A stretch of 64,000 bases of DNA from a virus (taxonomy: Duplodnaviria; Caudoviricetes). This document shows, one piece after another, positions 1-64,000 of the stretch. The notes beneath the pieces were generated by a model. It was not told where the DNA came from. It saw only the letters and a list, made by a program, of their open reading frames with translations, and ran no database searches. The position numbers and the translations under genes were made by a program. The stretch is taken from IMG/VR virus record IMGVR_UViG_3300010167_000013; one strand, written 5' to 3'. The number at the start of each line of letters is the position of its first letter. Positions within the stretch are counted from its first letter, which is position 1.

Positions 1-6
1 GCTGGC

Positions 7-1722
7 ATGTTGAAACAATCCACAAGAAGAGTACAAGCAAGGATAAATGATACTAATCTTGTTGCGAATGTGTGGAAGAAAATGACTTTCACGTTTATTA
101 ATGGTGAAGTTGGGATGCTGCAGGGAGATAGATTTGTAGCCCCTGTTACCGGGCTGTATGTTTTCAGTGCGTCATCTCCTGCAGCGTCATCTACCGCCGA
201 TACCTCATCTCGTGTGACATATAATTTGGATGATGTTAGTATTCCGGCAACTACTTACAGTTATATGAGAAATTCTAGTTCAAGCAATATGCCCAGTAAT
301 GTGCTATGCCGATGGATGGAGCAAGGGGATTACCTCGCATATCATTTATTGGCAAGTTCTGCACAGTCCAGCGTACATGCAGCTGGCTCATTTCCATCAA
401 TTGAATTTGCTCTCCTATACTCTGGTAATTTAACAGCTAATGACCTCTTCATAGGAGCTGTTGACAATGGTTTTGTAGGTGACTATGAGGATTGGAGTAA
501 ATCAGTTATCAGTAATTACGGGATGATTGTCAATATTGAGTATGCAAGTAATGACGACAACACAGCCACTGATGGTGCATCAAGTGCAACTGTAAATCGA
601 GAAAACGGAAGCTTGGGGATGAGAGCAACTCTTAGCAATTGGGTTATGAAATACTTGGATTGGCCTACACCAGTTAATCCGTTAACTGACATTATTGAGT
701 TACAATATTCAAATGACAGAGTTGCTTGGAGTATAGTTTCAGATTTATTTTACTTACCCCCTTCTACAGGTTCGCGTTTAATAGGAACAGGAACTACTTC
801 TTATGGGTTTGGTGTGTATGGCTATCATGCTGTAAATTTCGGTAGGTATCTTTATGCCACAACCAACTGGTCTACAATTACTGCCAACTGGTACTGGCGT
901 GTAGTGAAGAAAACATTTGCTAAAATCACCACCGAGGAATACGATATTCTAAAAAATCAAATATCATTGGGTAAAATGGCTATTGAGGGAGTACTACAAT
1001 CAGCATATTATGTAAATGGGGATACTGGAGTAGATGATTCGAAACATTATGGAATGACTGCAGATAAACCATGGAAGACAATACAATACGCAGTAGACAG
1101 AATTGCAGAAAAAGCTGCTCCGAATGGAACTAATACCTTGTATCTTGCCGATGGGATATATGAAGGTGGATGCGTGATAGATGGACTCAATCTGAATATT
1201 ACTGGAAATGAAATAAACCCATCTGCGGTTGTGATTACAAGTACTGACGATGGTGCACTACAATATATATCCAGTGCATTTGGGCGTGTTGCTGGAATAA
1301 GATTTGAAACCAATAATCCATCTGCAAGGACCCTACACTTTAGTCGCAATAGTGGAGGGTATATCGATTGGTGCTATTTCTATTCCCAAGATGCTAACAT
1401 GGACATCTGTGTCAATCAGTCAAATGTAGCTGTAAACACTGTTACCTTTGATGGACCAAAACGAAGTAGTTGCATTGGCGTTCTGGTTGGCGGAACATGT
1501 ATGGTAGGAGCAGAGCTATCATGGGCTAGTAATATGACAGTTTCGCAAATATTATATTCATATCGTGGCGGATTTATTACTGCTAACTATGACAACCCTA
1601 CAACTAAAACAATCACTGGTAAGAAATATGCTGTTCAGACTATGGGTAGAATACAAGGAGTAGCCAACTTACCAAATACAACAGCTGCAGGTACAACAGC
1701 TACAGGTGGTACAGTGGTTTAG
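7..1722 (+). CDS. Tail fibre / receptor-binding protein, probably 5'-truncated by the window edge
   Basis: The frame is open back to base 1. It has a C1q-like strand motif FVAPVTGLYVFSAS, then YYVNGDTGVDD...KPWKTIQYAVD followed by a pectin-lyase-like beta-helix region. XkdW/XkdX-like genes follow. Confidence 0.7.
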   Translation: MLKQSTRRVQARINDTNLVANVWKKMTFTFINGEVGMLQGDRFVAPVTGLYVFSASSPAASSTADTSSRVTYNLDDVSIPATTYSYMRNSSSSNMPSNVLCRWMEQGDYLAYHLLASSAQSSVHAAGSFPSIEFALLYSGNLTANDLFIGAVDNGFVGDYEDWSKSVISNYGMIVNIEYASNDDNTATDGASSATVNRENGSLGMRATLSNWVMKYLDWPTPVNPLTDIIELQYSNDRVAWSIVSDLFYLPPSTGSRLIGTGTTSYGFGVYGYHAVNFGRYLYATTNWSTITANWYWRVVKKTFAKITTEEYDILKNQISLGKMAIEGVLQSAYYVNGDTGVDDSKHYGMTADKPWKTIQYAVDRIAEKAAPNGTNTLYLADGIYEGGCVIDGLNLNITGNEINPSAVVITSTDDGALQYISSAFGRVAGIRFETNNPSARTLHFSRNSGGYIDWCYFYSQDANMDICVNQSNVAVNTVTFDGPKRSSCIGVLVGGTCMVGAELSWASNMTVSQILYSYRGGFITANYDNPTTKTITGKKYAVQTMGRIQGVANLPNTTAAGTTATGGTVV

Positions 1723-1742
1723 CGAATGGAGATGAATGATGA

Positions 1743-2015
1743 ATGATATTGCAGATAGATGGTGTAGTATACGATGATGTGCAATTCAACAAGGCACTTT
1801 TGATCCCAACAGAGAATGGATTCGATATTGAATTACTCAATGATGGGGAATCAGTACTGAAGTATCACGACATACCTGAATACGACATCACAAAATATGA
1901 AGTAATCGGTGGAGAGTTCTCTGCATATGAATCGGAAGAACAACAGATGAAACAAATCAGAGCTGATATAGATTACATTGCAATGATGGGAGGAGTGGAT
2001 CTAGATGTTCGATAA
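1743..2015 (+). CDS. Tail fibre assembly/chaperone-like protein (XkdW-like position)
   Basis: C-terminus QIRADIDYIAMMGGVDL is typical of small proteins lying between a fibre gene and xkdX. Confidence 0.55.
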   Translation: MILQIDGVVYDDVQFNKALLIPTENGFDIELLNDGESVLKYHDIPEYDITKYEVIGGEFSAYESEEQQMKQIRADIDYIAMMGGVDLDVR

Positions 2016-2154
2016 GGTCAAAGAATACTACGAGACAGGGTTATGGGGTCTGGGTAGAGTGAAGAACGCTGTAGCAAAAAAAGTACTTAGTCCTGAGGAA
2101 TACAAAAAAATCACAGGGTTGGAGTATTCCGCTGAGGAGGATACGAATGAATAA
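2005..2154 (+). CDS. xkdX: XkdX family protein (49 aa, absent from the ORF track)
   Basis: Hand translation MFDKVKEYYETGLWGLGRVKNAVAKKVLSPEEYKKITGLEYSAEEDTNE* fits the XkdX pattern (K.YY..GLW....V..AV....I..EEY..ITG..Y). RBS GGAG upstream. Confidence 0.8.
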   Translation: MFDKVKEYYETGLWGLGRVKNAVAKKVLSPEEYKKITGLEYSAEEDTNE

Positions 2155-3094
2155 AAAGATTAGGATCAAAGAGAGAATTAGAGCTAGTGACAATTGTCAT
2201 GGGTTCAGAGGAGAAATAATCTTCGGTAAGAACAAGAAAGTTGTTCCATACATAGATCCATTCGGAAATCAGTCGTACCGAACTGAATTCGAAGAGGTGT
2301 TGTATCGAGGAGAAAACATTGTTCCAATAGGCGCCTACCAATTCGTGTTCAATAAATTATTCAATATCGGACTTGATCAAGAGTCTACTCTCAGGGTTGG
2401 AGATCTGAATGATGAATCTCCAATGATGAAGATCGGAGTTCAGAGACCAGAATATCAATCGATTCACTACAACGCAGAAACTAGTATTAGTAATCCTTCA
2501 TCCATCATCAACCCAGGAATCAACATATCGGCACTAAATTATGTGTTTGGATTCATGATGGGAGATGGTGGTGCTAGAGAAGATAATACAACTGCAATTG
2601 CTCCTGACTACAAGAGGAGAACCCTATTCAGAGCTGTTCCATTCAGAATGAGTAATGATGGAACAACCCTACTTGGTGGACAGTACTTCGGCAAGGTTAC
2701 CACGTTTGCTGGATCTGCTGGAATGGACCCAATCACATCATACTTCGTGAAAAAGTTCGATTCTCCTCCTCCAAGGATAATACACGTTTGGGTTACCGAT
2801 AACCCAGGTGAAATGGCAATAGTGGACGATAGCGCATTCTCTTCAACATCAAGCATACCAATAGAGTCATATGTTGAGATGAACCTCTCAGTGAACCATG
2901 AAGATGGTAGGGGATTCTTCACATCTACTAATTCCACTCCTAGGATAAATGAATTTGGGTTGGTGAGTGGATGGTACAACTCAGCCAAGAACGACTATGA
3001 GTCATTGAGATTATTCACTCATTTCACTAGACCAAGTATATCTCTCTCAGAGGGAGATAGCATAGAGTCAGTATATCGTCTGTATAGTCGCTAA
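2147..3094 (+). CDS. Putative virion baseplate/tail-associated structural protein
   Basis: Coupled to the fibre operon. C-terminal pattern RINEFGLV...RLFTHF...IESVYRLY resembles tail-collar/baseplate proteins. Confidence 0.45.
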   Translation: MNKKIRIKERIRASDNCHGFRGEIIFGKNKKVVPYIDPFGNQSYRTEFEEVLYRGENIVPIGAYQFVFNKLFNIGLDQESTLRVGDLNDESPMMKIGVQRPEYQSIHYNAETSISNPSSIINPGINISALNYVFGFMMGDGGAREDNTTAIAPDYKRRTLFRAVPFRMSNDGTTLLGGQYFGKVTTFAGSAGMDPITSYFVKKFDSPPPRIIHVWVTDNPGEMAIVDDSAFSSTSSIPIESYVEMNLSVNHEDGRGFFTSTNSTPRINEFGLVSGWYNSAKNDYESLRLFTHFTRPSISLSEGDSIESVYRLYSR

Positions 3095-3097
3095 TAC

Positions 3098-3127
3098 ATA
3101 GAGGGTGGGCTATAGCCCACCCTCTAT
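3098..3127. terminator. Perfect palindrome, likely intrinsic terminator
   Basis: ATAGAGGGTGGGC-TATA-GCCCACCCTCTAT immediately after a stop codon. Confidence 0.7.
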
Positions 3128-3146
3128 AAACTTCTTTATAACCATC

Positions 3147-3158
3147 AACGTTCTAATA
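3147..3158 (+). promoter_or_regulatory. Putative late (AR9-type) promoter
   Basis: AACG-TTCTAA-TA, 25 nt before the ATG at 3184. The same spacing recurs before other structural genes. Confidence 0.45.
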
Positions 3159-3183
3159 TAATAGAGAAGGAGGAGAGGTTCTA

Positions 3184-3855
3184 ATGGATTTCAAGCGAGG
3201 AATAATCTCAAATGTGATGGATATACTATTACCACTAGCAGCAATCATCACCCTCATATTTTTGATAACAATCATCAGAATAAATATAGAAGCAGAACAG
3301 AAGATCGTTCAGCAGAGCTTCTATCAAATCACCGAATCTATTATAGAAAAGACGTGTGATAGTGATTGCTTCCAGAGCAGCACCATTCCAATATTGACAT
3401 CAATAAATAAGATAGATGCAATTGATATCTATGTGTATGACGAAGACATGAATATGATATCTCCAGCATCAGATGTTCAACTTGATATGGTACTGGATAT
3501 GAGCATAGGCAGTGAGTTGTATGACTTGGTTCTAAATTCGGTCGATGGAGATTTGATTGAGATCCACTACAAAGATGGGTATGATGTCTGGTTCCACTGG
3601 ATATACGTCCCAGTAATGGACAAAGAGTATCTATTTATTTACGGTCTTGATATGAGTAAGTTGGATTATACGTTCCCTCATGTACTCACGTATCTGGCAA
3701 CTTTCATAATTCTCGCTTATGCACTCAAGACAAACTTTGTTGACAAGATGATTTACATGAAGATTATGCAAGGTAGCCAGAAGAGATTGATCGACAATTT
3801 CTCTTACAGGAAATATGACGACATATACTCTAGTAAGCGAGAAGGAGGGAAATGA
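3184..3855 (+). CDS. Membrane protein with two TM helices flanking an extracytoplasmic domain
   Basis: Hydrophobic segments ILLPLAAIITLIFLITII and VLTYLATFIILAYAL. Strong RBS. Confidence 0.6.
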   Translation: MDFKRGIISNVMDILLPLAAIITLIFLITIIRINIEAEQKIVQQSFYQITESIIEKTCDSDCFQSSTIPILTSINKIDAIDIYVYDEDMNMISPASDVQLDMVLDMSIGSELYDLVLNSVDGDLIEIHYKDGYDVWFHWIYVPVMDKEYLFIYGLDMSKLDYTFPHVLTYLATFIILAYALKTNFVDKMIYMKIMQGSQKRLIDNFSYRKYDDIYSSKREGGK

Positions 3856-4271
3856 CGATGGATCCTACTATTGCAACTGTTCTAATCACAGTTATTACCG
3901 GTGTATTCTCAGTAATAACGGTAAAGATTCAGAAGAACCAATCCCAATTAATCAAAAAGATTGATGAACAAACAATATTCATTGACAAGGAAAAAGCACT
4001 ACGGCAAAAGTTAGTTCAAGCGGAAAAGAAAAGAGACAGCATCATCGAACAGATGACAATACTGTCGATGAGAATAAACATTCACTTGGTAAATGCTCTA
4101 CATGAAGTAGATGAAAGAATAGTACGTGATCTGAAACAAACATCAGTTGAACTGGAAAGCTCCTACAAGGAAGCCTCTGATACCATCAAAGATATTTCCA
4201 AGGAATATGATTTGTTGATCAACATGTCAAATGAGTTTCAAAAAGGATTTGACAAGGCAGATAAAAAATGA
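3852..4271 (+). CDS. Single-TM coiled-coil protein (holin-like)
   Basis: N-terminal TM IATVLITVITGVFSVITV followed by a coiled coil. ATGA overlap with the upstream gene. Confidence 0.45.
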   Translation: MTMDPTIATVLITVITGVFSVITVKIQKNQSQLIKKIDEQTIFIDKEKALRQKLVQAEKKRDSIIEQMTILSMRINIHLVNALHEVDERIVRDLKQTSVELESSYKEASDTIKDISKEYDLLINMSNEFQKGFDKADKK

Positions 4272-4310
4272 AAATATGAAGTACCGGGAATTCCCGGTAC
4301 TTCATATTTT
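4271..4310. terminator. Perfect 40-bp palindrome / terminator
   Basis: AAAATATGAAGTACCGGGAATTCCCGGTACTTCATATTTT. Confidence 0.7.
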
Positions 4311-4317
4311 TTCATTT

Positions 4318-4326
4318 ATATATTAT
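4318..4326 (+). promoter_or_regulatory. Putative early promoter ATATATTAT
   Basis: The same 9-mer precedes several accessory operons and resembles the phiKZ early motif TATATTAC. Confidence 0.55.
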
Positions 4327-4334
4327 TACTGTAC

Positions 4335-4420
4335 GGGGTTGGGATTATTCCAAACTATGGGTAAATGCCGTATTAAAAAGTTCTACGGTACAGACTCATA
4401 GATTAAAGTTATTCCAACTC
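4335..4420 (+). promoter_or_regulatory. Structured 5' leader (nested three-stem rod)
   Basis: GGGTTGGGA/TTCCAACTC, CTATGGGT/ACTCATAG and TGCCGTA/TACGGTA are nested. The G-U pairs work only on the + strand. Confidence 0.45.
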
Positions 4421-4447
4421 AAATATATTTAGAAGGAGTAGTGTGCT

Positions 4448-5011
4448 ATGAAGTCTGTCAAAGAAGTTTTGACAAAGGCAAAAGGTGCTGGTAATGAAGG
4501 CAAAACTGTTACCGGCAAAGGTTCTTTCTCTAAGGCTGGATTCGCAGAGAGAACCAATGCGTATGTGAACGACACTACGCACAAGGTTAAGGTGATGGGG
4601 AAAGATGGAAAAGAAACTTCCGTCAATCTCAGTGAGTTAATTCGTGCTGATCTGAAGAAGACAGTGGCGAATGCCAAGTATCCTCAAAAGTCAGAATTGG
4701 CTGTTCTGGATACTTGTGAAATATCCACTGCAGGTATGGCAGAAGCTATCCCTTACCTCGTCAGAGAAGAAATGAGAATTGGCAAGAAGTTCGATATTCC
4801 TGCCACTGGAGAAATGGGTGGTTCTATTTACTTGGCTCCTGTCAAGGGAAAGACCAAGACCGTTCAGGTTAGGGATATCAAAAGCAAGGAAGAACTTGGA
4901 ACCACCACTATTACCACCAAGGATTCTGTTCAGATCAGAGCTAAGAGTCCTGTCCCGAAACATCTTCAGACGAAAGTCAGAAAAGATAAGAACGGGAACG
5001 TTGTAAAATAA
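4448..5011 (+). CDS. Basic protein, possible HU/IHF-like DNA-binding protein
   Basis: Lys-rich. The C-terminal half (GKKFDIP...GSIYL...RDIKSKEELG...IRAKSP) loosely resembles the HU beta-arm. Confidence 0.4.
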   Translation: MKSVKEVLTKAKGAGNEGKTVTGKGSFSKAGFAERTNAYVNDTTHKVKVMGKDGKETSVNLSELIRADLKKTVANAKYPQKSELAVLDTCEISTAGMAEAIPYLVREEMRIGKKFDIPATGEMGGSIYLAPVKGKTKTVQVRDIKSKEELGTTTITTKDSVQIRAKSPVPKHLQTKVRKDKNGNVVK

Positions 5012-5051
5012 TCATTTGACGACATCCTAGTAAAGAAGGATGTGATGTCTA

Positions 5052-5363
5052 ATGGTCACCAATGACGAACTCTATACGTTATTCCCTCTTCCATCAACAA
5101 GTATTTCTACAGCAGGAATGCAGGATGGAATAATCTTGAAGTTCAAAACATTCTACCTGAAGATATATGACAGCGTGGAGGTTACATATAGGATTCAGGG
5201 ATTCAGATATCATGAACAGATCCCGGTATTTGAGAAGAATGTAAAAGTGCATCAGATGAGGGAATTTGCCAATCAATTCACAAAAGAGAACTACCTGCTT
5301 GAGTTCCAAGAACCATGCGATGATCCTTATTGTGTGATGATTGGGAACAGTGCTTTATGTTGA
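5052..5363 (+). CDS. Hypothetical protein
   Basis: ORF with RBS AAGGA, followed by a hairpin. Confidence 0.6.
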   Translation: MVTNDELYTLFPLPSTSISTAGMQDGIILKFKTFYLKIYDSVEVTYRIQGFRYHEQIPVFEKNVKVHQMREFANQFTKENYLLEFQEPCDDPYCVMIGNSALC

Positions 5364-5366
5364 TAA

Positions 5367-5399
5367 TAGGTGGGAGGGATACGACTTCCCTCCCACCTA
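5367..5399. terminator. Inverted repeat / terminator
   Basis: TAGGTGGGAGGGA...TCCCTCCCACCTA. Confidence 0.65.
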
Positions 5400-5420
5400 A
5401 TATTTTTAGAGGAGGACGTT

Positions 5421-6092
5421 ATGGGTAAAACTAAGAATATTGAGAGGAACGGGAATGGCACTTGTACCCTAGTATTCAAGGATGATGCTACCGGAGTAGA
5501 TGGAGTATTTGATCCTGGAGCGAATCAAATTTCATTGAAGATAGATGGAATGGGTATGGCCTCAATGTTACTTAGTAAACATTTCTTTGAGTTGTTGGAA
5601 GAGAATGATGTAGCAACTCATTACCAAGGATGTGATGTAGAACAAGGAAAAATGTTTGTAAATGAGCTGAAGATGTTCCCGATCGAATTCGTCTGGAGAG
5701 GAAGAGCATGGGGAAGCTTCTGCAAAACGTATGGGGTTAAACAAGGGAGCGATCTTGGACCAGGTGGAATTGTAGAAACCATGCTGAAGAGTGATGATCT
5801 TGGAGATCCTAGAATTCTCAGGGATTCTGCAATAGGTCTGAACCTAATATCAGGACACGATTATGACGATTGTATCAAACTTACATACGAGATAGCTAGA
5901 ATTCTCTCCATCGAGCTGAAGATGTATGGGTATGAGCTAATCGACTTCAAGGTTGAATTCGGTGTTGGAAACAATGGATGGATTGAATTAGGAGATGAAA
6001 TATCTGGTGGAATATGGAGAATCCTTAGTCACGATAACCCAGTAGATCCTATTGAGTCAGCCAAGGTTATATGTTCAGAATTTTATCGATAG
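5421..6092 (+). CDS. purC: SAICAR synthetase (PurC)-like protein
   Basis: Motifs GKTK, FKDDATG, PIEFVWRGRAWGS, KSDDLGDP, LIDFKVEFG, GDEIS. Start moved to ATG 5421 behind RBS GAGGAGG. Confidence 0.85.
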   Translation: MGKTKNIERNGNGTCTLVFKDDATGVDGVFDPGANQISLKIDGMGMASMLLSKHFFELLEENDVATHYQGCDVEQGKMFVNELKMFPIEFVWRGRAWGSFCKTYGVKQGSDLGPGGIVETMLKSDDLGDPRILRDSAIGLNLISGHDYDDCIKLTYEIARILSIELKMYGYELIDFKVEFGVGNNGWIELGDEISGGIWRILSHDNPVDPIESAKVICSEFYR

Positions 6093-6102
6093 GAGGATTC
6101 CA

Positions 6103-6558
6103 ATGGTAAATACCAGAGTATTCAGCTGTTTTCCTGGAACTGGAAAATCCTGGGTATATGAACACCGAGCTAAGTTCTATCTAAACATCCTAGACTCTGA
6201 CAGTAGTACATTCTCATGGATATCTCCGGGAGTTAGAAATCCCGAGTTTCCTAATAACTATATGAAGCACATCAAAGGCAACATCGGTTACGCTGATATA
6301 ATCCTGGTCAGTTCTCACGAGGTCGTAAGGAAAGCTCTAAAAGAGAATGATCTGAGATATGATATCGTGTATCCTCATATCTGTTCCAAAGAACTCTACA
6401 TGGAAAGATATTTGGATAGAGGTAACGATGAAGAGTTCATAAAACTACTCTGGCTCAATTGGAATACTTGGATACAATCGATTCAAATAGATGAATATCC
6501 AATCCAGCATGTGTTGCCAGGTGATTTATACCTAAGCGATCTATTACTAAGGCTTTGA
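6103..6558 (+). CDS. P-loop NTPase / putative nucleotide kinase
   Basis: N-terminal Walker A CFPGTGKS and later ERYLDRGN. Start at 6103 behind AGGAGG. Confidence 0.65.
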   Translation: MVNTRVFSCFPGTGKSWVYEHRAKFYLNILDSDSSTFSWISPGVRNPEFPNNYMKHIKGNIGYADIILVSSHEVVRKALKENDLRYDIVYPHICSKELYMERYLDRGNDEEFIKLLWLNWNTWIQSIQIDEYPIQHVLPGDLYLSDLLLRL

Positions 6559-6562
6559 AGGA

Positions 6563-6994
6563 GTGAAACGTGTGATAAGACGTAAAAGAAGACCTCATGA
6601 CATTCCAGAGACAATCATAGGAAAGAACGTTACGATTGACGCTGCATGTCTCAAGGGACCTAACACATCGGAAGGGTCAATTCGTATCGATGGATCTTTT
6701 CGCGGAAACATCGATATTAAAAATACTCTTGTAATTGGACCAAGTGGAGAAGTGATTGGAGATATTATCGCAGGACTAGTTATAGTTGCAGGATCCGTAG
6801 AAGGTAACATAATATCCGACTCAGCAATTCGCCTTACGTCTACATCAAGAATAGTAGGTAACATTGATACCATAACATTGATGGCAGATGAGAATTGTCA
6901 GATAACAGGTAGATGCAGAGTTGGATCATCATCAATATCAAACCAAAAGAGAGATGAGGAGATGGGAAGTGTAACTAATTATGAGGAATCGTGA
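6563..6994 (+). CDS. Bactofilin (polymer-forming cytoskeletal protein, CcmA-like)
   Basis: ETIIGKNVTI...IRIDGSFRGNI...LVIGPSGEVIGDI.AGLVIVAGSVEGNI...LTSTSRIVGNI...ITGRC is the bactofilin beta-solenoid repeat pattern. Confidence 0.85.
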   Translation: MKRVIRRKRRPHDIPETIIGKNVTIDAACLKGPNTSEGSIRIDGSFRGNIDIKNTLVIGPSGEVIGDIIAGLVIVAGSVEGNIISDSAIRLTSTSRIVGNIDTITLMADENCQITGRCRVGSSSISNQKRDEEMGSVTNYEES

Positions 6995-7118
6995 CACAAG
7001 TTTTACTTGCACACAAGATGAGAATGGGAAACTAACAACATTGGATGAATGTCACTACTGTGAAAGACGTAATAAATGCGACGTGTTCGCCATGATGCTG
7101 AATGATTTACAGGAGTGA
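6981..7118 (+). CDS. Small Cys-containing (possible Zn-binding) protein, 45 aa, absent from the ORF track
   Basis: MRNRDTSFTCTQDENGKLTTLDECHYCERRNKCDVFAMMLNDLQE* fills the gap in the operon. Confidence 0.5.
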   Translation: MRNRDTSFTCTQDENGKLTTLDECHYCERRNKCDVFAMMLNDLQE

Positions 7119-7147
7119 TCTCATTGGAGTTTCCAGGAGGGTAATGT

Positions 7148-7546
7148 ATGAAACGAACTGCAATACAAGCTACACTGTACGACCCCAAGATTCAACACTT
7201 CTTTGAGAATTGGGTTATCGAATCAAACCTGAAGATAAAGTTCAACGTTGCCACATACTACATTGAATCAAAAAAGAGGAATAAATTTATCCTACTATTG
7301 AAGATGATTGGATTCAAAAAGATTGTGGACGAAAGAAGAATTCTTCGGGTTCTGACAAATCAGCCCGGGTATCTTCATGGAAAAGATGGAGCGTTGTTCA
7401 ACAGATATCGTACCATATTTACTGACAAGAAACACGTTCGAGATATTGACGATGTTGTTGTGATTGAAGTCAAAGATCAAGAACGTATACTCAAGGGAGT
7501 AAAGCGAAAGATAAACGATATGAACATGGAGTTCCAAATTAAATAA
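7148..7546 (+). CDS. KH-domain-like RNA-binding protein
   Basis: VLTNQPGYLHGKDGALF resembles the type II KH signature of ribosomal protein S3 (I.T.RPG..IGK.G). Confidence 0.5.
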   Translation: MKRTAIQATLYDPKIQHFFENWVIESNLKIKFNVATYYIESKKRNKFILLLKMIGFKKIVDERRILRVLTNQPGYLHGKDGALFNRYRTIFTDKKHVRDIDDVVVIEVKDQERILKGVKRKINDMNMEFQIK

Positions 7547-7583
7547 AAAAATAAACCGTGGTAATCCCACGGTTTATTTTTTT
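7545..7583. terminator. Bidirectional terminator between convergent genes
   Basis: AAAAAATAAACCGTGG-TAATC-CCACGGTTTATTTTTT. Confidence 0.75.
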
Positions 7584-7584
7584 C

Positions 7585-7980
7585 TCAATAGTCTTCTTCC
7601 TCGTCGTCGTACAACTCATCTTCGAATTCTTTGATGAATTTTTCTTCGAGTCTGGCTTTCTTCTTTTTCTTCATTGAAGAGTTTACCATCAATGCTGTAG
7701 CAACGGTACCCAGCCCAATAAGGAATCTATTACGATTTCTTATTCTGTTCCGATGTACCCTTGTCAGAATAACGTCGATAGTTGCACGTTCCTCTTCTGG
7801 TACAACATCATCCAAGATGATGGCTTCTTGTCCTCTCCTGGAATCATTTAGATCAGGATTCCTCAGCTTCCTAATCACTTGATGGAAGTACCTCTCAGGT
7901 GGTGGAAGAAATCCTTGAGTGACATAATCGACTATGTCATTCGTCTTCTCAAATACAACCTTCTTTGGATTGACTAACAT
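7585..7980 (-). CDS. Hypothetical membrane-anchored protein
   Basis: One TM segment FLIGLGTVATALMV, then a Lys run and an acidic tail. Confidence 0.6.
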   Translation of the reverse strand: MLVNPKKVVFEKTNDIVDYVTQGFLPPPERYFHQVIRKLRNPDLNDSRRGQEAIILDDVVPEEERATIDVILTRVHRNRIRNRNRFLIGLGTVATALMVNSSMKKKKKARLEEKFIKEFEDELYDDEEEDY

Positions 7981-8020
7981 CCCACATTCACATCCTTTTC
8001 ATGAAATTTTATAAACTATG

Positions 8021-8200
8021 TATCACACACAAATAGAATATGGCATCCCTCTCAGGTTCCTGTGGTTAGACAGGCTATATTTCCGATATGCCCTATCGTA
8101 CTATTGTGCTTCTAATTTATTACTCCTAGTTCATTATTAAATATATTTTTATCCTATTAATCGTAATCCTTCTTTGAGAATATTTTTAGCAGCATTGTAG
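8021..8200 (-). ncRNA. TnpB omegaRNA (reRNA) with 3' guide TATTCTATTTGTGTGTGATA
   Basis: Downstream of tnpB: GTACGATAGGGCATATCGGAAATATAGCCTGT...CAGGAACCTGAGAGGGATGCCA fits the usual IS605 right-end scaffold pattern. The 5' boundary is approximate. Confidence 0.6.
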
Positions 8201-9279
8201 TCTCTATGGTGTTGGATACCACAGCTATCACAGGTCCAATGTTTCAGCCTCAACCCAACATCACCACGATTACCACAATTATTACAGGTCGTACTGGATG
8301 GGTAATACCTATCAACTTTCTGTAGTGTTCTCCCATACCACTCGCACTTGTATTCCAGCTGTCTTACTAGTTCACCTAGGGCTGTGTCATATATCGACTT
8401 ATTGATATCCTTGTACTTGGTTTTCATGCTTTGGATATCTAAATCTTCAATACAGATAATGTCATTGGTGTTAACTAGTGAACTAGTAACTTTGTGTAAT
8501 GTGTCATATCTCTGGTTAGTGATCTTCTCATATATTTTAGCTACCTTGATCCTAGCCTTGTTCCAGTTCTTACTACCTTTTACTTTCCTAGACAGTACTC
8601 TCTGAGCATTAGCTAGCTTGAGTTCATACTGCTTCAGATGCCTGTGGTTTTTGTATGTCTTTCCATTTGATGTAGTAATCAGCTTATTGATACCCAAATC
8701 TAACCCAATGGAGTTACCTGTGATAGGTAGAACCTTTGGTTCTACATCAGTACAACAGATAGAACAGTAGTACTTTCCACTAGGTACCTGTGATATAGTA
8801 GCATTCAGAATCCTACCAGAGATGTCACACCTTCCTCTAAACTTTACACTACCAAGTTTTGGTAGCTTGACAAAGTTACTCACTATCTGAATGTTATTAC
8901 CAGCAACATATTTAGTAGTATAGGACATACTCCTGTTCTTCTTACTCTTGAACCTAGGATAGCCCAGAGTGTCACCTAACTTTACTTTCCTGAAGAAGTT
9001 CTGAAAGGCCATATCTAGATTCTGCAGCGATGCCTGCAGTGCATGGGCATCCGGTTCTTGTAACCATTCCAATTCCTTCTTCAGCTTAGTTAACTCCCTA
9101 CTACAGCTATTGTATGTCATATAGCTCTTCTTCTCTTCATAGGTCTTATTCTCTTCATAGGTCTTATTCCTAAGGCATAAGAAATGGTTCCAAATGTACC
9201 TGCAACAACCAAATGTTTTCTGTATCTGTATTTGCTGTGAGTCATTTGGGTATATCCTAAACTTGTACGATCTATTCAT
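8149..9279 (-). CDS. tnpB: RNA-guided endonuclease TnpB
   Basis: N-terminal SYKFRIYP...KTFGCCRYIWN, RuvC-I GLDLG, RuvC-II IEDL, zinc finger CNNC...CDSC, RuvC-III RDYNAAKNI. Start ATG 9279 behind GGAGGTG. Contains an in-frame 18-bp duplication (NKTYEE x2, 9131-9166). Confidence 0.95.
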   Translation of the reverse strand: MNRSYKFRIYPNDSQQIQIQKTFGCCRYIWNHFLCLRNKTYEENKTYEEKKSYMTYNSCSRELTKLKKELEWLQEPDAHALQASLQNLDMAFQNFFRKVKLGDTLGYPRFKSKKNRSMSYTTKYVAGNNIQIVSNFVKLPKLGSVKFRGRCDISGRILNATISQVPSGKYYCSICCTDVEPKVLPITGNSIGLDLGINKLITTSNGKTYKNHRHLKQYELKLANAQRVLSRKVKGSKNWNKARIKVAKIYEKITNQRYDTLHKVTSSLVNTNDIICIEDLDIQSMKTKYKDINKSIYDTALGELVRQLEYKCEWYGRTLQKVDRYYPSSTTCNNCGNRGDVGLRLKHWTCDSCGIQHHRDYNAAKNILKEGLRLIG

Positions 9280-9301
9280 TATATTCTCACCTCCTACGTA
9301 T

Positions 9302-9310
9302 ATAATATAT
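9302..9310 (-). promoter_or_regulatory. Putative early promoter ATATATTAT driving tnpB
   Basis: Motif about 20 nt upstream of the tnpB start. A second variant (ATATATTCT) lies at 9333-9341. Confidence 0.55.
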
Positions 9311-9422
9311 AATCGAGAAATATGCATATCTAAGAATATATAATTACGTTTTACACTTCATTAGAAGTCTCCAGAACGAAGACATAAGTAATGACATCCC
9401 AATACCCAAGGAGGTTTCTATC

Positions 9423-10895
9423 ATGCCAAACAATAGATTGAGTGATAATCTACTCAGAGACTTATTTGTCTTTGATGATGAAAATAATCCGAAGAGTAGT
9501 CAGATAAGTAGAATATATCCACCAACAATACTGGATCAGGTATTCGACCATCTACATCCAACTCAAAAAAATCTGAGAGAAATACTTGCTGATCTTCGGT
9601 ATGAGATAATAACAGGTGGACTAGGCAATATCGAATTTCCAGTAACTACAGTGAATGGCAAGAGTGGGGATGTTACAGTAACGTCAAACGATGTTGGTCT
9701 TGGTAGAGTAGACAACACCTCTGATATAGATAAACCATTGTCAGTTCCACAGAGAAGCGCTGTGATGGATATATTGTCAGTCTACAACTTCAATATCAAC
9801 TTGGATCCATTGTATGAACACTTGAAGGATACCACTAACCCGCACAGTGTTTCTGTAGACGATTTGAATCTAAATGACAAATTAGTCAAATTTGCAGATG
9901 CTAGGGTTGGACTTCACAATCTTTCTACCAGTAGTAACACACATCCGGATATCAGGAGATTGCTATCCACATTGTGGGATAGGGTAGATGAGATTGATTT
10001 TGGCAGTTCTTCTGGTGGAAGTAGTGGAGGTAGTGGATCTGTAGCGAGTGATTTAGATGGTCATATCAAGGACAAGATGGCCCATTTCGATTTATTTGAG
10101 GGAAGAGAAAATACCAACAACAAGGCTATGATCTTTACTGCCACAATCGACAACAACCACACGATGTATCCAACTACTAGAGCAGTATCGGATTTTATTA
10201 CAGATAGACTTGTTGCGTTCAAGGATACATTACCAAAGATCAATGAATGGATATCAAATATTCAGGTTATCGATAATCAATCAGAACTTCCTGTTGCGAG
10301 CAGTGACAATTACAGACATGCATATATCATAACCAGAGGTCCAGACCCATTCGAGATCGAGAGTGCAATCGCAGTGTGTAGAAGAGATCCATCCGACATT
10401 TACTTCTGGGATATCAAAGGTACAGAAAATGTATCAATATTTGATCCGAAGTATTTCAAGAAAACGGTGAATGGATTATCGTTGGACATTCCAGCCATCC
10501 TAGATACTGACCCTGATGACGGAGAAGAAACAGTTTCCTTCTACGATGTGTTTCTGCGGTCAGTTCAAATACTTCCAGGAACAATGGACGGTCATATCAG
10601 ATATTCGGTCAACAATGATCCTAGTACAATGTCGGATGATGTAAAGATCCCAGGTCTCAATAGTCTTGCATACAGAGAGTGGATTACAGAGAATGAAATA
10701 AAAGAACTTGCTGTGCATGAAAAACATATTCTGAATAAAGCAGTTACTACTCGTACGATTGACGATAGAGCTGTTATAGCTCCAAAGATTTCATGTGCTA
10801 AGGGGAAGATAATAGGAAACCTTGTGAATAGTACAAGTACAGCTCATGAGATAACACTTGAAGAACTAGCGGACGCACTACGTTCACTAATATAA
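9423..10895 (+). CDS. Virion fibre/baseplate-attached structural protein (paralog of 24256-27261 and 35041-39078)
   Basis: Motifs VTTVNGKSGDV, VGLGRVDNTSDIDKPLS, HLKDTTNPHSV and N-terminal YPPT..D.V are shared with the two larger fibre proteins. Confidence 0.65.
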   Translation: MPNNRLSDNLLRDLFVFDDENNPKSSQISRIYPPTILDQVFDHLHPTQKNLREILADLRYEIITGGLGNIEFPVTTVNGKSGDVTVTSNDVGLGRVDNTSDIDKPLSVPQRSAVMDILSVYNFNINLDPLYEHLKDTTNPHSVSVDDLNLNDKLVKFADARVGLHNLSTSSNTHPDIRRLLSTLWDRVDEIDFGSSSGGSSGGSGSVASDLDGHIKDKMAHFDLFEGRENTNNKAMIFTATIDNNHTMYPTTRAVSDFITDRLVAFKDTLPKINEWISNIQVIDNQSELPVASSDNYRHAYIITRGPDPFEIESAIAVCRRDPSDIYFWDIKGTENVSIFDPKYFKKTVNGLSLDIPAILDTDPDDGEETVSFYDVFLRSVQILPGTMDGHIRYSVNNDPSTMSDDVKIPGLNSLAYREWITENEIKELAVHEKHILNKAVTTRTIDDRAVIAPKISCAKGKIIGNLVNSTSTAHEITLEELADALRSLI

Positions 10896-10919
10896 GTTTT
10901 TGAGGAGAGGCCGTGACAA

Positions 10920-13900
10920 ATGATGATGTACAAGTTGGAGAAAGACATATCCCTCTACAAAAATCAATTCGAAGATCTCGTTCTAAATATCTTCCAACGA
11001 CATCTCATGGAAAGACTGTCTATGGATCTTGATGGGTTGTTATTCAGAATAAAATACATGGTGAAGAACGATAAAGATCTAACGAAGCTTCCAGAAATGA
11101 AAAATCAATTCATTTCAAAGGCGCTAGAACTGAGAAGCATCTTCGGAGAAATCATGTACAATTTTCTGGTTGAACTAGTGGGATTCGGAGATAACTTCTC
11201 GAAAGACGATATCGAAGATCTCATGGCTCAAGATGTGAAAATGGATAATGTTCATGTGAGATTCAAAATGCTACTGTTGTCAGAGAATAAGAATTACCTG
11301 GATTATGTTGATGCCAGTATCGAAGATGGAAAAGTGTTCAATATGTTTCCAGATAAGTTCTTCAGGTACTATGTTGACTCATACAATGATGGGATAGCAA
11401 AAGCATATCCAGAATTATTTGAATCTAGACAACAAGACAGCATTGGTACAGGACATGATTCTGAAGTGTTCGTTCATTCTATGACCCTACAAACAACTGA
11501 GGATTGTAATCTCAACTGCTTTCCAGCTGGGACTAAGATCCTTATGGAAGATTTTTCTCACAAGAATATAGAAGATATAGAATTGGGAGACACAGTATTG
11601 GGGTTTGAAGAATTTAATGAATTCCAGCACCAAAGAAGTTTAATATCTACCATAGTTACCCAGTTATTTCACCATGATGAAAGCTGCTACAAGATTAGTC
11701 ATCCATCTTTTAAAGAGGATTTATATGTTACCCCGGAACATCCAATGCTTACAGCCCGCGGAGATTGGATACATGTCCGAGATCTTCGACCATCTGATGG
11801 GTTGCTAATGACAACATTTGACCCTGATGATTATTATCATACTAATGTTGATCATATCAACTATGTGAAAGGATACTTTATAGCTGGATGGCTCGGAGAT
11901 GGTTGTGTTATGAAACGTACCCAAAAAGATGGATATCGGCGATATTTCATGCGTTTTGTGGTCAAAGATATAGACATGACTGAACGAATGAAACGCTTCT
12001 CTGAAACTCTTGGGTTTAATTTCACAACGAATACTTTCAAGATGTCGCACAAAGATGGCTGTTATCGAGATACTTTATATTCAGGCAAGAGAGATGAGTA
12101 CGAAAGATGGGTCAAGCTATGTGAAGAGACATTTTCGGACAAACAAGCACTGAAGGATCCTGATTTTCTAATGGGATTCATGGCTGGATTTTATGATGCT
12201 GAAGGTGGTATCTGGGGTGCATGTATTAGGATTCACAACTCAGATAATAAACTCCTCCGCATTGTGGAGGCTGGTCTTAATTTTCTGAAAATAAAATGGG
12301 ACTATGATAAACCTCACCAGCCAGCTAATAAAATTGTATACACTCTTCGAATATTAGGCGGGTCACCAGATGTCCTAAAGTTTCTGAAATCCACCAGACC
12401 TGCGATTAAGAGGAAAGGTTCAGTCAATTTAGTTGGTAAGAGTTTATTCCAACGTATTGATGGATACACCATCGAGTATGCAAAATATGCAAAAACAGTG
12501 TATAATTTTGAGACGACGGAGCATACTTATATTGCTAACAGACTCCTGGTACACAACTGTAGCTACTGTTATATGTTCAACAAGAGTGATATGAGAATGA
12601 CCTTCGATATAGCCAAGAAATTCATTGATGAGTTATTGGCAGATAGATATGGTTACATCAATCGGTACAACTCTCCAGCGCTGATATTGGAGTTCATAGG
12701 TGGAGAGCCTCTGCTAGAAATTACATTGACAAGAAAAATCTACGAATACTTTCTGGACAGAACGTATGAATTGGAGCATCCATGGTTTAATCTTCACAGA
12801 CTCTCAATATGCTCCAATGGGCTACAATACTTTGATGAAGAAGTTCAATCGTTCTTCAGGGATTATGCCGGTAGTATATCATTCAATATATCCATAGACG
12901 GAAACAAGGAGTTGCATGACTCCTGTAGAATCCAGCCAAGTGGAGAAGGGAGTTATGATATCGACATGATTGCACTTAATCACTTCAACAGACACCATAC
13001 TCCAGAAAGAAATTCTAAAATGACTTTGGCTCCAGACAACATGAGATACTTATTTGATTCAGTAAAAAGCTTCATCGAAAATGGAATGATGACCATCAAC
13101 CTGAATTGTATTTTCGAGGAGGGATGGAACCAAGAAACAGCTCTTCTGGAATACAATGAATTGAAAAAGGTTGCCGATTACATTCTGGAAAATGATCTGG
13201 AGAATTTGTACATTGCTATCTTCAACGAGAGACAAGAAGATACATCAGAAAAGTCATATGACGGGAATTTCTGTTTCAAGGATGGTACTCAGGTGTTAGC
13301 TATCGATGGCCATCGTAACATAGAAGACCTGAATATCAATACTCTCTTGTACACTGCATCTGGTAGCATTCATAAAATTGTCAACATCAGTCAAAGGAAG
13401 TCTAGGAGTAATATGAAGATACATACTTCTGGAACATTTCCTATTGAATGCACTCGTGATCACAAGATATTTGCAAGAAAGATGATCCAAGAAAAAGGAG
13501 AAACATACTACGAAAAACCAGAATTTTATGAAGCTTCAGAACTTGTCGAAGGAGACTCAATCGCTCTTCCAATTCTAGATCTGTCACAGAATAAAAAGAA
13601 TTGGATAAACAACAACATCGCATATGCTCTTGGGGTATACTTACTATGTGGAACGATTAGTATGAATCGCATTGTGGTACCAGTCGATCCAGATAACAAG
13701 GTAGATGTTCGTGAGCATTTTCAGAGAGCCGGACTAAACATAACGACCGACAGACCTGACAGAGTAGAAATATATCGCCAAAAGTCAGAGCTGAACGATA
13801 ACTTCTTCAAACTATGTCTGAGGGCTGGAATTAGACCGAATGTCAAATCAGTTCCACAGATATTATTTGAATCCAAGAAGGATATAATTCAGGCCATGAT

Positions 13901-15866
13901 CAATGGATACTTCCAGGCAGGCGGATTTCAAGTAGCAGAAGGGAAAAACCATGAAGGGTTATTGAAAATAAGCATCATATCGAGACATCTGGCAAATGAT
14001 TTACTAATCCTCCTGAGATCTGTCAATCAATATCCAATATGCACCATGAGTCAAAAACCAATCACAATTGATGTAGATGGATCTAAGATGTCGTTCGATG
14101 AATCATATGGGATATCATATAACCCAATCAACTCATACCTGAAAGATCATTATGAGATAGATCAAGATCACTATGTCGCATGGGTTGGTATCAGATCAAT
14201 TGCATTTGTAAATGACGAATGGGAAGTTTTCTGTCCTACCGTAATGCCGATAAATGAAGGTGAAAAAGAAGAGCACACTATCATTGCAAACAATGCTGCA
14301 GTGAACCAATGTTTTCGTGGTGACATGCAAGTGTTGACGATCAATGGGAGCAAGAATATCAGAGACCTTCATGTTGGAGAACTATTGTATACTGCATCAG
14401 GTAGTATTCACAAAGTAACAAGAATGACAAAACGGTTCAATGAAAGTAATAGGAAGGTAACAGCAGCTGGAATTTTTCCAATTCATTGCACTGATGATCA
14501 CAAGGTATTTGCTAAAAAATTTCTATATATGGGATGGAAAGGTGTTCTTCACTATTCAGACCCAGGGTTCTACCCTATTTCGGAATTGAAGAAAGGTGAT
14601 AGAATGGCACTACCTATACTTCAATTACCAGAAAAACAAGTAGAAAAATGGTTGACTGAAGAACTAGCATATGCATTTGGAGTATATCTTGCAGATGGTC
14701 ATGGTTACACAGATAGTATAGTTATTACTCCAGGATATGATGACGACAAGAGTTACATGAATATGCTCAGAGGGTCTGGACTAACAATAAGTGTGAGTGA
14801 AATGCGTACCAGCATGAGGTATGATATTCACAAAAATTCATCTGAAGCAAATAGAAAGTTTATCGAACTATGTCTGATGTCTGGTGTTACATCCTGGACC
14901 AAACATATCCCAGAAACTATTTTCAACTCACCAAAGAATATTGTCCAGAAAGTTCTTGATGGATACCTGGAAACTGATGGATGGCAAGTTCCAGAAGATA
15001 AACATATTGCAGGAATGATCAAAGTCAATACGGTCTCTCAACATCTTGCTAGTGATATTCTAGTTCTTCTACGAGCTGTCGGAGAGTACCCTACTTGTTA
15101 CCTAAATAACAGGGCTGGTACTATGATCATTGAGGGTAGAACTGTAAATGTGCGAGATCGATATGAAATATATTATAACCCGACTAGGCCCAATGGGAAT
15201 AATATGTTTAAGAATGATGATCAATATAGTCTGATGTGGACAGGGATCAGAGATATTCAAAATGATGAAAACTATGATGTATATTGTCCTACAGTATCCC
15301 CTCTCACAAACGACCTAAAAGAAGAGCATTCCATAATTGTTAATGGTCTCGGTGCCCAGAACTGCGGCGGGACTGGAGCAATGTTATCATTAAGACCAAA
15401 TGGACAGTTCTATCCATGTATCAGATACATGCCATCTTCTGTTGGAGATAATGTAGATGATCTTTGCATTGGGACTGTGCAAGATGGAATGGTAGGAAGG
15501 GAAGAAAACTCTGAGGTTCTAAAATTATTAGACAGTGTAACACGTAGATCTCAATCTAATGATATATGTTATAAGTGTCCTATTGGAAATGACTGTGCTC
15601 ATTGCTCAGCGATGTCGCAGACAGTTTATGGAACTCCTAACAAAAAAGGATCTTTCATTTGTATTCAGATGATAGCAGAAGCACTAGCAAATGTTTATTA
15701 TTGGAATAGATTGTTGATTCATAAACCTCATTACGATCTTCCAGTTCGCAAGAATAATGTTCCTGACGAATGGTCGTTACTAGTGGTAGATGAAGTAGAA
15801 TTAGAAAACTTAAAGCTTCTTGAATGTATGGCGATGATCAAAAAAATAGAATACAGTGGGACTTAA
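10920..15866 (+). CDS. Radical SAM/SPASM peptide maturase, CXXX-repeat-target type (TIGR04115-like), with three inteins; about 604 aa after splicing
   Basis: Spliced sequence gives TLQTTEDCNLN|CSYCY, EFIGGEPLLE, HPWFNLHRLSICSNG, ISIDGNKELHDSCR, NF|CGGTGAML...FYPCIRY and CYKCPIGNDCAHCSA...FICIQ. Confidence 0.85.
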   Translation: MMMYKLEKDISLYKNQFEDLVLNIFQRHLMERLSMDLDGLLFRIKYMVKNDKDLTKLPEMKNQFISKALELRSIFGEIMYNFLVELVGFGDNFSKDDIEDLMAQDVKMDNVHVRFKMLLLSENKNYLDYVDASIEDGKVFNMFPDKFFRYYVDSYNDGIAKAYPELFESRQQDSIGTGHDSEVFVHSMTLQTTEDCNLNCFPAGTKILMEDFSHKNIEDIELGDTVLGFEEFNEFQHQRSLISTIVTQLFHHDESCYKISHPSFKEDLYVTPEHPMLTARGDWIHVRDLRPSDGLLMTTFDPDDYYHTNVDHINYVKGYFIAGWLGDGCVMKRTQKDGYRRYFMRFVVKDIDMTERMKRFSETLGFNFTTNTFKMSHKDGCYRDTLYSGKRDEYERWVKLCEETFSDKQALKDPDFLMGFMAGFYDAEGGIWGACIRIHNSDNKLLRIVEAGLNFLKIKWDYDKPHQPANKIVYTLRILGGSPDVLKFLKSTRPAIKRKGSVNLVGKSLFQRIDGYTIEYAKYAKTVYNFETTEHTYIANRLLVHNCSYCYMFNKSDMRMTFDIAKKFIDELLADRYGYINRYNSPALILEFIGGEPLLEITLTRKIYEYFLDRTYELEHPWFNLHRLSICSNGLQYFDEEVQSFFRDYAGSISFNISIDGNKELHDSCRIQPSGEGSYDIDMIALNHFNRHHTPERNSKMTLAPDNMRYLFDSVKSFIENGMMTINLNCIFEEGWNQETALLEYNELKKVADYILENDLENLYIAIFNERQEDTSEKSYDGNFCFKDGTQVLAIDGHRNIEDLNINTLLYTASGSIHKIVNISQRKSRSNMKIHTSGTFPIECTRDHKIFARKMIQEKGETYYEKPEFYEASELVEGDSIALPILDLSQNKKNWINNNIAYALGVYLLCGTISMNRIVVPVDPDNKVDVREHFQRAGLNITTDRPDRVEIYRQKSELNDNFFKLCLRAGIRPNVKSVPQILFESKKDIIQAMINGYFQAGGFQVAEGKNHEGLLKISIISRHLANDLLILLRSVNQYPICTMSQKPITIDVDGSKMSFDESYGISYNPINSYLKDHYEIDQDHYVAWVGIRSIAFVNDEWEVFCPTVMPINEGEKEEHTIIANNAAVNQCFRGDMQVLTINGSKNIRDLHVGELLYTASGSIHKVTRMTKRFNESNRKVTAAGIFPIHCTDDHKVFAKKFLYMGWKGVLHYSDPGFYPISELKKGDRMALPILQLPEKQVEKWLTEELAYAFGVYLADGHGYTDSIVITPGYDDDKSYMNMLRGSGLTISVSEMRTSMRYDIHKNSSEANRKFIELCLMSGVTSWTKHIPETIFNSPKNIVQKVLDGYLETDGWQVPEDKHIAGMIKVNTVSQHLASDILVLLRAVGEYPTCYLNNRAGTMIIEGRTVNVRDRYEIYYNPTRPNGNNMFKNDDQYSLMWTGIRDIQNDENYDVYCPTVSPLTNDLKEEHSIIVNGLGAQNCGGTGAMLSLRPNGQFYPCIRYMPSSVGDNVDDLCIGTVQDGMVGREENSEVLKLLDSVTRRSQSNDICYKCPIGNDCAHCSAMSQTVYGTPNKKGSFICIQMIAEALANVYYWNRLLIHKPHYDLPVRKNNVPDEWSLLVVDEVELENLKLLECMAMIKKIEYSGT
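11517..12557 (+). mobile_element. Intein 1 (347 aa) with LAGLIDADG homing endonuclease, inside the CxxxCxxC motif
   Basis: Starts CFPAGT, block B TPEHP, endonuclease motifs IAGWLGDG and MAGFYDAEG, ends LLVHN before Cys. Confidence 0.92.
13272..14309 (+). mobile_element. Intein 2 (346 aa), ends in Gln, degenerate endonuclease
   Basis: Starts CFKDGT, block B TRDHK, ends AAVNQ. The LAGLIDADG positions read GVYLLCG and NGYFQAGG (acidic residues lost). Confidence 0.85.
14310..15362 (+). mobile_element. Intein 3 (351 aa), directly abutting intein 2
   Basis: Starts CFRGDM, block B TDDHK, endonuclease motifs GVYLADG and DGYLETDG, ends GAQN before CGGTG. Confidence 0.88.
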
Positions 15867-15879
15867 TAGTCCCACTGTA
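15852..15879. terminator. Bidirectional terminator
   Basis: TACAGTGGGACT-TAAT-AGTCCCACTGTA between convergent genes. Confidence 0.65.
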
Positions 15880-15883
15880 GATT

Positions 15884-16399
15884 TTATATATTTTCTATCA
15901 ACTCATTTGGGTCATCATCCATAAGCTGTTTCAGACTCCATGGTGAGTCTATAGGAATCTTCCTGATATAGTCCACATTGATTCTATACTCTTTAGGATT
16001 CTTCTCTAAGATTCTTTTGAATTCGTTCCTAGCACGTATGTAAGCTAAGGGAGCATCAGTATGTTTTACAATGTTAAGATCTCGATCTTCTGCGTCCCAT
16101 TTCGTTATAATAGTAATCTGTTTACGGGCTTCTTCAATCTCATCAAGTAAGTTACTGTGACCATAGATATTATCACCATATTTCAATTTGAATAAATGCA
16201 CAATGATAACAGTCACATATGATGTAGCTCTATTTCCGTCACTTCTAACGGAAGCTTCAGAATATAATTCTTCATCATATGCTTCATTGAATGGAATACC
16301 TTGTTGAACTGCCTCAAGTGCTCTCTTGATACGACCCAACTCATCAGTAGTTCTATTGAGTCTATCCAATGCTTCTAGTAGCATTTCCTTTTCATTCAT
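15884..16399 (-). CDS. DUF29-like protein
   Basis: IIVHLFKLKY...IP.DSPWSLKQLM. Clear paralog of 45039-45554. Confidence 0.6.
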   Translation of the reverse strand: MNEKEMLLEALDRLNRTTDELGRIKRALEAVQQGIPFNEAYDEELYSEASVRSDGNRATSYVTVIIVHLFKLKYGDNIYGHSNLLDEIEEARKQITIITKWDAEDRDLNIVKHTDAPLAYIRARNEFKRILEKNPKEYRINVDYIRKIPIDSPWSLKQLMDDDPNELIENI

Positions 16400-16423
16400 T
16401 TAACAACCCTCCTACTATATTTA

Positions 16424-16858
16424 TCATTTGATCGATGGCAATTGTTTTACCCAGGTGGATAACAAACTCAGCATAGTGAAATATTCAGTATCGCCCATAT
16501 GTCTAATGTATCTACCTTTAGAGCCATCCTTCACATAAAACATAGGAGGAATGTTCCTGGTAAGTTCTTCATACGGTTCCCTAAAGAGAATATACATTTC
16601 GCCCACAGTAGTCCATGAATGAGATGAACAGCATCCAATAGTTTTATACCCCTTGCGGTTGAGAGTAAATACGATGTCAATCATATTCTCGTCTATCCTA
16701 ATGATACTTCCACTACAAGACATGGTAGGACAGAATTCCTCATGTTCTTCTATAAAGTCCCCAATTTCTTTGTTGTATGGAACTAATAACGTTTTTGCTC
16801 TAGGAAATTGTGTATGAACATTGTAGATCGTATTACATACTAAACATACCGGTATCAT
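16424..16858 (-). CDS. Hypothetical Cys-containing protein
   Basis: CLVC, CPTMSC, LNRKGYKTIGCCSSH. RBS GGAGG. Confidence 0.65.
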   Translation of the reverse strand: MIPVCLVCNTIYNVHTQFPRAKTLLVPYNKEIGDFIEEHEEFCPTMSCSGSIIRIDENMIDIVFTLNRKGYKTIGCCSSHSWTTVGEMYILFREPYEELTRNIPPMFYVKDGSKGRYIRHMGDTEYFTMLSLLSTWVKQLPSIK

Positions 16859-16883
16859 TTATTCTACCTCCTTCTCTATGTAT

Positions 16884-16892
16884 ATAATATAT
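16884..16892 (-). promoter_or_regulatory. Putative early promoter ATATATTAT
   Basis: About 25 nt upstream of the ATG at 16858. Confidence 0.55.
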
Positions 16893-16956
16893 AATTGAAT
16901 GAAGGATGATACGAAACCGAGATTATAAAGGAACATGTCATAATGGAGGTGATTGC

Positions 16957-19900
16957 GTGAATAGGGATTTATACTCGAATACAGAGTTTACCAAATTGAA
17001 GGAAGACTTGAATAAAGAAATAAAAAGACGGGCCACATTCAAGTGGTGGGACCCACTAGCTACTCCAAAGGTAGGACAGGATAGATCATCCCCATTATCG
17101 TTACCTGATATCGGAAAAAGAATGTTGGTAACAGATGAAACTTACACCATCAACAATTCTTCTGAGGGATCTATTGAATGTACTAGAAACATACACTATC
17201 CTGCTCATGGGGAGAATCCTTCTGGAGAGATACCAAATACCCCCTTGAATAACAAAGAAGGACAACTCAAGACTTCCGCTGCCAGATTAGATGCCGATGA
17301 GATAAAAAACTATCTGGTTGGATTGTCGAAGATAATGGACATAAATCTTTTCTATGGAAGAGATGAAGTTCCTGGCACTGCATTTCGTGATCCTATTGGA
17401 ATAGAGAATGCATTGAAAGCTGCTCAGAATAGCAAGCTGAATGCTCCACTTCATCAATCTGATATTGAACCAGCAAGAATAGATCCTAGCAAGGAAGATC
17501 TAACTGTTGTAACATATCATATTGATGGTGGGATATATGTAATGCCATCTGGAGAATACGATGGGGAGGAACTATTGAAGAAGATGGGTCCTGATGAAAC
17601 CAACTTCTTTGATGATCACGGAGCTAAGGTATATGATACCGGGAAGAAAACTCCTGATGGACAACCTATTTTGGTAAGTGATTCTAACTACAAGCCAATG
17701 AATCCGTTTGTATCTCCTCTTGTTAATAGAAACTGGAATGATCAACAGAATAGTCGTGAAGATCTTCCAACCAAAAGAGAAGAGGGTGGAGTTCCATCTA
17801 CTAGGTTTGGCCCTAATCCTAGAAATCCTCAGCAGGGAAATCAGTACAGACCTAGACCTGTATTCGGCGGAGTTCTTGGAGCATGTAATTCATCGTGCAC
17901 AGGATTATGTTTTAAGACATGTGATAATGAATGCAGTGAGAATTGCACTACAACGTGCTGGTCTAGATGTGGCAACGCTTGCACGTCAAGCTGCGGGAAT
18001 GTCTGTACCGGGTGCAACTCGATGTGCTATACCTCCTGTAAAACTAAATGCGAAAATAGCACGGGATATTCATGCCTGAATGTTGGAGCCAAGACAGTAA
18101 ACATAGTTCCTGTTGGTAGTGCTCACGGATCATCTGGTGCACCGGGATCAGCTACCTGGCCAAAAAACACAATATCATATACTACCTACAAATGTAATGG
18201 TTGCGCATATACATGTCAATTCTACCCGAATAAACGTACCACATGTTGGGATGCAGGTTGTCAGGAGTTATGTTTCACGTCATGCAGAACAGCATGTTCC
18301 ACAACATGCTTTGGAGGATGTATAGATAACGCTGCTCAGGATACTGGGAAGTACGGAACTGGAAAAGGCCGTGGATGTTCTAGTGGATGTACTGTCAACT
18401 GTGTAGGAGCTTGTCAAGGAGTATGCATAGGCGAATGCGTTCACACATGCTTCCATGCATGCAAGGCGTTATGCTACGATAACTGTTCGTGGAAATGTCA
18501 TACCAGCTGTGGATCCGGTTGTGCCAATGGATGTAAAAACGGATGTACTGGATGTCACTCAACATGCGCTGGTAGTTGTATTGGAGAAAACAATGCATCC
18601 ATATGTATTGGATGTGGAAAATCTGGTGGATGTACATCTACATGCCAACATGATTGCAATAAGAATTGTATCGGCTGGGGATGTAGATCAATATGTGGAA
18701 CAGAATCGGCTGGATCTTGTGAATCTAATTGTCGTCTGAGTTGTATGTCATCTTCATGCACTTCAATGTGTGGAAATGCTTGTGCGTCTCAATGTACAAC
18801 ATGTGTGAATAACTGTGGAGCTCAATGCGGGTGTTGTTCATCGATGTGTAGCACTGGATGTGAAGCTGCATGTAATATTACATGCACTGAAGAATGTCAG
18901 AATGCATGTACTACATATTGTTACATGTCATGCACTGAATCCTGTGGAAGTTGTTTCAAAGCAGGTACATTAATAGAAACTGAACTTGGACTTGTCCCCA
19001 TCGAGGAGGTTAAAGTAGGGGATATGGTTTTAACACAAAGCGGAAAATATCATAGAGTTTATAAAAATTTTGTAAGAGAAGCTAATGATATTATCTCTAT
19101 TAGAGCAGTAGGAACTCCAATAATTCATACCACAGAAGAACATCCGTTCTGGGTTAAGAAATATATTGGCTTAGGAAAAAAAGAAGGGAAACTTCAACAG
19201 TTGTATTCAGATCCAGAATGGGTGGAAGCTAGAGATCTTAAATCTCGTGATAAATTATCATTGTATACACCTCCAATTGGAAATATTGAAGTTGATCCTG
19301 GTATAGCTTATATGGTCGGAAGGTGGCTTGGAGACGGATGGAGAAGCGATGAAAAAAGCCATAATGGACAATATTATCCAAGGTTTAGTATTTGCTGTGG
19401 AAAACATGAAATAGATGATTTCGAACTTAAATTATATCAATCTAATATTGAATATACTAAATCTACTAAAGAGACATCAGATAATTATAGGATACCATCT
19501 ATGATTACCAGGGATAGGTATTGGTGTAATAATGATGAACTTATTTCAATCCTAAAAGAATGCGGAAAATATTCTTATGGTAAAAAAATAAGTAAAGAAA
19601 TTTACAATTGGAATATAAATTCATTGATGCATTTACTTCAAGGGTATTCTGATGCAGATGGACATTTCGATGAAGATCATTCATCAATTGTAATCTCAAC
19701 TGTAAGTAAAGAGCTTGCTCTTGGAGTATCAACTATTATGAGAATGATTGGAAGAAATCCATCATGCCATGTGAAAGAATATCCTACCGGCAAAATGTAT
19801 ATTGAAGGCCGTGAAGTTAACGTAAGAACTGTATACACTTTAAAAATGTTTACGGGAGAATATACCAGAAATTATTCTGAATATGATTATGATAATAATA

Positions 19901-20784
19901 CGACATGGTCTAGTGTTAGATTAGTAAATATTCCGGATGATTCATATACTGTATATAATTTATCAGTAGAAGACAATCCAACATTCTATGCTGATGGAGT
20001 TTTGGTTCATAATTGCTCGGATATGTGCTATTCATGTGTTGGAATGTGCATCGGTATTTGTTCGGTGAAATGTGAGAACGGATGTTCATCGTGTGATACC
20101 AACTGTGGATGGTGGTGCGACTCTACATGCAACAGACAATGTTTCAATAATTGTAGCGACAGATGCATCAGCACATGCAGTGGATCATGTAGTACTTACC
20201 TTGAAGCTAATACAACCACACCACTCTCTGGTCCAGAGAAACCACCAACATCAGAAGGATATCAAACACCAAATCCATCAGATAGAGAAGAAGAAAGAGA
20301 ATCATTCAAATTAATCTCCTCTGATGTAAAACCAAAACCACCAGTAACACCACCTGGTGAAAAAGATTACTTGGTCCATGTATTCGCTGATAAAGATAAC
20401 AACTTCCAAGTTGTATCTCCGTATGATGTGATAAAATGGATGATTCACTCAACAGTTTGCATCGGTGGAGTGTGGAGCATATACGAGGATACTGGAGAAG
20501 TATTTGCTGTAAGTGCTGCACTATCTGCAACACTGGTCCAAATGTATCCGAACATCGATGGTGGTAGAGGAATTATATTGATAACTCTGTTTGATAATCC
20601 TGAGTTCCCAATTAACCCATTCAAGGATATCTATGTTGAACTTCCAAGAAATCTTGAATACAAGATAATTCCAAACGTAGAAGGAGACATCATAATTCTA
20701 ATCCAGAGAGAATCCTTTGGACCATTCGAAACTGTCATTGACGAATACGGAAAGATGAGATTTATTCAAGGAATCAGGGAGTGA
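16957..20784 (+). CDS. Large Cys-rich CxxxC-repeat protein, putative radical SAM modification target, with one intein
   Basis: About 89 Cys (hand count), mostly in CxxxC/CxxC register. Probable GTG start at 16957 behind GGAGGT. Lies about 1 kb downstream of the maturase. Confidence 0.8.
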   Translation: MNRDLYSNTEFTKLKEDLNKEIKRRATFKWWDPLATPKVGQDRSSPLSLPDIGKRMLVTDETYTINNSSEGSIECTRNIHYPAHGENPSGEIPNTPLNNKEGQLKTSAARLDADEIKNYLVGLSKIMDINLFYGRDEVPGTAFRDPIGIENALKAAQNSKLNAPLHQSDIEPARIDPSKEDLTVVTYHIDGGIYVMPSGEYDGEELLKKMGPDETNFFDDHGAKVYDTGKKTPDGQPILVSDSNYKPMNPFVSPLVNRNWNDQQNSREDLPTKREEGGVPSTRFGPNPRNPQQGNQYRPRPVFGGVLGACNSSCTGLCFKTCDNECSENCTTTCWSRCGNACTSSCGNVCTGCNSMCYTSCKTKCENSTGYSCLNVGAKTVNIVPVGSAHGSSGAPGSATWPKNTISYTTYKCNGCAYTCQFYPNKRTTCWDAGCQELCFTSCRTACSTTCFGGCIDNAAQDTGKYGTGKGRGCSSGCTVNCVGACQGVCIGECVHTCFHACKALCYDNCSWKCHTSCGSGCANGCKNGCTGCHSTCAGSCIGENNASICIGCGKSGGCTSTCQHDCNKNCIGWGCRSICGTESAGSCESNCRLSCMSSSCTSMCGNACASQCTTCVNNCGAQCGCCSSMCSTGCEAACNITCTEECQNACTTYCYMSCTESCGSCFKAGTLIETELGLVPIEEVKVGDMVLTQSGKYHRVYKNFVREANDIISIRAVGTPIIHTTEEHPFWVKKYIGLGKKEGKLQQLYSDPEWVEARDLKSRDKLSLYTPPIGNIEVDPGIAYMVGRWLGDGWRSDEKSHNGQYYPRFSICCGKHEIDDFELKLYQSNIEYTKSTKETSDNYRIPSMITRDRYWCNNDELISILKECGKYSYGKKISKEIYNWNINSLMHLLQGYSDADGHFDEDHSSIVISTVSKELALGVSTIMRMIGRNPSCHVKEYPTGKMYIEGREVNVRTVYTLKMFTGEYTRNYSEYDYDNNTTWSSVRLVNIPDDSYTVYNLSVEDNPTFYADGVLVHNCSDMCYSCVGMCIGICSVKCENGCSSCDTNCGWWCDSTCNRQCFNNCSDRCISTCSGSCSTYLEANTTTPLSGPEKPPTSEGYQTPNPSDREEERESFKLISSDVKPKPPVTPPGEKDYLVHVFADKDNNFQVVSPYDVIKWMIHSTVCIGGVWSIYEDTGEVFAVSAALSATLVQMYPNIDGGRGIILITLFDNPEFPINPFKDIYVELPRNLEYKIIPNVEGDIIILIQRESFGPFETVIDEYGKMRFIQGIRE
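17884..20190 (+). repeat. CxxxC amino-acid repeat array, interrupted by an intein
   Basis: For example CNSSCTGLCFKTCDNECSENCTTTCWSRCGNAC and CSDMCYSCVGMCIGICSVKC. Confidence 0.9.
18952..20013 (+). mobile_element. Intein 4 (354 aa) with LAGLIDADG endonuclease
   Basis: Starts CFKAGT, block B TEEHPF, motifs VGRWLGDG and LQGYSDADG, ends VLVHN before Cys. Confidence 0.92.
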
Positions 20785-20788
20785 AACC

Positions 20789-21070
20789 ATGGGGAAAATA
20801 ACAAGTGTCTACTATCAGGAAATTGATCCAAAAATAGTAGACATTCAAACAGCTGGAGAATTTTATTACAATCACAATCTTCTAGATGTTCATGAGATGT
20901 TCCATGATGATTATGAGAGATCTGAAATAGAACAACTAAATCTACGCAACATACTTCTAGGAGAAGCCATCAAATGCGAGGATATACAAGGAAATGTCAA
21001 AGTTGACAGCAGTATACTTGCAATATCTTCACTGAAAAATAAAGTTGTATTAGTTGCTGAATTACGATAA
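20789..21070 (+). CDS. Hypothetical protein coupled to the Cys-rich gene
   Basis: Starts 4 nt after the upstream stop and is followed by a terminator. Confidence 0.6.
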   Translation: MGKITSVYYQEIDPKIVDIQTAGEFYYNHNLLDVHEMFHDDYERSEIEQLNLRNILLGEAIKCEDIQGNVKVDSSILAISSLKNKVVLVAELR

Positions 21071-21074
21071 AAAA

Positions 21075-21102
21075 GAAGAGGTGGGACATGTCCCACCTCT
21101 TC
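21075..21102. terminator. Perfect palindrome / terminator
   Basis: GAAGAGGTGGGACATGTCCCACCTCTTC. Confidence 0.65.
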
Positions 21103-21110
21103 ATCTATTA

Positions 21111-21391
21111 TCATATTGCTCGCATCATATTAAATTGAGACTGCCTCACCGTGTCTAGTGTACTGTTCATAAGTGCGAATATTTTACTGGCTATCGATCC
21201 TCATCGATACCATCCTTGAGAGCCTGCAGGATGTCCCAAGCTTCATGATCATACTCGTCTGCCAATCCTCCCCAGCACAATATCTCTAGAGGATCCCAAA
21301 TATCAATAATTTCTTTTACTTTTCTAAACATCGCTCTATCTCGTTCACTTGAGTTAGTCAACATTTCTTTCAATTTAGACATATTTTTCAC
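21111..21391 (-). pseudogene. DUF1871-like gene, probably frameshifted
   Basis: WDPL...DEYDHE motif. The ORF stops at 21191, but a one-base shift continues as IASKIFALMNSTLDTVRQSQFNMMRAI*. Early promoter motif at 21416-21424. Confidence 0.45.
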
Positions 21392-21446
21392 CTCACTGGA
21401 GCTTCAATCTAGTATATAATATATAATTACATTTATGAACTATACG

Positions 21447-21480
21447 TTACACAGTGGGAGCACGTGCTCCCACTGTGTAA
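21447..21480. terminator. Perfect palindrome / terminator
   Basis: TTACACAGTGGGAGCACGTGCTCCCACTGTGTAA. Confidence 0.7.
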
Positions 21481-21485
21481 TATTT

Positions 21486-21803
21486 CTATACCTCTTCTAT
21501 TATTTCAACTTTGTTCTTGTCTACTTCCCAGGAGTTGTAGTTCCAGACATACCTTCTGGAATTATATTTGGCTGGTACAAATTCTTTGGTGATCTTGAGC
21601 TTGATGGCTTCTATTTTTGATGTTATCGGAATGAGGCTACTTTCAGCCTGTTCATATTTCTCTGGATCATTTATTAGCTGTAATAATAGCCTTTCTCGAA
21701 TAACTTGCTTGGTTAGCAGCTCTGAAAGTTCTTGAGCTAACTCTTCAGGTATTTCAAAATAGTCGATTACCGTAGCAACTTTTTCTTTCATAAAATAATT
21801 CAC
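21486..21803 (-). CDS. Small helical protein, possible CXXX-repeat modification system accessory protein (TIGR04116-like)
   Basis: About 100 aa with the pattern IPEE...EL..L...EKYEQ...TSK...WEVD...V.II, near the Cys-rich gene. The resemblance is from memory only. Confidence 0.4.
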   Translation of the reverse strand: MNYFMKEKVATVIDYFEIPEELAQELSELLTKQVIRERLLLQLINDPEKYEQAESSLIPITSKIEAIKLKITKEFVPAKYNSRRYVWNYNSWEVDKNKVEIIEEV

Positions 21804-21811
21804 TCCTCAAT

Positions 21812-22768
21812 TTAGATTAACTTTATGAGTTCCTCATTTAGGAGTTTAATATTTTTTGTCTCGGTTGCTATGTCTGCTGCATTAATAGAGACCAGGTTAG
21901 TTCCCCTGAGTAAAGTGAATACCATGAATATCAAATATTCAACATTATCGATTGCTAGTATTGATATCGGAAAGTAGTAATTAATCCAACTGGACAAGAA
22001 AGTAGCCAGTGTCAACGAGTTCATTCTAGCTGAACCTGTCTTTACCAATTCCAACAGTCCTGTTACACTACTTGGATCTTTTTCATTGTACAATCTTTTT
22101 ACATCGTCTAATTTCATTTCATCTAATGATTTGACGTTGTCAGACGATAACTTGTCAATGTTATCTGGACTATCCTTGGATCCAAATATATTGAGTAGGA
22201 AGAATTTATTCACCCAGAATTGAATGGTGTCGAATGAAGTCTTGTCAGCAGCAAACTGGTACTCTTTATTCAGCACTCGAATAACAAACTTGGTATAGAC
22301 AGTCATCAATATCTTCTGAAGATATTGACTAGAAAGCAACGCCTCATAGTTTGTTTTCAGTTTGTTGGCTACAAGAGCTCCTACCAGTAGATCATGGAGA
22401 ACTGTGTATTGGATATTCAATACACCATCCTTGGTTAATCTCACATGATTATCGACAAATACATATGTTACCGTTTTACCCTGAGTTTGAAATGTAATGA
22501 ATGGAAGAGCAACAGATACACTGTTGGATTTAATCTGATTGTAGACCAGCGCTACCTGTCCTTCTTCGAAAGCTTTTACAGCAGCCCTGGATAGAGAATT
22601 TGGATACTGTCTGATCTGAATATATGCTCCTTCGATATCATCTACCGATAGGTGTTTTGCTGTTTTGATCAGGTTGATAGCTTTCTCTATTTGGTTACTT
22701 CCAGACATCTCATTCAAACCATTGAATACTTCACTCGTGGCAAGTGTTGATTCTGTTACAATTGCCAT
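21812..22768 (-). CDS. Hypothetical phage protein
   Basis: 318-aa ORF in an operon; no recognised motif. Confidence 0.7.
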   Translation of the reverse strand: MAIVTESTLATSEVFNGLNEMSGSNQIEKAINLIKTAKHLSVDDIEGAYIQIRQYPNSLSRAAVKAFEEGQVALVYNQIKSNSVSVALPFITFQTQGKTVTYVFVDNHVRLTKDGVLNIQYTVLHDLLVGALVANKLKTNYEALLSSQYLQKILMTVYTKFVIRVLNKEYQFAADKTSFDTIQFWVNKFFLLNIFGSKDSPDNIDKLSSDNVKSLDEMKLDDVKRLYNEKDPSSVTGLLELVKTGSARMNSLTLATFLSSWINYYFPISILAIDNVEYLIFMVFTLLRGTNLVSINAADIATETKNIKLLNEELIKLI

Positions 22769-22772
22769 GGGA

Positions 22773-23006
22773 TCACCCCTCTATTTCTTCCTCTTCTTCC
22801 TCCTCTATTTCTTCCTCTTCTTTGGAGGCATAAACGAGGGTAGCTCCTCTGTGATGCTGATTCCTTTTTTCTTTGTTGGGCACTATGGTGTATCTGCCGC
22901 CAACAACTGTTTTCTCTTCACCATTCTCGTCGACCCAATCACTTATTCCCTCAGCTAATGTAGCAAAACGTCCAAACTTCTTTTCTCCAACAACAGCTTT
23001 TCCCAT
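22773..23006 (-). CDS. Small protein with acidic tail
   Basis: RBS GGAG. A GACC-N6-TA motif lies at 23038-23049. Confidence 0.55.
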   Translation of the reverse strand: MGKAVVGEKKFGRFATLAEGISDWVDENGEEKTVVGGRYTIVPNKEKRNQHHRGATLVYASKEEEEIEEEEEEEIEG

Positions 23007-23064
23007 TGATTGTCACTCCTTAAAAGTATTTTTTGATTATTCTTTGGTCAATACTGGTAGGAGC

Positions 23065-23247
23065 CTATTTTCTATTTTGAGAATAGATAACCATTACAGT
23101 ATCAACATCTTTCTCTTTGATATGATACCATTTGATGTCAACTATCTGGAATGAATAATCGTGATGAATTCCAAGACTTTGCAGCCATTGGTTCACATCT
23201 CGTTCAATCAGTGTAGCTTCATTCCTCAGGATCTTTATTTGTACCAT
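23065..23247 (-). CDS. Small hypothetical protein
   Basis: RBS GGAGG. IERDVNQWL...IVDIKW pattern. Confidence 0.55.
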   Translation of the reverse strand: MVQIKILRNEATLIERDVNQWLQSLGIHHDYSFQIVDIKWYHIKEKDVDTVMVIYSQNRK

Positions 23248-23258
23248 TGGGGTTCCTC

Positions 23259-24155
23259 CTATGCAACCAATGGTGGTTTATCGAGAAGCAGTGAGTATTT
23301 CATCACATTGTACAAAGAGTGAAGTTCTAGTTCTTCAAGTAGGTCATATAACTCCTTCACGTACCTACCGGTGTTCTCAATCATTGATGAGCTGAACTCA
23401 ATCTTGGTATAGTCAGTAACGATAGTAACCAACTCTCTTGTGAGATTTAGATTATCATATCCAGTTTTGAGACATTCTCTCAACGATGGTTTGATTGAAT
23501 TGAGATGACTGTAGATGTTTTCGATTGAGTTGTACTCATGAAGAAGCTTCAATGCTGTAGCTTCTCCGACTCCGTTTACACCAGGGATGTTATCCGATCT
23601 ATCCCCCTGTAGAACTTTTAATTCTATCCACTGAGATGGCGTAAGATTATACCTGTCATGTAACCATCCACGATCGATAAGTTCTTTTCCTCTTGGGGAG
23701 AATATGTAAACATTGTCGTCGATTAGTTGATATAAATCTTTGTCGGACGATGCTATTATCATATCCATATCATTCTCTTGAGTATACCTTGATATCATTC
23801 CAAGTATATCATCCGCCTCGTATAGTTCATTATTAATAAACGGATAGCCGAGCAACGCGGCTATCTGAGAGGCGTATCTAAGCTGGGTTATCACATCTGG
23901 ATCAGCAGGTTTTCGTTGTGCCTTGTAGGGTTTGTATAGTTTCCTACGAAATGTTTTATCTCTACCTATATCATTCGCCATGATAATATAATCAGGTTCC
24001 AGTGAATCTTTTAGTGATTTTAGCTTGAAGAAGAACTGACGTATTGCATTTACATTTATTCCATTTGAGTTCACTAATTTATCTCCGTAATATGAGTTGA
24101 ATAGGATATTATTAAAATCAATACCAAGAACTAGTTTCCTCAACAATATATCCAC
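23259..24155 (-). CDS. 5'-3' exonuclease / flap endonuclease (T4 RNase H or PolA N-terminal family)
   Basis: Motifs IDFNN, FRRKLYKPYKAQR, YEADDILG, SSDKDLYQL, GDRSDNIPGVNGVGEATA. Confidence 0.92.
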   Translation of the reverse strand: MDILLRKLVLGIDFNNILFNSYYGDKLVNSNGINVNAIRQFFFKLKSLKDSLEPDYIIMANDIGRDKTFRRKLYKPYKAQRKPADPDVITQLRYASQIAALLGYPFINNELYEADDILGMISRYTQENDMDMIIASSDKDLYQLIDDNVYIFSPRGKELIDRGWLHDRYNLTPSQWIELKVLQGDRSDNIPGVNGVGEATALKLLHEYNSIENIYSHLNSIKPSLRECLKTGYDNLNLTRELVTIVTDYTKIEFSSSMIENTGRYVKELYDLLEELELHSLYNVMKYSLLLDKPPLVA

Positions 24156-24217
24156 TTCCTCTAGAATGTTATTTTTAAATATACATAACTTATTGTAGCA
24201 CGATTTAGGATATATAA

Positions 24218-24244
24218 TTGGGTGAGGATATTATCCTCACCCAA
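24218..24244. terminator. Inverted repeat / terminator
   Basis: TTGGGTGAGGATA-T-TATCCTCACCCAA. Confidence 0.65.
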
Positions 24245-24255
24245 CATAAATTCGC

Positions 24256-27200
24256 TTAGCTGAGAGAGTCTTTCCACATTACCACTTTATTTGGATCTGG
24301 TGCAATTCCTTTATCGAACGATACCATAGTAGATACATCGATATCTCCAGGAGTACCAGGAGTCCATCCTCCACCTTCTCCAGGAGTCATATACTCTGCT
24401 ATCATTTGCATGATAGTTTCTCTGACCCATTTGGTATCTGGAATCTGCCTATTGTCTGCCATTGGACTAGGTCTTACACTGACAGTTGGAGTTCCATGCA
24501 AGTTAAGATTATGAACCAACTTCTCAGAAGTTATCGTGTCATTGGCAATGAAGTCTCCAGTGACCATCAGATACTCTGGGGGAGCATTTGGTTTAGTGGC
24601 ACCTAGTACTCGATATGAATAGTTACTCCTGAACAGTTTATCCTTGGTGACTGCAAGATCTTCTATCATATCAGTTGTAACCTGCAGCCAATCTGGATCA
24701 ACATCCAACACTGATGTTACAGCCAATACTCTGTTTGGCACCGTAGATGTGAATAACTCTGTGCCGCCAACAGCTCTTGGGGCAATATTATTTGACCTAA
24801 TAGTCCAGTCCATTATGTGGTTATGATGAACCGTCTTATCCTGCAAATGTTCGGCCCATACAGATCCTTCTTTGAGCTGAAGTCTATCTATAGTTCTGGT
24901 CTGTATCATTTCTCCAGTTACTTGCAACCATGCTGGATCTGTTCCAAACAATGGATTTACAGCAAGCACCCTATATGGGAATGAAGAAGTAAACATGTTA
25001 GTCCCATTTACCGCTCTACTGGCTATCATACTACTAGTGACCTGAGTCCAAGTAGGATCAGTATTGGATCCAACAACAGCCATTACCCTATTTGCTGTAG
25101 ATGAACTTTGTAATTTATTTGCTGGGATGGAACGATTTTCAATATGATTTCCAGCAATGATATTATCTAGAAGCATTTGTTTATTGATCCTGGTGTAGAT
25201 CGGATTACCATCATCTTCTACGGCAGCAAGAACTCTATTTCCATCCTTTGACTTCCACATCTTAGCAGAAGTAACTGCATCATTTACTATGTTATTTGTT
25301 TGAACGATGTTATTCGTGAGGTGTCTAGATAGAATAGCTCCATCTGATATCTTGTCTGCAGTAACACTCAAATCCGTCAGATGGGGTGTGTTTACAGAAT
25401 TAAGACCCATCATCGAAGTGTTTACTGTACCCCAAGCAGGATCACCATTTGCAGTGTAGACGCCAAGTATTCTGTTTGGAGTAGGTGATGTGAATAGAGC
25501 TTTCCCATCTACAGACCTTGGAGCAATATTCTCTGCGCTTATCTCAATAGCATCAAGCTGATCTTTCACCCACTTAGTATCGGGTATTTGGTTATTGCTA
25601 GAGACGGATGCAGGCCTGATACCTATCTTGGGGGTTCCTGGCAGAAGTATATCATCTTCAATTTTCACACTTGTTACACTCTTCGTTGCCAGCTTATCTG
25701 CGCTAATAGCTAACGGGGCTATCTTAATCCCAGTAACAGACAGATCGTTCATCTTATCGGTTGTCACAGATAGATCTTCTAGTTTCCCAGTTGTCACATT
25801 GAGATCCATGATATTATTAGTTCTCACAGCACCATGTGAAATCATGTCACTATTGACTTGCATCCAGATGGGATCTGATCCTACTGCATTTACTCCAAGC
25901 ACTCTATTCGCAACAGAAGATGAGAATAACTTTTTCCCAGTAACTGCTCTGTCGGCTAGCTTAGTGGTAGTTACAGATAGCCCTTCTAGCTTCTCAGTAG
26001 TAATACTATCGTCTGCCAATTTAATTGTAGTGATAGATAGATCTTTGATCTTGGTTGTGGTAACAGAATTAGTAGCAAGTATTCGTTCAATAACTGCACC
26101 GCTAGAAATAAGATCTTCCGTGATACTTCCAGAATTAATTGTGGCACTGATGATCTGCTCTCCAGTGATTTGATCCCCGTCTACCACAAGAGTGATATTT
26201 GTTTCCACACTACCCAAGTATCTGATGAATAAATCCTTCAGATCAACTCTCTGGTCACTACCGCTGAGTTTAGTCAATACAAACTCTTTGGTCATACTAT
26301 CATAGTGAGCGTCATATATTAATCCATTGATTGGAATGAATAACGTGATAATACTTCCATCCTTCAAGTCAAGTGTTAGATTACCAGACGTTTGATTGTA
26401 GGATGCACCAACAACAAAATTAGTGTCACCTAGATCAGTACTAATGTTGTTGATAATCGAATTGACTATATCTAACGCTGCTTGAGTTTTATCTGATATT
26501 GGCTTGTCTAAATCGGATGTGTTGTCAACATTACCTAATCCAACCTGAACCTTCGACACTTGATGAGGGTTATCATAATTATCTGTGTGAAATTCAAATG
26601 CATCACTACTGACACCATTCAGCTGTGATAGAGTTACTGCATGTGGATTATCAAAATTACTGAGATGATTGCCAAGTTTTGTTGATGTGATAATCAGGTC
26701 ACCTTGGACATCACTTTCTAAATTATCTATTCTATCCGTGATGATATCGATAGCCTCTGTAGTAGCTTTCTGTGTCATGAAACCATCATCATTCAGTCCA
26801 AGATCCTGATAAGTCTCTGGACGTCCGACAATATCTACCCATCTTATCTTCATTCCAGAATCCGGATCGATGCTTCCATCCTCGTCTATTATCCCAAGCT
26901 TGACTAGTAATTCTCCAATAGCTTTTTCAGTTGGAATTTTGGAATGACTTTGAGATGAAGGATCGGATGGAATACTTTTACTGATCTGGATAGCCCCAAC
27001 AGCACCTGGGCTTCCGGCAAATGTCATCAGATAGTTAGCAGGTTTTGCTGCAAATATCGGTTGTTTTATTTCTAACTCTTTGTGGATATGATCAAGGATT
27101 TCTTCCAGAGTTATAGAGTCTTCCTTGTTCATTTCAGCTCTAACCGCTTTGAACACAGTAATAGGAAATGTTTCCTTGAAGTTTAGATTTGGAGGAGGTG

Positions 27201-27261
27201 GAGCTTTTGGATCGTCCCAAGTCCTACTCTGAATAATTTCTCTGCCTATCAGTGCACCCAT
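24256..27261 (-). CDS. Long tail fibre-like protein with D.SVT..K(I/L) repeats
   Basis: NPH.V and GLGNVDNTSDLDKPIS motifs, many DLSVTTDK-type 10-aa repeats and repeated NRVL.V.....DP.W modules. Late-type motif AACC-N6-TA at 27295-27306. Confidence 0.7.
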   Translation of the reverse strand: MGALIGREIIQSRTWDDPKAPPPPNLNFKETFPITVFKAVRAEMNKEDSITLEEILDHIHKELEIKQPIFAAKPANYLMTFAGSPGAVGAIQISKSIPSDPSSQSHSKIPTEKAIGELLVKLGIIDEDGSIDPDSGMKIRWVDIVGRPETYQDLGLNDDGFMTQKATTEAIDIITDRIDNLESDVQGDLIITSTKLGNHLSNFDNPHAVTLSQLNGVSSDAFEFHTDNYDNPHQVSKVQVGLGNVDNTSDLDKPISDKTQAALDIVNSIINNISTDLGDTNFVVGASYNQTSGNLTLDLKDGSIITLFIPINGLIYDAHYDSMTKEFVLTKLSGSDQRVDLKDLFIRYLGSVETNITLVVDGDQITGEQIISATINSGSITEDLISSGAVIERILATNSVTTTKIKDLSITTIKLADDSITTEKLEGLSVTTTKLADRAVTGKKLFSSSVANRVLGVNAVGSDPIWMQVNSDMISHGAVRTNNIMDLNVTTGKLEDLSVTTDKMNDLSVTGIKIAPLAISADKLATKSVTSVKIEDDILLPGTPKIGIRPASVSSNNQIPDTKWVKDQLDAIEISAENIAPRSVDGKALFTSPTPNRILGVYTANGDPAWGTVNTSMMGLNSVNTPHLTDLSVTADKISDGAILSRHLTNNIVQTNNIVNDAVTSAKMWKSKDGNRVLAAVEDDGNPIYTRINKQMLLDNIIAGNHIENRSIPANKLQSSSTANRVMAVVGSNTDPTWTQVTSSMIASRAVNGTNMFTSSFPYRVLAVNPLFGTDPAWLQVTGEMIQTRTIDRLQLKEGSVWAEHLQDKTVHHNHIMDWTIRSNNIAPRAVGGTELFTSTVPNRVLAVTSVLDVDPDWLQVTTDMIEDLAVTKDKLFRSNYSYRVLGATKPNAPPEYLMVTGDFIANDTITSEKLVHNLNLHGTPTVSVRPSPMADNRQIPDTKWVRETIMQMIAEYMTPGEGGGWTPGTPGDIDVSTMVSFDKGIAPDPNKVVMWKDSLS

Positions 27262-27307
27262 TTATATTTCACCCCTTGGTAATCAATATTGATTTAAGAA
27301 GAGGTTC

Positions 27308-27335
27308 GGTAGTAGGGGAAAGCTCCCCTACTACC
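27308..27335. terminator. Inverted repeat / terminator
   Basis: GGTAGTAGGGGA-AAGC-TCCCCTACTACC. Confidence 0.65.
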
Positions 27336-27342
27336 AGTATGA

Positions 27343-27498
27343 TTACTCAGATTCCCCTTCACGTATTTCAACTTTGGTGTCTTTGAGTTTGGCTGCTACA
27401 TCCGACTTGAGATCTTCTGGCACATCCTCGATCGTCTTGACCTTTCGTTTGATCAACTTGGCAAATAGATTGCTGAGCGCGTTATCTGTACTCTTCAT
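27343..27498 (-). CDS. CD1375-like small fibre-associated protein (51 aa, absent from the ORF track)
   Basis: MKSTDNALSNLFAKLIKRKVKTIEDVPEDLKSDVAAKLKD...; LI....KTIEDVP..L...V is the family signature. RBS GGAG. Confidence 0.7.
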   Translation of the reverse strand: MKSTDNALSNLFAKLIKRKVKTIEDVPEDLKSDVAAKLKDTKVEIREGESE

Positions 27499-27529
27499 TC
27501 TTATTCATCTCCATTCTTATTGTGCATTA

Positions 27530-27541
27530 TACCTTAGTGTT
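27530..27541 (-). promoter_or_regulatory. Putative late promoter AACA-N6-TA
   Basis: AACA-CTAAGG-TA is an exact match to the AR9 late consensus. Confidence 0.5.
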
Positions 27542-27546
27542 TCAAA

Positions 27547-28113
27547 TCAAGGAAGAATTGGATTGACGAATAATTTATTATAAAAACCTATGTGTTTTGA
27601 GGATACAACAAGTTTTTGGTTATCACATTTATAAATATAAGGTCTGATGTTGAATACCCAACATCTCTTCATGAATGCTAGTAGTAAATCATCAGTGGTA
27701 TCCTCAGATATGTTGATGTGGATTGTACTCATTGCTCTGTGGAGCATTCTCACATATGCCAATGAGTTCAATTCGATATATGGTATCCAATGATTATGAT
27801 GCTCCATGTATCTATCATTTGTATCTGGATTGTACAAGATATTTACATTTGTGTCAGCGACCAGTTCTCGAATCTTACTTCCAGGATAATGTCTCAAGAT
27901 ATGCATATCGATGTAGAGATCGACACATACATCTGGACAATGTATACTACTCATCGATATCAGTTCAATTGCATCAAGTGCAGCACGTTGATTCAACTCG
28001 ATTAGTGATATCTCTAGTGTGTATTTCCCCTTAGTGTGTTTTGTTCTATATCTATACCCAAATAGGTTCTGAAGTTGATTCTTGTAGGAATCCTGATGTA
28101 AAGTTAGCATCAT
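27547..28113 (-). CDS. Hypothetical protein in the radical SAM operon
   Basis: ATGA-coupled to the upstream gene. Confidence 0.6.
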   Translation of the reverse strand: MMLTLHQDSYKNQLQNLFGYRYRTKHTKGKYTLEISLIELNQRAALDAIELISMSSIHCPDVCVDLYIDMHILRHYPGSKIRELVADTNVNILYNPDTNDRYMEHHNHWIPYIELNSLAYVRMLHRAMSTIHINISEDTTDDLLLAFMKRCWVFNIRPYIYKCDNQKLVVSSKHIGFYNKLFVNPILP

Positions 28114-28457
28114 CTATCCTCCCCATACATAAATATACTAATCACTAAGTTGTCGTCCAGTATGTGTGGTTCTGGAGGAAGGTTATTGTGTGTCTTAGAT
28201 CTACCGAACTTGTTGTGGTGGTACAACCTCACACAATTTCTGATGATATCATTTCCATACTTTGTGTCATTGATATATGCTAATTCATTGATGGTGAGTA
28301 AGGTTTCTCCGTCATAACTATTGAGGTCCTTCATCGTGACAATGTAATCAATAACAGTGGCTAGGACTTCTTCAGTGGTTCCGAATTCTCTGAATTGATT
28401 TACCAGATCTAGTGAGAGTTTCTTATCCAGTGTAGATTGATTTACTGACATTCGCAA
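28110..28457 (-). CDS. Hypothetical protein in the radical SAM operon
   Basis: Overlaps the end of the radical SAM gene. Confidence 0.6.
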   Translation of the reverse strand: MRMSVNQSTLDKKLSLDLVNQFREFGTTEEVLATVIDYIVTMKDLNSYDGETLLTINELAYINDTKYGNDIIRNCVRLYHHNKFGRSKTHNNLPPEPHILDDNLVISIFMYGEDR

Positions 28458-29773
28458 CCAACCTCCCCTAGATCCAAATATGCATTTATCAAATAATCAC
28501 GGTAGGTATCTCCCTTATTTTTGATTAGTGCATCAAGTATTCCTAGTTCATCATAGTACTCATACAAGAATTTGAACTTGGATTGATATAATTTGCATAC
28601 TGATTCCACTGGCATGAATACTTCCTTGTTGGTCTCATAGTTGGAACCTAGGCAACCTTTTGTACAGAACGATTTGATTGGACATGAATAGCACTTCAGC
28701 TGAAATGCTGCTGGAAGAGATTTGATCGATAGATACTGTGTCACAAATTCCCCTTCGATATCAATAATCTTTTCTTGGTTTTCATCCAAGATAAACCTAC
28801 CAGCTATGAATTCTGGATACATCAATCGGTGACATGGAACTACAGTTAGGTCTGCCATTCTGACAGCTATTGATTTCTGAATGCTGCATGATATTGCATC
28901 GTCGTATCTTTTATTGGCATTTCTAAGAATCAATGCAGTAATGTCTTCTGGTCCATTCACTAAGTTATCAACATATCTCTTAGCATCGTAGTCAAAATAT
29001 TCCATCTTTTTGTCTATCATATGTTTCAGAAAGTTGATATAGTGAGCGATGGATTCCTCTGTCCATCCATCGTTCCTTACTTCCAACATATTTAGTTTGA
29101 ATTTCTCCCCATGATCACCGAGCATTTCGATGAACCAATCCCAGTTGTCAGGCCATTCCTCAATATTGTTATGATGCACCATCGCATGAAAGCTATAATT
29201 ATACTTCCTTGCAAATGCCATGAGTTTCTCGTAGTACTCATCGCCTCTGGACTGATTCTTACTCTTGTATGGTCTATTACATTCCATGAACTTCCCGTCA
29301 TCAGAGATAGATAGATATACTCGTTTACTGGTATCAATGAACTTCTCAACGATATCTTCGACTCTTCTTGTCTTCTCATCATCCAGGATAAAAGAATAGT
29401 TTGTTGGAATATCAACATACTGGAACAGAGTTGGGCACTCTATCATTTTCTGGTGAACTAGATCTAGTACCTGGAATCCTATTTCTTGAGAAAATATTTC
29501 TCCAGAGAAAAGGGACAACCTACCTTGGTACTCATTCTCTATCAAGAAGTCTAAAAATATTTCAGTATTCCTCAGAATGCTTTCACCGTTCTCAAATACA
29601 GATGATGGATACAGTTGATGCCCATATCTATGCATGTAACAGTAGGTGCATGCCTGATCACATTCTGGTGATAGTATGAGTTCAATGGATGGGATTGAAT
29701 TATTAGCCCCACTGAGACCTCTCATCAGATAACTCTTCAAGAGCAAATCATTTTCCTTCTGATATGATATCAT
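28442..29773 (-). CDS. Radical SAM protein with SPASM domain
   Basis: CDQACTYC, LFSGE, ISDDG. SPASM cysteines SCSIQ...VPCHR...CYSCPIKSFCTKGCLG...VCK. Confidence 0.88.
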   Translation of the reverse strand: MISYQKENDLLLKSYLMRGLSGANNSIPSIELILSPECDQACTYCYMHRYGHQLYPSSVFENGESILRNTEIFLDFLIENEYQGRLSLFSGEIFSQEIGFQVLDLVHQKMIECPTLFQYVDIPTNYSFILDDEKTRRVEDIVEKFIDTSKRVYLSISDDGKFMECNRPYKSKNQSRGDEYYEKLMAFARKYNYSFHAMVHHNNIEEWPDNWDWFIEMLGDHGEKFKLNMLEVRNDGWTEESIAHYINFLKHMIDKKMEYFDYDAKRYVDNLVNGPEDITALILRNANKRYDDAISCSIQKSIAVRMADLTVVPCHRLMYPEFIAGRFILDENQEKIIDIEGEFVTQYLSIKSLPAAFQLKCYSCPIKSFCTKGCLGSNYETNKEVFMPVESVCKLYQSKFKFLYEYYDELGILDALIKNKGDTYRDYLINAYLDLGEVGCECQ

Positions 29774-31236
29774 GCGAACATCTCCTTCTTACTATCTCTG
29801 AGGTGTCTTTCGTACAGTAATTCAAATGTTCCATTCAACAATAACTTAGCCATTGACGTATCGGGAACAAGGAAATGATTTGTTATCTGCAAATTATGAA
29901 TTATGCATTCATTGATCCTCTTGAGGAATATAACAGCTCTATTCCTCATCTTCTTGCTATTCTTGAACATTGGACTTATTTGACCAGCCTGTGCTAATTC
30001 ATAGACTAGTGCCGAGATAGCTGAGAATGTTATTAATGCTCCTGCTCTGGTGGCATATGCCTCCATATTTTTTACCTTGGCAACATTCTCTGGAGAGGTA
30101 TCATTGATATTTAGCGATAGTAGATTTGAATTTCTTTCAAACATATATTTTGAATTGCGTTGCTTCGGAACTACCTTTCGATCAAAGATTGTACCTTCTA
30201 TCTTGCTATTCACAAGTGAATCTTCGTAGAACTTTGTGCTCAACATCCCAGTAGTCTTTGAACATACCCCATATGTTTTCCCATCGGGATGGAGTCCAAT
30301 GGTACTATACCCTCCGGAGCAACAACTATATCCAACATTATCAATGGTGGTATTCGGGTTTTCCATTTGATCGTATATTGTAGGGAATTCTTGGTCTAAC
30401 CATAGCATGGTATCATACAATGGTAAGAACAGCTGATCCCTATTTCTATCACTAATATCAAGTACCATCTTGACGAACTCAGCTAACTTCTTACCATCTT
30501 CTTGAGTGTATTCCCCAGGAGCAACAAAGTTTGGGATAGACATCATTTGAATATCTAAATTATTGGATGTTGGTATGTTATTCAATCCAACATGTAGATC
30601 CTCAAAGAACTTGTAGTATTTTATCACGGATTCTTCATCTACTAAAACATTTGTTATTGTGTCCATACATAGTGTAGATTTCGCGATTATTGATACACCA
30701 ACATTTCCTGGAACACTTGAGTCCAATAGATATACAAGAGGTTTGAGATTATTGACCACGGTCTCAGTTACCCCTGATTTCTGATTTGATATGAACAGTC
30801 TATGACGATCTGTTACCTCGGATGGTCCGTCAAGTGACACCTGAATATGGACATGAAACTCTCTGTTCATATCCTTGTATCTGTAGTTCTTCATTATGTC
30901 AACAAATCTACCTAATTCAGTAATATTGGTGGTGAGGTTAGTGAGAAGGGTAAAGTGATACAGATTCGGAAACTCATCCAAGTAGGTATCTAATTTGTCA
31001 TTGAGTAGGGACAGATTAAGGAGTAATTCTCCTCCAGTAATATATAGCTGGGTGAGGTGATGTCTGTTCTCTCCATAAATCTTCTTCAATGATTCAAGGA
31101 GGATATTCTCCTTCAGAGCTTTCCTGACTACTTTGTCGTAGTCAAAGATTGCTTTGTTTTTGTGAATGTAGCAATAATCGCACTTCAAGTTACATTTAGT
31201 GCTCAACGCAATGTGAACTACATTTGGTTCAATCAT
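29770..31236 (-). CDS. Radical SAM protein with reduced (twitch-like) auxiliary Cys domain
   Basis: CNLKCDYCY, ITGGE, LLTN, QVSLDGP...DRHR and CCSGG...GVC...EC. Likely start 31236 (ORF open to 31293). Confidence 0.85.
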   Translation of the reverse strand: MIEPNVVHIALSTKCNLKCDYCYIHKNKAIFDYDKVVRKALKENILLESLKKIYGENRHHLTQLYITGGELLLNLSLLNDKLDTYLDEFPNLYHFTLLTNLTTNITELGRFVDIMKNYRYKDMNREFHVHIQVSLDGPSEVTDRHRLFISNQKSGVTETVVNNLKPLVYLLDSSVPGNVGVSIIAKSTLCMDTITNVLVDEESVIKYYKFFEDLHVGLNNIPTSNNLDIQMMSIPNFVAPGEYTQEDGKKLAEFVKMVLDISDRNRDQLFLPLYDTMLWLDQEFPTIYDQMENPNTTIDNVGYSCCSGGYSTIGLHPDGKTYGVCSKTTGMLSTKFYEDSLVNSKIEGTIFDRKVVPKQRNSKYMFERNSNLLSLNINDTSPENVAKVKNMEAYATRAGALITFSAISALVYELAQAGQISPMFKNSKKMRNRAVIFLKRINECIIHNLQITNHFLVPDTSMAKLLLNGTFELLYERHLRDSKKEMFA

Positions 31237-31391
31237 TAGAATGCCTCTTTTCTTTTCTACCATCCGATTACTAGTAATTAATGACATACTCACAGTATTT
31301 TCCTGATGGTTGAAATTTTATATCATTGGTCTACCATCACGAGGAATTTATACTGATACATAATATTCAACCTAATGAGGGAGTGATAATA

Positions 31392-31913
31392 ATGGATCTC
31401 ACCACCAGTTACTACAGCGCTAGCTACCATGTGTTCAGAGCCGGATTCGTATCATTGATAAATGATCGAGAAGCTTTCATGCAACATTACCATGAGAACT
31501 CAGCTCACATGCATAGAACCATGAGAGAAGATTTGGCAAAGATGCTTTGCTACAGTAAGATCTTTGTTAACAAGAGTGATGAGGAATTACCGTTGCTGAA
31601 GGAGTACCTGGATGTAATTCTAGACCATCCAGGTAGATCAAAGTATTACTATGACAAGTTTATTTTCGACAGGAAGTTTGGTAGCAGGTCTATATCTGAG
31701 AACATAGCTGAGATCGAGAAGCTGATCGAAGAAACCAGTAAACTTGATGAACCTCTGTACGATATATTTCTTCATGAAATATTGATGGGTTTATTGTTGG
31801 AAAGTGGAGACACCGAGAAGATCAGGAAAAACAAAGACAAGAAAAAAGAGTTTAGATCCAATGTTCAGAAAAGATCATTCGACAGAAGATACGTACCGAC
31901 ATCAAAAAAATAG
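31392..31913 (+). CDS. Helical hypothetical protein (one copy of a domain duplicated in the next gene)
   Basis: SLINDREAFMQHYHEN...LLKEYLDVIL aligns with both halves of 31928-32992. Confidence 0.65.
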   Translation: MDLTTSYYSASYHVFRAGFVSLINDREAFMQHYHENSAHMHRTMREDLAKMLCYSKIFVNKSDEELPLLKEYLDVILDHPGRSKYYYDKFIFDRKFGSRSISENIAEIEKLIEETSKLDEPLYDIFLHEILMGLLLESGDTEKIRKNKDKKKEFRSNVQKRSFDRRYVPTSKK

Positions 31914-31927
31914 GAGGTTGATTACTA

Positions 31928-32992
31928 ATGTTATCTGATGTAGAAAGCAAACAAATGATCAATAGCCTGATATTATTGTTTGACAATGAGACAGAGTTCA
32001 TCAACCTATACAATACCAACAAACACACGTTTGATGATTCTTTCAGGAAGAAACTTCTGATCGCCATGAGACGTAATTTCAGATTCAATCATGACTCATA
32101 TAACGAAGATGGTATTTCGTTATTCCGTACATATATCTACACGATAATCGAAGATGAAGTAGATGCAAACTTCGAGTTCAAGATGTACATTGAATACGAG
32201 AAGAGTCGCTGTTTGACAATGGATGTGAGGTATCCAAAGGTTCTTGAGTTCCTGAATGAGACTGATAAGCTAGAGCACAAGATACTGATCAACATTAGGC
32301 TGTTGCAGTATCAGCTGTTCTTGTTCAACATTGACAAGATCAAAGAGCATCAGAACACAGTGAAGGGATTATTAGCTCAGAGAGATCCTAGTGTTAGGAC
32401 TGACCATGACGAATACCTCGAGCAATTATTTGTCACATTAGCAGACTTTGTCGTGTTGATAATGGATGAGGAAGAGTTCAAATCTTACTACAACACAAAC
32501 AAGCATGTGTTGGATGAATACATGAAATACAAACTGTTGAATATCATAGTCACTAGATTTAGGCATGATCCTGCATTCAACGATGACATCCTCAAGGAAT
32601 ATATTGCATTGATTCTTGGAGAAGAAGCTGTAGAGTTCACGTATGCTGTTTATTTAGAAAAAAATGTATTCAGGTCTCAAGCTTCTCACAAGATAGATGA
32701 AAGAATAGCAAAGTTCGAAGCTCTGTTGGATGGAGAAGAGAATCATGACAGACTCAGGAGACTTCATCTTGAGCTGATGGATCTCAATCAGATAGCTGGA
32801 AACATCGACAAGGTTACGGATCATGCACTTCAATTCAATCAACTGATGATGGAAAGAGAGCAATATGGTTCCATGTTCAGCTATGAAAATGTCTATGGAA
32901 TAAACAATGACGACAATGATAGTACATGGAAAGAACATCTCTACAGCCTGGGAAATAACCAGATAGTTAGCGATGCGTACAATTTAGCATAA
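31928..32992 (+). CDS. Helical protein with an internal duplication
   Basis: DNETEFINLYNTNKHTFDDSFRKKLL versus DEEEFKSYYNTNKHVLDEYMKYKLL. Confidence 0.7.
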   Translation: MLSDVESKQMINSLILLFDNETEFINLYNTNKHTFDDSFRKKLLIAMRRNFRFNHDSYNEDGISLFRTYIYTIIEDEVDANFEFKMYIEYEKSRCLTMDVRYPKVLEFLNETDKLEHKILINIRLLQYQLFLFNIDKIKEHQNTVKGLLAQRDPSVRTDHDEYLEQLFVTLADFVVLIMDEEEFKSYYNTNKHVLDEYMKYKLLNIIVTRFRHDPAFNDDILKEYIALILGEEAVEFTYAVYLEKNVFRSQASHKIDERIAKFEALLDGEENHDRLRRLHLELMDLNQIAGNIDKVTDHALQFNQLMMEREQYGSMFSYENVYGINNDDNDSTWKEHLYSLGNNQIVSDAYNLA

Positions 32993-33000
32993 AACCAATT

Positions 33001-33034
33001 TAATATAGCAGTGCCGATCGGCACTGCTATATTA
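33001..33034. terminator. Perfect palindrome, bidirectional terminator
   Basis: TAATATAGCAGTGCCGATCGGCACTGCTATATTA. Confidence 0.7.
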
Positions 33035-33046
33035 CTATTTTTTACA

Positions 33047-33523
33047 TTATTTGCCCGGAGTATATGAACCGCCATTGTACGAAGATTGTACACTAGATTG
33101 CACAGGACTATTGTTAGCTGGACATGAATCGTAAGATGAATCATGAGAGTTACAAGTAGCGTAATTACTACCGCCATAATAGCTAGAAGTATTTACAGGG
33201 CTATTGTGTGCACATGGTACAGTCTCTTTAGAGTTTAACCAAGTTTCCATAGTTGCAAGGCGAGATGCCTGAATGAGAGTGCTGTTTGCTGTAACATTCC
33301 CACCAGCATTTGCTACAGCCCCAAGAGCACTTATAGTACCAAGAGTATTATACCCAGCTATGACACTATTCATTTCAGCTGCACTAACTGGGTTAGAATT
33401 CATAGATGCAAATGTATAATTTGATAGCTGGTGTTTTGTTCGTAGATTATTTATTGCAGTTCGAATATTAGTTAGTTGAGCAGATTGAACTACCGAGTTG
33501 CTAGTTGTTAGTGAGAGTGCCAT
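33047..33523 (-). CDS. Small fibre-like protein with a Ser/Asn/Tyr/Cys repeat tail; candidate radical SAM substrate
   Basis: N-terminal helices SAQLTNIRTAIN, VSAAEMNSVIAG and IQASRLATMETWL. Tail CAHNSPVNTSSYYGGSNYATCNSHDSSYDSCPANNSPVQSSVQSSYNGGSY. Confidence 0.55.
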   Translation of the reverse strand: MALSLTTSNSVVQSAQLTNIRTAINNLRTKHQLSNYTFASMNSNPVSAAEMNSVIAGYNTLGTISALGAVANAGGNVTANSTLIQASRLATMETWLNSKETVPCAHNSPVNTSSYYGGSNYATCNSHDSSYDSCPANNSPVQSSVQSSYNGGSYTPGK

Positions 33524-33563
33524 TCATTTATACCTCCTTCTCGAGGATTTCATAATGCATATA

Positions 33564-33905
33564 TCATGAAGCGATCTCTTTGTAAAAGTCTATCAAGTCA
33601 GGATCATTAATCCAGAATACCATTTCTTCAATGGTTTCATCGTTTACGTATTCAATCCTAGATGGCCCATAGCAATATACATGAGGATCATCTCGTACCT
33701 TGATTTTTATATAAGATATGTCAGGACTATTCGGGTCTAACAATCTTCCAAAACGTTTTCTGACACGAGTAGAGAAATTTCCAGCCACACTTCGTATTGA
33801 AAAATATGGATTAGTTTCTTCTTCGTGGATATCTATGATGAATCCTTGTTCAAAGCCAAAGCTACTTTGATCATTCAATATTACAGATATTGACTCAGAT
33901 ATCAT
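33564..33905 (-). CDS. Hypothetical protein
   Basis: ORF with RBS GGAGG. Confidence 0.6.
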   Translation of the reverse strand: MISESISVILNDQSSFGFEQGFIIDIHEEETNPYFSIRSVAGNFSTRVRKRFGRLLDPNSPDISYIKIKVRDDPHVYCYGPSRIEYVNDETIEEMVFWINDPDLIDFYKEIAS

Positions 33906-33930
33906 GCTCTCATAACCTCCCTCTTATGCA

Positions 33931-33965
33931 AATAAAAGGAGATTCTCAGAGAATCTCCTTTTATT
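33931..33965. terminator. Inverted repeat / terminator
   Basis: AATAAAAGGAGATTCTC-A-GAGAATCTCCTTTTATT. Confidence 0.6.
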
Positions 33966-33978
33966 CAATATTATCATA

Positions 33979-34299
33979 TCAAGAGTAAGTAATAGCACTA
34001 CGATCCTGAGCAATGAAGCTTATGATTTCTTGATCATCACTAGAATTGTAGGTGTACTCACACGTTCCCAGAGATACTTTGCTTCCACCCATTTCAAAAG
34101 AAACGTCAAACTTTATATCATCACCATTTATTTTACTGAAGAGATCGTTGAGTTTCTTCTTCATGGCAAACTTATCTTCACCTAACGAGGATATCGTGAG
34201 ATATGAAGTGAGCTTACTTTCATACAATCTCATGTCGAACCCTGTGAGATCATAATCAAACTTTTTCTTATTCACTTGAACTGTCAATTTCTTATTCAT
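33979..34299 (-). CDS. Hypothetical protein
   Basis: ORF with RBS GGAGGAG. Confidence 0.6.
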   Translation of the reverse strand: MNKKLTVQVNKKKFDYDLTGFDMRLYESKLTSYLTISSLGEDKFAMKKKLNDLFSKINGDDIKFDVSFEMGGSKVSLGTCEYTYNSSDDQEIISFIAQDRSAITYS

Positions 34300-34356
34300 G
34301 CGATCACTGCTCCTCCGTTCTTTTTTATTAGATAAAGTGAACGTCCAATCGTGTTT

Positions 34357-34965
34357 TTATATATTGCAGATCAGCATGGATATTCTCTCTACAGAGTCTC
34401 CGAAATGATCTTCAAGAGCTTTGCCTATCACAGTACCGGGAGTTCTAAATTCCGATTTAGCTGCAACTCCAGGAATGTTTGATATCGACAACAGATCCCC
34501 TTTTTGAATATTTCCAGTAGCTTTGACGCTGACCCTACCAGCTATACCTACTGGCACATAGTTTTTCACTGTTTCAGGATCATCTTCATCTGCCCCCAGA
34601 ATAAATCCATACGTATCAGAGTACACTCCAACAATGAGGGTTTTGACCTCCTGGATATATTTGGTTATTCCATTTTCTCCCCAGAACACAACATCACCTG
34701 GTGTGATTATTTCTCTGGGGTCATCCTTTATCATCCACTCAGCAAGGTCGTTGTACACAGCCTGTTGTACTCTGCTGGCTGTGTTTATTATTGTCGTTGC
34801 TCCATGAATGAGAGTTCTAGTAGCCCCTATTGTCAGATTTCCACCACTAACTGTAAGATTAGCATTCATAGTAAGAGCACCAGTCATGGTGTCTCCGCTT
34901 CTATTTACTTTGTTTTCCCAGCTAGTACGGTCAGCTAGATCAATATGATGATTTTTGTTAGCCAT
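34357..34965 (-). CDS. Short tail fibre with a C-terminal autocleaving intramolecular chaperone (peptidase G2-like)
   Basis: KVNRSGDTMTGAL fibre repeat, then YNDLAE...PGDVV...VGVYSD...VPVGIAGRVSVK..G.I..GDLL...PG.A...IGKALE. Confidence 0.75.
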   Translation of the reverse strand: MANKNHHIDLADRTSWENKVNRSGDTMTGALTMNANLTVSGGNLTIGATRTLIHGATTIINTASRVQQAVYNDLAEWMIKDDPREIITPGDVVFWGENGITKYIQEVKTLIVGVYSDTYGFILGADEDDPETVKNYVPVGIAGRVSVKATGNIQKGDLLSISNIPGVAAKSEFRTPGTVIGKALEDHFGDSVERISMLICNI

Positions 34966-35040
34966 TGTTCTTTACTCCTTCCTCTAGGGATGGTCATTAT
35001 ATTTTTGTGACTATCTTATTATGTAATGTAGCCCCATGGT

Positions 35041-38000
35041 TTATAATGGGGCTACATTTATCTCAGATGCCGAGGTAGCATATACCAGATGACATGGAGA
35101 GTTAGCTGGATACAAGCTCTGCATCGTAAACATATAAACTGCATGTGCGTCTGATACGTCTAACAAGGTGGGAGATACCAAATCAATCAAAGTGTTATCG
35201 CCCATCAATGCCTTGAAGTCACCTGTTACAGAAATAGTCGGAGTAGTAGTTGGTTTGATATCTTTGAATGGTATTCCGAATACAACACGATTTACTTCAC
35301 CGTTGGCATTAGATGTATTATTTCTGGTTGTAGTGAAACCAACAAATTCAGAAATAACATCATTTCCTCCTCCGGTGAATGTTTCATACCCAGTTCTATC
35401 TTTAACATTGATAGCTGTTGGGGTAACCGTAATGGTAGACTCAATGGAATCGTACACAAGATACCCAATGTTATTCATTGGATGTGCAGGACAGTCGAAT
35501 CTAATTACAGCATGACTGCATGTAGTAACTACAACGCTTGGAGAAGTCAATGCTTTTGTTGTACCATCTCCCATGAGAGCGTTGAAGCTTCCATTGACAG
35601 AAACAGTTGGTAGTACACTCTTGATATCCTTGAATGGTACTGTGAAGAACATTCTTGTTACATCACCATTTATATCAGCAGTGTTATCTCTTGCAAGAGT
35701 GATACCCTTGAAGTCAGACACATCTCCAGCTCCAGCTGCAAATACTTCTAAGTCATCCGGCCAGATAATTCTCTGGTCTGGTCCTATTGAAGATATGGTG
35801 ATACTGGATGCTGGATCTAGCACCAAGATACATGGACTACTGTGAGCAAACGATGTCGCAAGGGTGAAAGATATCATGGCATTGAATCTAGTCACAGATA
35901 CTATTTCAGGACTACTCAATACCACAGATGTATCGTCTCCAAGTAAAGCTTTGAAAGTACCAGCTAGCACAACACTTGGAGCTGAACCTCTCTGCCTGCA
36001 GAATGAAACATTGAACACAACCTTGGTTACTTCACCATTTGCATCACTTGTGTTATAGGCACTCGTGAATCCAACAAATCCGGTTATTCCATCTCCTGCA
36101 AATTCATGAATTTCATCGTCATCCATCCATCTGACATTCTTGTAGATTTCTGGATTCAACAACCTCCAGTTTACTCCATCGAATGAGAATGCATGGGTAC
36201 ACGCACTGCCAATCATGTAGTTCTCAAGAGGAAGTCCACCATACAATATTGGAGCTGGTCCGGTATTCTGAACATCTAACATGGTGGTTGCTGCACTATC
36301 ATCTTCATTGTCAAATGTAATACAAACCATACTTCCAATTTGCCTGATGAATGTAGGATCTATCATATGACTAGATCTCAGTGTTGCAACTTTTATCGAT
36401 ATATCTCCTGCAGTTGTACATTCTCCATGCATTGCTCCTGAGCCATTCTGACGCACCCATGCTGTAGTAGCTATTTGATCATCACTACTATCATCGGCAG
36501 GAGTCGGAGCTTTTGGAATACCAATAAACTCTGGAGAATCTATTGGGGCTCTTGTGATATCATTGGGATGTCTGTGATCTGCTCTAGCATAGAATCCATC
36601 ATCGGTTCCTATGAATACAGTACCATCCATTTCAGGTTCAGTCTCAGCAGATCTGGTATGACCAAATACACCACTGGTAGCTCTACCAAACGTGGATCCA
36701 GAAGGAGAAGTGTGAACCCTAGGAGCTTTTGTTGTATCCAAATATCTACCCATGTTGGCAGATAAACCAGCTACTGCAGAAGTGGACTCGAGATGATCTA
36801 TTACAGTGAATCCCTCGAGATCCAGTATCAAATTAATTACATCGTCAATGTCGGCTTTTCTGTCATTCAATATCCTACCCATGTTAGCCGACAATGGACG
36901 TTCCGCTTCGTACGAGATTAGGTTATTGATTACTTGAGTCTTGACGTATTCCGTAGTAGCTATTCTGTTTGATTTGTCACTAACTGGTTGAGTAGTTGTA
37001 GTGGGAGACTGCTTCAAGTGAATCGATGGCACCAGTTCGGTATCTCCAATTGAAGACGGAATGATGTTGGCCTTGATTATATTATCATCCTCTACTATCA
37101 CTTGGATATGTGTACCGATGCTACCATAATACAACTGTATCAATGCATTTATGTTGATTCTATTCTCGGTTCCATTTGGTAGTACTATTACCAATTCCTT
37201 GGTAGTGGAATCGAAATAGATGTTGTTGAATATGTCGGCAATAGGTATCGGAATATTCAATACGCTATCGTCGTTGAATGTGAATGTCAATGTCCCAGAT
37301 GTATTGTTCCAAGCAACATTCACAACGCAGGTTACTCCTGCCCCACCAAGCAAGATAATTTTATCGTTCAATTCGTCAAGAGCTAACTGAACAGCAGTGG
37401 ATATCGGTTTATTTACGTCTGTGGTATTATCTACATTACCCAATCCTATTTGTGATTTAGTAACACTGTGAGGATTAGCAAAATCATTCAGGTGATTATT
37501 AAATGAAGAAACTGGTACTGCTCCTATCAGAGAAGCACTAACCTTGTGTGGATTTGTGAAATCATTGATATGCTCGTATATATCTTGACGAATACCATCT
37601 AATCCACCAGGTCCATCAAGGAGAGCCTGAATATCACCTATGATAATATCTCTGATATCGAATTCCTTGCTGACAGCCTTCTGAGTAATAAACCCATCGT
37701 CATTCGGACCAAGAGTTTTATACCATTCTGGACGGCCATTGATCTTGTCCCACTTCACCAGTCCATCTGGAAGTTCCCAGCCAGATAATGTCAGATCGTC
37801 AAATAAGTCAGGTAACGATTTCCAGGTGGTATCATAGTTTTCATTTGAGAGTTTGACCAGAAGGTCTGTAATCTCACCACCGACTGCTACACCTTTTCCA
37901 TCAACACCATCTACATAGTCAACACCTTTGATGGGGGTATATCCATCATCACCCTTGATCTTGAAAGATGAAGGAGCTGTAGTTTCATCTGAGAGATCCC

Positions 38001-39078
38001 AGGATATAATTCCCTCACTGTCTATTGAAGGTTTCCATACATTGCCATTCAGTCCATCTCCACCCAATGAATCCTCACCGGCGTTGTTGGATAATACTCT
38101 CAAGAATCTACCCTGTACCCAAACAAACATTGCAGTATCTGGATATCGGATTATCATATCACCCGGGTTCATGTTTGCAAATCCAACTTCTTGCCACATT
38201 AATCCAGGACGTTTAATATAAATAATAACATCTTGAGTTTCGTTGATGAGATAATCTGTCACTGGTTTCAGTGCAAAATAAGTCAAGCTTGGATTAGGTA
38301 CATCGGGAAGTGAATCATTGAAGCCAAGTATGTAGTTGGGATTCCAGTTAGCTGGATGATACTTCACTAACTCGGCCTGATTCGTTCTGTCATCCCACAT
38401 TATATTGAGATAATTGAAGAACGATTCACGTAATGCCTCGAATAAATCATCCACTTCTCTACGAGTGTAGGTACCTGCTTGATGAGCTGTTACGTTGTGA
38501 GGATTATTGGTATCGTAAATGTGTTGATCTACTTCAGTCTGATCTGCTTTTCCATTCCAACGTACTCTCTCATCATTACCAATATGCATATTGGTATTCC
38601 CAATATGAGCTTGTAATGAACTCAGTGGAGCCATAGAGTTCCAACGAGTACGCTCAATATCAGTTGTATGAATCGAGTTATCGTTGATATGAGAGTTCAA
38701 GGCCGACATTGGAGCCCTGGTGTCAATCGAATCACCGATGGCTTTCTCGGTGGGGATCTTTTGATGTGACCTCAGGGATGGATCTCCATTGATACTCTTT
38801 ATTACCTCTAATGCTCCTATCTGCCCCTTGACACCAGACCAGGTCATTATGTTTCCCGGAAGTCCAGCCTGAATGATATCCTGTTTATCAGCAATCAGTC
38901 GATATATGCTCTCAAGTTCATCAGTCAGATTTGAAGAGTTATCATCCATGTTTCTCTTGACAGCATCGAAGACTGTTATTGGATATACAAAATCAAAATC
39001 AAACGGTGGAATTGGGAGTTGATCCGGGTCTAGCCAGTTTCTGCTTTGGACGATTTTCTTGTCTCTTAATTCTCCCAT
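35041..39078 (-). CDS. Long tail fibre-like protein with three C-terminal tandem domains
   Basis: HI...ER..WN, NPH.V, GLGNVDNTTDVNKPIS, ARADH.HP and SPEF.G.PKAPT motifs, then three ~115-aa repeats (F.G.T...NT...NG.V....F..F). Start ATG 39078; AACC-N6-TA at 39119-39130. Confidence 0.75.
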   Translation of the reverse strand: MGELRDKKIVQSRNWLDPDQLPIPPFDFDFVYPITVFDAVKRNMDDNSSNLTDELESIYRLIADKQDIIQAGLPGNIMTWSGVKGQIGALEVIKSINGDPSLRSHQKIPTEKAIGDSIDTRAPMSALNSHINDNSIHTTDIERTRWNSMAPLSSLQAHIGNTNMHIGNDERVRWNGKADQTEVDQHIYDTNNPHNVTAHQAGTYTRREVDDLFEALRESFFNYLNIMWDDRTNQAELVKYHPANWNPNYILGFNDSLPDVPNPSLTYFALKPVTDYLINETQDVIIYIKRPGLMWQEVGFANMNPGDMIIRYPDTAMFVWVQGRFLRVLSNNAGEDSLGGDGLNGNVWKPSIDSEGIISWDLSDETTAPSSFKIKGDDGYTPIKGVDYVDGVDGKGVAVGGEITDLLVKLSNENYDTTWKSLPDLFDDLTLSGWELPDGLVKWDKINGRPEWYKTLGPNDDGFITQKAVSKEFDIRDIIIGDIQALLDGPGGLDGIRQDIYEHINDFTNPHKVSASLIGAVPVSSFNNHLNDFANPHSVTKSQIGLGNVDNTTDVNKPISTAVQLALDELNDKIILLGGAGVTCVVNVAWNNTSGTLTFTFNDDSVLNIPIPIADIFNNIYFDSTTKELVIVLPNGTENRININALIQLYYGSIGTHIQVIVEDDNIIKANIIPSSIGDTELVPSIHLKQSPTTTTQPVSDKSNRIATTEYVKTQVINNLISYEAERPLSANMGRILNDRKADIDDVINLILDLEGFTVIDHLESTSAVAGLSANMGRYLDTTKAPRVHTSPSGSTFGRATSGVFGHTRSAETEPEMDGTVFIGTDDGFYARADHRHPNDITRAPIDSPEFIGIPKAPTPADDSSDDQIATTAWVRQNGSGAMHGECTTAGDISIKVATLRSSHMIDPTFIRQIGSMVCITFDNEDDSAATTMLDVQNTGPAPILYGGLPLENYMIGSACTHAFSFDGVNWRLLNPEIYKNVRWMDDDEIHEFAGDGITGFVGFTSAYNTSDANGEVTKVVFNVSFCRQRGSAPSVVLAGTFKALLGDDTSVVLSSPEIVSVTRFNAMISFTLATSFAHSSPCILVLDPASSITISSIGPDQRIIWPDDLEVFAAGAGDVSDFKGITLARDNTADINGDVTRMFFTVPFKDIKSVLPTVSVNGSFNALMGDGTTKALTSPSVVVTTCSHAVIRFDCPAHPMNNIGYLVYDSIESTITVTPTAINVKDRTGYETFTGGGNDVISEFVGFTTTRNNTSNANGEVNRVVFGIPFKDIKPTTTPTISVTGDFKALMGDNTLIDLVSPTLLDVSDAHAVYMFTMQSLYPANSPCHLVYATSASEINVAPL

Positions 39079-39210
39079 ACATCTATTCTCTCCTTTACTT
39101 AGAATTAACTTTAACATTTAAAAGGAGGTTGGAGTGTGCTCTAACTATTCCTGTGTCATAAATATATCATATCTGAGCAAGCAGAACTTGGCTCATGTAA
39201 GGAGGCTAAT

Positions 39211-39729
39211 ATGAACATCAATGTTGGTGATCGAGTACAAGTTATAAATGGATCTATTGACGTCAGTAATGGAAATATTGCTAGAACTGGACAATGGTAT
39301 GTGACAGGTAGTTCTATGTGGGCTACTGTTGAACTAATAGATGATCAATGGAAAACTGGGAATAGATGGGAGTTACCATCCACAGTAACTAGAATAAAAT
39401 GTGTGAATAGTGCAGGTACTGTTGTTTGGCAAGTACAACCACATCACATATCACCACAGATAATAAAAACATCGGATAGTGATATTGTTCAGAGAGTTCC
39501 ATTCAAACTCCCACCAATACTAGCACCAACAGAACAAGGAGCATTGGACTTTGGGGTAGCTGGACTAGAATCTACTCCCCTTGAAGAGATTGTGGTCTCT
39601 CCTGTACTTGGTAATGCTCAATTTGCGGAAGAGGGTCCAATGATGAAAACGTCAGGAGCTGTTGGAATAGAAACACATGTTATATCAGGAACTACAATAG
39701 GACAAGGAGAACGTGTGATATATAAATGA
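39211..39729 (+). CDS. Hypothetical protein with an SH3-like N-terminus
   Basis: INVGDRVQV start. RBS GGAGG. Confidence 0.55.
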   Translation: MNINVGDRVQVINGSIDVSNGNIARTGQWYVTGSSMWATVELIDDQWKTGNRWELPSTVTRIKCVNSAGTVVWQVQPHHISPQIIKTSDSDIVQRVPFKLPPILAPTEQGALDFGVAGLESTPLEEIVVSPVLGNAQFAEEGPMMKTSGAVGIETHVISGTTIGQGERVIYK

Positions 39730-39744
39730 AGGGAGTTGAGATAG

Positions 39745-41319
39745 ATGGATGAACAGCTGGACATACTAACAGATGCAGAAAGAAGAAACATCGGAACTCC
39801 TGCTTGGTTGACACGTGATCGTAGTATTCGTGGTCAGGAAGTTATACCAATGACAGCAGACGGTCAGAAAGTACGAGAGTTGTTGAACGAAATCCCTCAG
39901 GATAGACAAAACTCATATGAGTTTCCAGCATATAGAGCAGGTCCTCGGAGAGGTACAGATAGTAATGCCCTAGAGGAAGCTGGTGAACTTGCTCCACATC
40001 GTGGACTAAGAGTTGCTCAATATGATTACCGAATCGATGTTGGAGATGACAGATACCCTCTGACAGGACCAAGTTTGGAAGATAAACTGATGAATGTTCG
40101 TGCATCGGTTGGGCTTCCTGTTCACGGTAGGAATGATATTGCCAAGGCAATGAAGTACTACATGTACAATAGGTTCAAAAGCCCAGATACTAACCTTGCT
40201 CACAATAAGTCATTCACACATGTGTTTTTCACAAGGCCTGATTTAAATTTGCTCAATTATGAATCCACGGCAAATGAACAAGTTAGAAGCTTTGGGGAAA
40301 CTAATATATTGTGGCAAAGAAATCCAGAACTATTCAAACTATTGACAGAAGGTAGCCGTTGCAAGGATAACAATAATTTCAATCTATTGTTGTCAAATCA
40401 GATAACATCATTTGATATCCAAGATGAAATGCTATCCACTCAAGAGGCTGGTAAATCATGGGCTGGATATGAGATGATTTATGGTGATCAATATAATGGA
40501 AGAACTGCTGGAGAATTCAGTTGCGGGTTCACAGAAACTCAAGATTATTCTATCATAAATCTGATCAAGTTGTGGATTACATACATCGACAATGTGGCAA
40601 AGGGAGCTTGGAAGCCATCATATAATCTCAAAGGGGATGGAAGAGCAAAATCGGTATACAGCATGGAAGAATTCAATCTGAGTCATGTCTTCAGCAAGAC
40701 TCTTGATTATGCATCGTCATGCTACGTATTCAAATGTGGACCGGATGGAGAAGAAGTTCTGTATTGGTCAAAGTATTACGGGGTATTCCCAATTAACACA
40801 GGAGCTCAAGCGCTGAGCTGGGAATTGGCTCAGAATATTGGGGATGCTCCAAAATTAAATATTCGATTCAAATATTCGTTCAAGAGAGATTTATCCCCTG
40901 TATCTTTGATTGAGTTCAATGACAATGCCGGTAACCCATCAACATTTGTTCCCAAACATGGTCAGATCACCAATCCAGTGACTTCAAGTGTACACACAGA
41001 TTATTCAAATACAGTGAGGCCATATGTTGGATGTCCCTTTCTCACCATGGAATTTCGTGATCCAGTAACAGTTCCAGTTCGCAACGGAGCTGGTATTGGT
41101 CCTAGTGCTTCTTCTTCGAAGATTAGATTAAAATTTAGAAATGCAGAAGAGTCTGATACCAGGTTATCTGACAGAAACTTATATCGAGCTACGCTTGCAG
41201 GTTCAAACCATGCAGGGTCAACAGCATACCTTCAATCAGCATACAGAGTGAATGAAGATATTCATAGTAGGACGTACGAAGATGGAAGAGTAGAGGAATT
41301 GAGGAGGTATCTGATATGA
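39745..41319 (+). CDS. Virion structural protein (tail tube/baseplate hub-like)
   Basis: HVFFTRPDLNL...LLSN...GEFS..F.E...W..YI...LDYASSCY.F...YWSKYYGVFP pattern of jumbo-phage tube-like proteins. Coupled to the wedge gene. Confidence 0.55.
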   Translation: MDEQLDILTDAERRNIGTPAWLTRDRSIRGQEVIPMTADGQKVRELLNEIPQDRQNSYEFPAYRAGPRRGTDSNALEEAGELAPHRGLRVAQYDYRIDVGDDRYPLTGPSLEDKLMNVRASVGLPVHGRNDIAKAMKYYMYNRFKSPDTNLAHNKSFTHVFFTRPDLNLLNYESTANEQVRSFGETNILWQRNPELFKLLTEGSRCKDNNNFNLLLSNQITSFDIQDEMLSTQEAGKSWAGYEMIYGDQYNGRTAGEFSCGFTETQDYSIINLIKLWITYIDNVAKGAWKPSYNLKGDGRAKSVYSMEEFNLSHVFSKTLDYASSCYVFKCGPDGEEVLYWSKYYGVFPINTGAQALSWELAQNIGDAPKLNIRFKYSFKRDLSPVSLIEFNDNAGNPSTFVPKHGQITNPVTSSVHTDYSNTVRPYVGCPFLTMEFRDPVTVPVRNGAGIGPSASSSKIRLKFRNAEESDTRLSDRNLYRATLAGSNHAGSTAYLQSAYRVNEDIHSRTYEDGRVEELRRYLI

Positions 41320-44063
41320 TTGAGAGAGTTGGAAACAGAGACGTCTTAGTCAGAAATTACACCAGTAATTTCGACGTAAAGGAATTCATACAGAGCGTCC
41401 TCATACCAAAAGCATTCCCCAATGTTCCAATGAATAAACTCAATCTTGGATTCACAGGAGTGACATCCGAATACATATCCCAGGCTATTGAGGACTCATA
41501 TGCAACTGCTGCACTCATGCTAAACGAGTCATTCATCACCAGAGCTGTGCTACCTAACTCGATATATTCCGAGGCTTCATTGTTTGATCTTGGATATACG
41601 TTTGCTACTCCGTCCAAATGTAGCTTTGCTGTTCAGATATGGATGGAGGATATAATCAAACATTCTACCAGAGTAAGGAATACACCGACCAGTAGGTACA
41701 AGCTGGATAAAAATACAAAGTTACTACTTGGGAATAATTCATATCGTTTTGACTATGACATCTTCATTGATCATCAGTTCATTGATGGACGTAGAGCATT
41801 CAACGTATATTACGACATCACCGAGAATAATTCAATTGCTATCGTCACCAACAGATATGTCAGACACCAGGTGACCTCAATAGGATGGTTAGTATTATTC
41901 GTTGATCTACAAGAGTTTGATCGGAAGATAGAAGAGAATACAATCGCAGACAATCTGATTACTACTAATAGTGATATCATATTGAAATGGAGCAGACAGA
42001 TTGCTGGTATGGATCTAGTCTACATCACCCCTCGTGGTGAAAGACTTCCGATGAAAAAAAAGATTCAACATACTAGACCTGATCAAGATCCATTTTCATG
42101 GTATTCTTTCATCAATGATAACACGCTTCGATTGATATTCTCAGACAGAAGAGGGTTCTTCCAACCTGCATTCAATAGTAAAATTGAATCAACCATCTAC
42201 ACGTGCAGAGGAGCAATTTCCAACTTTGATGAGTATGACAATAAGTCGGCTGTTCCTGTACAGAGAACTGGAGAGGTGTTTGAATATAATGCTAATACCA
42301 GAATGGTTGCATTGTGTTACGGAGGATCCAAGGGAGGAACAGATAGAGGAAACATCGAACTACTGAGGGACGATGTAATTACAGCATATAACACCGTAAA
42401 GGTGTTGTCCACGGATCATGATTTGGATCTTTGGTTCAACAACTTTGCCAAACGTCATAACACAAAGGCTTGTTTCTTCAAGAGGAGGGATGATCCAACT
42501 GGGAAGCTCTTCTCCCAGTTTGTTGTGATAAACGACAACAGCTATGTGTATCCGACAAATACTCTCAGTATTGATGTTCAGCACGATCAATTTGATTTTG
42601 TGAACAGTGATGATTTAGGGAACAACAGGGAGTTCATCATCAAACCTGGTCATCTCTGGGAATATGTAGATGACAGTAGAGACACTGTGAGGATGGTTGA
42701 AGGAACAGAAGGATTGGCATTTGTGAGTGATGAAGCGTTACCTCCAATAACTACAGATAGACCATTCATGTTTGTCAACCCATTCTACATCAAGGTTCAT
42801 AGACAACCAACCCTGTCTGCTAATTATAATTACTTGATAGATCATACATCATGGCCTGATGACATTCCGATAGACACAGATGTATTCTATCAGTTCCAAT
42901 TGGCAACTTTGTCAATTGAAAGATCGTTGTCAAGAAAGCTGAATAACAAATACAGAATTCAGGTAATATGTGTTCCAGTAATAAGTCAGGATGGGAATAG
43001 CAAATACATTGAGGGAATCGGCAATGAGTTCCCAGTAGAAGGTAATGATCTACGCTTGATTCTAGTGACAAGATCAAGGTTGGATGGAGAAACAGGATAC
43101 ATCGAAATGAAACCTATTGAGCTCAGACCAGGTGGAGCTATCTTCTACGAAACGACAATATCAGTTCATGACAATCTGAGATCGGATATGATGCTAGAAG
43201 TTGACATTGATGAAACTCCAGGAATAACATCACTGATTGCAAATGGTCCTAGAGAAGGTGGAGTTTACATCGATTCTGCAGAAACCAGTTTTCATTTCCT
43301 GATAATGATGAGGGATCCAAAAAATACATCAACCACGAATTTGTACGGAAATGATACATTCCAAGGATATGCAATGGCAAACAGATTCGCCAATCAACAC
43401 AGAGATCTGATATTGTACAAGCCAATGACAATGATGAGATCTGTTGTTACATTTGCCGGTTACAACAACAACTTCAGTCTCAGAGGTACATTGACACCGT
43501 TATTGAAGTACGACGTACCACTTGATGAGGAGAAGATGTCGTATTTCATCAGAGCATTCACCGATCAGTATTCTGCTGTAGAACCAGTGTTGAAAAGACT
43601 GGATGGTAATTCATTCCTGGACTTCAAGTTATTCAACACATATGGTAGGTCCAATAACTACTACATAGGACCTGCAGATGATTCAGACGTACTGTGGGAT
43701 TCCAACATCTTACTGGACAATGTTCATGTGAAGATCAAATTCCGCATGGCAGTGCATGATAGATCGGCTTATGTTCAAACTGTGGATGCTGTGATCAACG
43801 AGATAAAACTATTTTTCGAATCCTTGGATAGTGGGGAGCTTAGGGATATTCATGTATCAGACTTGATTCATATCATCAAGGAGAGGCATCCAAACGTAAA
43901 CTACATTCGTTTTGTGGGATTCAATGATTACGATGCAAATAAGCAATCGATATTCGTAAAATACGATGACATTTCGGAATTACCAGCAAGTAGCATTCAA
44001 TGCCATGTTCCAGAGCTAGTAAGAGTCTCCAGAGAAAGCATAGAAATAATCGAAGAAGTATAA
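41316..44063 (+). CDS. Baseplate wedge subunit (T4 gp6-like)
   Basis: NESFITRAVLPNSIYSEA...GY.FATPS and GGTDRGNIELLR match gp6-type motifs. Confidence 0.7.
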   Translation: MIERVGNRDVLVRNYTSNFDVKEFIQSVLIPKAFPNVPMNKLNLGFTGVTSEYISQAIEDSYATAALMLNESFITRAVLPNSIYSEASLFDLGYTFATPSKCSFAVQIWMEDIIKHSTRVRNTPTSRYKLDKNTKLLLGNNSYRFDYDIFIDHQFIDGRRAFNVYYDITENNSIAIVTNRYVRHQVTSIGWLVLFVDLQEFDRKIEENTIADNLITTNSDIILKWSRQIAGMDLVYITPRGERLPMKKKIQHTRPDQDPFSWYSFINDNTLRLIFSDRRGFFQPAFNSKIESTIYTCRGAISNFDEYDNKSAVPVQRTGEVFEYNANTRMVALCYGGSKGGTDRGNIELLRDDVITAYNTVKVLSTDHDLDLWFNNFAKRHNTKACFFKRRDDPTGKLFSQFVVINDNSYVYPTNTLSIDVQHDQFDFVNSDDLGNNREFIIKPGHLWEYVDDSRDTVRMVEGTEGLAFVSDEALPPITTDRPFMFVNPFYIKVHRQPTLSANYNYLIDHTSWPDDIPIDTDVFYQFQLATLSIERSLSRKLNNKYRIQVICVPVISQDGNSKYIEGIGNEFPVEGNDLRLILVTRSRLDGETGYIEMKPIELRPGGAIFYETTISVHDNLRSDMMLEVDIDETPGITSLIANGPREGGVYIDSAETSFHFLIMMRDPKNTSTTNLYGNDTFQGYAMANRFANQHRDLILYKPMTMMRSVVTFAGYNNNFSLRGTLTPLLKYDVPLDEEKMSYFIRAFTDQYSAVEPVLKRLDGNSFLDFKLFNTYGRSNNYYIGPADDSDVLWDSNILLDNVHVKIKFRMAVHDRSAYVQTVDAVINEIKLFFESLDSGELRDIHVSDLIHIIKERHPNVNYIRFVGFNDYDANKQSIFVKYDDISELPASSIQCHVPELVRVSRESIEIIEEV

Positions 44064-44100
44064 AAAATAGACTCCGGGAATGTCCCCGGAGTCTATTTTT
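44063..44100. terminator. Bidirectional terminator
   Basis: AAAAATAGACTCCGGG...CCCGGAGTCTATTTTT. Confidence 0.7.
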
Positions 44101-44121
44101 ATCACACTTTGAAAAGGATGT

Positions 44122-44487
44122 TTAGGAGGTTTCTCCATATTTCGCTTCTCTGAAATTCTCCCCCATCTCAGTTACAATAGCAGATGCCAGTTGGCCACGA
44201 TAACTATATCCATCTCCATCCTCCGACTCATCTAATTCAGTCTCCTGAACTTCTATTTGGACAAGTTTGTGATACAAATCATTGTACATTTTTTCCGATA
44301 TAGAATCTATATCAGATATACCAAACTCAGCTTTCAAGAAGCGGGCAGCTAGTTCATCAAATATATATCTATATTCTTCTGCCGATAATGAGGGAGAATG
44401 GAGATTCTCCGAGAGGAACTGGACACCCTGCTCAATTGACCATACTTCAGTTTCCATCAGATTTGACTTTAGCATAGTTTCACCCAT
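44122..44487 (-). CDS. Acidic hypothetical protein (possible immunity protein)
   Basis: Directly downstream of the toxin-like gene. Confidence 0.55.
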   Translation of the reverse strand: MGETMLKSNLMETEVWSIEQGVQFLSENLHSPSLSAEEYRYIFDELAARFLKAEFGISDIDSISEKMYNDLYHKLVQIEVQETELDESEDGDGYSYRGQLASAIVTEMGENFREAKYGETS

Positions 44488-44490
44488 TCC

Positions 44491-45030
44491 TTATTGAGTT
44501 AATGTCATCAACTTTCCAGTTTGATGGCTAACTATCACCCGCATGTTTCCTTTACAATAAGCCATACCTTCTGTGGCAGCAACAGGTGTTGAGGTTTTTA
44601 ATGCTTCGATTACATCGTTAAGGTTAAACAAACGCTCCAGCATTCTTTCATATGGATGTTGACCATTGATGCTTTTTATTGTTATTCCATCGGATGTTAC
44701 TATTCCAATTATTGAGTTACGGAAATTGCTTAAACCTTTTCGGTACTCGTCCTCTGTTAGTGTTAGTACTACCTCCCTAGTTCCAAATCGATATATTTCA
44801 ATATTGCCATCTGCATTCTTTGTTTTTGGACTCTCTATGAGATATTCATTTTCATCCAAATTCTCCAGGCTTGATTCATGAAACATCATATGGAACAGAT
44901 TATCAGCAAATAGTATTTCGTACTCTGGTTCCATCCATGGGAATGAGGTTACCCTGGATACGATTCCACATTTCCCAATTTGAGATCCTTTTATAATTTT
45001 AACTTCAGTTCCAATTGCGTATTTATTCAT
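44491..45030 (-). CDS. KOW/SH3-like domain fused to a putative RNase toxin-like domain (DUF4258/MuF-toxin-like)
   Basis: N-terminal IGTEVKIIKG...GKCGIV; C-terminal HPYERMLER...DVIEALK...Y.KG..RVIVS..TGKLMT. Confidence 0.45.
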   Translation of the reverse strand: MNKYAIGTEVKIIKGSQIGKCGIVSRVTSFPWMEPEYEILFADNLFHMMFHESSLENLDENEYLIESPKTKNADGNIEIYRFGTREVVLTLTEDEYRKGLSNFRNSIIGIVTSDGITIKSINGQHPYERMLERLFNLNDVIEALKTSTPVAATEGMAYCKGNMRVIVSHQTGKLMTLTQ

Positions 45031-45038
45031 CTCATTAT

Positions 45039-45554
45039 TTATAAATAAGGAAGATGTCTCAGTAATACATCAATTTCCATGTCCATTATTTCGTCGAATG
45101 TCCACGGACATTCTTTCGGCATACTGTTCATTGAACTAACATGATACGATTTAGGATCAGCATCTAGTATTCTTTCAAATTCGTTGAATGCCCGCCGATA
45201 TGCTAGAGAGATATTTTTCTCCACCAGACAAAGAACATTTACATCAGGATCTTCAGTATCTCTGTCAGTTATATTGTCTATTTCTTCTCTGAACAACTTT
45301 ATCTCTTCAGATAATTTCCTTCGAGTCAAGGTGTCATTTCCATACTTGAGCTTGAAAATGTGAATAATAATCTGCTTCATGAATTTGTTGGCTGGCTTGG
45401 CATCTCTCTTAGTTCCTTCTAAGTAGAGTTCTTCGTCAAAGGCCTCTGTGAATGTTTTACCTTGCGACATTGCAATTAGCGCTCTCTTTATCCTAGCGAG
45501 CTCTTCAGTATGTCGATTGACTCTCTCCATCATCATTGTAAGTTCTTGATCCAT
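45039..45554 (-). CDS. DUF29-like protein
   Basis: IIIHIFKLKYG...MPKECPWTFDEIM. Confidence 0.6.
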   Translation of the reverse strand: MDQELTMMMERVNRHTEELARIKRALIAMSQGKTFTEAFDEELYLEGTKRDAKPANKFMKQIIIHIFKLKYGNDTLTRRKLSEEIKLFREEIDNITDRDTEDPDVNVLCLVEKNISLAYRRAFNEFERILDADPKSYHVSSMNSMPKECPWTFDEIMDMEIDVLLRHLPYL

Positions 45555-45565
45555 AGGTATCCTCC

Positions 45566-46111
45566 TCAGGCTTTCCCACGCAGGCCATTGAGTAATTGTT
45601 TTATTAATTCTTCAACATTATTAGTCATCAGCTCTTTTAGAGACCAAGGACATTTCTCGGGAATTAATCTAACCCCATCTTTCAGATCAGGATACATTTG
45701 AGAACTATTTTGGTAGAACGTTACACCAATACTATATGCGCTATTGATAGATTTCTCAGCGTATCTAATCAGTGATGTATATCCAGGGTTCTCCATCCAT
45801 TCTAGTAGCAATATCAATTCATTCCTAGAACTGCGAAAGTGATTCATCCATTGACGCCTATTACTCCGAAGTGTTAGCTCGCTATCACAATATGCCAATT
45901 TTAACAGGTGCTCTACCATTCTAGCGATGTGTTTCTTTGTTTCTCTTTGCTCACTTTTTGACTCAATGAATATTTCATCGTAGGCATCTCTAACAGATTC
46001 ATCCGATTGTAATCCATTTTTCATTGCTTCTATTGCTACCAACATCCTCTGGCAATATTCCAACATTCTCTGGATCATTTCATTTCTTTCTTCCTCAGTA
46101 GTATTTTTCAT
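45566..46111 (-). CDS. DUF29-like protein
   Basis: MVEHLLKLAY...RRQW...R...IPEKCPWSLKELM. Start ATG 46111 behind AGGAG; early promoter motif at 46139-46147. Confidence 0.65.
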   Translation of the reverse strand: MKNTTEEERNEMIQRMLEYCQRMLVAIEAMKNGLQSDESVRDAYDEIFIESKSEQRETKKHIARMVEHLLKLAYCDSELTLRSNRRQWMNHFRSSRNELILLLEWMENPGYTSLIRYAEKSINSAYSIGVTFYQNSSQMYPDLKDGVRLIPEKCPWSLKELMTNNVEELIKQLLNGLRGKA

Positions 46112-46154
46112 ATTATATTCTCTCCTTTGATATATCATATAATATATAATTATC

Positions 46155-46190
46155 TGATGTAGTAACCTCCAGAGGGAGGTTACTACATCA
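46155..46190. terminator. 16-bp perfect inverted repeat / terminator
   Basis: TGATGTAGTAACCTCC-AGAG-GGAGGTTACTACATCA. Confidence 0.7.
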
Positions 46191-46214
46191 TTCATGAATA
46201 TAAAAATATTTATT

Positions 46215-46535
46215 CTGTACCATCGGAGTGGACTGGCCTATCCGGAATAAGCCAGCCCATGCTCAATAGTTTTTCAACCGATGGGTGTTACTATTTGTTA
46301 CTGGCCCGGGGATTGGTGGGCCTGCTCTTCCTTTATCAGATATCAGATATCTTAAGGAACCCCACTATGACTACCAGGGTTCGTACCGGCTTACGCTTCC
46401 TACGGTTACGAACCCTGGTTCGTTGACACTTACTATGCGTCCATATTCGTGCCAACTTATGCGAAGGAGAATAGACCTGGTACCGTAACAGTCGGAACTC
46501 TGCCGCTGCCATATGGTTTAACTATCCTCTCTCGT
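46215..46535 (-). ncRNA. Candidate structured non-coding RNA (~320 nt), family not recognised
   Basis: GC-richer intergenic block with at least five stems whose G-U pairs favour the minus strand. Bounded by an ATATATTCT motif (46545-46553) and a terminator (46155-46190). Confidence 0.55.
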
Positions 46536-46587
46536 CACAAAAATAGAATATATAATTTTGTGAAAGGGATATACGATTTATTTATAT

Positions 46588-46893
46588 TTATGATATGACC
46601 CCAGCAACAATTAATTTAGCCTCGAAGTCTGACAGTTGGTGAGCTATCTGTTCGTTGGTTATTGTTGGAAGGGGCTGACATTGCGGAGTTTGTTCAGGAA
46701 AATAAAATGTATCTGTTTCTTCATTATATCTCATCCATGGCACTATCTCGGCGTTTTGAGGGTGCTTGGAAATATCAAAAATGTGGACTGTATCATTATC
46801 GGTAGGCCACATGCCTAATGATTCGTCTCCGATAAGGTTAACGAAACCGTCGGATTTAAGGATTTGAACATATTTACGTTCGAAATCTGCCAT
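46588..46893 (-). CDS. Tail fibre assembly-like protein
   Basis: Follows the Gly-rich fibre. Pattern YVQI...G.V...W.YNEETDTF..P. Confidence 0.55.
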   Translation of the reverse strand: MADFERKYVQILKSDGFVNLIGDESLGMWPTDNDTVHIFDISKHPQNAEIVPWMRYNEETDTFYFPEQTPQCQPLPTITNEQIAHQLSDFEAKLIVAGVIS

Positions 46894-46908
46894 TTATTTA
46901 TCCCCCTA

Positions 46909-48354
46909 TTACCATTCGAAAAATACGATTCCGTTACCGCCTGCGCCGCCCAGTCCGCCTGTTCCACCCGTTGTCTGGGTTCCAGCTCCGCCTCCCCCGC
47001 CGCCTGCACCGTAACCACCACCGCCGCCTCCGCCTCCGCCAGTAGAGTTTGTATAATTACCGCCCCCATTCCCGCCTTTTGAAATCGCGCCCCCACCGCC
47101 TCCGCCGCCTGGTGCCATACTAACGGTGCTCGCCATACCAGAGCCCAAAGACCCGCCCAATGAACCAGCAGTACCATTCGTACTCGAGCCACCAAAACGA
47201 GTTCCACTGCCACCCTTGCCTCCGCCAGAATAGCCTATGCCTCCTGTTGTAATTAAATTTGTGGTTTGATTACCTCCGCTACCTCCGCCTCCGCCCCCAC
47301 CGCCTCCGCCGCCTCTTCCAGTGCCCCCATCTCCGCCATTACCACCGCTATATCCCGAAATTATATCGCCGCCAGCACCGCCTCCTCCTCCTCCACCGCC
47401 GAAGCCCCCAATGCCGCCGCCACCTCCATTACGGGCTGGAGTGGCTTGACCCTGCAACCCATTCAAGCCATTCGTAGCGTAGATTGAGGGTATAGAAATA
47501 TTCCCTTTGATTAATGTTATTGTACCAAGCCCAGCACCGCTCAACACAGTATTTCCCGCACCTACCGTAATAGATATATTTGCTCCTGCTGTAACGGTAT
47601 AAACACGGTCAACGCTTTCTCCAGCTTTACCGCCAACGCCAGCGATTTTATCCGTTGTAGGATTACCTCCATCTCCACCCGACGCAAAAGCTAATATCTT
47701 AATAGCAGTAACTCCTGTCGGCACGGTAAACGTCCCGTTCGCGGTAAACACGGCTTTTCTCGCGCCTGTTCCACCAGAACTACTACTTGACGAATTCAAT
47801 ATTGCATTTAGTTTCGCCATTGCAGTACCCGCCGACGCAGTACCGCCCGTATCACCTGTAACACCTAAATTACTTTGCGCGGCTCTAGTACTAATAGCTG
47901 CATCTAAATTCCCAGCTCTAGCATCTGTCCAAGTATTTACAAATTTATTTGCTATCCATTTGATTATGCTGAACACACTACTGCCATTATTAGCAGCAGT
48001 ATCTTCAGAATTCCCAATTGATTCACTAATGTCATCTATGTCTTGCTGCATATTAGAAAAATTAACAGAAACTAATATCTCACCCTCCAAATCGGGTAAT
48101 ATATTCAAGTCAATAACAAATGTCTTGACAGTCTCAACTTCTTCAGGTTCAATGGTTACTGTAGTCACCATACCACTAGCCTTGTTCCCAATGTAAATCT
48201 CAAACTGGTATTCAATTGGGTTCTCATCGTCATTCGGAGGAATAACAATTGCACAGCTGTACTTCTTGTCACCTATTGGTACTAGTGGATAAAATGCATC
48301 TAGATCCAGTGAATACACTTTCACTTCTGGTATCAATGTAACAACTTTAGCCAT
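46909..48354 (-). CDS. Glycine-rich tail fibre/receptor-binding protein
   Basis: AGNLDAAISTRA and VFTANGTFTVPTGVTAIKILAFASGGDGG...GG.GGNGIVFFEW (glycine-rich fibre domain). Confidence 0.75.
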   Translation of the reverse strand: MAKVVTLIPEVKVYSLDLDAFYPLVPIGDKKYSCAIVIPPNDDENPIEYQFEIYIGNKASGMVTTVTIEPEEVETVKTFVIDLNILPDLEGEILVSVNFSNMQQDIDDISESIGNSEDTAANNGSSVFSIIKWIANKFVNTWTDARAGNLDAAISTRAAQSNLGVTGDTGGTASAGTAMAKLNAILNSSSSSSGGTGARKAVFTANGTFTVPTGVTAIKILAFASGGDGGNPTTDKIAGVGGKAGESVDRVYTVTAGANISITVGAGNTVLSGAGLGTITLIKGNISIPSIYATNGLNGLQGQATPARNGGGGGIGGFGGGGGGGGAGGDIISGYSGGNGGDGGTGRGGGGGGGGGGGSGGNQTTNLITTGGIGYSGGGKGGSGTRFGGSSTNGTAGSLGGSLGSGMASTVSMAPGGGGGGGAISKGGNGGGNYTNSTGGGGGGGGGYGAGGGGGGAGTQTTGGTGGLGGAGGNGIVFFEW

Positions 48355-48432
48355 AATATCACATCCCCTATGATGATTTTAAGATTAACTTAGGGTGGAT
48401 GGTTAATATAATGACAAAAAAAGAACTGAGAC

Positions 48433-48876
48433 TCAGTTCTTTTCTTTTTCTAGGTATGTGAATAAATCTAATGTTTGAATGTTCCCATACCAATGCTGAA
48501 GCATTATTTGATGATGTTTCGAAATGTAATTGAACATTTCAGTTTTTTTCTTTCCCTTCAATTCCCTTTCGACTTTGACAAGCTGTGTTCCTTTCAAAAG
48601 AATTCTTGGATTCTCTTCGATACTTACTGATATCATATTTCCATCGGGCATCAAAACCTTCACGCGAGGTATGCTATGAGTATTAGTTCTGGTTTTCCCA
48701 AGATCATCAAACCATAACCCGTAAGGTAGCCCAGAGCTTTTTGCCGGCCAATTTGCCATCTCAAATATTCCATCTTTGTACATGGCAATATTTTCCAACA
48801 CTTGTAACTGAAATGCTTTCATTTCAACAGTTGCTACTTCTTTCCCGAGTTTTTCCAAATCGTTCATTTGGTACAC
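48433..48876 (-). CDS. DUF4160-like protein
   Basis: EMAN....SGLPYGLWFD.......HSIPRVKV...SVSI...P...HW pattern. Confidence 0.5.
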   Translation of the reverse strand: MYQMNDLEKLGKEVATVEMKAFQLQVLENIAMYKDGIFEMANWPAKSSGLPYGLWFDDLGKTRTNTHSIPRVKVLMPDGNMISVSIEENPRILLKGTQLVKVERELKGKKKTEMFNYISKHHQIMLQHWYGNIQTLDLFTYLEKEKN

Positions 48877-48910
48877 CTCCTAATTATATTTTTATTTTAT
48901 CTCATATTCA

Positions 48911-48957
48911 TAATATATAATTCTAAGTATAATATATAATTCTAAGTATAATATATA
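48911..48957 (-). repeat. 19-bp tandem repeat (about 2.4 copies), each copy carrying the early promoter motif
   Basis: TAATATATAATTCTAAGTA x2 plus TAATATATA. Confidence 0.8.
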
Positions 48958-49024
48958 CGTTTAATCCGTTAACCAACCTAATAAAGGTGAACAAGTAATA
49001 TTATATAAAGAAGAGGTGTGAAAG

Positions 49025-50194
49025 ATGGATAAAAGCCTTACTCAATTTTATGATGAACTCAAGTCTGAGATCAATCAGAAACCCAAGGTGGAAACTCCCC
49101 TCATGAATGTTAGTTCGTTCAATGGAAATCAGAATTCTCCTGGTGCAATAAACTGGAGAAACCAAGCCGCAAAAGAATGTGATAACCTGAAAGATGGATG
49201 TTACAAGAGACTTCTGCTCGACATCTATTGCAAGGTACTTCCGTTGGATTCTGACTTCGTTGCTGGCAACCAAGGAATGATAAAGTCTGATATCAATGAC
49301 TTCCTTGGTAACAAGGGGTTGACCGCAACTCAGTATCTCACTTCTGGATATGAAAAAACAAATGCTCCACTATTGGAATTCATACTTCGTTCATGTGGTA
49401 ACATTGGGAAAGAATTCATGAGAGAAGCCAGTGAGAAATTGAAAGATGCTCAGGAGAATAAAATAGATATTCCCCCTCCTGAGGCTGATCCTGACAACAA
49501 GGAAATAGGAGATCAGTTAGTCGATATTCAGAAAGATACTGAGTATGAAAACTTCATTGACAAGCTCAAGCAGAAAACTGTCAGCAAGATAGTGTCTGAT
49601 GTATCCAAGATAATAAGTGATAAAAAAGAAGAAAAGAATATGACGTTTGATCCAAATCCTGTTGGTGATGTACCATCACTGGAATCGGCTGAAAATGTAG
49701 AAGGTCCATTCAATATGCTTTCCAAGGCCAGAGAACAGGAAATCGTTGCCAGGAAGACATATGGGAAGGATAGCGATGAGTACAAGAAGGCGCAGAAGAC
49801 CGTGAGAACTTCTGAGGGAATATACAGTAAGGCTGTGAGTGAGTACAAGAAGTCATTCAAGAAAGATGCAGAACCTCTTGTCGAGCCTGCTACAGAAACT
49901 CCTGCTCTTGTCAGTCCTGCCATTACTCAAGGAATGCCATTGAATCAGAATGAGTCTGTTGTATGTCTCATCATTGATCATATCCACAAGAATCTGTGGA
50001 AAGAGAATGTGGAACTTACTCCAGAATTGAATGAAGAAATAATAGGATTAGCCATCAGAGAAGCTACTCTGAATATGATAGATCTCTCATTCAAATATCC
50101 TGATTCTGAATTCAGACCGTTCAGCAGTAGGATAAGATTCAACAAGGGAGTATTGGTAACAGAAAAAACAATCAAAGATCTAATTGAAAAATAA
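49025..50194 (+). CDS. Hypothetical (probable virion/head-associated) protein
   Basis: 389-aa ORF with RBS GAGG, followed by a terminator. Confidence 0.6.
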   Translation: MDKSLTQFYDELKSEINQKPKVETPLMNVSSFNGNQNSPGAINWRNQAAKECDNLKDGCYKRLLLDIYCKVLPLDSDFVAGNQGMIKSDINDFLGNKGLTATQYLTSGYEKTNAPLLEFILRSCGNIGKEFMREASEKLKDAQENKIDIPPPEADPDNKEIGDQLVDIQKDTEYENFIDKLKQKTVSKIVSDVSKIISDKKEEKNMTFDPNPVGDVPSLESAENVEGPFNMLSKAREQEIVARKTYGKDSDEYKKAQKTVRTSEGIYSKAVSEYKKSFKKDAEPLVEPATETPALVSPAITQGMPLNQNESVVCLIIDHIHKNLWKENVELTPELNEEIIGLAIREATLNMIDLSFKYPDSEFRPFSSRIRFNKGVLVTEKTIKDLIEK

Positions 50195-50197
50195 TAA

Positions 50198-50233
50198 AAT
50201 ATCAAGGGGTGGTATCTACCACCCCTTGATATT
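50198..50233. terminator. Bidirectional terminator
   Basis: AATATCAAGGGGTGGTA-TC-TACCACCCCTTGATATT. Confidence 0.7.
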
Positions 50234-51044
50234 ATTTCATTAGTTTGGAGAAGTCATAGGAATCCATAGATGCCCAATCGTAGTCTAGTTTTGGAGGAGT
50301 TACCACTCGGTAATCTAAGACAGTATTGGGGTCCCTGTAGAGTTGAGTGAATTTTAGATTGTTTCTGTCACCGATGTACAGAAACCGCTTATCGTAGTAA
50401 GCAACAGGCATAACGTCTGTTGCAGTATACATGGATAGCAATACAGGTTTGTCATTGTAATTTTCTAGTATCCATTCCACGTATGTTTCCACAGTTTTAG
50501 AAACGTACACTACGTCGGGGCTTCCAAAGTCGAAGAAATAGTACCAGTCTCCGTCAAGAACATAGTTCCATACATGCCCATTTGCATCTGACGTAGTATA
50601 CCACATGTACCCAACCTCATCGTAGTCATCTTTCAGGATGTAATTAACCCAGTTGGCTACGTCAGAACACAGACCGAAATTAGTTCTAACACTATGATAT
50701 CCAGGTTTATACTTATCCCATCTCATCTGACCTTCAAGGAAATAACTAGGTCTGGACTCATTCACTGAGTATGGTACTATAGAGAACTTGCTCTCTTGGA
50801 ATAATTTCTTCGCATCCCACAGTGTACGAATAGCCTTTTGTTTCTCTTCAGGCGTCTTGTCCAACATCGCTCTTATTTCGTCATAGGTGTAATCGCTGTC
50901 ACCCAGTGCGCCAATACTAACACGATAGAAGTCATCGAACCCGGGATACTTCTTTGCCAACTTAAGATCCACTTCTGCAGCTACTACAGATGTCAGTGAG
51001 AACACCATCAACAATACCAACATGATTCCAGTTACTTTTTTCAT
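50232..51044 (-). CDS. Secreted transglutaminase/papain-like protein
   Basis: Sec signal peptide MKKVTGIMLVLLMVFSLTSVVAA. Triad-like GLCSDVA...GHVWNY...YYFFDF. Confidence 0.65.
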   Translation of the reverse strand: MKKVTGIMLVLLMVFSLTSVVAAEVDLKLAKKYPGFDDFYRVSIGALGDSDYTYDEIRAMLDKTPEEKQKAIRTLWDAKKLFQESKFSIVPYSVNESRPSYFLEGQMRWDKYKPGYHSVRTNFGLCSDVANWVNYILKDDYDEVGYMWYTTSDANGHVWNYVLDGDWYYFFDFGSPDVVYVSKTVETYVEWILENYNDKPVLLSMYTATDVMPVAYYDKRFLYIGDRNNLKFTQLYRDPNTVLDYRVVTPPKLDYDWASMDSYDFSKLMK

Positions 51045-51091
51045 TCTAATACCTCCTAAAATATATTATATTTTTTATTCTATCTAACGTA

Positions 51092-51103
51092 ATAATATAT
51101 TAT
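51092..51103. promoter_or_regulatory. Palindromic, bidirectional early promoter motif
   Basis: AATAATATATTATT contains ATATATTAT on both strands, between divergent genes. Confidence 0.5.
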
Positions 51104-51136
51104 TACCTCAGAGGGATATACGATTGGAGGTTTGTC

Positions 51137-52264
51137 ATGAGAATACTGGTATTGGGTGATATTCACATTGGAAGTATCAAAGATACCAATTATGTGTACA
51201 ATGTGATCACAGACATATTTGAGAAGGAGTTGATATTCAACAAGATCGACGCTGTGATATTTCTGGGGGACTTATTCCACAGACTAATGAAGGTAAATGA
51301 GGAGTACACGTCGTTGGCAATAAACATCATGTCATATCTGGTGAGAATATGTAGGGGGAAAGAAATAAAGATTAGACTTCTCTACGGTACTGAATCACAC
51401 GAAATGGGACAGTATCGTTTATTCAATTACCATCTCACCAACACCATTGATATGAAACTAATTGATACTGTCAGTGAAGAAGAACTATTCCCTGGAGTGA
51501 ATGTTTTGTATTTTCCAGAAGAATATGTCGAGTCCAAGGAACATCACTACTCTAAATACTTCCAGAAGAAATATGACTATGTCCTAGGTCATGGAATTAT
51601 ATCAGAAGGAATGCCTATGATGGCATATGATACTGGGGCTAAGTCGAATGAGAAGAAGGTACCGCATTTCAAGTCAAAAGAACTATCTTCAATATGTAAG
51701 CTGTGTATCTTCTCGCACTACCACATTCATACTAGAATAGAAAAGAATGTTTACTATCTAGGATCTCTCTTCAGAGATTCATTTGGAGAAGAAGAGGACA
51801 AGGGCTACGGAATAATCGAAGATGGAAAATTCACATTTGTCAAAAATGAACAAGCACACATCTACAGAACGTATACGTTTGAAGAAGACTCTAATGTGTA
51901 CATTGATACCGAAAACCTAATATCCGAGATCAAGACAATCAAAGAAGATAATAAAGAAATATTTGAAGGTGAACGCTACGGACGAATCAGATTAATTTTC
52001 AAACTTCCTCAAGGAATAGATCAAACATTCAAGGAGACTTTGAGGTCATTGTTGTTCAATGACAAGTATATCTCACCATTGATAAAGGAGCAATCGGAAG
52101 TAATCCAAGAGGTACAAGAGACAATAGACGATGAGTACAATTTTATTCTGGATAACTCACTAGCTGTCACTGATAAGATTCATCGGTACATCAATAAACA
52201 ATATGAATCGGATATGAGTCTAGAAGAGCTAACCAAGTACATCAATGAAGAGTTCAAGGTATAA
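51137..52264 (+). CDS. SbcD/Mre11-like metallophosphoesterase nuclease
   Basis: GDIHIG, LGDLFH, GTESHE, GHG, SHYHI, YYLGSL.R.SFGEEEDKG. Confidence 0.85.
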   Translation: MRILVLGDIHIGSIKDTNYVYNVITDIFEKELIFNKIDAVIFLGDLFHRLMKVNEEYTSLAINIMSYLVRICRGKEIKIRLLYGTESHEMGQYRLFNYHLTNTIDMKLIDTVSEEELFPGVNVLYFPEEYVESKEHHYSKYFQKKYDYVLGHGIISEGMPMMAYDTGAKSNEKKVPHFKSKELSSICKLCIFSHYHIHTRIEKNVYYLGSLFRDSFGEEEDKGYGIIEDGKFTFVKNEQAHIYRTYTFEEDSNVYIDTENLISEIKTIKEDNKEIFEGERYGRIRLIFKLPQGIDQTFKETLRSLLFNDKYISPLIKEQSEVIQEVQETIDDEYNFILDNSLAVTDKIHRYINKQYESDMSLEELTKYINEEFKV

Positions 52265-52267
52265 GGT

Positions 52268-52306
52268 GATAACTAGGTGGGTGTATGATACACCCACCTA
52301 GTTATC
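52268..52306. terminator. Bidirectional terminator
   Basis: GATAACTAGGTGGGTGTAT-G-ATACACCCACCTAGTTATC. Confidence 0.7.
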
Positions 52307-52329
52307 CATCATCATCATTTTCAATTGCC

Positions 52330-52887
52330 TCATATATTCAGATCTATTGATACCAGTCTAACTACATCAATCGTGGTGAATTGGCTGTAAATTATGACAT
52401 GATGTGCAAGACCACCTTCGTACTGATCAGCTAATCCAAACTCAAGTCCTCGCTTCGTCAGTACCATTGGAACATTGAAGTGAATTAAGGGAACATTCTG
52501 AAGTATGTTGTACTGCTCTGGAAAGTACCCCTCATATGCTTCTCTCAATCTCCTGAGAGATTCCATTGCAGTTCTGTGTAGCTCCGTGTCGTGTTCAGTT
52601 GTGAGAGAATACGTCCAATGATCAATTTGATCCCAACTAGATATCTCTTCGTCGAATATCTGTTGGATCCGTTCAATCAAGATCGCAATGGATATGAAAT
52701 CCCTCTCTGAACATTTGAACGTGTTGTCAACATACCGTGTTGTAGTTACGCCTCTGTTTGTCAGTATTAGGTCATCGTCACTACTCATAGTCTGGGTCCC
52801 TCCTAGTCCCTGGTAGTTTTTGTTCGGTTCCAATGTTCTCTTTTGATTTCTCATAAGACCTGTAATATCCAACTTCTGAACCTCCAA
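52330..52887 (-). CDS. Hypothetical protein
   Basis: 185-aa ORF; start uncertain. Confidence 0.55.
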   Translation of the reverse strand: MEVQKLDITGLMRNQKRTLEPNKNYQGLGGTQTMSSDDDLILTNRGVTTTRYVDNTFKCSERDFISIAILIERIQQIFDEEISSWDQIDHWTYSLTTEHDTELHRTAMESLRRLREAYEGYFPEQYNILQNVPLIHFNVPMVLTKRGLEFGLADQYEGGLAHHVIIYSQFTTIDVVRLVSIDLNI

Positions 52888-53053
52888 TTGTCAGTATTAC
52901 TAGTGTTATCACTAGCCATGGGATAAAACCAAATACTGCTTGTGTCGTCAGTAAGAGTATTCCGCCAGTCCTACAAGATTTGTTACATATCAGTGTAACG
53001 ACCAGTATGACAAGCCAGAAATTCTCCGTGACAAATGATAATAATTCATCCAT
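52781..53053 (-). CDS. Small membrane protein
   Basis: Two hydrophobic segments. RBS GGAGG. Confidence 0.5.
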   Translation of the reverse strand: MDELLSFVTENFWLVILVVTLICNKSCRTGGILLLTTQAVFGFIPWLVITLVILTIGGSEVGYYRSYEKSKENIGTEQKLPGTRRDPDYE

Positions 53054-53069
53054 GAATACATACCTCCTA

Positions 53070-53981
53070 TCAGAATGGATCCGGGCTAGGATGCTTTATC
53101 CTAACATTTTCTGTGTAGGTGTGATCTCTGTTGCCAATAGTAGATCCCTGGGTGAAATCATCCCACACGATTGATGGGTTATCGTTGTTGAATAGATGAT
53201 CGTATCCTCTCTGTATCCAATCATGGTAGTATATCATGGCCCACTTTGTATCAACAGATGCAGTGTACACCAGTTGGAGTAAATTCAGAAGAGAATGTTT
53301 TTCTCCTATCCACTGTAGCTCTGGGAACCGATTTGAATACTTCTTGACCTGTTCTATTTTGTCCTTGAGATCATATATTTCTACCCACGGTGATCCATAT
53401 TCAGTATTGAATGAATTTACATCGGTATACATCTTCTCCTGGATTACCCTAATCTTCTCAATATCTTTCCCTAATTCAACACCAAGCTCGATGATAGGAG
53501 TTGCATAATTAGAAGCTGACAATGGATGTTCCCTCTCGTACACCATTTCTGCTTCCATGTGTGGATGATGATCATGCCTATCCCCAAGATATCCTCTCTC
53601 TTCTACTGGATAGGTAAGCTGATCGGATACGTGAAAAAAATGTGACGGAGCTGTGTGACCAGGATCGGGATAATTATAATTAGTAGGAGGAGGATCATTC
53701 CTACCTGTCAATAGAATATCTTCATTGTAGAGTTCTGGATTACTCCCCTTGTGAAATATGAACTCTTCACCTTTCCAAGTTCCCTCCCTACGGTGATTAG
53801 CCTCAGCATCCGTGCTCTCCCCAATCACTGTATGAACATGGTCTATCGTATTTATTCGGTATCCTGATTCCATCGACAACAATGATATCTGTTTGGCTGT
53901 AGTATCCTTGATGCCATTGATGATATTATTTATTCTAATTAGATCGCTGCCCATCATTGTACATCTCTCCTGACAATTCAT
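53070..53981 (-). CDS. Hypothetical protein
   Basis: 303-aa ORF, His/Pro-rich in the middle. Confidence 0.6.
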   Translation of the reverse strand: MNCQERCTMMGSDLIRINNIINGIKDTTAKQISLLSMESGYRINTIDHVHTVIGESTDAEANHRREGTWKGEEFIFHKGSNPELYNEDILLTGRNDPPPTNYNYPDPGHTAPSHFFHVSDQLTYPVEERGYLGDRHDHHPHMEAEMVYEREHPLSASNYATPIIELGVELGKDIEKIRVIQEKMYTDVNSFNTEYGSPWVEIYDLKDKIEQVKKYSNRFPELQWIGEKHSLLNLLQLVYTASVDTKWAMIYYHDWIQRGYDHLFNNDNPSIVWDDFTQGSTIGNRDHTYTENVRIKHPSPDPF

Positions 53982-54009
53982 TAATCATGATATTTAATAA
54001 AGGAGTTGT

Positions 54010-54360
54010 ATGTATATGCCTAAAATAGTAACACTGATTCCGGAAATAAAAGTATATTCTTACTACAACACAACGTTTTATGAAGCAACAGAAGTATCAG
54101 ACAAGAAGTACACATGCACCATAACCCTGCCAGCAAATCTAGGAGAAGAGAACATTGAGTACAAGTTCGAGGCATATGCGAATGATGTTGCTACTGGGCT
54201 ATTTGCATTTGTGACAGTTGAATGTGAAACTATCTACAATTATGAGACAATCAAATCATTTACTATTGATCCTGATACATTGTCTCACGAGGGTGGGCAA
54301 GTGACAATTACCATTGACTTCAATGAACCTGAAGAAGAGGAAGAAGATCCTGAACCGTAA
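54010..54360 (+). CDS. Stand-alone copy of the N-terminal domain of the Gly-rich fibre (46909-48354)
   Basis: KIVTLIPEIKVYS...DKKYTCTITLPAN..E.NIEYKFE.Y versus KVVTLIPEVKVYS...DKKYSCAIVIPPN..ENPIEYQFE.Y. GACA-N6-TA motif at 53972-53983. Confidence 0.75.
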   Translation: MYMPKIVTLIPEIKVYSYYNTTFYEATEVSDKKYTCTITLPANLGEENIEYKFEAYANDVATGLFAFVTVECETIYNYETIKSFTIDPDTLSHEGGQVTITIDFNEPEEEEEDPEP

Positions 54361-54365
54361 ATCAT

Positions 54366-54402
54366 AAATAATAGAGAGGGTGTTCAACCCTCTCTATTAT
54401 TT
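54366..54402. terminator. Bidirectional terminator
   Basis: AAATAATAGAGAGGGT...ACCCTCTCTATTATTT. Confidence 0.7.
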
Positions 54403-54993
54403 TTAATATTCTGGAAACCTCTCCATATATAGCAATTCTACTTCACATCGAGGTTTAGCTGAATAAAATAATTCCTGCGTCGATTTTATTACTAAACAGT
54501 CATCCTTTAGCATACCATGTTGAATAGCATCAGATACCCCCTTGGCATAGTTGTCGAAATCACCCGTTCTTTTCCATGGAAGTATCAGACCTAGTTCTGC
54601 TAGCACCTTATTCTTTATGCTGAACGAAGAAGGTGTCTTCTCGTATACTTTCATATTCAATATACATGGAGTATCGATGAACGGGAGATTGTTTTCCTTG
54701 GCAAATTCCTGAAACCAATTAGCTTCCTCTTTTGCTCTTGGGACATACATATGAATATATCCCTTGGTACTATTTGCTCTTGGTCTAGCAGATGCTTTCA
54801 CTATCTTCCACATAGTAAATGTAATCTTCTTGTATTTTATCTTCTTGATCTTCTTGGCCTCTTCAGCTATCTTGTTGTTGAATTTGTCATTGGTAGCGTT
54901 CTTCCCAAGTATGTAAGCAATCCTCCCCAACTGATCATTGGGAATGTTACCAAATTCTTGCTCATATAATTTATCTTCTCTTCGCATAGTCAT
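54403..54993 (-). CDS. RusA-like Holliday junction resolvase
   Basis: ARPR...MYVP...GDFDNYAKGVSDAI...KDDCLV...YSAKPRCEV. Start moved to 54993 (RBS GGAG) to avoid overlap with the chaperonin gene. Confidence 0.8.
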   Translation of the reverse strand: MTMRREDKLYEQEFGNIPNDQLGRIAYILGKNATNDKFNNKIAEEAKKIKKIKYKKITFTMWKIVKASARPRANSTKGYIHMYVPRAKEEANWFQEFAKENNLPFIDTPCILNMKVYEKTPSSFSIKNKVLAELGLILPWKRTGDFDNYAKGVSDAIQHGMLKDDCLVIKSTQELFYSAKPRCEVELLYMERFPEY

Positions 54994-55063
54994 CAACTCC
55001 TTATTATAATATTGAAGCTCATCAAACGTTATTATATAATTAGAATAGAAGGGATTTGATAAC

Positions 55064-56962
55064 ATGTCAGAGAAGAAACATTTTCTGGAGTACTCCAACA
55101 GAACCAATAGCAATATTATTCCCAAGGATAGTTTCGATGATTTGGTCCAGGAGGTATTCGGAATAATATCAACAAATATCGCAAAGTCACTAGGTCCTCT
55201 TGGATCTTCAACTGTGATATTAGACGGCATGTTGACTAGTACTACCAAGGATGGTCATGCCATATTCAAAAGTTTTAGATTCCATAACCGATACAAGAAT
55301 ATGATATATAATTTGATAAAAGCCCCCTGTACACGCCTCAACAATACCGTGGGTGATGGTACCACAACTGCCATTGTACTAACGAACTACCTATTCCAGT
55401 ACTACCAGAAAATGAAATATGGGTTAGATTGTTACTACAGGCTTCCAAGAACATTTGTACAAACCTGGGATCATCTGATAGAAGAAATAGTAGAAAAGAT
55501 CAAAGGATATGCTACCCCATTGAACCCAGATGATTATGATCTTATTTACAGCCTGTCATATATCGCATCAAACGGTAATAGCGAGATCTGCAAAAATATT
55601 GCCGATACGTACAAAGATGCTAAGTCCCCTGTGATCAAATTGAAAAACTCTCCAACTAACAAGAGCTACATTACTCCGATCATAGGATTTGAGTTCCCTG
55701 CCAATCTCATTGATCAAGCCTATGTTAGAAACGAAGACCTCAGTACTGAAGAGAAGGATATCTGCGTGATGATATTCGACTACAAGATTGAAGCAGATAT
55801 ATGTTTGGATTTCATTATTCCTATGAACGAAGTACTGAAGGCTCAAGGAAAGAAACTTCTGGTATTAGCTCCATACTATGATGCTCATTTGTCAAATACT
55901 ACACTGAAGAGTTACATGAATCAAGAATATCAGAAGTATAAAAGCCTCAATCTCATACTTGCACAATATGCTATTGGGAAGCTGGATGATTATCAACTCC
56001 TAGATCTTTCTACCGTACTGAGGGCTATTGTCATCAACCAGGATATAGGACGAGAATTATTAGATGGATCTGGTAAGAATAAATTTTCTGGAATGACCGA
56101 TGGAGAAAAATATGAATTCGTTGAGGAAATCAAGGATACATCTCATCGGTATCATGGGCTAATTGGTACAGCAGCAACTGCTCTATTGTCATGCACAAAT
56201 GGATCTATCTTCAGGGTAAACGATATTGAGACTGATGAAAGATACATGGATATGTTGAGATCTGCTGAAAAAGAACTTCAGTCGATAATCGGACGTACTG
56301 ACAATGAGAAACAAGGATATGCATTTGAGATATCTAAAGCTCAGGCTAGGATATCACAGCTGAAGATGGAAAACTATCTATACTATATCGGATCGGATTC
56401 TGCTCTTCAGACTAATATCATATGGGACTCGGTGGAAGATGTAGTAAAATGTATTCGTTCGGCTATAAAATCAGGAACTGTTCCAGGATGCCAGTTATCA
56501 ATAGTGAGAGCCTGCATGGAACTGACAAAGGAAATCGGATCTGATATCACAGACATGAAAGAACTTACTGATTCGCAGAAGTTAGAGATAGGTATACTAC
56601 AGATGATACAAGATGCTGTCATCAATGTGTACAGATCGGTACTTCATGGTCCAGAAGGAAGAGGAATGATCAAGCTCGTTCCGATGTGGCAACATATCAG
56701 AGAAGAAGGAGCAGATGATCTAATCAAGGAAGCAAATAGCAAATGTGATAGTATCATTGAAGAATCCGTGATACGGAATGAAGTATTTGATCTGGAGACA
56801 CTAAAACACAATCCGAAGATAATAACATCAGCTGAGACAGATACCATGATATTGATCGCCTGCAGTGAACTGATAAAACTGTTGATATCAGGAAATCAAT
56901 GTGTATTCTTGGATGCTGAGATCAACAATGCACATGATGAAGAAGCAGAAGCATACGTATAA
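55064..56962 (+). CDS. GroEL-like phage chaperonin
   Basis: SLGPLG, TKDG, VGDGTTTA, ASNG, G.VPG. Late-type motif AACG-N6-TA at 55025-55036. Confidence 0.88.
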   Translation: MSEKKHFLEYSNRTNSNIIPKDSFDDLVQEVFGIISTNIAKSLGPLGSSTVILDGMLTSTTKDGHAIFKSFRFHNRYKNMIYNLIKAPCTRLNNTVGDGTTTAIVLTNYLFQYYQKMKYGLDCYYRLPRTFVQTWDHLIEEIVEKIKGYATPLNPDDYDLIYSLSYIASNGNSEICKNIADTYKDAKSPVIKLKNSPTNKSYITPIIGFEFPANLIDQAYVRNEDLSTEEKDICVMIFDYKIEADICLDFIIPMNEVLKAQGKKLLVLAPYYDAHLSNTTLKSYMNQEYQKYKSLNLILAQYAIGKLDDYQLLDLSTVLRAIVINQDIGRELLDGSGKNKFSGMTDGEKYEFVEEIKDTSHRYHGLIGTAATALLSCTNGSIFRVNDIETDERYMDMLRSAEKELQSIIGRTDNEKQGYAFEISKAQARISQLKMENYLYYIGSDSALQTNIIWDSVEDVVKCIRSAIKSGTVPGCQLSIVRACMELTKEIGSDITDMKELTDSQKLEIGILQMIQDAVINVYRSVLHGPEGRGMIKLVPMWQHIREEGADDLIKEANSKCDSIIEESVIRNEVFDLETLKHNPKIITSAETDTMILIACSELIKLLISGNQCVFLDAEINNAHDEEAEAYV

Positions 56963-56966
56963 AAAG

Positions 56967-56997
56967 AAGTACAGGGGGATTAAATCCCCCTGTACTT
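56967..56997. terminator. Bidirectional terminator
   Basis: AAGTACAGGGGGATT-A-AATCCCCCTGTACTT. Confidence 0.7.
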
Positions 56998-57003
56998 TAA
57001 TTA

Positions 57004-57483
57004 TTACGGTTCGGGATCTTCCTCTTCGTCGTCTCCGTCATCCTCGGTGCCAAATACTTCTTCAAGGATGCCGAGAATATCGCCATTGGTGATTGGTTCA
57101 AGTTCATCCTTGGACCAATAGTTATCAAGGTCTATTTCGCTGGTACCAAGGTTGATCCACGATTCTCCAACATATACCCATTGAACATAGACATTGGATT
57201 CTCCATCTTCAGGGTCAGCCTTAATCAAATAAATGATACCGGGTTCGCCTTCACCAGGAAGATCTTCTACTACCTCGAAATCAACGCCACTGATCTTGGA
57301 GAGAGACTCTTGAAGCAAGTCATAGACAGCTTGTGCAGAAGGGATTTCGTCGTTCGTACTCTCTTCATCGATCAAAGTAACCATGCGAGAGTTGATCTTG
57401 AGATCCATCTTGCCAACGAGTTGAGCTGCTAAGAACTTTAAGCCATCAGCATCCAGAAAGTATCTTGTACTCGCCATTCTCAT
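57004..57483 (-). CDS. Virion appendage/fibre-associated protein
   Basis: YFLDADGL, FEVVEDLP..GEPGIIYLI...YVQWVYV...W..LG...IDL.NY, PITNGDI motifs. Confidence 0.55.
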   Translation of the reverse strand: MRMASTRYFLDADGLKFLAAQLVGKMDLKINSRMVTLIDEESTNDEIPSAQAVYDLLQESLSKISGVDFEVVEDLPGEGEPGIIYLIKADPEDGESNVYVQWVYVGESWINLGTSEIDLDNYWSKDELEPITNGDILGILEEVFGTEDDGDDEEEDPEP

Positions 57484-57520
57484 TCATTCCTTTCTTATTT
57501 TATTTTTTATACTTTTGTAC

Positions 57521-58006
57521 TCAGTCAGCAAGTACTTCGAGTATAAATTCCTCAGAGATTGGTTGAATGTCTAGTGATTCAAGTCCCTCAACTATTAATT
57601 TGAAATCATCCATGAGTTTCTCTAGAGCTGTTACTCTAATGGCTAATTGAGACAACGCTGTGCTGTCTTCTAGAGCTTTGATGCGATTCGAGAGAGCGGT
57701 TATGTCTCCAGTGATATTGTAGATGTTCGTGGTATGTTGAGATGTAAGAGTATTTAGGGTTGATACATTAGTAGCTAGAGTTGTCAAGTTAGGAAACCCA
57801 GCCAAGGTTGTTTCTATGGTACTAATCTTCAACGATAGTGAACTAAGTATAGCTTGAAGTTCTGGATTACCTAGATCAATTTCTCCCAGTTCCCCATCTA
57901 ATTTACCAAGCCATTCGATTATTCTTCTAGTCTGTCCTCCATCGAAGAACATCTTGTAGACAGGTCTGGTTGGTAATCTTGTCTTACTTGGTGCCATTTC
58001 AACCAT
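57521..58006 (-). CDS. Coiled-coil protein
   Basis: Heptad repeats; C-terminal PISEEFILEVL. Confidence 0.6.
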   Translation of the reverse strand: MVEMAPSKTRLPTRPVYKMFFDGGQTRRIIEWLGKLDGELGEIDLGNPELQAILSSLSLKISTIETTLAGFPNLTTLATNVSTLNTLTSQHTTNIYNITGDITALSNRIKALEDSTALSQLAIRVTALEKLMDDFKLIVEGLESLDIQPISEEFILEVLAD

Positions 58007-58014
58007 TCCCTTCT

Positions 58015-58380
58015 CTACGGTTTACCCTTACCAGATTTCATTTTGATCCCTAACTCCTTGAGAAGATCTTTGATCTGTTCTATTGACAGTGAGCTTATGT
58101 CATCGCATCCACAGCCTCCGAGCATCTCTTGTAGTGCTTCCAACTGTTCTGCAAATCCTTTCAGCAGTGCTTCTAGTTCAGGATTATTAAGATCAAGATC
58201 GCCGATATTACCAGACATCCCCTTGAGGATTTCTAATATCTTTAGACGGATTAGTTGATCGTAGTATAGTTGGAATGAGGACTTCCCAGATGACGATGTA
58301 CCGAGACCAGCCATGATCGGATCTTCAGAAAACCCACCTGGCCTAGGTGGTAAGTTGGGACCGTAAATAGCAACTCCCAT
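58015..58380 (-). CDS. Hypothetical protein, paralogous to 57521-58006
   Basis: GNIGDLDLNNPELEALL versus GELGEIDLGNPELQAIL. Confidence 0.6.
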   Translation of the reverse strand: MGVAIYGPNLPPRPGGFSEDPIMAGLGTSSSGKSSFQLYYDQLIRLKILEILKGMSGNIGDLDLNNPELEALLKGFAEQLEALQEMLGGCGCDDISSLSIEQIKDLLKELGIKMKSGKGKP

Positions 58381-58398
58381 GGTTTAACCTCCTTCTAT

Positions 58399-59829
58399 TT
58401 ATATAATTCCTATGTCAGATAATATATCGAGAATTTGACCTTCGGATAGAGGATTGATGTCATCACACCCACAACCACAGGAATTAGTTTCATCTTCCTC
58501 CTCATCCCCACAATCACAGTTCGGATAGTCCTCACAGCAAGGCTCGTCTTCAGGTGGGTCGTCTGGATCATCTGGATCTTCCTTGTGTTTCCCCTTCCCT
58601 CTGAGAGCTTTCATAGATTCTATCAGCTTCATTACCTTGTCATATGGAATCTTCTGGGAATCCTTTTTATCCAAAAGCAAACGAATGAGAGTATCGATAT
58701 CGATGTTCACAGAATGTTTGTGCCTTGGTTTGTAGGTATGATCAAGGAACTGTGCCCCAAGGGCTTGAGCTACACGTTGGGTATTGTTGACAGCAGTTAC
58801 ATCATTCTTCCAAATTGATATTTTGAATACTATTCTATGACCTGGATTGATCATGAACATTCTATTCACATGAGCCGTTCCACACGGAATTAGATATATC
58901 CGATTCTTCGGATCATTGAGTTCTTGATGATGGAGAATGATATCCTTGGCTTGATTATCAAATCGATAGAATCTGTTGAACATTATCCAACTAGGAGGAT
59001 GCATGAAATTGGCTTTATCACTACCATAAAAATCATCACAATTACATACCCCAGGAATACCAATAGCATGTTTATTCTGGTATTTCTGATGATGGTAGTA
59101 GGGATGAATATCATCATCAAAGTCATCTATGTCGGATAACCACATGGCTGAATTACCGGCTGACTGTCTAGGACCTTCCCTTCTCATACACTCATAGAAC
59201 ATTTGAATAGAAGTTATTCTGATGAGCATCCTATCCGTTCCATGTGTAAATTGATTCACACTAGAAACAATGGAATCCATGAAATTCACAATGATTGCAT
59301 TATCATTGATATCTCTTGGGTTGATGTCGACGAAATAGTTTCTATCTCGTATTCTCAGGTCTTCGCTGGTGGAACGTATGACGTGTTTAGTCCTCTGATT
59401 CTCCAGTCGATAGTTCACTCTAACTATGATGCCACGCCTGATCACATCAAGTCGATGGTTCAACCTGTCGGAATGCCGTGTTATCATCTTCAGCAGTCCA
59501 ATATTCTTCGTGTTATTCCCAACTATATTCGGTAGTCCATCAGATGCTCTTTTGCCGATATCATCTATGCTAATATCGACTATTGCTCTCATGGACTCTT
59601 TTTCATCAACAAACAGATGACTTTTAATCAGAGAGCGATCTATTTGATGGAACTGCCTCCTATCCAAGTACTCTCCTAGTAAATACGGAAACCGATTCAG
59701 ATCTAGAAAAGCATTGGTGTAACCAGGAGATTTATCAGGGATATGATGGTGATGATGGTCTTTCTTGAATACCTGGATATCTTCATCTACCCTGATGGGT
59801 GGACGTTTTCTACCATGTGTTCTGCGCAT
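58399..59829 (-). CDS. Hypothetical protein with a Cys/acidic C-terminus
   Basis: Ends PCCEDYPNCDCG...SCGCGCDDINPLSEGQILDIL. Confidence 0.65.
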   Translation of the reverse strand: MRRTHGRKRPPIRVDEDIQVFKKDHHHHHIPDKSPGYTNAFLDLNRFPYLLGEYLDRRQFHQIDRSLIKSHLFVDEKESMRAIVDISIDDIGKRASDGLPNIVGNNTKNIGLLKMITRHSDRLNHRLDVIRRGIIVRVNYRLENQRTKHVIRSTSEDLRIRDRNYFVDINPRDINDNAIIVNFMDSIVSSVNQFTHGTDRMLIRITSIQMFYECMRREGPRQSAGNSAMWLSDIDDFDDDIHPYYHHQKYQNKHAIGIPGVCNCDDFYGSDKANFMHPPSWIMFNRFYRFDNQAKDIILHHQELNDPKNRIYLIPCGTAHVNRMFMINPGHRIVFKISIWKNDVTAVNNTQRVAQALGAQFLDHTYKPRHKHSVNIDIDTLIRLLLDKKDSQKIPYDKVMKLIESMKALRGKGKHKEDPDDPDDPPEDEPCCEDYPNCDCGDEEEDETNSCGCGCDDINPLSEGQILDILSDIGII

Positions 59830-59869
59830 CTTAAAACTCCTTTCATGAACTTAGTTTGCTTCTAACACT

Positions 59870-59881
59870 TACATAGCTGTT
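59870..59881 (-). promoter_or_regulatory. Putative late promoter AACA-N6-TA
   Basis: AACA-GCTATG-TA, about 40 nt upstream of the ATG at 59829. Confidence 0.5.
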
Positions 59882-59885
59882 CCAG

Positions 59886-61112
59886 CTAGTTCATCCTCAG
59901 AATCTTTCGTATGATATAGATCACCAATGGGGTGTACAAGAATACATCAATATTCCGATATGATGAAATCAAAGAATCGGCTGTGTACAGTGAGACATCA
60001 TTAATCGACAATGAGTGTCCATTGTTGATGAACTTCCATATTAGTTTTTCGAACTCAGATGTTGGTAGTAATCCACCATCCTCAAATGCTCTGAATTGAG
60101 TATCGTCGAAATACGATAGCTCTCTATTGTTCATTCCGACCTGATTCAATGCCAGCGGTTGGATTATCTGGATATCCCCATCCGACCACCTGTAGAATGA
60201 CGAGTCGGGATAATCTTCAGAGTACATCATGGAGAAATGGAATTTCTGTAACATTCGTTTTGGTGCTCCAAGTTCAATCCAATTATACACAGAATTGTTG
60301 TAGTATAGCTCTTTCCTACTGTCTCTAATTTTATCATGTAGAATAATTACATTGGAAGTATTTTCTGAGTTCATGATGCTATGTTTGGCCATAAACTCAT
60401 TACCACAGAGATCGAACCATCTAGCCCCATGATCCTGGTTGTGAAATAAAAAACAATTATGTCTATCATTGTAAAACATTGAACGGTATGACCGGATCAT
60501 CTGGTTCACCATCTGTTGAATCTGACTTCTACGAATGAAATCATCCGCTTGAATAATAGGATTGATGTTTGACCCTACAGAATCTAAATCGGTATGATAT
60601 GTTTCAACACTTTGTTTATCCAAGTTTTCAAGTATTTCAATTGATGTGCTGTGAAGACGGTATCGTATCTTGTAATACCCTTCAATCTTCATACTATCAT
60701 ATTGAACATCTACCACTTGAAATATCGCATTCATCTTCAAATGATTTAGTCTGAAAAAATCGTTTGGGTTCGGAACTATTGTGGATGGAAGTATCTGGCA
60801 TTCTCCCTCCACGTTGATATCTTCTATCCCCAACTCATCAGTATTCGTTGGGTTCGCTTGACCAAAACCGTACAATGGGAAGTTCTCAATCTTATTGAAC
60901 CGCAGTGGAGATTTGAATCCGAACAACTGTTCAATATCTCTGATGCCTCTATCTACTGTAGTTGCATTTTCCTTGATGTTGTAGTAAGTGGTAAGTATCG
61001 CACCAGCCTCAACGAATCTATTGGTCATACTTTTTAGGCGCGATTCAAAACGGAAAATGTTATTGGTGATCAATGACTCCTCATTAAAAATTAATCCACC
61101 CATTTGTTTCAC
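59886..61112 (-). CDS. Jumbo-phage virion structural protein (neck/head-completion-like)
   Basis: TYY.I...TT.D...G..SPLRFNKIENFPLYG...EGECQILPSTIVPNPNDFF pattern. GACC-N6-TA motif at 61130-61141. Confidence 0.5.
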   Translation of the reverse strand: MKQMGGLIFNEESLITNNIFRFESRLKSMTNRFVEAGAILTTYYNIKENATTVDRGIRDIEQLFGFKSPLRFNKIENFPLYGFGQANPTNTDELGIEDINVEGECQILPSTIVPNPNDFFRLNHLKMNAIFQVVDVQYDSMKIEGYYKIRYRLHSTSIEILENLDKQSVETYHTDLDSVGSNINPIIQADDFIRRSQIQQMVNQMIRSYRSMFYNDRHNCFLFHNQDHGARWFDLCGNEFMAKHSIMNSENTSNVIILHDKIRDSRKELYYNNSVYNWIELGAPKRMLQKFHFSMMYSEDYPDSSFYRWSDGDIQIIQPLALNQVGMNNRELSYFDDTQFRAFEDGGLLPTSEFEKLIWKFINNGHSLSINDVSLYTADSLISSYRNIDVFLYTPLVIYIIRKILRMN

Positions 61113-61154
61113 CTCTCTTGTTGGATAATTAAACTTTGGTCAAAGAAGTAGGAA

Positions 61155-61182
61155 TGTGAGGAGGGATTAATCCCTCCTCACA
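61155..61182. terminator. Perfect palindrome / terminator
   Basis: TGTGAGGAGGGATTAATCCCTCCTCACA. Confidence 0.65.
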
Positions 61183-61187
61183 CATTC

Positions 61188-62189
61188 TCATTCTGCTGTT
61201 GGAAGTTTACCTAGAAATCGATCTTCGAGTGTGAGAATATGATTTAGCATTTTCTCTCGTATCTCAGGTTTGAGGGTGTTCCTGACGAACCTATCCAGCC
61301 CTAATACCATGGCGACTGCCTTGATAGTATCAAAATCTTTTCTATCATAAGTGGTACTATACATTAGTAGGTTCATGAAATATAACAGGAGAATATTACT
61401 TTGGTGATGATACCTCTCGGGAAGAAACCGTTTTTCAAACTGAGATATCTCCAATATGAATTTCGTTGAGATATTTAATTGGGTTAACTTCTCTCGGCTC
61501 TTGTTTATCCAATACTCAATTTTCGATTGATCAGAGAAGGCCTGAATGATACGATTCGATGTTTTACTATCCATGGGATCTGATAGGAACTCAAGATGTT
61601 TTTGGTAGTAATACATCTCAAGGCCTTTCTCACCACTAGCTTTTTTGACAGGATCTTCTTCTTTGTCAACAGCCTCCTGTAGTATTCTTATTTTCTCATC
61701 TTCCTTGGTTTCCATCAGTTCCATGTATGCATCGTTTACTTGTCGATATTCTTTGAGGGAACTCATCCAATGAAAGAAATCCTGCACGATGGATTTAACT
61801 CTGTCAATCGTGACAGTATGTTGTACCCCTATTATCGGATGACCATCTCCAAATATTTCCAATACTTTTTCTTCAGGGATAGTGTCTAATCCATTGAATG
61901 GATCGTATTTTCCCGATGAGATGTCATCATCGGTAGTTCCTTCTGGAGGAGGAATTCTATTTTCTTCGTTGTACTGATGGAGAAGCTTCATATGTGAATC
62001 TGTTATTCCAAATTCTCGTTTGGAACTTTCCCACTGAGCTTCCAACATACTAACTATTTCTCGTATTTGTTTGATCAGTTGAGTGAGCTGAGCTTCTGTT
62101 GTATCATTCAATGGATCCTTCTCATCTAAGACCGGAGGACCTTCATCAGGTGGTCTTTCCGGAAATAGTTCAATAACTTTGTCGTTCAT
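61188..62189 (-). CDS. Hypothetical helical protein
   Basis: 333-aa ORF in the RNA polymerase operon. Confidence 0.65.
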   Translation of the reverse strand: MNDKVIELFPERPPDEGPPVLDEKDPLNDTTEAQLTQLIKQIREIVSMLEAQWESSKREFGITDSHMKLLHQYNEENRIPPPEGTTDDDISSGKYDPFNGLDTIPEEKVLEIFGDGHPIIGVQHTVTIDRVKSIVQDFFHWMSSLKEYRQVNDAYMELMETKEDEKIRILQEAVDKEEDPVKKASGEKGLEMYYYQKHLEFLSDPMDSKTSNRIIQAFSDQSKIEYWINKSREKLTQLNISTKFILEISQFEKRFLPERYHHQSNILLLYFMNLLMYSTTYDRKDFDTIKAVAMVLGLDRFVRNTLKPEIREKMLNHILTLEDRFLGKLPTAE

Positions 62190-62190
62190 A

Positions 62191-62670
62191 TTATATCTCC
62201 TCGTGTTCTTCTATGTCTTTTTCCCACATCTGTTTTATCAATGCTGCCGAGGTTTCTGCGATGTATTTCTCGTAATATTCTTGAGTAAAGAAAGTATCTT
62301 CAAATGAGAAGATATTCCCATTCAGTGATCGATGGGCAGTCTCAGCTACATCTCTAACCAGTGATTCCAGAATGGTTTTATTTATCTTGGTCATATCATG
62401 ATTGTCTTGAAATGTTCGATATTTCAGAATGGCTATCTGAGCAAGCATGTTCCGAATCATTTCAAGTATGCTATTCGAATACTCGGCTGTCCTATTTCTG
62501 TTTTCTTCCTCCAGTTCCTTGTATTCTATCTCCTTTGACAATCGAATCTGTTTGAGTTCAGTATACTTGAGCAGAGATCTAACCATGAAGATGGCAACTA
62601 TTATCATGGCAATGAGAACACCTGTCAGTATGATGTACATTAGCTCTTGGGTAGTTCCGATGATATCCAT
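62191..62670 (-). CDS. Membrane-anchored hypothetical protein
   Basis: N-terminal TM segment IILTGVLIAMIIVAIF. Confidence 0.65.
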   Translation of the reverse strand: MDIIGTTQELMYIILTGVLIAMIIVAIFMVRSLLKYTELKQIRLSKEIEYKELEEENRNRTAEYSNSILEMIRNMLAQIAILKYRTFQDNHDMTKINKTILESLVRDVAETAHRSLNGNIFSFEDTFFTQEYYEKYIAETSAALIKQMWEKDIEEHEEI

Positions 62671-62681
62671 ATTATCCTCCC

Positions 62682-63170
62682 TTAGTTACAAAATGATTCT
62701 AAATTATCGTTGAATAAATTAATGATATTGTCAGTGAGATATTTCTTTTTGAATGGTAAATTCTTCATGATGTACTCCCACACCTCATTCATATCATCAA
62801 TGGTATTCAAACGATCTTTCGAATACATCTTGTACAGTTTGGATAGTTTGGTCAAGTAATACATTTCATTCGGAGTACAGAAGATTACTCTATTGCGTAT
62901 GTTATATCCTACAGTATCGATATCATGTTCTGGTTCCCCAATAAATTCACTTTCATCAATGATTGTTTCCATTCTGACACCCAGTGACTTCAAATATACT
63001 TGCAGTATCTCCGCTGATCTAGAGGTGAATTTTTCTGGTAAATCATATTCGCCATCCTCAGATAGTATGGCCTCGTACATAAATCTTCTACCATCTATAG
63101 ATGATCTGTATAATGCTGTCACCAGGGCGAAATCGTTTGGATCTGTCACGATTAAAAAGTTCGGTGTTTC
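62682..63170 (-). CDS. Multisubunit RNA polymerase beta-type subunit, last exon
   Basis: After splicing it reads RFGEY|ETPNFL...RSSIDGRR...LQVYLKSLG, matching the RpoB C-terminal RFGEME...KSDD..GR...ELQSLG. Confidence 0.85.
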   Translation of the reverse strand, partial: ETPNFLIVTDPNDFALVTALYRSSIDGRRFMYEAILSEDGEYDLPEKFTSRSAEILQVYLKSLGVRMETIIDESEFIGEPEHDIDTVGYNIRNRVIFCTPNEMYYLTKLSKLYKMYSKDRLNTIDDMNEVWEYIMKNLPFKKKYLTDNIINLFNDNLESFCN

Positions 63171-63579
63171 CACTACCTTCACATGGTTCGCAAGTCCATG
63201 CAGTACATTTAAGTACTTCTTATGCTCTCGCATAACGACATCAGAATCTCACTGATGAAGTGGCATTATGCCAGTTGAGACTATATCTTTAACTACACGA
63301 TGTGTAGCAGAGCTAAGCTTTTCCATTTAAGGGATTCTCACCCGCCAGCATCAGCTTCTGGCCGTACTCCTGTTGGCATTTCAGCCCAAGGGATAGTCGT
63401 TGAACCTTCCACCTACGTTGTAGGTAGCTTGGCTGCGTATGATTATCTCTATCAACTACGTTTTTACAATACCCAGATCGTTATACCTGGTGCTACACCA
63501 TCTATCACTAGTGGCTGCTGTAGTAGTTGCCTAACGAGATGTTCCCGCAATTAACATAGTTTAACGAGTACAAAATTTC
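63171..63579 (-). mobile_element. Group I intron (409 nt, no ORF)
   Basis: P AATTGCGGGAA, Q AATCATACGCAGC, R GTTCAACGACTA, S AAGATATAGTC. P1 GAGTAU/GUACUC has a U-G pair at the 5' splice site, P10 is UUUU/GAAA, and the terminal G is at 63171. Removal restores the reading frame. Confidence 0.92.
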
Positions 63580-64000
63580 ATACTCTCCAAACCTTATGGG
63601 AGTCTCAGAAAAGGGCGCCTTAGAGATCTTTGACTCGTGAGACTTTTCTGGTAGAGATTCATCAGAAATAGCTCCAGCCGATCTTACCGAAAATCCCCTT
63701 TCCCCACTCTGCTTCAGTAGCAGAATATATTGATACCCAACATAGTCTTTCCCAATGTAGATATCCCTTCCCCAATTTGGTTTTGGAACAAATATGTTGT
63801 ACGGTTTTATTACATCGCCATACTTCTCATATATTTCAATGATAGCATCACGTAGATTAATTTCCTTGCTGAATGCCTCCCATCTAATGTATATTCCTTG
63901 ATTAGTCATGATGAGTCCATTGCTGTCTAGAGAGATTGAGGATTCTACAAACTTTCTCTTCTCTCTATCTGACAATGTCTTGTACAGTGCTCGTAGATCT
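63580..64000 (-). CDS. Multisubunit RNA polymerase beta-type subunit, upstream exon (runs off the window)
   Basis: YILLLKQ...FSVRSAG...LPEK...PIRFGEY. The frame is open to the window edge. Confidence 0.85.

What the first reader, a model, noticed from the sequence alone, without database searches (positions are those of the whole stretch)
8021..9345. Solo TnpB sits inside a phage promoter and its guide matches another promoter of the same phage
Seen: excising 8041-9338 recreates (minus strand) AATTATA|TATTCTATTTGTGTG. The predicted guide TATTCTATTTGTGTG matches 14/15 nt of TATTCTATTTTTGTG at 46536-46550, which is preceded by the same AATTATA. The match goes beyond the shared promoter core and is absent from the other early promoters in the window. 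RuvC D/E/D residues are intact, there is no tnpA, and tnpB has its own phage-type promoter. Known: TnpB guides derive from the right flank and the TAM from the left flank, and partial pairing often gives binding without cleavage. Inference: either a homing/competition nuclease that cuts element-free promoters of co-infecting relatives, or a domesticated RNA-guided repressor of the candidate ncRNA promoter.
Basis: partly seen in the sequence, partly recalled or inferred. Interest (0 to 1): 0.75.

Follow-up and report, generated by a model that had tools for sequence, protein, structure and literature searches.

The report
Phage TnpB nuclease splitting a promoter
A large phage carries an intact RNA-guided nuclease gene (tnpB) with a very short guide RNA, inserted into one copy of a repeated phage promoter; it is probably a selfish homing element, and its near-match to a second promoter is most simply a by-product of the two promoters being copies of one motif.

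Summary
An intact ISDra2-like tnpB (9279-8149, minus strand; D194/E278/D360 and the zinc finger are kept) lies between the two halves of a 22-nt motif. The whole motif occurs at 46536-46557 with 21/22 identity (0 expected by chance). The motif contains ATTATATATT, which occurs 8 times, always intergenic and on the minus strand. tnpB also has its own 16/16 copy of the common promoter form. No tnpA is in the window.

New here: the guide RNA scaffold is only 64 nt (8103-8040). Its pseudoknot is kept by three compensatory changes compared with relatives. The guide is then ATTCTATTTGTGTGTG and the inferred TAM is TATAT.

Site B has that TAM and matches 13/16 guide positions (mismatches at 10, 15, 16). 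Similarity between the two sites stops at the 22 nt, so promoter paralogy explains the match.

The transposase hairpins are gone or reduced. tnpB, guide RNA and orf131 form one transcription unit. The likeliest role is RNA-guided homing against element-free co-infecting phages, which is inferred. I found no empty allele. The repressor reading has no support of its own. The scan has noted similar promoter-splitting phage TnpB elements in other genomes. Ordinary kind, with a neat small guide RNA.

The parts
9335..9344 (-). Upstream copy of the promoter core ATTATATATT (left half of the split 22-nt motif). It contains the inferred TAM TATAT at 9342-9338.
   Evidence: TAM inferred from the pseudoknot-defined right end plus the intact copy at site B
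9280..9337 (-). Left end / 5' leader of tnpB. It starts ATTCTT (its first 5 nt equal the first 5 nt of the guide) and has a perfect palindrome ATATGCATAT (9329-9320). It carries an internal phage-type promoter ATTATATATTATATAC (9313-9298) and the RBS AGGAGG. No IS605-type left-end hairpin is present.
   Evidence: relatives' left-end hairpins have no counterpart here
8149..9279 (-). tnpB, 376 aa, with RuvC D194/E278/D360 and the CxxC...CxxC zinc finger intact. K263, which reads the pseudoknot G:C pair in ISDra2, is conserved.
8040..8103 (-). Guide RNA (omegaRNA) scaffold, 64 nt. It has hairpin CGAUA-GGGCA-UAUCG, stem CCUG/CAGG with an 8-nt loop in place of stem 3, the mini-hairpin CCU-GAG-AGG, and the tail GA-UGCC-A-U. 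Loop GGCA pairs with tail UGCC to form the pseudoknot.
   Evidence: (covariance model, 18.9 bits, E 0.007)
8024..8039 (-). Predicted 16-nt guide ATTCTATTTGTGTGTG. This is the right half of the split promoter motif and the start of the old orf131 leader.
   Evidence: pseudoknot register with the ISDra2 structure (PMC10097598)
7585..7980 (-). orf131 (131 aa, no family). This is the gene cut off from its promoter; it is now read through from the tnpB promoters.
   Evidence: no terminator lies between the guide and the ORF
7545..7583 (-). 17-bp terminator hairpin that closes the tnpB-guide RNA-orf131 unit.
46534..46554 (-). Site B: TATAT plus a 16-nt near-cognate target ATTCTATTTTTGTGAC. It matches 13/16 guide positions, with mismatches at 10, 15 and 16.
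46536..46557 (-). Intact copy of the 22-nt promoter-type motif, with CGTAT 19 nt upstream as at three other copies.
46150..46535 (-). Transcript that site B would drive: a G+C-rich, highly structured non-coding RNA of about 330-380 nt ending in a 16-bp terminator hairpin.
   Evidence: z = -8.4; no Rfam family

Best explanation
This is an IS200/IS605-derived, ISDra2-like TnpB and guide RNA module. It entered one copy of a phage promoter-type motif, AATTATAT|ATTCTATTTGTGTG, directly 3' of TATAT and between that promoter and orf131. It has since lost what a TnpA transposase needs: there is no tnpA, no left-end hairpin, and the right-end hairpin is shrunk to 3 bp. It has kept what the nuclease needs: an open 376-aa frame, the catalytic triad, the zinc finger, the pseudoknot-reading lysine, and a pseudoknot repaired by compensatory changes. 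It is transcribed from phage promoters together with orf131. Its guide spells the uninterrupted orf131 promoter. So the enzyme most likely cuts element-free genomes of co-infecting relatives, or genomes that lost the element by slippage between the 7-nt ATATTCT repeats. Recombinational repair would then copy the element in, which is transposon 'non-restorative homing' or marker exclusion. The 13/16 match with the correct TAM at 46534-46554 arises because both sites are copies of one motif. Shown here: anatomy, homology, pseudoknot covariation, motif statistics. Inferred: TAM, cleavage, homing.
For: Protein.

Guide RNA: the 5' 34 nt align column by column with relatives, and a covariance model built from relatives alone finds 8103-8011.

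Pseudoknot: four loop/tail variants were compared (GGAAC, or GGAAU in L005, with GUUC followed by AC or AG; GGACA with UGUC followed by AA; window GGGCA with UGCC followed by AU). In all, loop positions 2-5 pair with tail -3..-6, -2 is A and -1 is free. The relatives' right ends were fixed by comparing the same element at different sites. ISDra2 has the same register (PMC10097598).

Right end: the boundary from the pseudoknot (8040|8039) falls inside the 7-nt zone independently required by the promoter rebuild.

TAM contacts: Y52/S56/Q80, which read -1T and -2A, are conserved. K76/F77/T123/N124, which read -3..-5, are replaced. This fits TATAT rather than TTGAT. The closest clade (P0011) shares these replacements and its elements follow ...TCAT.

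Transcription unit: the only terminator lies after orf131.

Population: the same filled allele is in two other assemblies.

Context: the window holds intein-borne LAGLIDADG homing endonucleases. TnpB homing is established for bacteria and plasmids (PMC13565253).

Site A/B similarity is confined to 22 nt.
Against: No element-free allele was found, so the insertion site rests on one paralogous copy. The scaffold lacks stem 3a, which contacts RuvC in ISDra2, and its MFE is not better than shuffles (z -0.48), so activity is unproven. The covariance model puts the 3' tail on TAGTTTAT (8018-8011), not on GATGCCAT. An independent 100%-identical contig, L045, starts exactly at 8011. The left end begins with the same 5 nt as the guide and carries a perfect phage promoter. 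IS605 insertion does not predict either, so the left boundary could be 9337 or 9306. The filled right junction (GCCAT plus a perfect 16-nt match) differs from the target only at TAM positions -5..-3, so how the enzyme spares its own genome is unexplained.
Confidence: 0.6

Rival explanations
1. Domesticated regulator or nuclease acting on site B. The TnpB-guide RNA complex binds the near-cognate site at 46534-46554, which overlaps the promoter core. It would repress the structured non-coding RNA, or nick or cut there for a phage purpose.
For: Site B has the identical inferred TAM, a perfect 9-nt TAM-proximal match and 13/16 overall. It is the only such site in the window. It sits on the promoter core of a strongly structured RNA. 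tnpB has a phage promoter and has lost its transposition features. A TnpB on its cognate TAM can still act on singly mismatched targets (PMC11043419). TnpB relatives have been domesticated as promoter-binding repressors in phages (PMC10705468).
Against: The guide is simply the flank of the insertion, and the A/B match ends with the shared 22-nt motif, so no selection for targeting needs to be invoked. The RuvC triad is intact, unlike TldRs. In ISDra2, double mismatches in positions 1-12 abolish cleavage and distal ones reduce it, so the outcome at B is unknown. Cutting its own genome would be harmful.
Confidence: 0.12
2. Inert relic. The element is a decaying insertion whose guide RNA is too reduced to work, and the ORF is still open only because the insertion is recent or by chance.
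For: The scaffold is 64 nt against about 100 in relatives. Stem 3 is replaced by an 8-nt loop and stem 4 has 3 bp. The left-end hairpin and tnpA are absent. The closest protein among 5.8 billion is only 56% identical. Residues that contact stems 2 and 3a in ISDra2 are changed (Q227R, R238N).
Against: An 1131-nt frame remains open in 38% G+C DNA with all catalytic, zinc and pseudoknot-reading residues. Three compensatory pseudoknot changes imply selection on RNA function after divergence. A dedicated promoter and RBS are present. The allele is identical in three assemblies. Removing stem 3b improves ISDra2 activity, so shortening is not in itself loss.
Confidence: 0.15
3. The right end is at 8011|8010 (tail TAGTTTAT). 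The guide would then be AAAATTTCATGAAAAG over the orf131 ribosome-binding region, and the TATTCTATTTGTGTG stretch would be internal to the element.
For: The covariance model built from relatives aligns its conserved tail UAGUUCAC to UAGUUUAU at 8018-8011. Contig L045 from another sample, 100% identical, begins exactly at 8011, as an assembly-graph branch at an insertion boundary would.
Against: AGUUUAU cannot pair with the window's loop GGGCA (two wobbles, two mismatches), whereas UGCC pairs perfectly in the conserved register. No stem 4 hairpin precedes it. A 6/8 match to an 8-mer within 60 AT-rich bases has roughly 25% odds by chance (my estimate). The in-register 21/22 rebuild of the site B motif would then be a coincidence (0 of 100 shuffles).
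Confidence: 0.1

Closest known systems
ISDra2 TnpB with its omegaRNA/reRNA (IS200/IS605; PDB 8EXA, 8H1J, 8BF8)
   Same: Full-length alignment at E 2.5e-86 with the same domain order, the D-E-D triad and the zinc finger. The guide RNA is encoded just 3' of tnpB and ends at the right end. The pseudoknot is in the same register (last pair at -3, A at -2, one free base, then the guide). K263 is conserved.
   Different: No tnpA and no end hairpins. The scaffold is 64 nt against 116 nt: stem 3 is replaced by a loop and stem 4 has 3 bp. The TAM contacts for -3..-5 are replaced, so the inferred TAM is TATAT, not TTGAT. Transcription is from phage promoters, and the C-terminal domain is absent.
tnpB-only (IS1341-type) elements in phage genomes, such as Bacillus phages SPG24/phiNIT1 and the IMG/VR loci L001-L044
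   Same: A single tnpB with a 3' guide RNA inside large phage genomes, 47-50% protein identity, and a homologous 5' half of the scaffold.
   Different: Those keep about 100-nt scaffolds, strong right-end and often left-end hairpins, and a TTGAA-type flank. The window's copy has diverged in loop, tail and TAM contacts.
TldR, TnpB-like nuclease-dead repressors of temperate phages (PMC10705468)
   Same: A TnpB-derived protein in a phage with a guide complementary to a promoter region.
   Different: TldRs are defined by RuvC-inactivating mutations or truncation, and their guide matches the regulated promoter. Here the triad is intact and site B is only a 13/16 near-match explained by paralogy.
Free-standing and intein/intron homing endonucleases of phages (T4 SegF/SegB, I-TevI; review PMC13565253)
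   Same: The proposed mode of action is the same: cut the allele that lacks the gene in a co-infecting genome, then spread by repair. The same window holds LAGLIDADG inteins.
   Different: Recognition here would be by RNA guide plus TAM rather than by protein. Self and non-self are told apart by the insertion itself.

Membership tests
TnpB (OMEGA) RNA-guided nuclease, IS200/IS605 | HTH/WED-REC, OrfB_IS605 (RuvC) and zinc-ribbon TNB domains in order | tested here: met
   Pfam PF12323, PF01385 and PF07282 are all above cut-off. Residues 2-373 align to ISDra2 residues 4-374.
TnpB (OMEGA) RNA-guided nuclease, IS200/IS605 | RuvC catalytic D-E-D triad and CxxC...CxxC zinc finger | tested here: met
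   D194, E278 and D360 align with ISDra2 D191/E278/D361. C332/C335/C350/C353 are present.
TnpB (OMEGA) RNA-guided nuclease, IS200/IS605 | Guide RNA scaffold at the 3' end of the gene, ending in a pseudoknot directly before a flank-derived guide | tested here: met
   Covariance model hit at 8103-8011 (E 0.007). 34-nt column-wise alignment. Loop/tail pairing is kept by three compensatory changes in the conserved register.
TnpB (OMEGA) RNA-guided nuclease, IS200/IS605 | RNA-guided, TAM-dependent DNA cleavage | not testable with these tools
   Needs biochemistry. The TAM TATAT is only inferred from the junction and from conserved Y56/S60/Q82.
Mobile IS200/IS605 element | Y1 transposase TnpA in cis or elsewhere in the genome | tested here: not met
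   tblastn with three TnpA proteins finds no hit better than E 0.3 in the 64-kb window. The rest of the 179-kb genome could not be read.
Mobile IS200/IS605 element | Subterminal imperfect hairpins at the left and right ends recognised by TnpA | tested here: not met
   Relatives have 9-10-bp hairpins at both ends. The window has none at the left end and only CCU-GAG-AGG at the right end.
TldR (nuclease-dead TnpB repressor) | One or more RuvC triad residues mutated, or the C-terminal RuvC/zinc finger lost | tested here: not met
   The triad and zinc finger are intact. Definition taken from PMC10705468.
TldR (nuclease-dead TnpB repressor) | Guide complementary to a TAM-flanked site in the promoter of the regulated gene | tested here: inconclusive
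   Site B has TATAT plus 13/16, overlapping the promoter core, but paralogy predicts this.
Homing element (transposon non-restorative homing) | Element-free alleles exist that carry the exact TAM plus guide target | tested here: inconclusive
   No relatives or empty sites in INPHARED phages, IMG/VR, JGI metagenomes (one chance hit) or GTDB genomes. Two other assemblies carry the filled allele.

The most novel reading that the evidence does not exclude
The phage has kept a nuclease-competent TnpB with a minimised guide RNA because the complex engages the near-cognate site on the promoter of the 330-nt structured RNA (correct TAM, 9-nt perfect seed, 13/16 overall). It would bind without efficient cutting and so time or limit that RNA. 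That would make it an RNA-guided transcription factor that is not nuclease-dead, evolved from a homing element.
Probability: 0.1. Interest if true: 0.8.

Novelty: new member of a known kind. Interest (0 to 1): 0.45.

Why it matters
TnpB genes are common in phages (611 of 50,697 records matched), but what they do there is largely untested. This copy gives a clean, testable case. The target is unambiguous (an intact promoter). A built-in near-cognate control site sits in the same genome. The 64-nt scaffold shows which guide RNA parts evolution keeps (hairpin, pseudoknot, a short stem 2, a 3-bp stem 4) and which it discards (all of stem 3). That may interest people shrinking TnpB editors. It also adds to a pattern this scan has noted in other phages: TnpB elements that use promoter motifs as landing sites. 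That would link promoter repeats to the spread of RNA-guided selfish elements.

Tried and rejected
1. Empty alleles and close relatives. Megablast of 7000-10500 against phages found nothing. The orf131 and 490-aa neighbours have no useful relatives; the only orf131 homologue (37%, L046) is too distant. Exact-pattern scans of IMG/VR, JGI metagenomes (L061 is an unrelated chance 21-mer) and GTDB genomes gave no allele and no host target.

2. DNA of the two long sister contigs could not be fetched.

3. Rfam has no family for the guide RNA or for the site B RNA.

4. I looked for a second scaffold copy or stand-alone guide RNA in the window and found none. The model hit at 30203-30307 lies inside a radical SAM gene and is taken as chance.

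5. I looked for extended homology between sites A and B beyond the motif and found none.

6. I considered a sigma-70 reading of the promoters. The consensus scan is no better than shuffles. Four of the eight copies share CGTAT 18-19 nt upstream instead, so the polymerase is unknown and 'early' is unverified.

7. I considered the 6-7-nt repeat at both junctions as a target-site duplication. IS605 elements make none, so it stays unexplained.

Full report
**What is there**

On the minus strand the region reads as follows: promoter core copy (9344-9335), a 58-nt leader, tnpB (9279-8149), 45 AT-rich bases, a conserved RNA block (8103-8040), then orf131 (7980-7585) and a 17-bp terminator (7583-7545). 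There is no terminator between tnpB and orf131, so the three are one transcription unit.

The window is part of a 178.8-kb phage contig. It holds tail-fibre genes, GroEL, radical SAM genes and three LAGLIDADG-type inteins. It has no near relative in INPHARED or IMG/VR.

**The protein**

The 376-aa product has the three TnpB Pfam domains. It aligns end to end with ISDra2 TnpB at E 2.5e-86. D194, E278 and D360 and the four zinc cysteines are in place.

Its nearest relatives among 5.8 billion proteins are only 50-56% identical. The identical protein is on two other assemblies at the same position. No Y1 transposase is in the window.

**The observation**

AATTATATATTCTATTTGTGTG has one other match in the window, at 46536-46557(-), with one mismatch; none was expected in shuffles.

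ATTATATATT occurs eight times against 0.77 expected. All copies are on the minus strand, each upstream of a minus-strand gene or RNA. Six copies continue ATATAC or similar. Only 9335 and 46547 continue CT. tnpB has its own 16/16 copy of the common form at 9313-9298.

So this is a real regulatory motif, and the rebuilt site A and site B form its rarer sub-type. Which polymerase reads it is unknown. Four copies share CGTAT 18-19 nt upstream, and a sigma-70 scan is uninformative.

**Where the element ends**

I defined right ends in relatives by comparing the same element at different sites. One group ends ...GTTCAC|, another ...GTTCAG|, and the clade closest to the window (P0011/P0089) ends ...TGTCAA|.

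In all of them a 5-bp hairpin near the 5' end of the scaffold carries a 5-nt loop (GGAAC, or GGAAU in L005, and GGACA). Loop positions 2-5 pair with tail positions -3 to -6. Position -2 is A and -1 is free. This is the pseudoknot register seen in the ISDra2 structure (PMC10097598).

The window's first 34 scaffold bases align column by column with relatives, but its loop is GGGCA. The only complementary tail is UGCC at 8045-8042, followed by A and U. That makes three compensatory changes in the conserved register.

This puts the right end at 8040|8039, inside the 7-nt zone that the promoter rebuild independently allows. The guide is then ATTCTATTTGTGTGTG (8039-8024). The base-for-base rebuild gives the flank TATAT (9342-9338) as the TAM.

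The ISDra2 residues that read -1T and -2A (Y52, S56, Q80) are conserved. Those that read -3 to -5 (K76, F77, T123, N124) are replaced. The P0011 clade shares these replacements and its elements follow ...TCAT. This agrees with an NNNAT-type TAM, but it is inference.

**The scaffold is very short**

It has 64 nt against about 100 in relatives and 116 in ISDra2.

- Stem 3 is replaced by an 8-nt loop between CCUG and CAGG.
- Stem 4, which doubles as the transposase's right-end hairpin, is reduced to CCU-GAG-AGG.
- No left-end hairpin exists.

So the parts needed by TnpA are gone, while the parts needed by TnpB are kept. These include K263, which reads the invariant G:C pair of the pseudoknot. Whether so short an RNA still works is untested. 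Deleting stem 3b improves ISDra2 activity, but stem 3a contacts RuvC there.

**Site B**

With the revised register, site B is TATAT plus 13 of 16 guide positions, with mismatches at 10, 15 and 16. It lies on the promoter core of a G+C-rich, strongly structured RNA (z = -8.4) with no Rfam family.

Similarity between rebuilt site A and site B stops at the 22 nt. Since a TnpB guide is just the right flank, landing in one copy of a repeated motif is enough to explain the match.

Published data cut both ways on what the enzyme would do at B. ISDra2 loses cleavage with double mismatches in positions 1-12 and tolerates distal ones. A Sulfolobus TnpB on its cognate TAM still acts on singly mismatched targets. 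Engagement of B is therefore possible but not indicated.

The other six promoters mismatch from guide position 4 onward. The filled right junction has a perfect 16-nt match behind GCCAT, so sparing its own genome must depend on TAM positions -5 to -3.

**Most likely function**

By analogy with established TnpB biology, the complex would cut genomes that carry the uninterrupted orf131 promoter. These could be co-infecting relatives, or genomes that lose the element by slippage between the ATATTCT repeats at both junctions. Repair from an element-bearing genome would then spread it.

The inteins in the same window show that this phage lineage does host homing elements. I could not find an empty allele, so this stays an inference at about 0.6.

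**Open points**

- The covariance model aligns the relatives' tail to TAGTTTAT at 8018-8011 rather than to GATGCCAT. A 100%-identical contig from another sample starts exactly at 8011. The pseudoknot and the promoter rebuild argue strongly for 8040, but the contig end is unexplained.
- The left end starts with the same five bases as the guide and contains a perfect phage promoter. The left boundary could therefore be 9337 or 9306; both rebuild the same empty site.
- Reads and RNA data were not obtainable.

**Comparison and verdict**

This is a member of the TnpB/omegaRNA family on every sequence criterion. It is not a mobile IS605 (no TnpA, no end hairpins) and not a TldR (triad intact).

Earlier notes of this scan describe other phage TnpB elements that split promoters or have empty alleles in sister phages. 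I did not check those claims. If they hold, the kind is recurrent. The distinctive points here are the minimal, compensated guide RNA and the built-in near-cognate site.

Noticed in passing
L045:1-1668 = window 8011-6344: A 1,668-bp MEGAHIT contig from another sample (ERZ27257295) is 100% identical to the window and begins exactly at 8011. That is the position where the covariance model places an alternative right-end tail. It could be a graph branch (strain or insertion polymorphism) or a coverage gap.
   Followed up: partly
window 46150-46535 (-): A G+C-rich non-coding stretch (0.47 against 0.38 for the genome) downstream of site B folds far better than shuffles (MFE -151 kcal/mol, z -8.4). 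It ends in a 16-bp terminator hairpin and has no Rfam family or phage blastn match.
   Followed up: partly
window 48910-48960 (-): Tandem promoter repeats: the 19-nt unit ATTATATATTATACTTAGA occurs twice, followed by a third core copy. CGTAT lies 18-19 nt upstream of the core at 48931, 46547, 21418 and 16886, which suggests a two-part phage-specific promoter.
   Followed up: partly
window 9320-9329: A perfect 10-bp palindrome ATATGCATAT lies between the two promoter copies upstream of tnpB, with two other exact copies at 27899 and 38582. It may be a protein-binding site or chance (11 matches at one mismatch or fewer against 6 expected).
   Followed up: partly
window 9333-9339 and 8035-8041 (-): The 7-nt direct repeat ATATTCT brackets the element. 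Slippage between the copies would excise it precisely and recreate the TnpB target. IS605 insertion does not make duplications, so its origin is unexplained.
   Followed up: no
window 30203-30307 (-): The guide RNA covariance model scores 19.1 bits (E 0.006) inside a radical SAM gene (29770-31293). Its loop is enlarged and its tail is poor. I take it as a chance hit.
   Followed up: partly
window 10920-15866 and 16906-20784 (+): Two giant ORFs carry Hint/intein-splicing and LAGLIDADG domains: two inteins in the first and one in the second. Several protein-based homing elements therefore lie within 12 kb of tnpB.
   Followed up: partly
P0004 (ENA ERZ27257320, 26.7-kb contig): The closest TnpB relative (56% identity) comes from the same sample series as the sister assemblies of this phage. 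It sits between a GntR-like gene and a topoisomerase gene. Its DNA could not be fetched.
   Followed up: no

Follow-up and report, generated by a model that had tools for sequence, protein, structure and literature searches.

The CXXX-repeat system has been defined by bioinformatics in NCBIfam/TIGRFAMs as a TIGR04115 radical SAM maturase together with a PF27846, TIGR04114-type target. In QhpC, a protein retained in a larger assembly, several Cys thioethers are formed by the SPASM radical SAM enzyme QhpD, which provides a precedent for a modified protein in an assembly rather than a secreted peptide; QhpC, a subunit of approximately 80 aa of the periplasmic quinohemoprotein amine dehydrogenase, carries three cross-links to Asp or Glu. 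A known covalent hardening of the phage particle is the HK97 "chainmail" of isopeptide cross-links, autocatalytic Lys-Asn bonds in the capsid. SPN3US-like giant phages encode two ORFs of about 133 aa with an N-terminal helix and about 20 Cys in CxxxC register, which in Salmonella phage SPN3US follow a "virion structural protein" gene and precede two radical SAM genes. PapB (freyrasin), CteB (SCIFF) and CcpM are radical SAM plus SPASM enzymes, and PapB makes repeated Cys thioether rings spanning four residues (PMC12373016).

In this work we have analyzed a 64-kb stretch of phage DNA (64,000 nt, hereafter the window), in which a sequence-only reading had noticed a radical SAM/SPASM gene and a giant CxxxC-repeat protein. 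The observation as a whole is confirmed, all the features described being present, and the locus compares most closely with the CXXX-repeat radical SAM system already known. The window shares with that system the enzyme clade, as judged from the orthologues, the Cys-every-fourth repeat, the N-terminal helix motif of the target, the adjacency of enzyme and target and the tail-fibre setting, as in the canonical members of Clostridia genomes. It differs in the length of the target, two to five times greater (921 aa against a median of 240 aa), in the target N-terminal domain (about 310 aa), the added C-terminal domain (about 195 aa) and the fixed set of 89 Cys, in the enzyme's own 185-aa N-terminal domain standing in place of a separate helper of about 110 aa, in the four inteins of the pair and in the host, a gut phage of 179 kb (or larger) and not a P2-like prophage. 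Unlike in PapB-type systems, the window substrate is no short leader-core peptide and has no Asp at +4; unlike QhpC, it offers up to 89 candidate sites, in a phage setting; and unlike in HK97, the cross-linking would be done on Cys, by a separate radical enzyme and in a presumed tail part. The SPN3US enzymes share only about 25% identity with TIGR04115 members, their targets are small and the hosts are Enterobacteria.

The maturase and the inteins of the pair

The unit holding the maturase gene is headed by a gene for a fibre-like structural protein of 490 aa (9423..10895; this and the features below are on the plus strand unless stated otherwise). Residues 42-114 of this protein match PHROG tail-fibre and minor-tail families (best E 1.3e-9), and it is 44% identical to the 648-aa protein preceding the maturase in the related contig L002. 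The maturase gene (10920..15866) begins 24 nt after it, as the sequence-only reading had it, and encodes a precursor of 1648 aa which is reduced to 604 aa once three inteins are removed.

The insertion points in the maturase were taken from alignment to intein-free orthologues. Intein 1 (11517..12557, aa 200-546) splits the CxxxCxxC radical SAM motif: the window protein has C196-NLN / intein / C547-SY-C550 where the orthologues have C-SLN-C-TY-C, and splicing brings C196, C547 and C550 together as CNLNCSYC. It matches Pfam Intein_splicing, Hom_end_hint and LAGLIDADG_3. Intein 2 (13272..14309, aa 785-1130; junction DGNF / CFKDG...AAVNQ / C) ends in Asn-Gln, the C-terminal Gln being unusual. It is joined head to tail, with zero extein residues in between, to intein 3 (14310..15362, aa 1131-1481), which runs CFRGD...GAQN / C1482-GGTG and is directly followed by the first SPASM cysteine, C1482; the two are 40% identical. 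Intein 4 (18952..20013, aa 683-1036 of the target ORF) is placed within the Cys ladder of the target, ahead of a Cys (SCGS / CFKAG...VLVHN / CSDMC), is 28% identical to intein 3 and matches Pfam Hint_2, Intein_splicing and LAGLIDADG_3. NCBIfam models also match the N- and C-terminal regions of the inteins. The elements begin with Cys, end in Asn or Gln with a Cys next in line, show Hint and endonuclease domains and are insertions when set against homologues that lack them. All four, three in the enzyme and one in the target, must splice out before the system works.

In HMM searches the intein-broken window maturase reached 295.5 bits against TIGR04115, below the curated cut-off of 350, because three inteins interrupt the match; two of its extein pieces, scanned apart with a few flanking intein residues kept, gave 232.2 and 79 bits. 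Intein-free orthologues, 67-70% identical to it, scored 364.5 and 352.7 bits, above the cut-off. The spliced protein has an intact CxxxCxxC motif and a SPASM domain (TIGR04085, 28.1 bits against a cut-off of 27) with seven Cys (C1482, C1500, C1550, C1553, C1559, C1562 and C1581), all of which align with family-invariant Cys. Judged by these alignments and by the scores of its orthologues, the window maturase most likely falls within TIGR04115, the clade of maturases with a "CXXX-repeat target". The next best family for the orthologues, and the best-scoring characterised one, is PapB (150-159 bits). Membership of the PapB family itself (NF047865) was rejected: the cut-off is 340, the orthologues stay at these scores and the window protein reaches 117.5 bits, so that the window-type enzyme falls outside it.

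The TIGR04115 match begins at residue 186-187 of the orthologues, and the preceding domain of approximately 185 aa (10920..11474), which the sequence-only reading had put at about 180 aa, is specific to the giant-phage clade. Its AlphaFold model (pLDDT 82.5) consists of a hairpin, three helices, a hairpin and a helix, and a search for a known fold returned none. A helper protein of about 110 aa is encoded before the enzyme in 72 of 80 TIGR04115 genome loci and is fused to the enzyme N-terminus in at least seven cluster representatives, at the position of the extra domain of the window enzyme; homology between the helper family and the giant-phage domain could not be demonstrated. A hairpin with a 12-bp stem (15852..15879) spans the maturase stop codon and is likely a two-way terminator.

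The Cys-ladder target

The target ORF is open from ATG 16906, 1039 nt beyond the maturase stop, in agreement with the distance of about 1 kb noticed from the letters. Two minus-strand genes (15884-16858) separate enzyme and target in the window; they are missing from the relatives, in which the two genes are adjacent or within about 430 nt. Encoding next to a tandem CXXX-repeat protein, by which the enzyme family is recognised, is thus found in the window at a distance of 1 kb. The true start of the target (16957..20784; 1275 aa unspliced, 921 aa spliced) is most likely GTG 16957 and not ATG 16906, since a ribosome-binding site, GGAGGTGA, sits 5 nt upstream of this GTG and both the target homologues and the ESM Atlas record begin at that position.

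The spliced protein contains 89 Cys, between ORF residues 327 and 1095, and 68 of the 88 gaps between them are of exactly four residues (CxxxC), the long tandem repeat that characterises PF27846 and TIGR04114-type targets. It is the only ORF with more than three CxxxC units in the window. Intein 4 divides the ladder into a first part (17884..18951, aa 327-682) and a second part (20014..20190, aa 1037-1095). These values, together with the folded, non-repetitive domains flanking the ladder (about 310 aa at the N-terminus and about 195 aa, 20191..20784, mostly beta strands, at the C-terminus), bear out the earlier description of a spliced protein of about 920 aa with about 89 Cys in CxxxC register between two non-repetitive domains. 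In an alignment of 89 homologues 78 Cys columns are invariant and 8 more nearly so, and in 120 homologues the median is 89 Cys, with 68, 9 and 3 gaps of 4, 3 and 5 residues, respectively. The alignment shows the ladder to be a fixed architecture rather than loose low complexity. The x positions in the homologue set are mostly Ser, Thr, Asn and Gly, with Asp and Glu together at about 5%, and Cys is the sole invariant feature of the repeat. The Pfam family PF27846 ("rSAM target Cxxx repeat") is carried by 139 homologues; PF27846.1 is recorded on the window target (P0004) and on all 120 homologues listed, the matches being weak or faint where graded. NCBIfam target models gave no match to the window proteins and relatives, which composition filtering may explain.

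A conserved segment near the N-terminus (16966..17079, ORF aa 21-58, containing EFTKLKEDLNKEIKRR and two invariant Arg) is a candidate recognition element. It is homologous to the N-terminal domain of the prophage targets (hhalign probability 83%, E 8.9e-6; hmmsearch E down to 2.4e-6), the homology between giant-phage and prophage targets covering the N-terminal 40 aa or so. Searches for a structural relative of the C-terminal domain gave none that is clear (best Z 4.8); its equivalent in homologue P0005 is modeled by AlphaFold with pLDDT 70-93, and the region equivalent to the first part of the ladder with pLDDT below 50.

A ladder in which roughly one in four residues is Cys across some 400 residues resembles a metallothionein, and it could be mainly a metal or iron-sulfur array, or be held by disulfides, the enzyme making a few modifications or loading clusters as a chaperone and no thioether-stapled rod being formed. 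AlphaFold, which models without ligands, gives no confident fold for the ladder, a point in favour of such an array and against a braced rod, and the phage also has genes for a GroEL-type chaperonin and for two more radical SAM proteins, which might reflect an investment in iron-sulfur biology. Simple metal binding, however, needs no dedicated SPASM maturase, yet the ladder is co-inherited with one in 77 of 80 loci; spacing Cys at i, i+4 differs from the classical CxxCxxC or CxC cluster motifs, and all characterised neighbours of the enzyme family, going by family names and by PMC12373016, bond covalently to the Cys sulfur. We regard a metal or disulfide ladder as quite unlikely.

Co-inheritance and the tail-module setting

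A conserved protein of 93 aa is encoded directly 3' of the target (20789..21070) and is 39% identical to the 92-aa counterpart in L002; searches of Pfam, PHROG and NCBIfam gave no family match for it, and a gene of 91-92 aa follows the target in all four relatives inspected. The target unit is closed after this gene by a hairpin with a 12-bp stem (21075..21102). The suggestion that small accessory genes follow the target therefore stands for the 93-aa gene, conserved and part of one transcription unit with the target, and fails for the other small genes. The order of fibre-like gene, maturase, target and approximately 92-aa gene is seen in L001, L002, L003 and a contig of 292 kb, and is kept in related phage contigs of 75-290 kb. 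For about 25 pairs of target and enzyme clusters the longest contigs are equally long (e.g. 289336, 167472 and 224525 bp), and distant relatives (35-48% identity) are likewise neighboured by a Cys-ladder ORF. Enzyme and target occurred together in every relative examined, and in 77 of the 80 genome loci a Cys-ladder ORF lies on the same strand as the TIGR04115-type enzyme, so the expected synteny was borne out; by this gene-order evidence the two are inherited together across phages.

The partners in the 80 loci are Cys-ladder proteins of 160-650 aa (median 240 aa, up to 145 Cys), and the loci are largely prophage tail modules, the pair usually standing between tail-fibre and lysis genes. The sequence-only reading had taken TIGR04115 systems to act on short bacterial peptides and the phage to have scaled up their chemistry; neither view is supported, since large targets and a phage-tail setting are the rule of the family and no innovation of the window phage. 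The canonical member of Anaerobacterium chartisolvens (458 bits on TIGR04115) lies in the order GpU, Baseplate_J, Tail_P2_I, tail-collar fibre, Cys-ladder protein, proteins of 185 aa and 112 aa, maturase and endolysin. Myovirus tail genes are present in 41 of the 80 loci, and the large neighbours sampled from the other 39, taken together, include endolysins, tail-fibre PHROGs, collagen repeats, Peptidase_S74, Sipho_Gp37 and an integrase. Elsewhere among phages, large proteins combine the Cys module with a ConA-type lectin, Flg_new repeats or a Peptidase_G2 piece, and these fusions likewise adjoin radical SAM genes; phrog_6085, the family of the Cys-repeat ORFs of SPN3US-like phages, matches the Cys module of the long relatives. 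The pairing of enzyme and target beside tail-fibre genes in many phages and prophages suggests enzymatic cross-linking of a tail part.

The gene context and the domain fusions in the relatives point to the target as a putative virion component. Temperate phages also gather non-virion cargo genes between their tail-fibre and lysis genes, a habit that counts against a virion role. The pair could be cargo parked beside the tail genes, a RiPP-like product of the infected or lysogenic cell that serves, for example, as a toxin, signal or counter-defence protein or kills competitors. In NCBIfam the enzyme is called a "peptide maturase", the N- and C-terminal domains of the target have no PHROG or Pfam match, and Foldseek (against PDB and BFVD) and VIA-align found no clear likeness between them and known virion proteins. 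Against cargo speak the fibre-like gene heading the operon in the giant-phage clade, the recurrence of the setting across unrelated tail types, recoded phages and a phage with a T4 portal, and the targets themselves, which span 160-1900 aa and have additional folded domains, in some cases of a lectin or surface-repeat kind. Neighbouring genes of the window, of the giant-phage relatives (including L001-L003) and of locus L055 included no peptidase, exporter or transporter family and no immunity gene. On the whole, cargo seems unlikely. A classical RiPP cluster was rejected in view of the 921-aa target and of the peptidase and exporter not found in these loci.

Proposed maturation of the ladder

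We favour, with modest confidence, the reading of the system as a phage copy of CXXX-repeat radical SAM maturation in which one enzyme and one very large, dedicated substrate give a thioether-braced tail appendage. The maturase would dock on the conserved N-terminal helix of the target (F-x-x-L-K-x-x-h-x-x-E-h-x-R-R), perhaps through its extra N-terminal domain, for which the helper of about 110 aa, separate or fused at this position in the prophage systems, is an indirect hint, and would then move down the ladder step by step, a radical derived from SAM each time taking hydrogen from a nearby carbon, to which the Cys sulfur would bond as a thioether. The product would be a covalently braced rod, resistant to reducing conditions and proteases, which may end up in a tail appendage alongside the fibre-like protein of the upstream gene.

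The thioether reaction is extrapolated from relatives (PapB, SCIFF maturases and QhpD) on whose models the enzyme scores far below their own family cut-offs. The enzyme might carry out a different radical reaction on the ladder, such as oxidation of Cys to formylglycine in the manner of anaerobic sulfatase maturases, epimerisation or carbon-carbon bond formation, with aldehydes or other groups cross-linking or binding a receptor; the anaerobic sulfatase maturase model TIGR03942 matches the enzyme with 44-55 bits, as do several models of cyclophane-forming SPASM maturases. These families score below the thioether formers, which are the top characterised ones: PapB is followed by CcpM, and the SCIFF maturase and QhpD (TIGR03906) models, at 76-86 bits, come just behind the uncharacterised HxsB. 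Cys itself, moreover, is what the repeat keeps invariant, and we consider a different reaction improbable.

PapB-type enzymes link the sulfur of Cys to an alpha or a beta carbon, the substrate setting the regiochemistry (PMC12373016). The Cys-X3-Asp pattern of PapB was ruled out as the main pattern of the ladder, since 68 of the 88 steps carry a further Cys at +4. Known acceptors in ranthipeptides include Thr and Asn; in sactipeptides the acceptor can be any residue.

It is possible, and we propose it tentatively, that the whole TIGR04115 family is a phage-tail maturation system, placing dozens of thioether staples in a braced rod or tip in phages of gut anaerobes. If true, this would constitute a new class of enzymatic post-translational modification of virions, which in the window phage would reach 89 sites on one protein of 921 aa.

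Gene order and the enzyme-target pair

The window comes from a large phage: many of its ORFs match PHROGs of tail-fibre, virion-structural, exonuclease and chaperonin families, and the contig recorded in the collection for its Cys-rich protein is 178,815 bp long. No DNA match to the locus was found among isolated phages (INPHARED). The fibre-like gene (9423-10895, + strand) ends 24 nt before a radical SAM gene of 1648 aa (10920-15866, +), which matches TIGR04115 and carries three inteins; a strong hairpin lies at 15852-15879. The Cys-ladder ORF of 1292 aa (16906-20784, +) and a 93-aa gene (20789-21070, +) follow, and a second strong hairpin is located at 21075-21102. Two small genes on the opposite strand (15884-16858), encoding a 171-aa protein with DUF29 and a 144-aa protein, separate maturase and target; they are missing from related phages, where maturase and target genes are adjacent or within ~430 nt. 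Sites returned by a sigma-70 promoter scan were no commoner than in shuffled sequence (52 vs 49), so the temporal class cannot be inferred. An AT-rich element (TATATAATATATAAT type) is repeated at ~9340-9400, 16860-16900, 48880-49020 and 51050-51130 in divergent intergenic regions, among them one ahead of the target gene, and may be the phage's own promoter. A TnpB/IS605 OrfB-type gene (8149-9327, -; Pfam OrfB_IS605, Cas12f1-like TNB and HTH_OrfB_IS605) is present just upstream of the fibre-like gene, and a phage-encoded GroEL-type chaperonin at 55064-56962 (phrog_5725, E 1.4e-66).

The sequence-only reading had joined the radical SAM gene and the Cys-repeat gene into one system, and synteny in other phages agrees with it: the order fibre-like gene, maturase, target and ~92-aa gene is kept in four related giant-phage contigs, with the fibre-like gene 44% and the ~92-aa gene 39% identical to those of the window. 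The gap between maturase and target is 28-29 nt in two of the three contigs with placed genes and ~430 nt in the third (L001). About 25 target and enzyme clusters share identical longest-contig sizes, which indicates that they come from the same contigs, and enzymes as distant as 35-48% identity also have Cys-ladder ORFs alongside. The enzyme and the Cys protein are very probably a dedicated pair. Two phage contigs with the pair (L005 and L089) translate correctly only if TAG is read as Gln; the system is therefore present in stop-codon-recoded phages as well.

The maturase inteins were delimited by aligning the protein to two orthologues that lack inteins, 67% and 70% identical to it and encoded on contigs of related phages. 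Intein 1 (aa 200-546) interrupts the CxxxCxxC motif (C-NLN, intein, C-SY-C), and inteins 2 (aa 785-1130) and 3 (aa 1131-1481), both within 13272-15362, directly precede the first SPASM cysteine. The latter two are paralogous (40% identical to each other) and are joined head to tail with zero extein residues between them, so that the +1 nucleophile of intein 2 is Cys1 of intein 3. Intein 2 ends in Asn-Gln, the usual intein end being His-Asn. The predicted spliced maturase has 604 aa. Broken by inteins, the window enzyme reaches 295.5 bits with the TIGR04115 model ('radical SAM peptide maturase, CXXX-repeat target family'; curated cut-off 350 bits), and the intact orthologues exceed the cut-off with 364.5 and 352.7 bits, the PapB model being far behind on them (150-159 bits). 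Among isolated phages (INPHARED), TIGR04115-type enzymes (~40% identity) were found only in two unannotated faecal phage contigs.

The Cys-ladder protein and its candidate recognition element

The most likely start of the target is the GTG at 16957: a GGAGGTGA site precedes it by 5 nt, the consensus of the homologues starts here with MNxxLYSN, and the ESM Atlas record begins at the same point. A single intein (ORF aa 683-1036) splits the Cys tract, inserted before a Cys. In the spliced protein of 921 aa, an N-domain of ~310 aa is followed by 89 Cys in a ladder, with 68 successive gaps of exactly four residues, and then by a C-domain of ~195 aa. No other ORF in the window is of this type. Used as a query, the N-domain retrieved 139 homologues, every one with PF27846 ('rSAM target Cxxx repeat'), from gut-metagenome contigs as long as 292 kb; no protein match to this domain was found in isolated phages of INPHARED. 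Cys count and gap pattern are nearly constant in 120 homologues (median 89 Cys; 68, 9 and 3 gaps of 4, 3 and 5 residues, respectively), and the alignment of 89 intein-free sequences has 78 invariant Cys columns, 8 more nearly invariant ones and several conserved non-Cys motifs within the ladder. Judged by this conservation, the ladder is not free low complexity.

In the AlphaFold model of a homologue, P0005, the end domains were predicted with pLDDT 70-93 and the ladder failed (<50), a result compatible with a fold requiring cross-links or ligands. The ladder might also be read as a metal or iron-sulfur array instead of a cross-linked segment, a reading to which we assign a low probability. 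Neither end domain of P0005 had a Foldseek match at E <= 0.001 in PDB and BFVD; a wide VIA-align search gave a best Z of 4.8. An ESM Atlas feature search with the two target domains gave no usable match.

Over its first ~40 residues (…EFTKLKEDLNKEIKRR…WWDPL…), the giant-phage target shows homology to the prophage targets' N-domain (…F-x-x-LKAKVKAEM-x-RR…YDF…), with an hhalign probability of 83% (E 8.9e-6) and hmmsearch E-values down to 2.4e-6, and both Arg of the motif are invariant. This element, common to targets that otherwise diverge, is the best candidate for the part that the maturase machinery would bind. On the enzyme side, the TIGR04115 match starts only at residue 186, which defines an extra N-terminal domain; its AlphaFold model is confident (pLDDT 82.5) and comprises a hairpin, three helices, a hairpin and a helix. 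The model matched no known fold: Foldseek returned nothing, ESM Atlas matches stayed at TM <0.5, and the best VIA-align hits (Z 6.8) were generic helical bundles. In prophage-type loci a ~110-aa helical helper protein of no assigned family is encoded directly before the enzyme (72 of 80 loci), and in at least seven representative clusters it is fused to the enzyme N-terminus, in the same position as the giant-phage N-domain. A comparison of the helper with this N-domain or with the 93-aa gene gave 4.5 bits in hmmsearch, and hhalign of helper against N-domain a probability of 6.9%, so the N-domain is considered only a positional counterpart of the helper. Complex prediction for the N-domains of enzyme and target gave 'no answer' (score 0.01), which has no bearing either way.

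The window contains a second cassette (28442-31293, -) of two overlapping radical SAM genes encoding 507 aa and 443 aa, the latter with a SPASM domain; PapB is the best NCBIfam match for both (~50 bits). Near it, a 158-aa protein (33047-33523, -) carries an N-terminal helix (…LTNIRTAINNLRTKH…) reminiscent of the target motif, together with a Ser/Asn/Tyr-rich tail with three Cys. They may form a second enzyme-target set.

Phage-tail context of the TIGR04115 family

With an enzyme profile, a survey of one genome per prokaryotic species yielded 80 loci, nearly all of them from gut anaerobes such as Clostridia. In 77 a Cys-ladder ORF has the same orientation as the enzyme gene, usually no more than 2 kb away. 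The targets have a median length of 240 aa (range ~160-650 aa) and up to 145 Cys, and are usually built of a ~103-aa N-domain followed by a ladder through to the C-terminus. The locus of Anaerobacterium chartisolvens DSM 27016 has the classic layout of a myovirus tail module, in the order GpU, Baseplate_J, Tail_P2_I, tail-collar fibre, Cys-ladder protein, proteins of 185 aa and 112 aa, maturase (458 bits on TIGR04115) and endolysin. Profiles seeded from this locus picked up genes for baseplate or fibre proteins at 41 of the 80 loci. Among the largest neighbours sampled in the remaining 39 were endolysins, tail-fibre PHROGs, collagen-repeat proteins, Peptidase_S74, Sipho_Gp37 and an integrase. 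Members of the family normally have large proteins as targets and lie among phage tail genes; the earlier suggestion that known systems modify short bacterial peptides and that the phage scaled this chemistry up does not hold. Compared with other TIGR04115 systems, the locus in the window stands out by a large target of fixed design with an added C-domain, by an enzyme that has an N-domain of its own, and by the inteins. Metagenome bins under the labels Methanobrevibacter, Treponemataceae, Slackia and Raoultibacter (loci L049, L022, L051 and L054) likewise contain enzymes of the TIGR04115 type with Cys-ladder ORFs, which may reflect either host range or binning error.

The Cys module has also been found within longer proteins: with a lectin domain of the ConA-like kind, on a contig of a TAG-recoded phage with three flanking radical SAM genes; with Listeria-Bacteroides (Flg_new) repeats in a 1679-aa protein encoded beside a radical SAM gene that holds an intein, a T4-type portal gene being present on the same contig; with a piece of the Peptidase_G2 tailspike family; and with a glucodextranase B domain. 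The cultured Salmonella phage SPN3US (NC_027402.1) has two ~133-aa Cys-repeat ORFs, with a gene annotated 'virion structural protein' on one side and two radical SAM genes on the other: an unannotated one of 133 aa (L088:6073-6471) with 21 Cys in CxxxC register, and the adjoining similar, partly annotated ORF (gp100). Gene context, the adhesin-type partners and the lack of any peptidase, exporter or immunity gene in the clusters examined favour a structural, surface-exposed role over a secreted peptide. The same lack speaks against a product that is non-virion cargo, which we regard as rather unlikely, although the fibre-lysis junction of temperate phages is a known site of cargo genes too. 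On the genomic evidence, presence of the product in the virion is moderately probable.

Proposed cross-linking and its implications

As read from the sequence, the four inteins have to splice out first; before that, the SAM cluster and the first auxiliary cluster of the enzyme cannot form. The enzyme would then bind the N-terminal helix of the target, probably via its own N-domain, and cleave SAM repeatedly; the 5'-deoxyadenosyl radical would take hydrogen from a carbon near each Cys, the sulfur ending in a thioether. The thioether step is suggested by the nearest characterised families, PapB, CcpM, SCIFF maturases and QhpD, and by this analogy thioethers are the modestly favoured ladder bonds; a different radical reaction, such as formylglycine formation, is judged improbable. 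For PapB, attachment to the alpha- or beta-carbon is dictated by the substrate (PMC12373016). The Cys-X3-Asp rule of PapB cannot apply here since the +4 residue is Cys in 68 of the 88 steps. Most x positions are occupied by Ser, Thr, Asn and Gly, which are plausible acceptors. Flanked by its two folded domains on a tail appendage, the ladder would become a segment braced by covalent bonds that withstands reductants and proteases. Taken as a whole, the account of a dedicated pair, thioether cross-linking and a tail appendage has slightly better than an even chance of being correct.

The enzyme family and the repeat are already catalogued (TIGR04115, PF27846, phrog_6085) without a known product. 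In the literature searched we found no paper on the system and no description of this kind of virion modification; 'CXXX repeat' was absent and 'TIGR04115' appeared only in an unrelated paper. One ranthipeptide paper gives an antiSMASH ranthipeptide call with no cluster type named, and another deals with SCIFF clusters. Genome-mining tools likely count such loci as peptide natural-product clusters, and most of those examined here are prophage tail modules. The system is open to testing, as intein-free enzyme-target pairs exist and cultured isolates (A. chartisolvens DSM 27016, Neglectibacter timonensis SN17 and Desnuesiella massiliensis) carry it in prophages. An enzyme from nature that may act on ~90 sites of a single protein is of interest for redox-stable, protease-resistant protein materials. 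If the account is true, a widespread, uncharacterised radical SAM family would gain a function, and phages of strict anaerobes would harden a tail part by radical-enzyme cross-links, independently of oxygen or disulfide chemistry.

Follow-up and report, generated by a model that had tools for sequence, protein, structure and literature searches.

Two paralogous inteins joined head to tail with zero spacing in a phage radical SAM/SPASM maturase gene

The window, a 64,000-nucleotide stretch of DNA from a virus of the Caudoviricetes (IMG/VR record IMGVR_UViG_3300010167_000013), carries a gene for a radical SAM/SPASM peptide maturase in which a single site is occupied by two paralogous, full-length inteins, set strictly head to tail with zero residues between them. 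The reading we favor, to which we would give a probability of roughly 60%, is that the two, which lie within the SPASM domain of a jumbo-phage maturase, are an allelic pair of class 1 LAGLIDADG inteins, that they would be removed by two successive standard splicing reactions, and that the endonuclease of the downstream copy would carry both.

Inteins are regarded as solitary elements that occupy a site singly and have a flanking nucleophile to themselves. In the present pair, one Cys is both the first residue of the downstream intein and the acceptor of the upstream intein, and one peptide bond is scissile for both. The pair is therefore a natural system in which to see how the steps of splicing coordinate and how they collide.

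Two full-length inteins at one site

The maturase precursor contains three inteins. The upstream member of the tandem is called intein 2 and the downstream member intein 3. The parts of the gene that matter here are as follows, with the evidence for each in parentheses.

10920..15866, plus strand: host ORF, radical SAM/SPASM peptide maturase precursor, 1648 aa, three inteins (single open frame)
11517..12557, plus strand: intein 1, 347 aa, CFPAG...LLVHN (Pfam Intein_splicing, Hom_end_hint, LAGLIDADG_3)
12558..13271, plus strand: middle extein, 238 aa, C-terminal end ...EKSYDGNF (TIGR04115 positions 16-237)
13272..14309, plus strand: intein 2, 346 aa, from Cys1 to Asn-Gln (translation, alignment, AlphaFold2/Foldseek)
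14310..15362, plus strand: intein 3, 351 aa, from Cys1 to Gln-Asn (translation, alignment, family HMM)
14310..14312, plus strand: shared Cys codon, precursor residue 1131 (Cys1 of intein 3 and +1 nucleophile of intein 2)
15363..15863, plus strand: C-extein, 167 aa, whose first residue is the first SPASM cysteine (TIGR04085 SPASM domain)

Translation of positions 13200-15450 gives ...EKSYDGNF/CFKDG...AAVNQ/CFRGD...GAQN/CGGTGAMLSLRPNGQFYPC, where slashes mark the junctions and the C-extein starts with CGGTG. The C-terminal junction of intein 2 is thus ...VNQ/C, with Cys1 of intein 3 after the break, and that of intein 3 is ...AQN/C, with the first SPASM cysteine after it. The appearance of the site when it is empty can be read from ten related phage contigs in IMG/VR, where ...DGNF (or variants of it) runs straight into CG[GA]...YPC, for instance as ...DGNF/CGAG.... 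The insert in the window is therefore exactly 697 codons long (2091 bp, 697 aa between ...DGNF and the first SPASM cysteine), and both of its outer boundaries are set independently of intein motifs.

Within the insert, the two copies align end to end (BLASTP, 40% identity over 347 columns, E 7e-94, much more than chance would give), have the stretch LLYTASGSIHK in common, and each match positions 1-348 of a family HMM built from inteins at the same site, which puts the spacing between them at 0. A nested arrangement (an intein within an intein, in the manner of a twintron) is ruled out, as the copies are collinear over their whole length, starting at residue 1, and nothing separates them. An earlier note, made from the letters of the window, had proposed two paralogous inteins lying head to tail without an extein between them, with LLYTASGSIHK in each, and this is confirmed, translation, BLASTP, and empty-site alleles all being in agreement. 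It had also proposed that Cys1 of intein 3 doubles as the +1 residue of intein 2, and indeed the sequence offers intein 2 no other +1 nucleophile.

Could the junction have been made by assembly or sequencing, from two strain alleles of which one carried intein 2 and the other intein 3? The tandem is, after all, a singleton in a contig derived from a metagenome. However, the k-mers that span the junction (...GTGAACCAA/TGTTTTCGT...) would be absent from both single-intein alleles, the join is in frame and exact to the codon, and GC is uniform at 0.38. Also, long stretches of identical DNA are absent between the two copies, the longest that they share being 74 nt at 76%, and for this reason no path through an assembly graph could build the junction. 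The k-mer argument and the lack of long shared DNA lead us to reject an assembly chimera, much as the earlier note had judged one at 14309/14310 to be unlikely in view of the divergence of the copies, and an artefact of any kind would be very surprising.

Intein 1 interrupts the radical SAM motif CxxxCxxC just ahead of its second Cys (the exteins around it read CNLN/CSYC) and belongs to a family unrelated to that of inteins 2 and 3.

The host enzyme

The exteins match TIGR04115, the model of CXXX-repeat-target radical SAM maturases, on both sides of the tandem: the middle extein at model positions 16-237 (2e-66) and the C-extein at positions 252-359 (3e-21). An intein-free homolog (L005, 606 aa) scores 342.7 bits on the same model, whose curated cut-off is 350. 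The middle extein is 66-80% identical to ten phage homologs in IMG/VR. The ORF is unbroken over its 4.9 kb (39% GC), and its terminal branch in the extein tree, at 0.32, falls inside the spread of those of its relatives (median 0.23). Since this branch does not leave that spread, ordinary constraint seems to act on the host enzyme, in which case all three inteins would have to come out.

Splicing modules

Both members of the tandem begin with Cys1 and carry Thr61-x-x-His64 in block B and V[FY]CPTV...EEH.II.N in block F (VFCPTV...EEHTIIAN in intein 2 and VYCPTV...EEHSIIVN in intein 3). An alignment of 18 rows that includes the two has C1, T61, and H64 invariant and likewise the Cys at F:4, a position where Cys ranks second in frequency (PMC4031507). 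Across 40 single inteins from the same site, conservation reaches 90% or more at sixty positions; intein 3 retains 55 of these and intein 2 retains 49, including Cys1, Thr61, Asp63, His64, the CPT of block F, and His335. Six of the 11 positions lost from intein 2 are in the Hint domain. The AlphaFold2 model of intein 2 (pLDDT 90.1, pTM 0.90) has a Hint plus LAGLIDADG fold, for which the best Foldseek match is TliVMA (7qsu, TM 0.70, E 3.5e-18). Other close matches are PhoVMA, PI-SceI, PI-PkoII, and PI-PfuI, inteins that bear endonucleases.

A penultimate His (G:6) is common, not obligatory, in class 1 inteins. The earlier note pointed out that both copies lack it and that intein 2 ends in Gln, and this can be read directly from the two sequences, whose penultimate residues are Asn in intein 2 and Gln in intein 3. 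The features are present, then, but nothing about them is peculiar to the tandem, because they are found throughout the clade of single inteins at this site. Terminal Asn and terminal Gln are about equally frequent among the single same-site inteins of about 40 homologous maturases, and the penultimate His occurs in none of the close clade of about 35, appearing only in more distant same-site inteins. Working examples are known as well: inteins that end in Gln or lack His at G:6 (Pab Pol II, CIV RNR, and others) splice experimentally (PMC4031507).

The class 1 features found in both copies are in-frame insertion, Cys1, Thr-x-x-His, and a C-terminal Asn or Gln followed by Cys. Inteins of class 3 (WCT) have no Cys1 or Ser1 nucleophile and carry Trp at B:12, Cys at F:4, and Thr at G:5. 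Despite the Cys at F:4, a class 3 mechanism is ruled out for the copies considered here, as they have Cys1, with Val or Ile at B:12 and Ala or Val at G:5. From these residues we infer that intein 2 and intein 3 are both competent to splice.

Endonuclease domains

An active LAGLIDADG homing endonuclease has two motifs, with a catalytic Asp or Glu in each. Intein 3 keeps both acidic residues, as Asp129 (YLADG) and Asp223 (ETDG), which are also kept by 35 and 33, respectively, of the 40 single inteins. The earlier note had seen them as gone from intein 2, and so they are: the corresponding positions are Cys126 and Gly217. In addition, intein 2 has Ser where the KH[IF]P motif has its conserved His. 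Intein 3 looks fully active, an endonuclease that cuts being predicted from its sequence.

The decay of intein 2 is concentrated in the endonuclease. In the Hint N lobe, it is 50-57% identical to intein 3 and to the single inteins of two related maturases, P0153 and P0156, while those three are 61-70% identical to one another. In the endonuclease domain, the corresponding figures are 29-34% and 57-61%, so that this domain of intein 2 has decayed about twice as much as its splicing domain. Because the identities of the two domains diverge in this way, the splicing part of intein 2 appears to be preserved while its endonuclease decays. With the nuclease of intein 2 degenerate and that of intein 3 intact, any mobility must come from intein 3, and it would move the whole 2.1-kb insert. 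The earlier suggestion that one endonuclease may mobilize both inteins can thus be made more specific, intein 3 being the predicted carrier.

Splicing and mobility of the pair

According to the favored model, each copy would act as a complete Hint module, and a Cys at +1 would be available to either, whichever leaves first. If intein 3 were to leave first, the N-extein with intein 2 would be joined to the C-extein, giving an ordinary single-intein precursor of the kind found in relatives, and intein 2 would then splice. If intein 2 were to leave first, Cys1 of intein 3 would serve as acceptor, leaving an ordinary precursor of N-extein, intein 3, and C-extein, from which intein 3 would splice. 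Simultaneous reactions are excluded, because the two inteins are in competition for the Cys1131 thiol as well as for the bond between Gln1130 and Cys1131. A branched ester of intein 2 on Cys1131 would block the first step of intein 3. Conversely, the N-S shift of intein 3 would turn the scissile Gln-Cys amide of intein 2 into a thioester, with premature cleavage and no ligation as a possible result; the shared Cys and the Gln-Cys bond could in this manner lead to dead-end cleavage. A further point against successive splicing is that both inteins have -1 and +2 contexts unlike the ancestral ones. As for the order, cyclization of Gln is usually the slow step (PMC4031507), and the Gln end of intein 2 may therefore be expected to cyclize slowly, which would favor the departure of intein 3. 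Our guess is that intein 3 leaves first.

Mobility would follow from the same anatomy. Intein 3 would cut an empty allele, and repair from the tandem donor would copy the whole 2091-bp insert, the endonuclease-dead intein 2 being carried along. To be mobilized for free by intein 3 fits well with the selective decay of the nuclease of intein 2. Both the order of the reactions and the co-mobilization are what we infer from the makeup of the two copies.

The earlier note had allowed that the insert splices either in an ordered way or as one unit of about 700 aa. The first part agrees with the favored model, both orders being chemically allowed. The second does not fare well, because there is a complete Hint module in each copy. 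For the 697-aa block to splice as a unit, Cys1 of intein 2 would have to start the reaction and Asn351 of intein 3, with the Cys of the C-extein, to finish it, by way of paired or domain-swapped halves. Paralogous halves might cross-complement, and competition for the shared Cys would be avoided. Against this, the N and C Hint lobes are both complete within each copy, which folds independently (as judged by the model of intein 2 and, for intein 3, by the family HMM), and it would be needless for a single unit to maintain a perfect inner Gln/Cys site, blocks A and B in intein 3, and blocks F and G in intein 2. We give this possibility very little credence, and about as little to the idea that the tandem is a natural dual-intein cleavage module, in which intein 2 cuts at the N end and intein 3 at the C end to yield a two-piece enzyme with no ligation. 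Engineered tandem mini-inteins do behave in that way (PMC4339811), but the present pair has the full set of nucleophiles for ligation, and the enzyme of its relatives is continuous through the site, with or without a single intein.

It is less far-fetched, though still unlikely, that intein 2 is a splicing-dead relic and only intein 1 and intein 3 are excised, in which case a 346-aa insert would remain ahead of the SPASM cluster and the enzyme would be inactive or on its way to becoming a pseudogene. Intein 2 does have the longest branch of its clade, it has lost 11 of the 60 conserved positions, and a Gln end with a penultimate residue other than His can slow step 3 (PMC4031507). The phage has further radical SAM genes as well. 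Yet every known catalytic position of intein 2 is intact, its Hint domain is far better preserved than its endonuclease, and the model of its fold is confident; the ORF is unbroken, and neither the extein nor intein 3 is evolving fast. Two successive splicings of two working inteins continue to be the reading that we prefer.

Origin of the pair

Trees of the inteins place intein 2, intein 3, and the inteins of P0153 and P0156 in one clade (support 97 in the quick tree and 94/97 in the careful tree). In the best tree, intein 2 pairs weakly with P0156 (83/85), and forcing the members of the tandem to be sisters costs 3.6 lnL, an arrangement that is not rejected (AU p 0.15). The branch of intein 2 (1.4-1.5) is the longest in the clade, that of intein 3 being 0.47. 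Intein 3 is 59% identical to P0153, while intein 2 is at most 43% identical to anything. In the tree of exteins, the maturase of the window groups with P0153 and P0156 as well, with weak support (86), and since these are the same two relatives, the inteins seem to have descended largely vertically in this host clade.

How did two copies come to share the site? Recent duplication or gene conversion between them was considered and rejected, as intein 2 is no closer to intein 3 than to P0153 and P0156 in any domain. The pair may have arisen by duplication in place. In that case the Cys1 codon and the +1 Cys codon may have recombined illegitimately, after which the endonuclease of intein 2, now redundant, would have decayed fast. 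Or two diverged alleles may have been joined, in a mixed infection or through cleavage at the junction between intein 2 and the C-extein. A more elaborate history is conceivable, one that we hold only tentatively and consider rather doubtful as a whole: that intein 3, with its live endonuclease, re-invaded a site holding an old, endonuclease-dead intein 2, that the loss step of the classical homing cycle was thereby skipped, and that the two are now a co-mobilized cassette in which the shared Cys orders a two-step splicing.

Rarity of the arrangement

The earlier note had suggested a search for alleles with a single intein. These are plentiful: about 40 homologous maturases carry one intein at the same SPASM-CGG site, and none of them carries two there. 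About 30 of the single same-site inteins are 50-59% identical to intein 3, and they reach up to 43% identity to intein 2.

No second tandem came from the protein searches. In a phmmer search of 1.84 billion representatives with the 697-aa pair as query, the 150 best of 1449 matches were all of the single-intein kind. When 5.8 billion proteins (906-2884 aa) were searched by a word index, 37 matches were obtained besides the protein itself, with no second tandem among them. All but one of the 37 cover about half of the query (50-54%); the exception, P0005, covers 67% and proved on inspection to have a single intein at the SPASM-CGG site. Shorter fragments that cross the junction of intein 2 and intein 3 were sought, and none was found. 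Similarly, an exact search with the 25 nt of the junction gave zero matches in IMG/VR and JGI metagenome contigs, and a search with intein 3 for related loci found nothing. Scans of 189 fetched proteins by regular expression and family HMM detected a spacing of 0 in the window only, the next smallest being 23 aa, and the open-access literature on tandem, adjacent, nested, or duplicated inteins yielded no natural case of zero spacing. The zero-spacing tandem is so far unique, known from one contig.

The gene family itself is a hot spot for inteins, with at least five insertion sites, and in P0005 and P0010, two inteins lie 3 aa apart in the CxxxCxxC motif.

Relation to known systems

The nearest counterparts of the pair are the single LAGLIDADG inteins at the same site (e.g., those of P0153, P0156, and P0003), which have the same host family, insertion point, and motifs (CF.., T.DH, V[FY]CPTV, and EEHTII.N) and, like intein 2 and intein 3, end in Asn or Gln without a penultimate His. 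These maturases, however, have one intein each, whereas the window has two in tandem, the upstream copy being endonuclease-dead. Inteins of the Pab Pol II and CIV RNR type resemble the pair in their Gln end or their lack of His at G:6, but they are single and leave the tandem unexplained.

Neighboring inteins in one gene have been described in Haloferax (MCM-a and MCM-d), in the Pol of T. kodakarensis (85 aa apart), and in the CDC21 of P. abyssi (48 aa apart) (PMC10643990, PMC8966425). Like the pair in the window, these are cases of several inteins within one conserved gene. They differ in occupying separate sites with extein between them, and neither the +1 nucleophile nor the target is shared, while the present pair has zero spacing, one target, and a shared Cys. 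Whether a neighbor helps the homing of an intein that has no endonuclease was left as an open question (PMC10643990). Two inteins in series within one polypeptide have also been engineered, in the form of a dual-intein domain consisting of Ssp DnaE N159A and Ssp DnaB C1A in tandem (PMC4339811). That construct is artificial, its unrelated mini-inteins being joined by a linker and mutated so as to cleave, unlike intein 2 and intein 3, which are natural paralogs without a linker.

There are parallels at the level of RNA. In collaborative homing, group I introns that lack an endonuclease are mobilized by a nuclease encoded alongside. The movement of a nuclease-less element by an adjacent nuclease is just what is proposed for intein 2, but with the introns it is an RNA-level element that moves. 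Co-homing of introns is cited in PMC10643990. The comparison with twintrons goes less far, as intein 2 and intein 3 are strictly tandem. Twintrons are nested RNA-level elements.

If read in this light, the pair suggests that an endonuclease-dead intein may survive by riding on the endonuclease of its neighbor, and that a homing site may admit a second copy even when it is already occupied. The tandem should interest intein biochemists and students of selfish elements, and if both inteins work, protein engineers would have related yet orthogonal inteins placed back to back without a linker.

Genomic context

The nearest extein relative of the maturase in the window is just 83% identical, and on this account the close kin of this phage are unsampled. 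A megablast search against known phages gave no match, and tblastn gave just distant inteins, of 22-28% identity. The window comes from a large uncultured phage. Besides several radical SAM genes, it has genes for tail-fiber-like proteins and GroEL and a transposase-like gene of the TnpB type. About 1 kb downstream of the maturase ORF, a CxxxC-rich protein is encoded.

Intein sites in the maturase family

The first of the three inteins in the radical SAM/SPASM maturase interrupts the radical SAM motif.

11517-12557, +: intein 1, before the second Cys of CxxxCxxC (CNLN/C..SYC, the slash marking the insertion)

Homologs of the maturase carry inteins at the second Cys of this motif, at the third, or at both, and in two homologous proteins, P0005 and P0010, two inteins are separated by only three residues (CSY). 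Another recurrent site falls within the SPASM cysteine cluster, some 80 residues C-terminal to the site before the first SPASM cysteine (CGGTG) that holds the back-to-back inteins I2 and I3; it is occupied in P0006, P0010, P0014, P0154, P0155, and P0181. That brings the intein sites in this small enzyme family to at least five, every one at a cluster-binding cysteine.

Block F of the two SPASM-site inteins has Cys-Pro-Thr at F:4-6.

about 14232-14240: block F of I2
about 15285-15293: block F of I3

These three residues never vary within the SPASM-site intein clade that lacks the penultimate His, while more distant inteins at the same site with His-Asn ends have Asn, not Cys, at F:4 (VYNLTV). 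The change at F:4 and that at the penultimate His may compensate for each other.

The downstream CxxxC-repeat protein

About 1 kb downstream of the maturase lies a gene that is itself interrupted.

16906-20784, +: CxxxC-repeat protein, 1292 aa
18952-20013, +: full-length LAGLIDADG intein within it, aa 683-1036 (CFKAG...VLVHN, then C)

The protein is dense in CxxxC repeats, at about aa 330-680 and 1040-1110, and the maturase probably takes it as substrate. Its syntenic counterpart in the relative L011 has 885 aa and a faint match to PF27846 (Cxxx-repeat target). The intein, which splits the repeat run, is 28% identical to I3 and is covered end to end by the HMM built from inteins of the I2/I3 site.

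Other genes

8149-9327, -: TnpB/IS605-like transposase-like ORF, 392 aa, two genes upstream of the maturase (phage transposase family phrog_506, 3e-126)
28442-29773, -: unassigned 443-aa gene
29770-31293, -: second radical SAM gene (phrog_1802, Pfam Radical_SAM)

Since the second radical SAM gene adjoins the 443-aa gene, the phage has more than one radical SAM cassette.

Follow-up and report, generated by a model that had tools for sequence, protein, structure and literature searches.

Paired radical SAM enzymes beside repeat-tailed, fibre-like proteins: a candidate maturation system in the tail-fibre region of phages

Why would a phage carry two radical SAM enzymes among its tail-fibre genes? 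The question is raised by a stretch of 64,000 nucleotides (64 kb; hereafter, the window) from a virus of the Caudoviricetes, in which such a gene pair lies close to a small protein with a repetitive tail. Radical SAM enzymes bind SAM through a [4Fe-4S] cluster, which a CX3CX2C motif holds within a partial TIM barrel, and a SPASM domain holds two auxiliary clusters. Maturases of the radical SAM/SPASM type have been described in the natural-product pathways of bacteria and, from 2026 on, in one system with antiphage function; we found no account in the literature of such enzymes maturing a structural protein of a phage. The analysis presented here favors, with a probability of roughly 60%, the reading that the cassette is a member of an almost phage-only, previously undescribed maturation system, in which an enzyme pair and its accessory proteins would modify a repeat-tailed substrate, as proposed here from gene neighborhood and homology.

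The cassette lies on the minus strand and is flanked on both sides by tail-fibre genes (Table 1), the products of which have two blocks in common. A check of the open reading frames confirmed all of the parts named in the original prediction, i.e., two translationally coupled radical SAM genes (the stop codon of rSAM-A and the ATG of rSAM-B overlapping as ATGA), two coupled orphan genes and the upstream 158-aa protein. Its layout of one cassette stands as far as these parts are concerned, but not as a single operon. Two genes of the opposite strand lie in between, as does a terminator hairpin that separates the converging 158-aa and 354-aa genes, and hence the candidate substrate and the enzymes belong to separate transcription units. 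The two intervening genes (195 and 354 aa) are paralogues of each other by jackhmmer, have no relatives in 70 related loci by the same method and match no Pfam, NCBIfam or PHROG family; there is no sign that they form part of the system. The start of rSAM-A is placed at 31263 by the metagenome gene caller, which yields a protein of 497 aa.

Table 1. Features of the cassette and its surroundings (positions in the window)
Feature	Coordinates	Strand	Description
Downstream tail-fibre gene	24256-27261	-	1001 aa; phrog_892 tail fiber protein, E 8e-32
188-aa orphan gene	27547-28113	-	ATGA-coupled to the 115-aa gene
115-aa orphan gene	28110-28457	-	overlaps the end of rSAM-B; occupies the accessory-gene position of the family
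rSAM-B	28442-29773	-	443 aa, radical SAM/SPASM; motif CDQACTYC plus CYSCPIKSFCTKGC = CX2CX5CX3C
rSAM-A	29770-31293	-	507 aa, radical SAM with reduced, twitch-like auxiliary domain; motif CNLKCDYC
Orphan gene	31326-31913	+	195 aa; between candidate substrate gene and enzyme operon
Orphan gene	31928-32992	+	354 aa; between candidate substrate gene and enzyme operon
Hairpin, two-way terminator	33001-33034		15-pair stem, T-run after the stem on both strands
158-aa candidate substrate	33047-33523	-	three-helix N-domain (1-102), border Cys103, 55-aa S/N/Y/C-rich tail
Upstream tail-fibre gene	35041-39117	-	1358 aa; several tail-fibre PHROGs, best E 7e-16

Both enzymes carry the CX3CX2C motif of the radical SAM superfamily. 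The SAM-cluster triad of rSAM-B (C38/C42/C45) is invariant across the family alignment, and that of rSAM-A (Cys34/38/41) is nearly so (51 of 54 family members). The proposed distinction between a full SPASM domain and a reduced one proved to be family-wide: seven invariant Cys follow the triad in rSAM-B (C296, C314, C361, C364, C370, C374 and C393) vs. three in rSAM-A (C325, C344 and C463, invariant across the 54 members), and these, being the only three extra Cys, give rSAM-A a twitch-like character. Thus, the seven- to eight-Cys C-terminal domain with CX2CX5CX3C that defines the SPASM subfamily is found in rSAM-B and not in rSAM-A. By profile, rSAM-A scores 28.2 bits with Pfam Radical_SAM (cut-off 29.5) and 22.9 with Fer4_12 (cut-off 22), and matches phrog_1802 (E 4e-18) and an NCBIfam twitch subfamily (E 6.6e-11), while rSAM-B reaches 26 bits with the SPASM model TIGR04085 (cut-off 27). 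The best NCBIfam match for both is the ranthipeptide maturase PapB (NF047865), with which rSAM-B aligns over almost the entire model (residues 27-385, E 1.7e-13), the scores (50.2 bits for rSAM-A and 50.5 for rSAM-B) lying far under the cut-off of 340. In NCBIfam, rSAM-A and rSAM-B match peptide or protein maturases exclusively, and matches to cofactor- or nucleotide-modifying families, which would have spoken against the original prediction, were not seen. These comparisons support the assignment of rSAM-A and rSAM-B as peptide/protein-maturase-like radical SAM proteins, as opposed to cofactor or nucleotide enzymes.

Relatives of rSAM-B (29-38% identity) number 61 in IMG/VR phage contigs and 18 in metagenomes; the IMG/VR contigs, with several metagenome contigs, fall into 35 clusters at 70% identity. 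The IMG/VR set was recovered only with an alignment of rSAM-B relatives, a 19-row alignment being too diverse; scans of IMG/VR with a single protein, either rSAM-A or the 158-aa protein, had no matches. INPHARED likewise held no DNA or protein match to the region, to rSAM-A or to the 158-aa protein. In nearly all of the approximately 70 loci, a relative of rSAM-A directly precedes that of rSAM-B, as in the window. A repeat-tail protein, defined by an S/N/Y/H/G/D/T content of 75% or more over 40 aa, is encoded at most three genes away in 29 of the 35 clusters, its gene usually abutting rSAM-A, and F/C/N/S-rich variants of the tail occur in two more clusters and on one Clostridia MAG contig. Such frames are concentrated near the enzymes (46/227 nearby vs. 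10/457 distant; odds ratio 11, p = 4e-15). The expected small-protein partnership of the enzymes across phages is thereby supported. The repeat-tail proteins have an N-terminal module in common (M-[AG]-F-x-W-[TS]...E-I-[KR]-x-N-x-D); no curated family was found for 20 of them in Pfam, NCBIfam and PHROG scans, and for the gene set as a whole no description was found in Pfam, NCBIfam or the literature. Because this almost phage-only enzyme set is nearly always found beside small, fibre-like proteins with repeat tails, the phages probably remodel a tail-region protein of their own with natural-product chemistry.

The 158-aa protein of the window is, as supported by several profile comparisons, a homologue and member of this repeat-tail family. 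Its N-terminus matches the FxW module of 20 family members (hhalign Prob 80.6%, E 1.3e-5, residues 1-49), and its residues 14-121 match a second N-domain class collinearly, border Cys included; the HMM scores with the two N-domain profiles were reached by none of 2000 shuffled sequences. From C103 onward the tail reads CAHNSPVNTSSYYGGSNYATCNSHDSSYDSCPANNSPVQSSVQSSYNGGSYTPGK, containing the quasi-repeats and three Cys as originally listed, with an autocorrelation at lag 4 of 0.27-0.32, C-x3-[S/D/N] spacings (CAHNS, CNSHD and CPANN) and motifs in common with two relatives (HDSSYD with L008 and CP[AS]N...V.SS with the L006 type). When S/N/Y/H/G/D/T content is scored over 40 aa, no other protein of this type is encoded in the window, the sole higher scorer being a poly-Gly protein. 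A GGAGG ribosome-binding site precedes M1, and none precedes M41, the start chosen by the metagenome caller. An AF2 model places helices at 14-30, 48-71 and 79-100 before a disordered tail, at a pLDDT of 42.6 that is too low for a fold search. Searched exhaustively with HMMER among 1.84 billion representatives, its N-domain retrieved nothing beyond the protein itself and two repeat-rich surface proteins, and we read these two as compositional matches. The suggested echo of the N-terminal helices of the window's giant Cys-rich protein was undetectable (hhalign P 0.54), and this relationship was rejected.

The two small genes downstream of the enzymes are less easily placed. No family match for the 115-aa and 188-aa proteins was found in Pfam, PHROG or NCBIfam, and no usable match in the ESM Atlas; a comparison with the accessory family (150-200 aa) that the relatives carry revealed no similarity (hhalign P 0.28-0.31), and jackhmmer and hhalign searches with the accessory and neighboring small genes of the window found no relatives in all related loci. 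Other loci of the second N-domain class ("class 2") have unrelated small genes after rSAM-B as well.

Whether the repeat-tail protein is indeed the target of the enzymes is a matter of association. The enzymes might instead act on the large fibres, on another virion protein or on a small molecule, the repeat-tail genes being mere neighbors in the fibre module. In line with this, the 158-aa protein, although it combines the N-module with a period-4, S/N/Y/H/D-rich tail at most three genes away from the enzymes, belongs to its own transcription unit, unlike most loci; the closest relative of rSAM-B (L005/L074 type) has the enzyme pair on 11-16 kb of available sequence that encode no repeat-tail protein; and a fusion of rSAM-A to a glycosyltransferase in one relative, together with NeuB adjoining the cassette of another, could hint at sugar chemistry. 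However, the constant neighbor in 29-31 of the 35 lineages is the repeat-tail gene and not any one large fibre gene, and the enzyme matches are exclusively to peptide or protein maturases. The tree of the enzymes also argues against this alternative. It splits, with 99% SH-aLRT, into loci with the FxW N-domain and loci of class 2 (the rSAM-B of the window falling on the class-2 side), so that the class of the substrate N-domain follows the enzyme clade. This is a version, run on N-domain class in place of tail sequence, of the covariation test originally proposed. Altogether, we consider a different target of the enzymes unlikely.

What the enzymes might do to the tails can be approached from the repeats themselves. 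In the family, the tails have a period of four (S/G/T autocorrelation of +0.45 at lag 4 and -0.47 at lag 2), with the tetrad consensus [Tyr/His/Val/Phe]-[Asp/Asn]-[small]-[small]. Position 1 is frequently Val and positions 3-4 are frequently Gly; no one known cross-link rule covers every repeat. Among 14 variants of one tail type, conservation is highest for Cys (5/5 columns invariant) and Phe (81% invariant), intermediate for Tyr (69%), which ranks after Arg and Gly, and among the lowest for Ser. PapB substrates have Cys-X3-Asp/Glu motifs, whereas some tails of the family are Cys-free (one relative's tail is without any Cys), which means that thioethers in general, and Cys-Asp thioethers in particular, cannot be the common chemistry. 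QhpD provides a precedent for a thioether-forming SPASM enzyme cross-linking a protein subunit and not a peptide. The triceptide maturases (XyeB, YhhB, GrrM/OscB, FxsB and HaaB/HtkB) are SPASM enzymes that cross-link an aromatic residue or His to a nearby residue in short repeats. The N-terminal half of rSAM-A matches their models weakly (E 1e-8 to 1e-11), with scores about a tenth of the XyeB/YhhB/GrrM/FxsB cut-offs (33.7-42 bits vs. 310-450), and the systems differ in that triceptides follow an aromatic-X-X rule in which position 3 carries a side chain, whereas in the phage family the period is 4, position 3 is often Gly and Val often comes first; two enzymes, a folded protein substrate and a phage setting are further differences. 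In CXXX-repeat systems (TIGR04115; PF27846), including the first cassette of the same phage, a phage SPASM maturase likewise stands beside a period-4 repeat protein, but those repeats are Cys-based, as opposed to the Tyr/His/Ser/Asn-based repeats described here; rSAM-A scores 31.6 bits vs. a cut-off of 350, and the 55 tail residues in the window contain three Cys. A parallel in enzyme type and repeat length is TvgB/TvgA, in which a SPASM enzyme acts repeatedly on a four-residue TVGG repeat to give poly-cyclopropylglycine (PMC9062424); this repeat also closes in two small residues, while the single enzyme, short peptides, bacterial host and Val-specific chemistry set it apart.

A further parallel is offered by HxsABCD (TIGR03976-03979), in which HxsB and HxsC mature HxsA, which blocks phage DNA entry (Li et al., 2026, PMC13128918), the modification (+8 Da on SHRSS) lying inside a repeat (PMC13128918). 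The parts correspond: a pair of distinct radical SAM enzymes is joined by a small partner and by a true protein with short His/Ser (His-x-Ser-type) repeats. A phage counterpart, whose matured repeat protein would be exported in the infected cell and block the DNA entry of competitors (superinfection exclusion), could also account for the literal H-[DN]-S repeats of L008, the TatA/TatC genes beside that locus and the SHDSS of the window. We nevertheless regard it as very improbable, as rSAM-A scores only 31.7 bits with HxsB (cut-off 370), no Hxs match is found for rSAM-B or the 115-, 188- and 158-aa proteins (HxsC, HxsD and HxsA included), the 158-aa protein shows neither a signal peptide nor a peptidoglycan-binding domain, the tails of the family, tens of tetrads long, are acidic or neutral whereas the DNA-binding model needs basic ones, and the genes lie in a tail-fibre region.

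The same setting bears on the question of where the modified protein would go. In two relatives (L001 and L051), the repeat-tail proteins terminate in SD[VI]RLKKDI[IV]YI and the next frame, of 85 aa, aligns with the Peptidase_S74 profile over positions 15-56 out of 58; a tail-fibre chaperone is thus split between the repeat-tail protein and its 85-aa partner. This and the location between tail-fibre genes lend indirect support to the proposed fibre nature of the 158-aa protein. Evidence for the N-module as a virion anchor, also part of the original prediction, is weak: a PHROG tail-fibre match, itself weak, came from just one of 20 repeat-tail proteins. A model of the relatives' N-domain gave nothing meaningful against the PDB (Foldseek E > 3; VIA Z at most 6.5; generic helical hairpins) and weak rows only against BFVD, and its ESM Atlas look-alikes (TM 0.32-0.40 by query) are leads only, one cluster of them being mostly viral with PF27846 in 23% of members; longer proteins bearing the N-module were sought and not found, which is weak evidence. 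With its conserved N-module and variable repeat core, the architecture is leader-like, and a true RiPP, in which the N-domain would be cleaved off as a leader and the modified tail released as a diffusible toxin, signal or metal binder outside the virion, deserves consideration. Subtilase genes (Peptidase_S8), which also fit a fibre context, adjoin the cassette in L003 and L010, TatA and TatC adjoin it in L008, and the TVGG repeats are thought to yield many small products (PMC9062424). Such a fate appears improbable to us: a protease or exporter is missing from most loci, the N-domain is a folded domain of 75-100 aa as opposed to a short leader, the split S74 chaperone is attached to the repeat-tail proteins of L001 and L051, and the cassette lies amid tail-fibre genes here, with large ORFs adjoining it in many relatives (most of them without a tail-fibre PHROG match).

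In the favored reading of a maturation system acting on a phage tail-region protein, its parts would be rSAM-A with three auxiliary Cys, rSAM-B with seven immediately downstream, one or two accessory proteins that are small and evolve rapidly, and one or two substrates composed of a helical N-module and a long, disordered tetrad-repeat tail, the substrate in the window being the 158-aa protein. The N-module would serve as a recognition handle, in the manner of a RiPP leader, and would probably also join the protein to the tail. Both enzymes would generate 5'-deoxyadenosyl radicals and introduce repeated side-chain modifications along the tail, most likely cross-links at the aromatic or His residue of the tetrad and, where present, at Cys. 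A flexible tail of low complexity would thereby become a fibre tip that is rigid and resists proteases.

If this holds, RiPP-type chemistry would extend to tail-region proteins of phages, enzymology would gain 35 or more enzyme lineages whose natural substrates comprise tens of repeats, and there would be a testable function for a gene set that is conserved but unannotated in large phages associated with anaerobes; the reason for the presence of Fe-S enzymes within phage tail modules would likewise become a testable question. More speculatively, and with odds that we put below even, many uncultured phages may build fibre proteins with tetrad-repeat tails cross-linked residue by residue by a dedicated radical SAM pair. 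Such proteins would bring RiPP-type chemistry into virion building and represent a new class of adhesion or receptor-binding tips hardened by enzymes, in which a common N-terminal adaptor could bear interchangeable tails as radical SAM targets, based on Tyr/His tetrads here and on CxxxC repeats elsewhere.

The two radical SAM enzymes of the cassette, rSAM-A (507 aa) and the translationally coupled rSAM-B (443 aa), have one distant relative and 18 relatives, respectively, in an index of 5.8 billion proteins. An alignment of six of the 18 rSAM-B relatives, used as the IMG/VR query, retrieved 61 loci, and at least three family members were found in prokaryotes (one genome per species, 185,579 species), the matches listed all lying on short MAG contigs. 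An rSAM-A homologue is located directly 5' of rSAM-B in nearly every locus, and some phages (loci L003, L032/L043) carry two such pairs. Each ORF in these loci was scored by its richest 40-aa stretch in S/N/Y/H/G/D/T, with 0.75 (the 95th percentile of 1811 ORFs) as the threshold for a repeat tail. ORFs scoring at least 0.75 are found directly upstream of rSAM-A in most loci, usually as a long plus short pair, and in a few loci between the two enzyme genes or just 3' of the accessory gene. Upon collapsing rSAM-B at 70% identity, 29 of the 35 resulting clusters have a repeat-tail protein within three genes, and such ORFs are strongly enriched near the enzymes (46/227 nearby vs. 10/457 distant; odds ratio 11, p = 4e-15). 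Among the six clusters without a scored protein, two escape the metric because their variants are rich in F/C/N/S, two are truncated at the end of the contig, and two belong to neither group. A Clostridia MAG contig provides an additional case of this association, and the L005/L074 type truly departs from the pattern, the repeat-tail protein being missing within the DNA available. The L049 and L040 types have both long and short substrates, together with an accessory protein of 162 aa. Overall, this comparative analysis gives good support to the enzyme-substrate link, with the repeat-tail proteins as putative substrates.

Most repeat-tail proteins begin with M-[AG]-F-x-W-[TS] and continue into a helix that carries E-I-[KR]-x-N-x-D (the FxW class), and the long forms have a second module, W..PV....QELR..DYA.D.N.C. 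The N-domain of one relative yields a confident helical hairpin model (pLDDT 79-92), and the border with the tail, which is predicted to be disordered, is usually marked by Cys. The tails have a period of four, two small residues alternating with aromatic/His/Val plus Asp/Asn (e.g., YDSS-YNNG-VDGA-YDSG; S/G/T autocorrelation +0.45 at lag 4, -0.47 at lag 2). A second class of N-domain (class 2) occurs in the L006, L019, L029, L045, and L054 types, and profile-profile comparison shows that the two classes are related (Prob 72%, E 3.5e-5). No family covering these proteins was found in Pfam, NCBIfam, or PHROG.

The candidate substrate in the window, a 158-aa protein that is an orphan beyond the related cassette context, belongs to this family on several counts. 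Its residues 1-49 match an alignment of 20 long forms (hhalign Prob 80.6%, E 1.3e-5), and its start, MALSLTT..SAQLTNIRTAINNL, aligns with MAFSWTT..SAQWDEIKTNVDTL of locus L051, so that Phe and Trp became Leu. It is also the window's best match to the class-2 HMM, collinear over residues 14-121 including the border Cys, and none of 2000 composition-preserving shuffles reached either HMM score. The lag-4 signal is present in its tail, which has HDSSYD in common with L008 and CP[AS]N...V.SS with the L006 type. As independent evidence, a 99%-supported split in the enzyme tree places the window's rSAM-B on the class-2 side and the FxW loci on the other.

The cassette is located within a phage-like stretch (GC 37-41% in the surrounding region) for which no close relative was found in INPHARED. 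All genes of the original prediction were confirmed, and the operon structure needed one correction: a plus-strand gene pair and a hairpin intervene, placing the 158-aa gene near the enzyme operon and not in it. The plus-strand genes match only each other, with no relatives in any of 70 related loci, and the longer one contains an internal duplication. The stand-alone 202-aa fibre-like protein, encoded three genes upstream of the 158-aa gene, has weak tail-fibre PHROG matches and a Peptidase_G2 intramolecular-chaperone match of 21.9 bits (cut-off 25). Elsewhere in the window, a 481-aa protein containing extended tracts of poly-Gly/Asn (46909-48354, minus strand), a low-complexity kind different from the 158-aa protein, occupies the only GC-rich segment (47% vs. 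~38%), and an IS605-type TnpB gene (8149-9327, minus strand; OrfB_IS605, Cas12f1-like TNB, and HTH domains, E 1e-28 to 4e-19) adjoins the first radical SAM cassette.

Features of the cassette region; minus-strand genes run in order of transcription from the first to the last row
Feature	Coordinates	Strand	Remark
Tail fibre, 1358 aa	35041-39117	-	tail-fibre PHROGs, E 7e-16
Fibre-like protein, 202 aa	34357-34965	-	weak Peptidase_G2 chaperone match
Orphan, 106 aa	33979-34299	-	
Orphan, 113 aa	33564-33905	-	
158-aa protein	33047-33523	-	
Strong two-way hairpin	33001-33034		between 158-aa gene and plus-strand pair
Paralogous orphan, 354 aa	31928-32992	+	between 158-aa gene and rSAM-A
Paralogous orphan, 195 aa	31326-31913	+	between 158-aa gene and rSAM-A
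rSAM-A	29770-31293	-	
rSAM-B	28442-29773	-	
Orphan, 115 aa	28110-28457	-	
Orphan, 188 aa	27547-28113	-	
ORF, 51 aa	27343-27498	-	
Tail fibre, 1001 aa	24256-27261	-	tail-fibre PHROGs, E 8e-32

A fibre-like nature of the repeat-tail proteins likewise has good comparative support. In addition to the position of the cassette in tail-fibre regions, which counts for this reading, repeat-tail proteins in two loci (both in L001, 3336-4522, and the long one in L051, 8502-9853) end in SD[VI]RLKKDI[IV]YI, the first strand of the Peptidase_S74 tail-fibre chaperone domain. The next ORF (85 aa) covers positions 15-56 of 58 in the Peptidase_S74 profile (30.8 and 32.5 bits, cut-off 22); thus, the chaperone domain is split between substrate and partner, and a single S74 remnant may be shared in trans by two or more fibre proteins. 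As weak leads, Atlas look-alikes of the N-domain model are the N-terminal parts of viral proteins with Ig, fn3, and S74 domains, and a CXXX-repeat radical SAM target domain is present in one viral cluster. Subtilase genes at two loci and Tat genes at one keep alive the alternative that the tail is released as a peptide rather than forming part of a fibre. Of the original interpretation, the enzyme-substrate link and the fibre-like character have gained support, and the proposed N-terminal echo of the giant Cys-rich protein from the first cassette in the 158-aa protein did not hold.

Both enzymes contain the CX3CX2C motif. In rSAM-B, seven further invariant C-terminal Cys, CX2CX5CX3C among them, make up a full SPASM domain. 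Radical SAM models align only to the N-terminal half of rSAM-A, and just three more Cys (C325, C344, and C463) are invariant across 54 family members, which indicates a single twitch-type auxiliary cluster; the predicted pairing of one full and one reduced SPASM enzyme was therefore correct. The NCBIfam matches of both enzymes are all peptide or protein maturases (PapB, QhpD, anSME, cyclophane formers, HxsB) that score at roughly one tenth of their curated cut-offs, so that the enzyme type is clear and the system falls within no curated family.

Cross-linking is the likeliest chemistry of the tail, with a probability of about 40-50%, because the nearest enzyme models are cross-linkers and because it would make a disordered repeat stiffer and more resistant to proteases. 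A further reason is provided by one tail type (14 variants), in which conservation is highest for Cys and Phe and intermediate for Tyr, which ranks below Arg and Gly, with Ser close to the bottom. None of the known motif rules accounts for every repeat, as position 1 can be Val, positions 3-4 can be Gly, and some tails are free of Cys; epimerisation, which leaves the mass unaltered, or another modification is therefore an alternative to cross-linking.

Several related loci contain additional genes. Two complete enzyme pairs are found at L003:3683-11326 and L032:3547-13057, and every pair is accompanied by a separate repeat-tail gene. One L003 substrate, of 396 aa, combines a LamG domain with a tail rich in SYGSG/T; a repeat tail can thus also be joined to other adhesin-type domains. 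The L003 cassette has as neighbours a NeuB-like sugar synthase and a subtilase that bears a peptidoglycan-binding domain (11854-12702 and 6681-7844), and L008 encodes a fusion of rSAM-A with a GT1 glycosyltransferase (831 aa; 4527-7022), with TatC and TatA upstream (1605-2646); these genes may add tailoring, export, or processing steps. Class-2 loci share two more conserved downstream genes (263-290 and 296-338 aa; L006:12065-13841, L019:11140-12030, L045:12113-13940), a pair absent from the window, one of which has a weak Peptidase_U32 match (E 0.0065). Oxygen-independent hydroxylases occur among U32 proteins, and further tailoring of aromatic-rich tails is conceivable. In-frame TAG interrupts substrate and radical SAM genes in several related phages (L032:9774-9776; L052, L054, L055, L057, and L063 around 8600-11300; in L052, for example, 10 of 15 coding-frame stops). 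TAG is probably translated as a residue in these phages, and table 11 gene calls make their cassettes look fragmented.

Taken together, the genes resemble the components of a RiPP-like pathway with a protein as its target: a putative conserved recognition domain, a variable repeat core, two radical SAM enzymes that would act repeatedly along the tail, and a small partner that evolves fast. In its logic the system is closest to HxsABCD, in which a repeat protein is matured by HxsB and HxsC with HxsD (PMC13128918). A literature search found no published description of the rSAM-A/rSAM-B and repeat-tail system. Radical SAM maturation of a repeat substrate is a known arrangement, here in a new biological setting. 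The putatively modified repeat-tail proteins would be displayed on the virion and may have a role in receptor binding.
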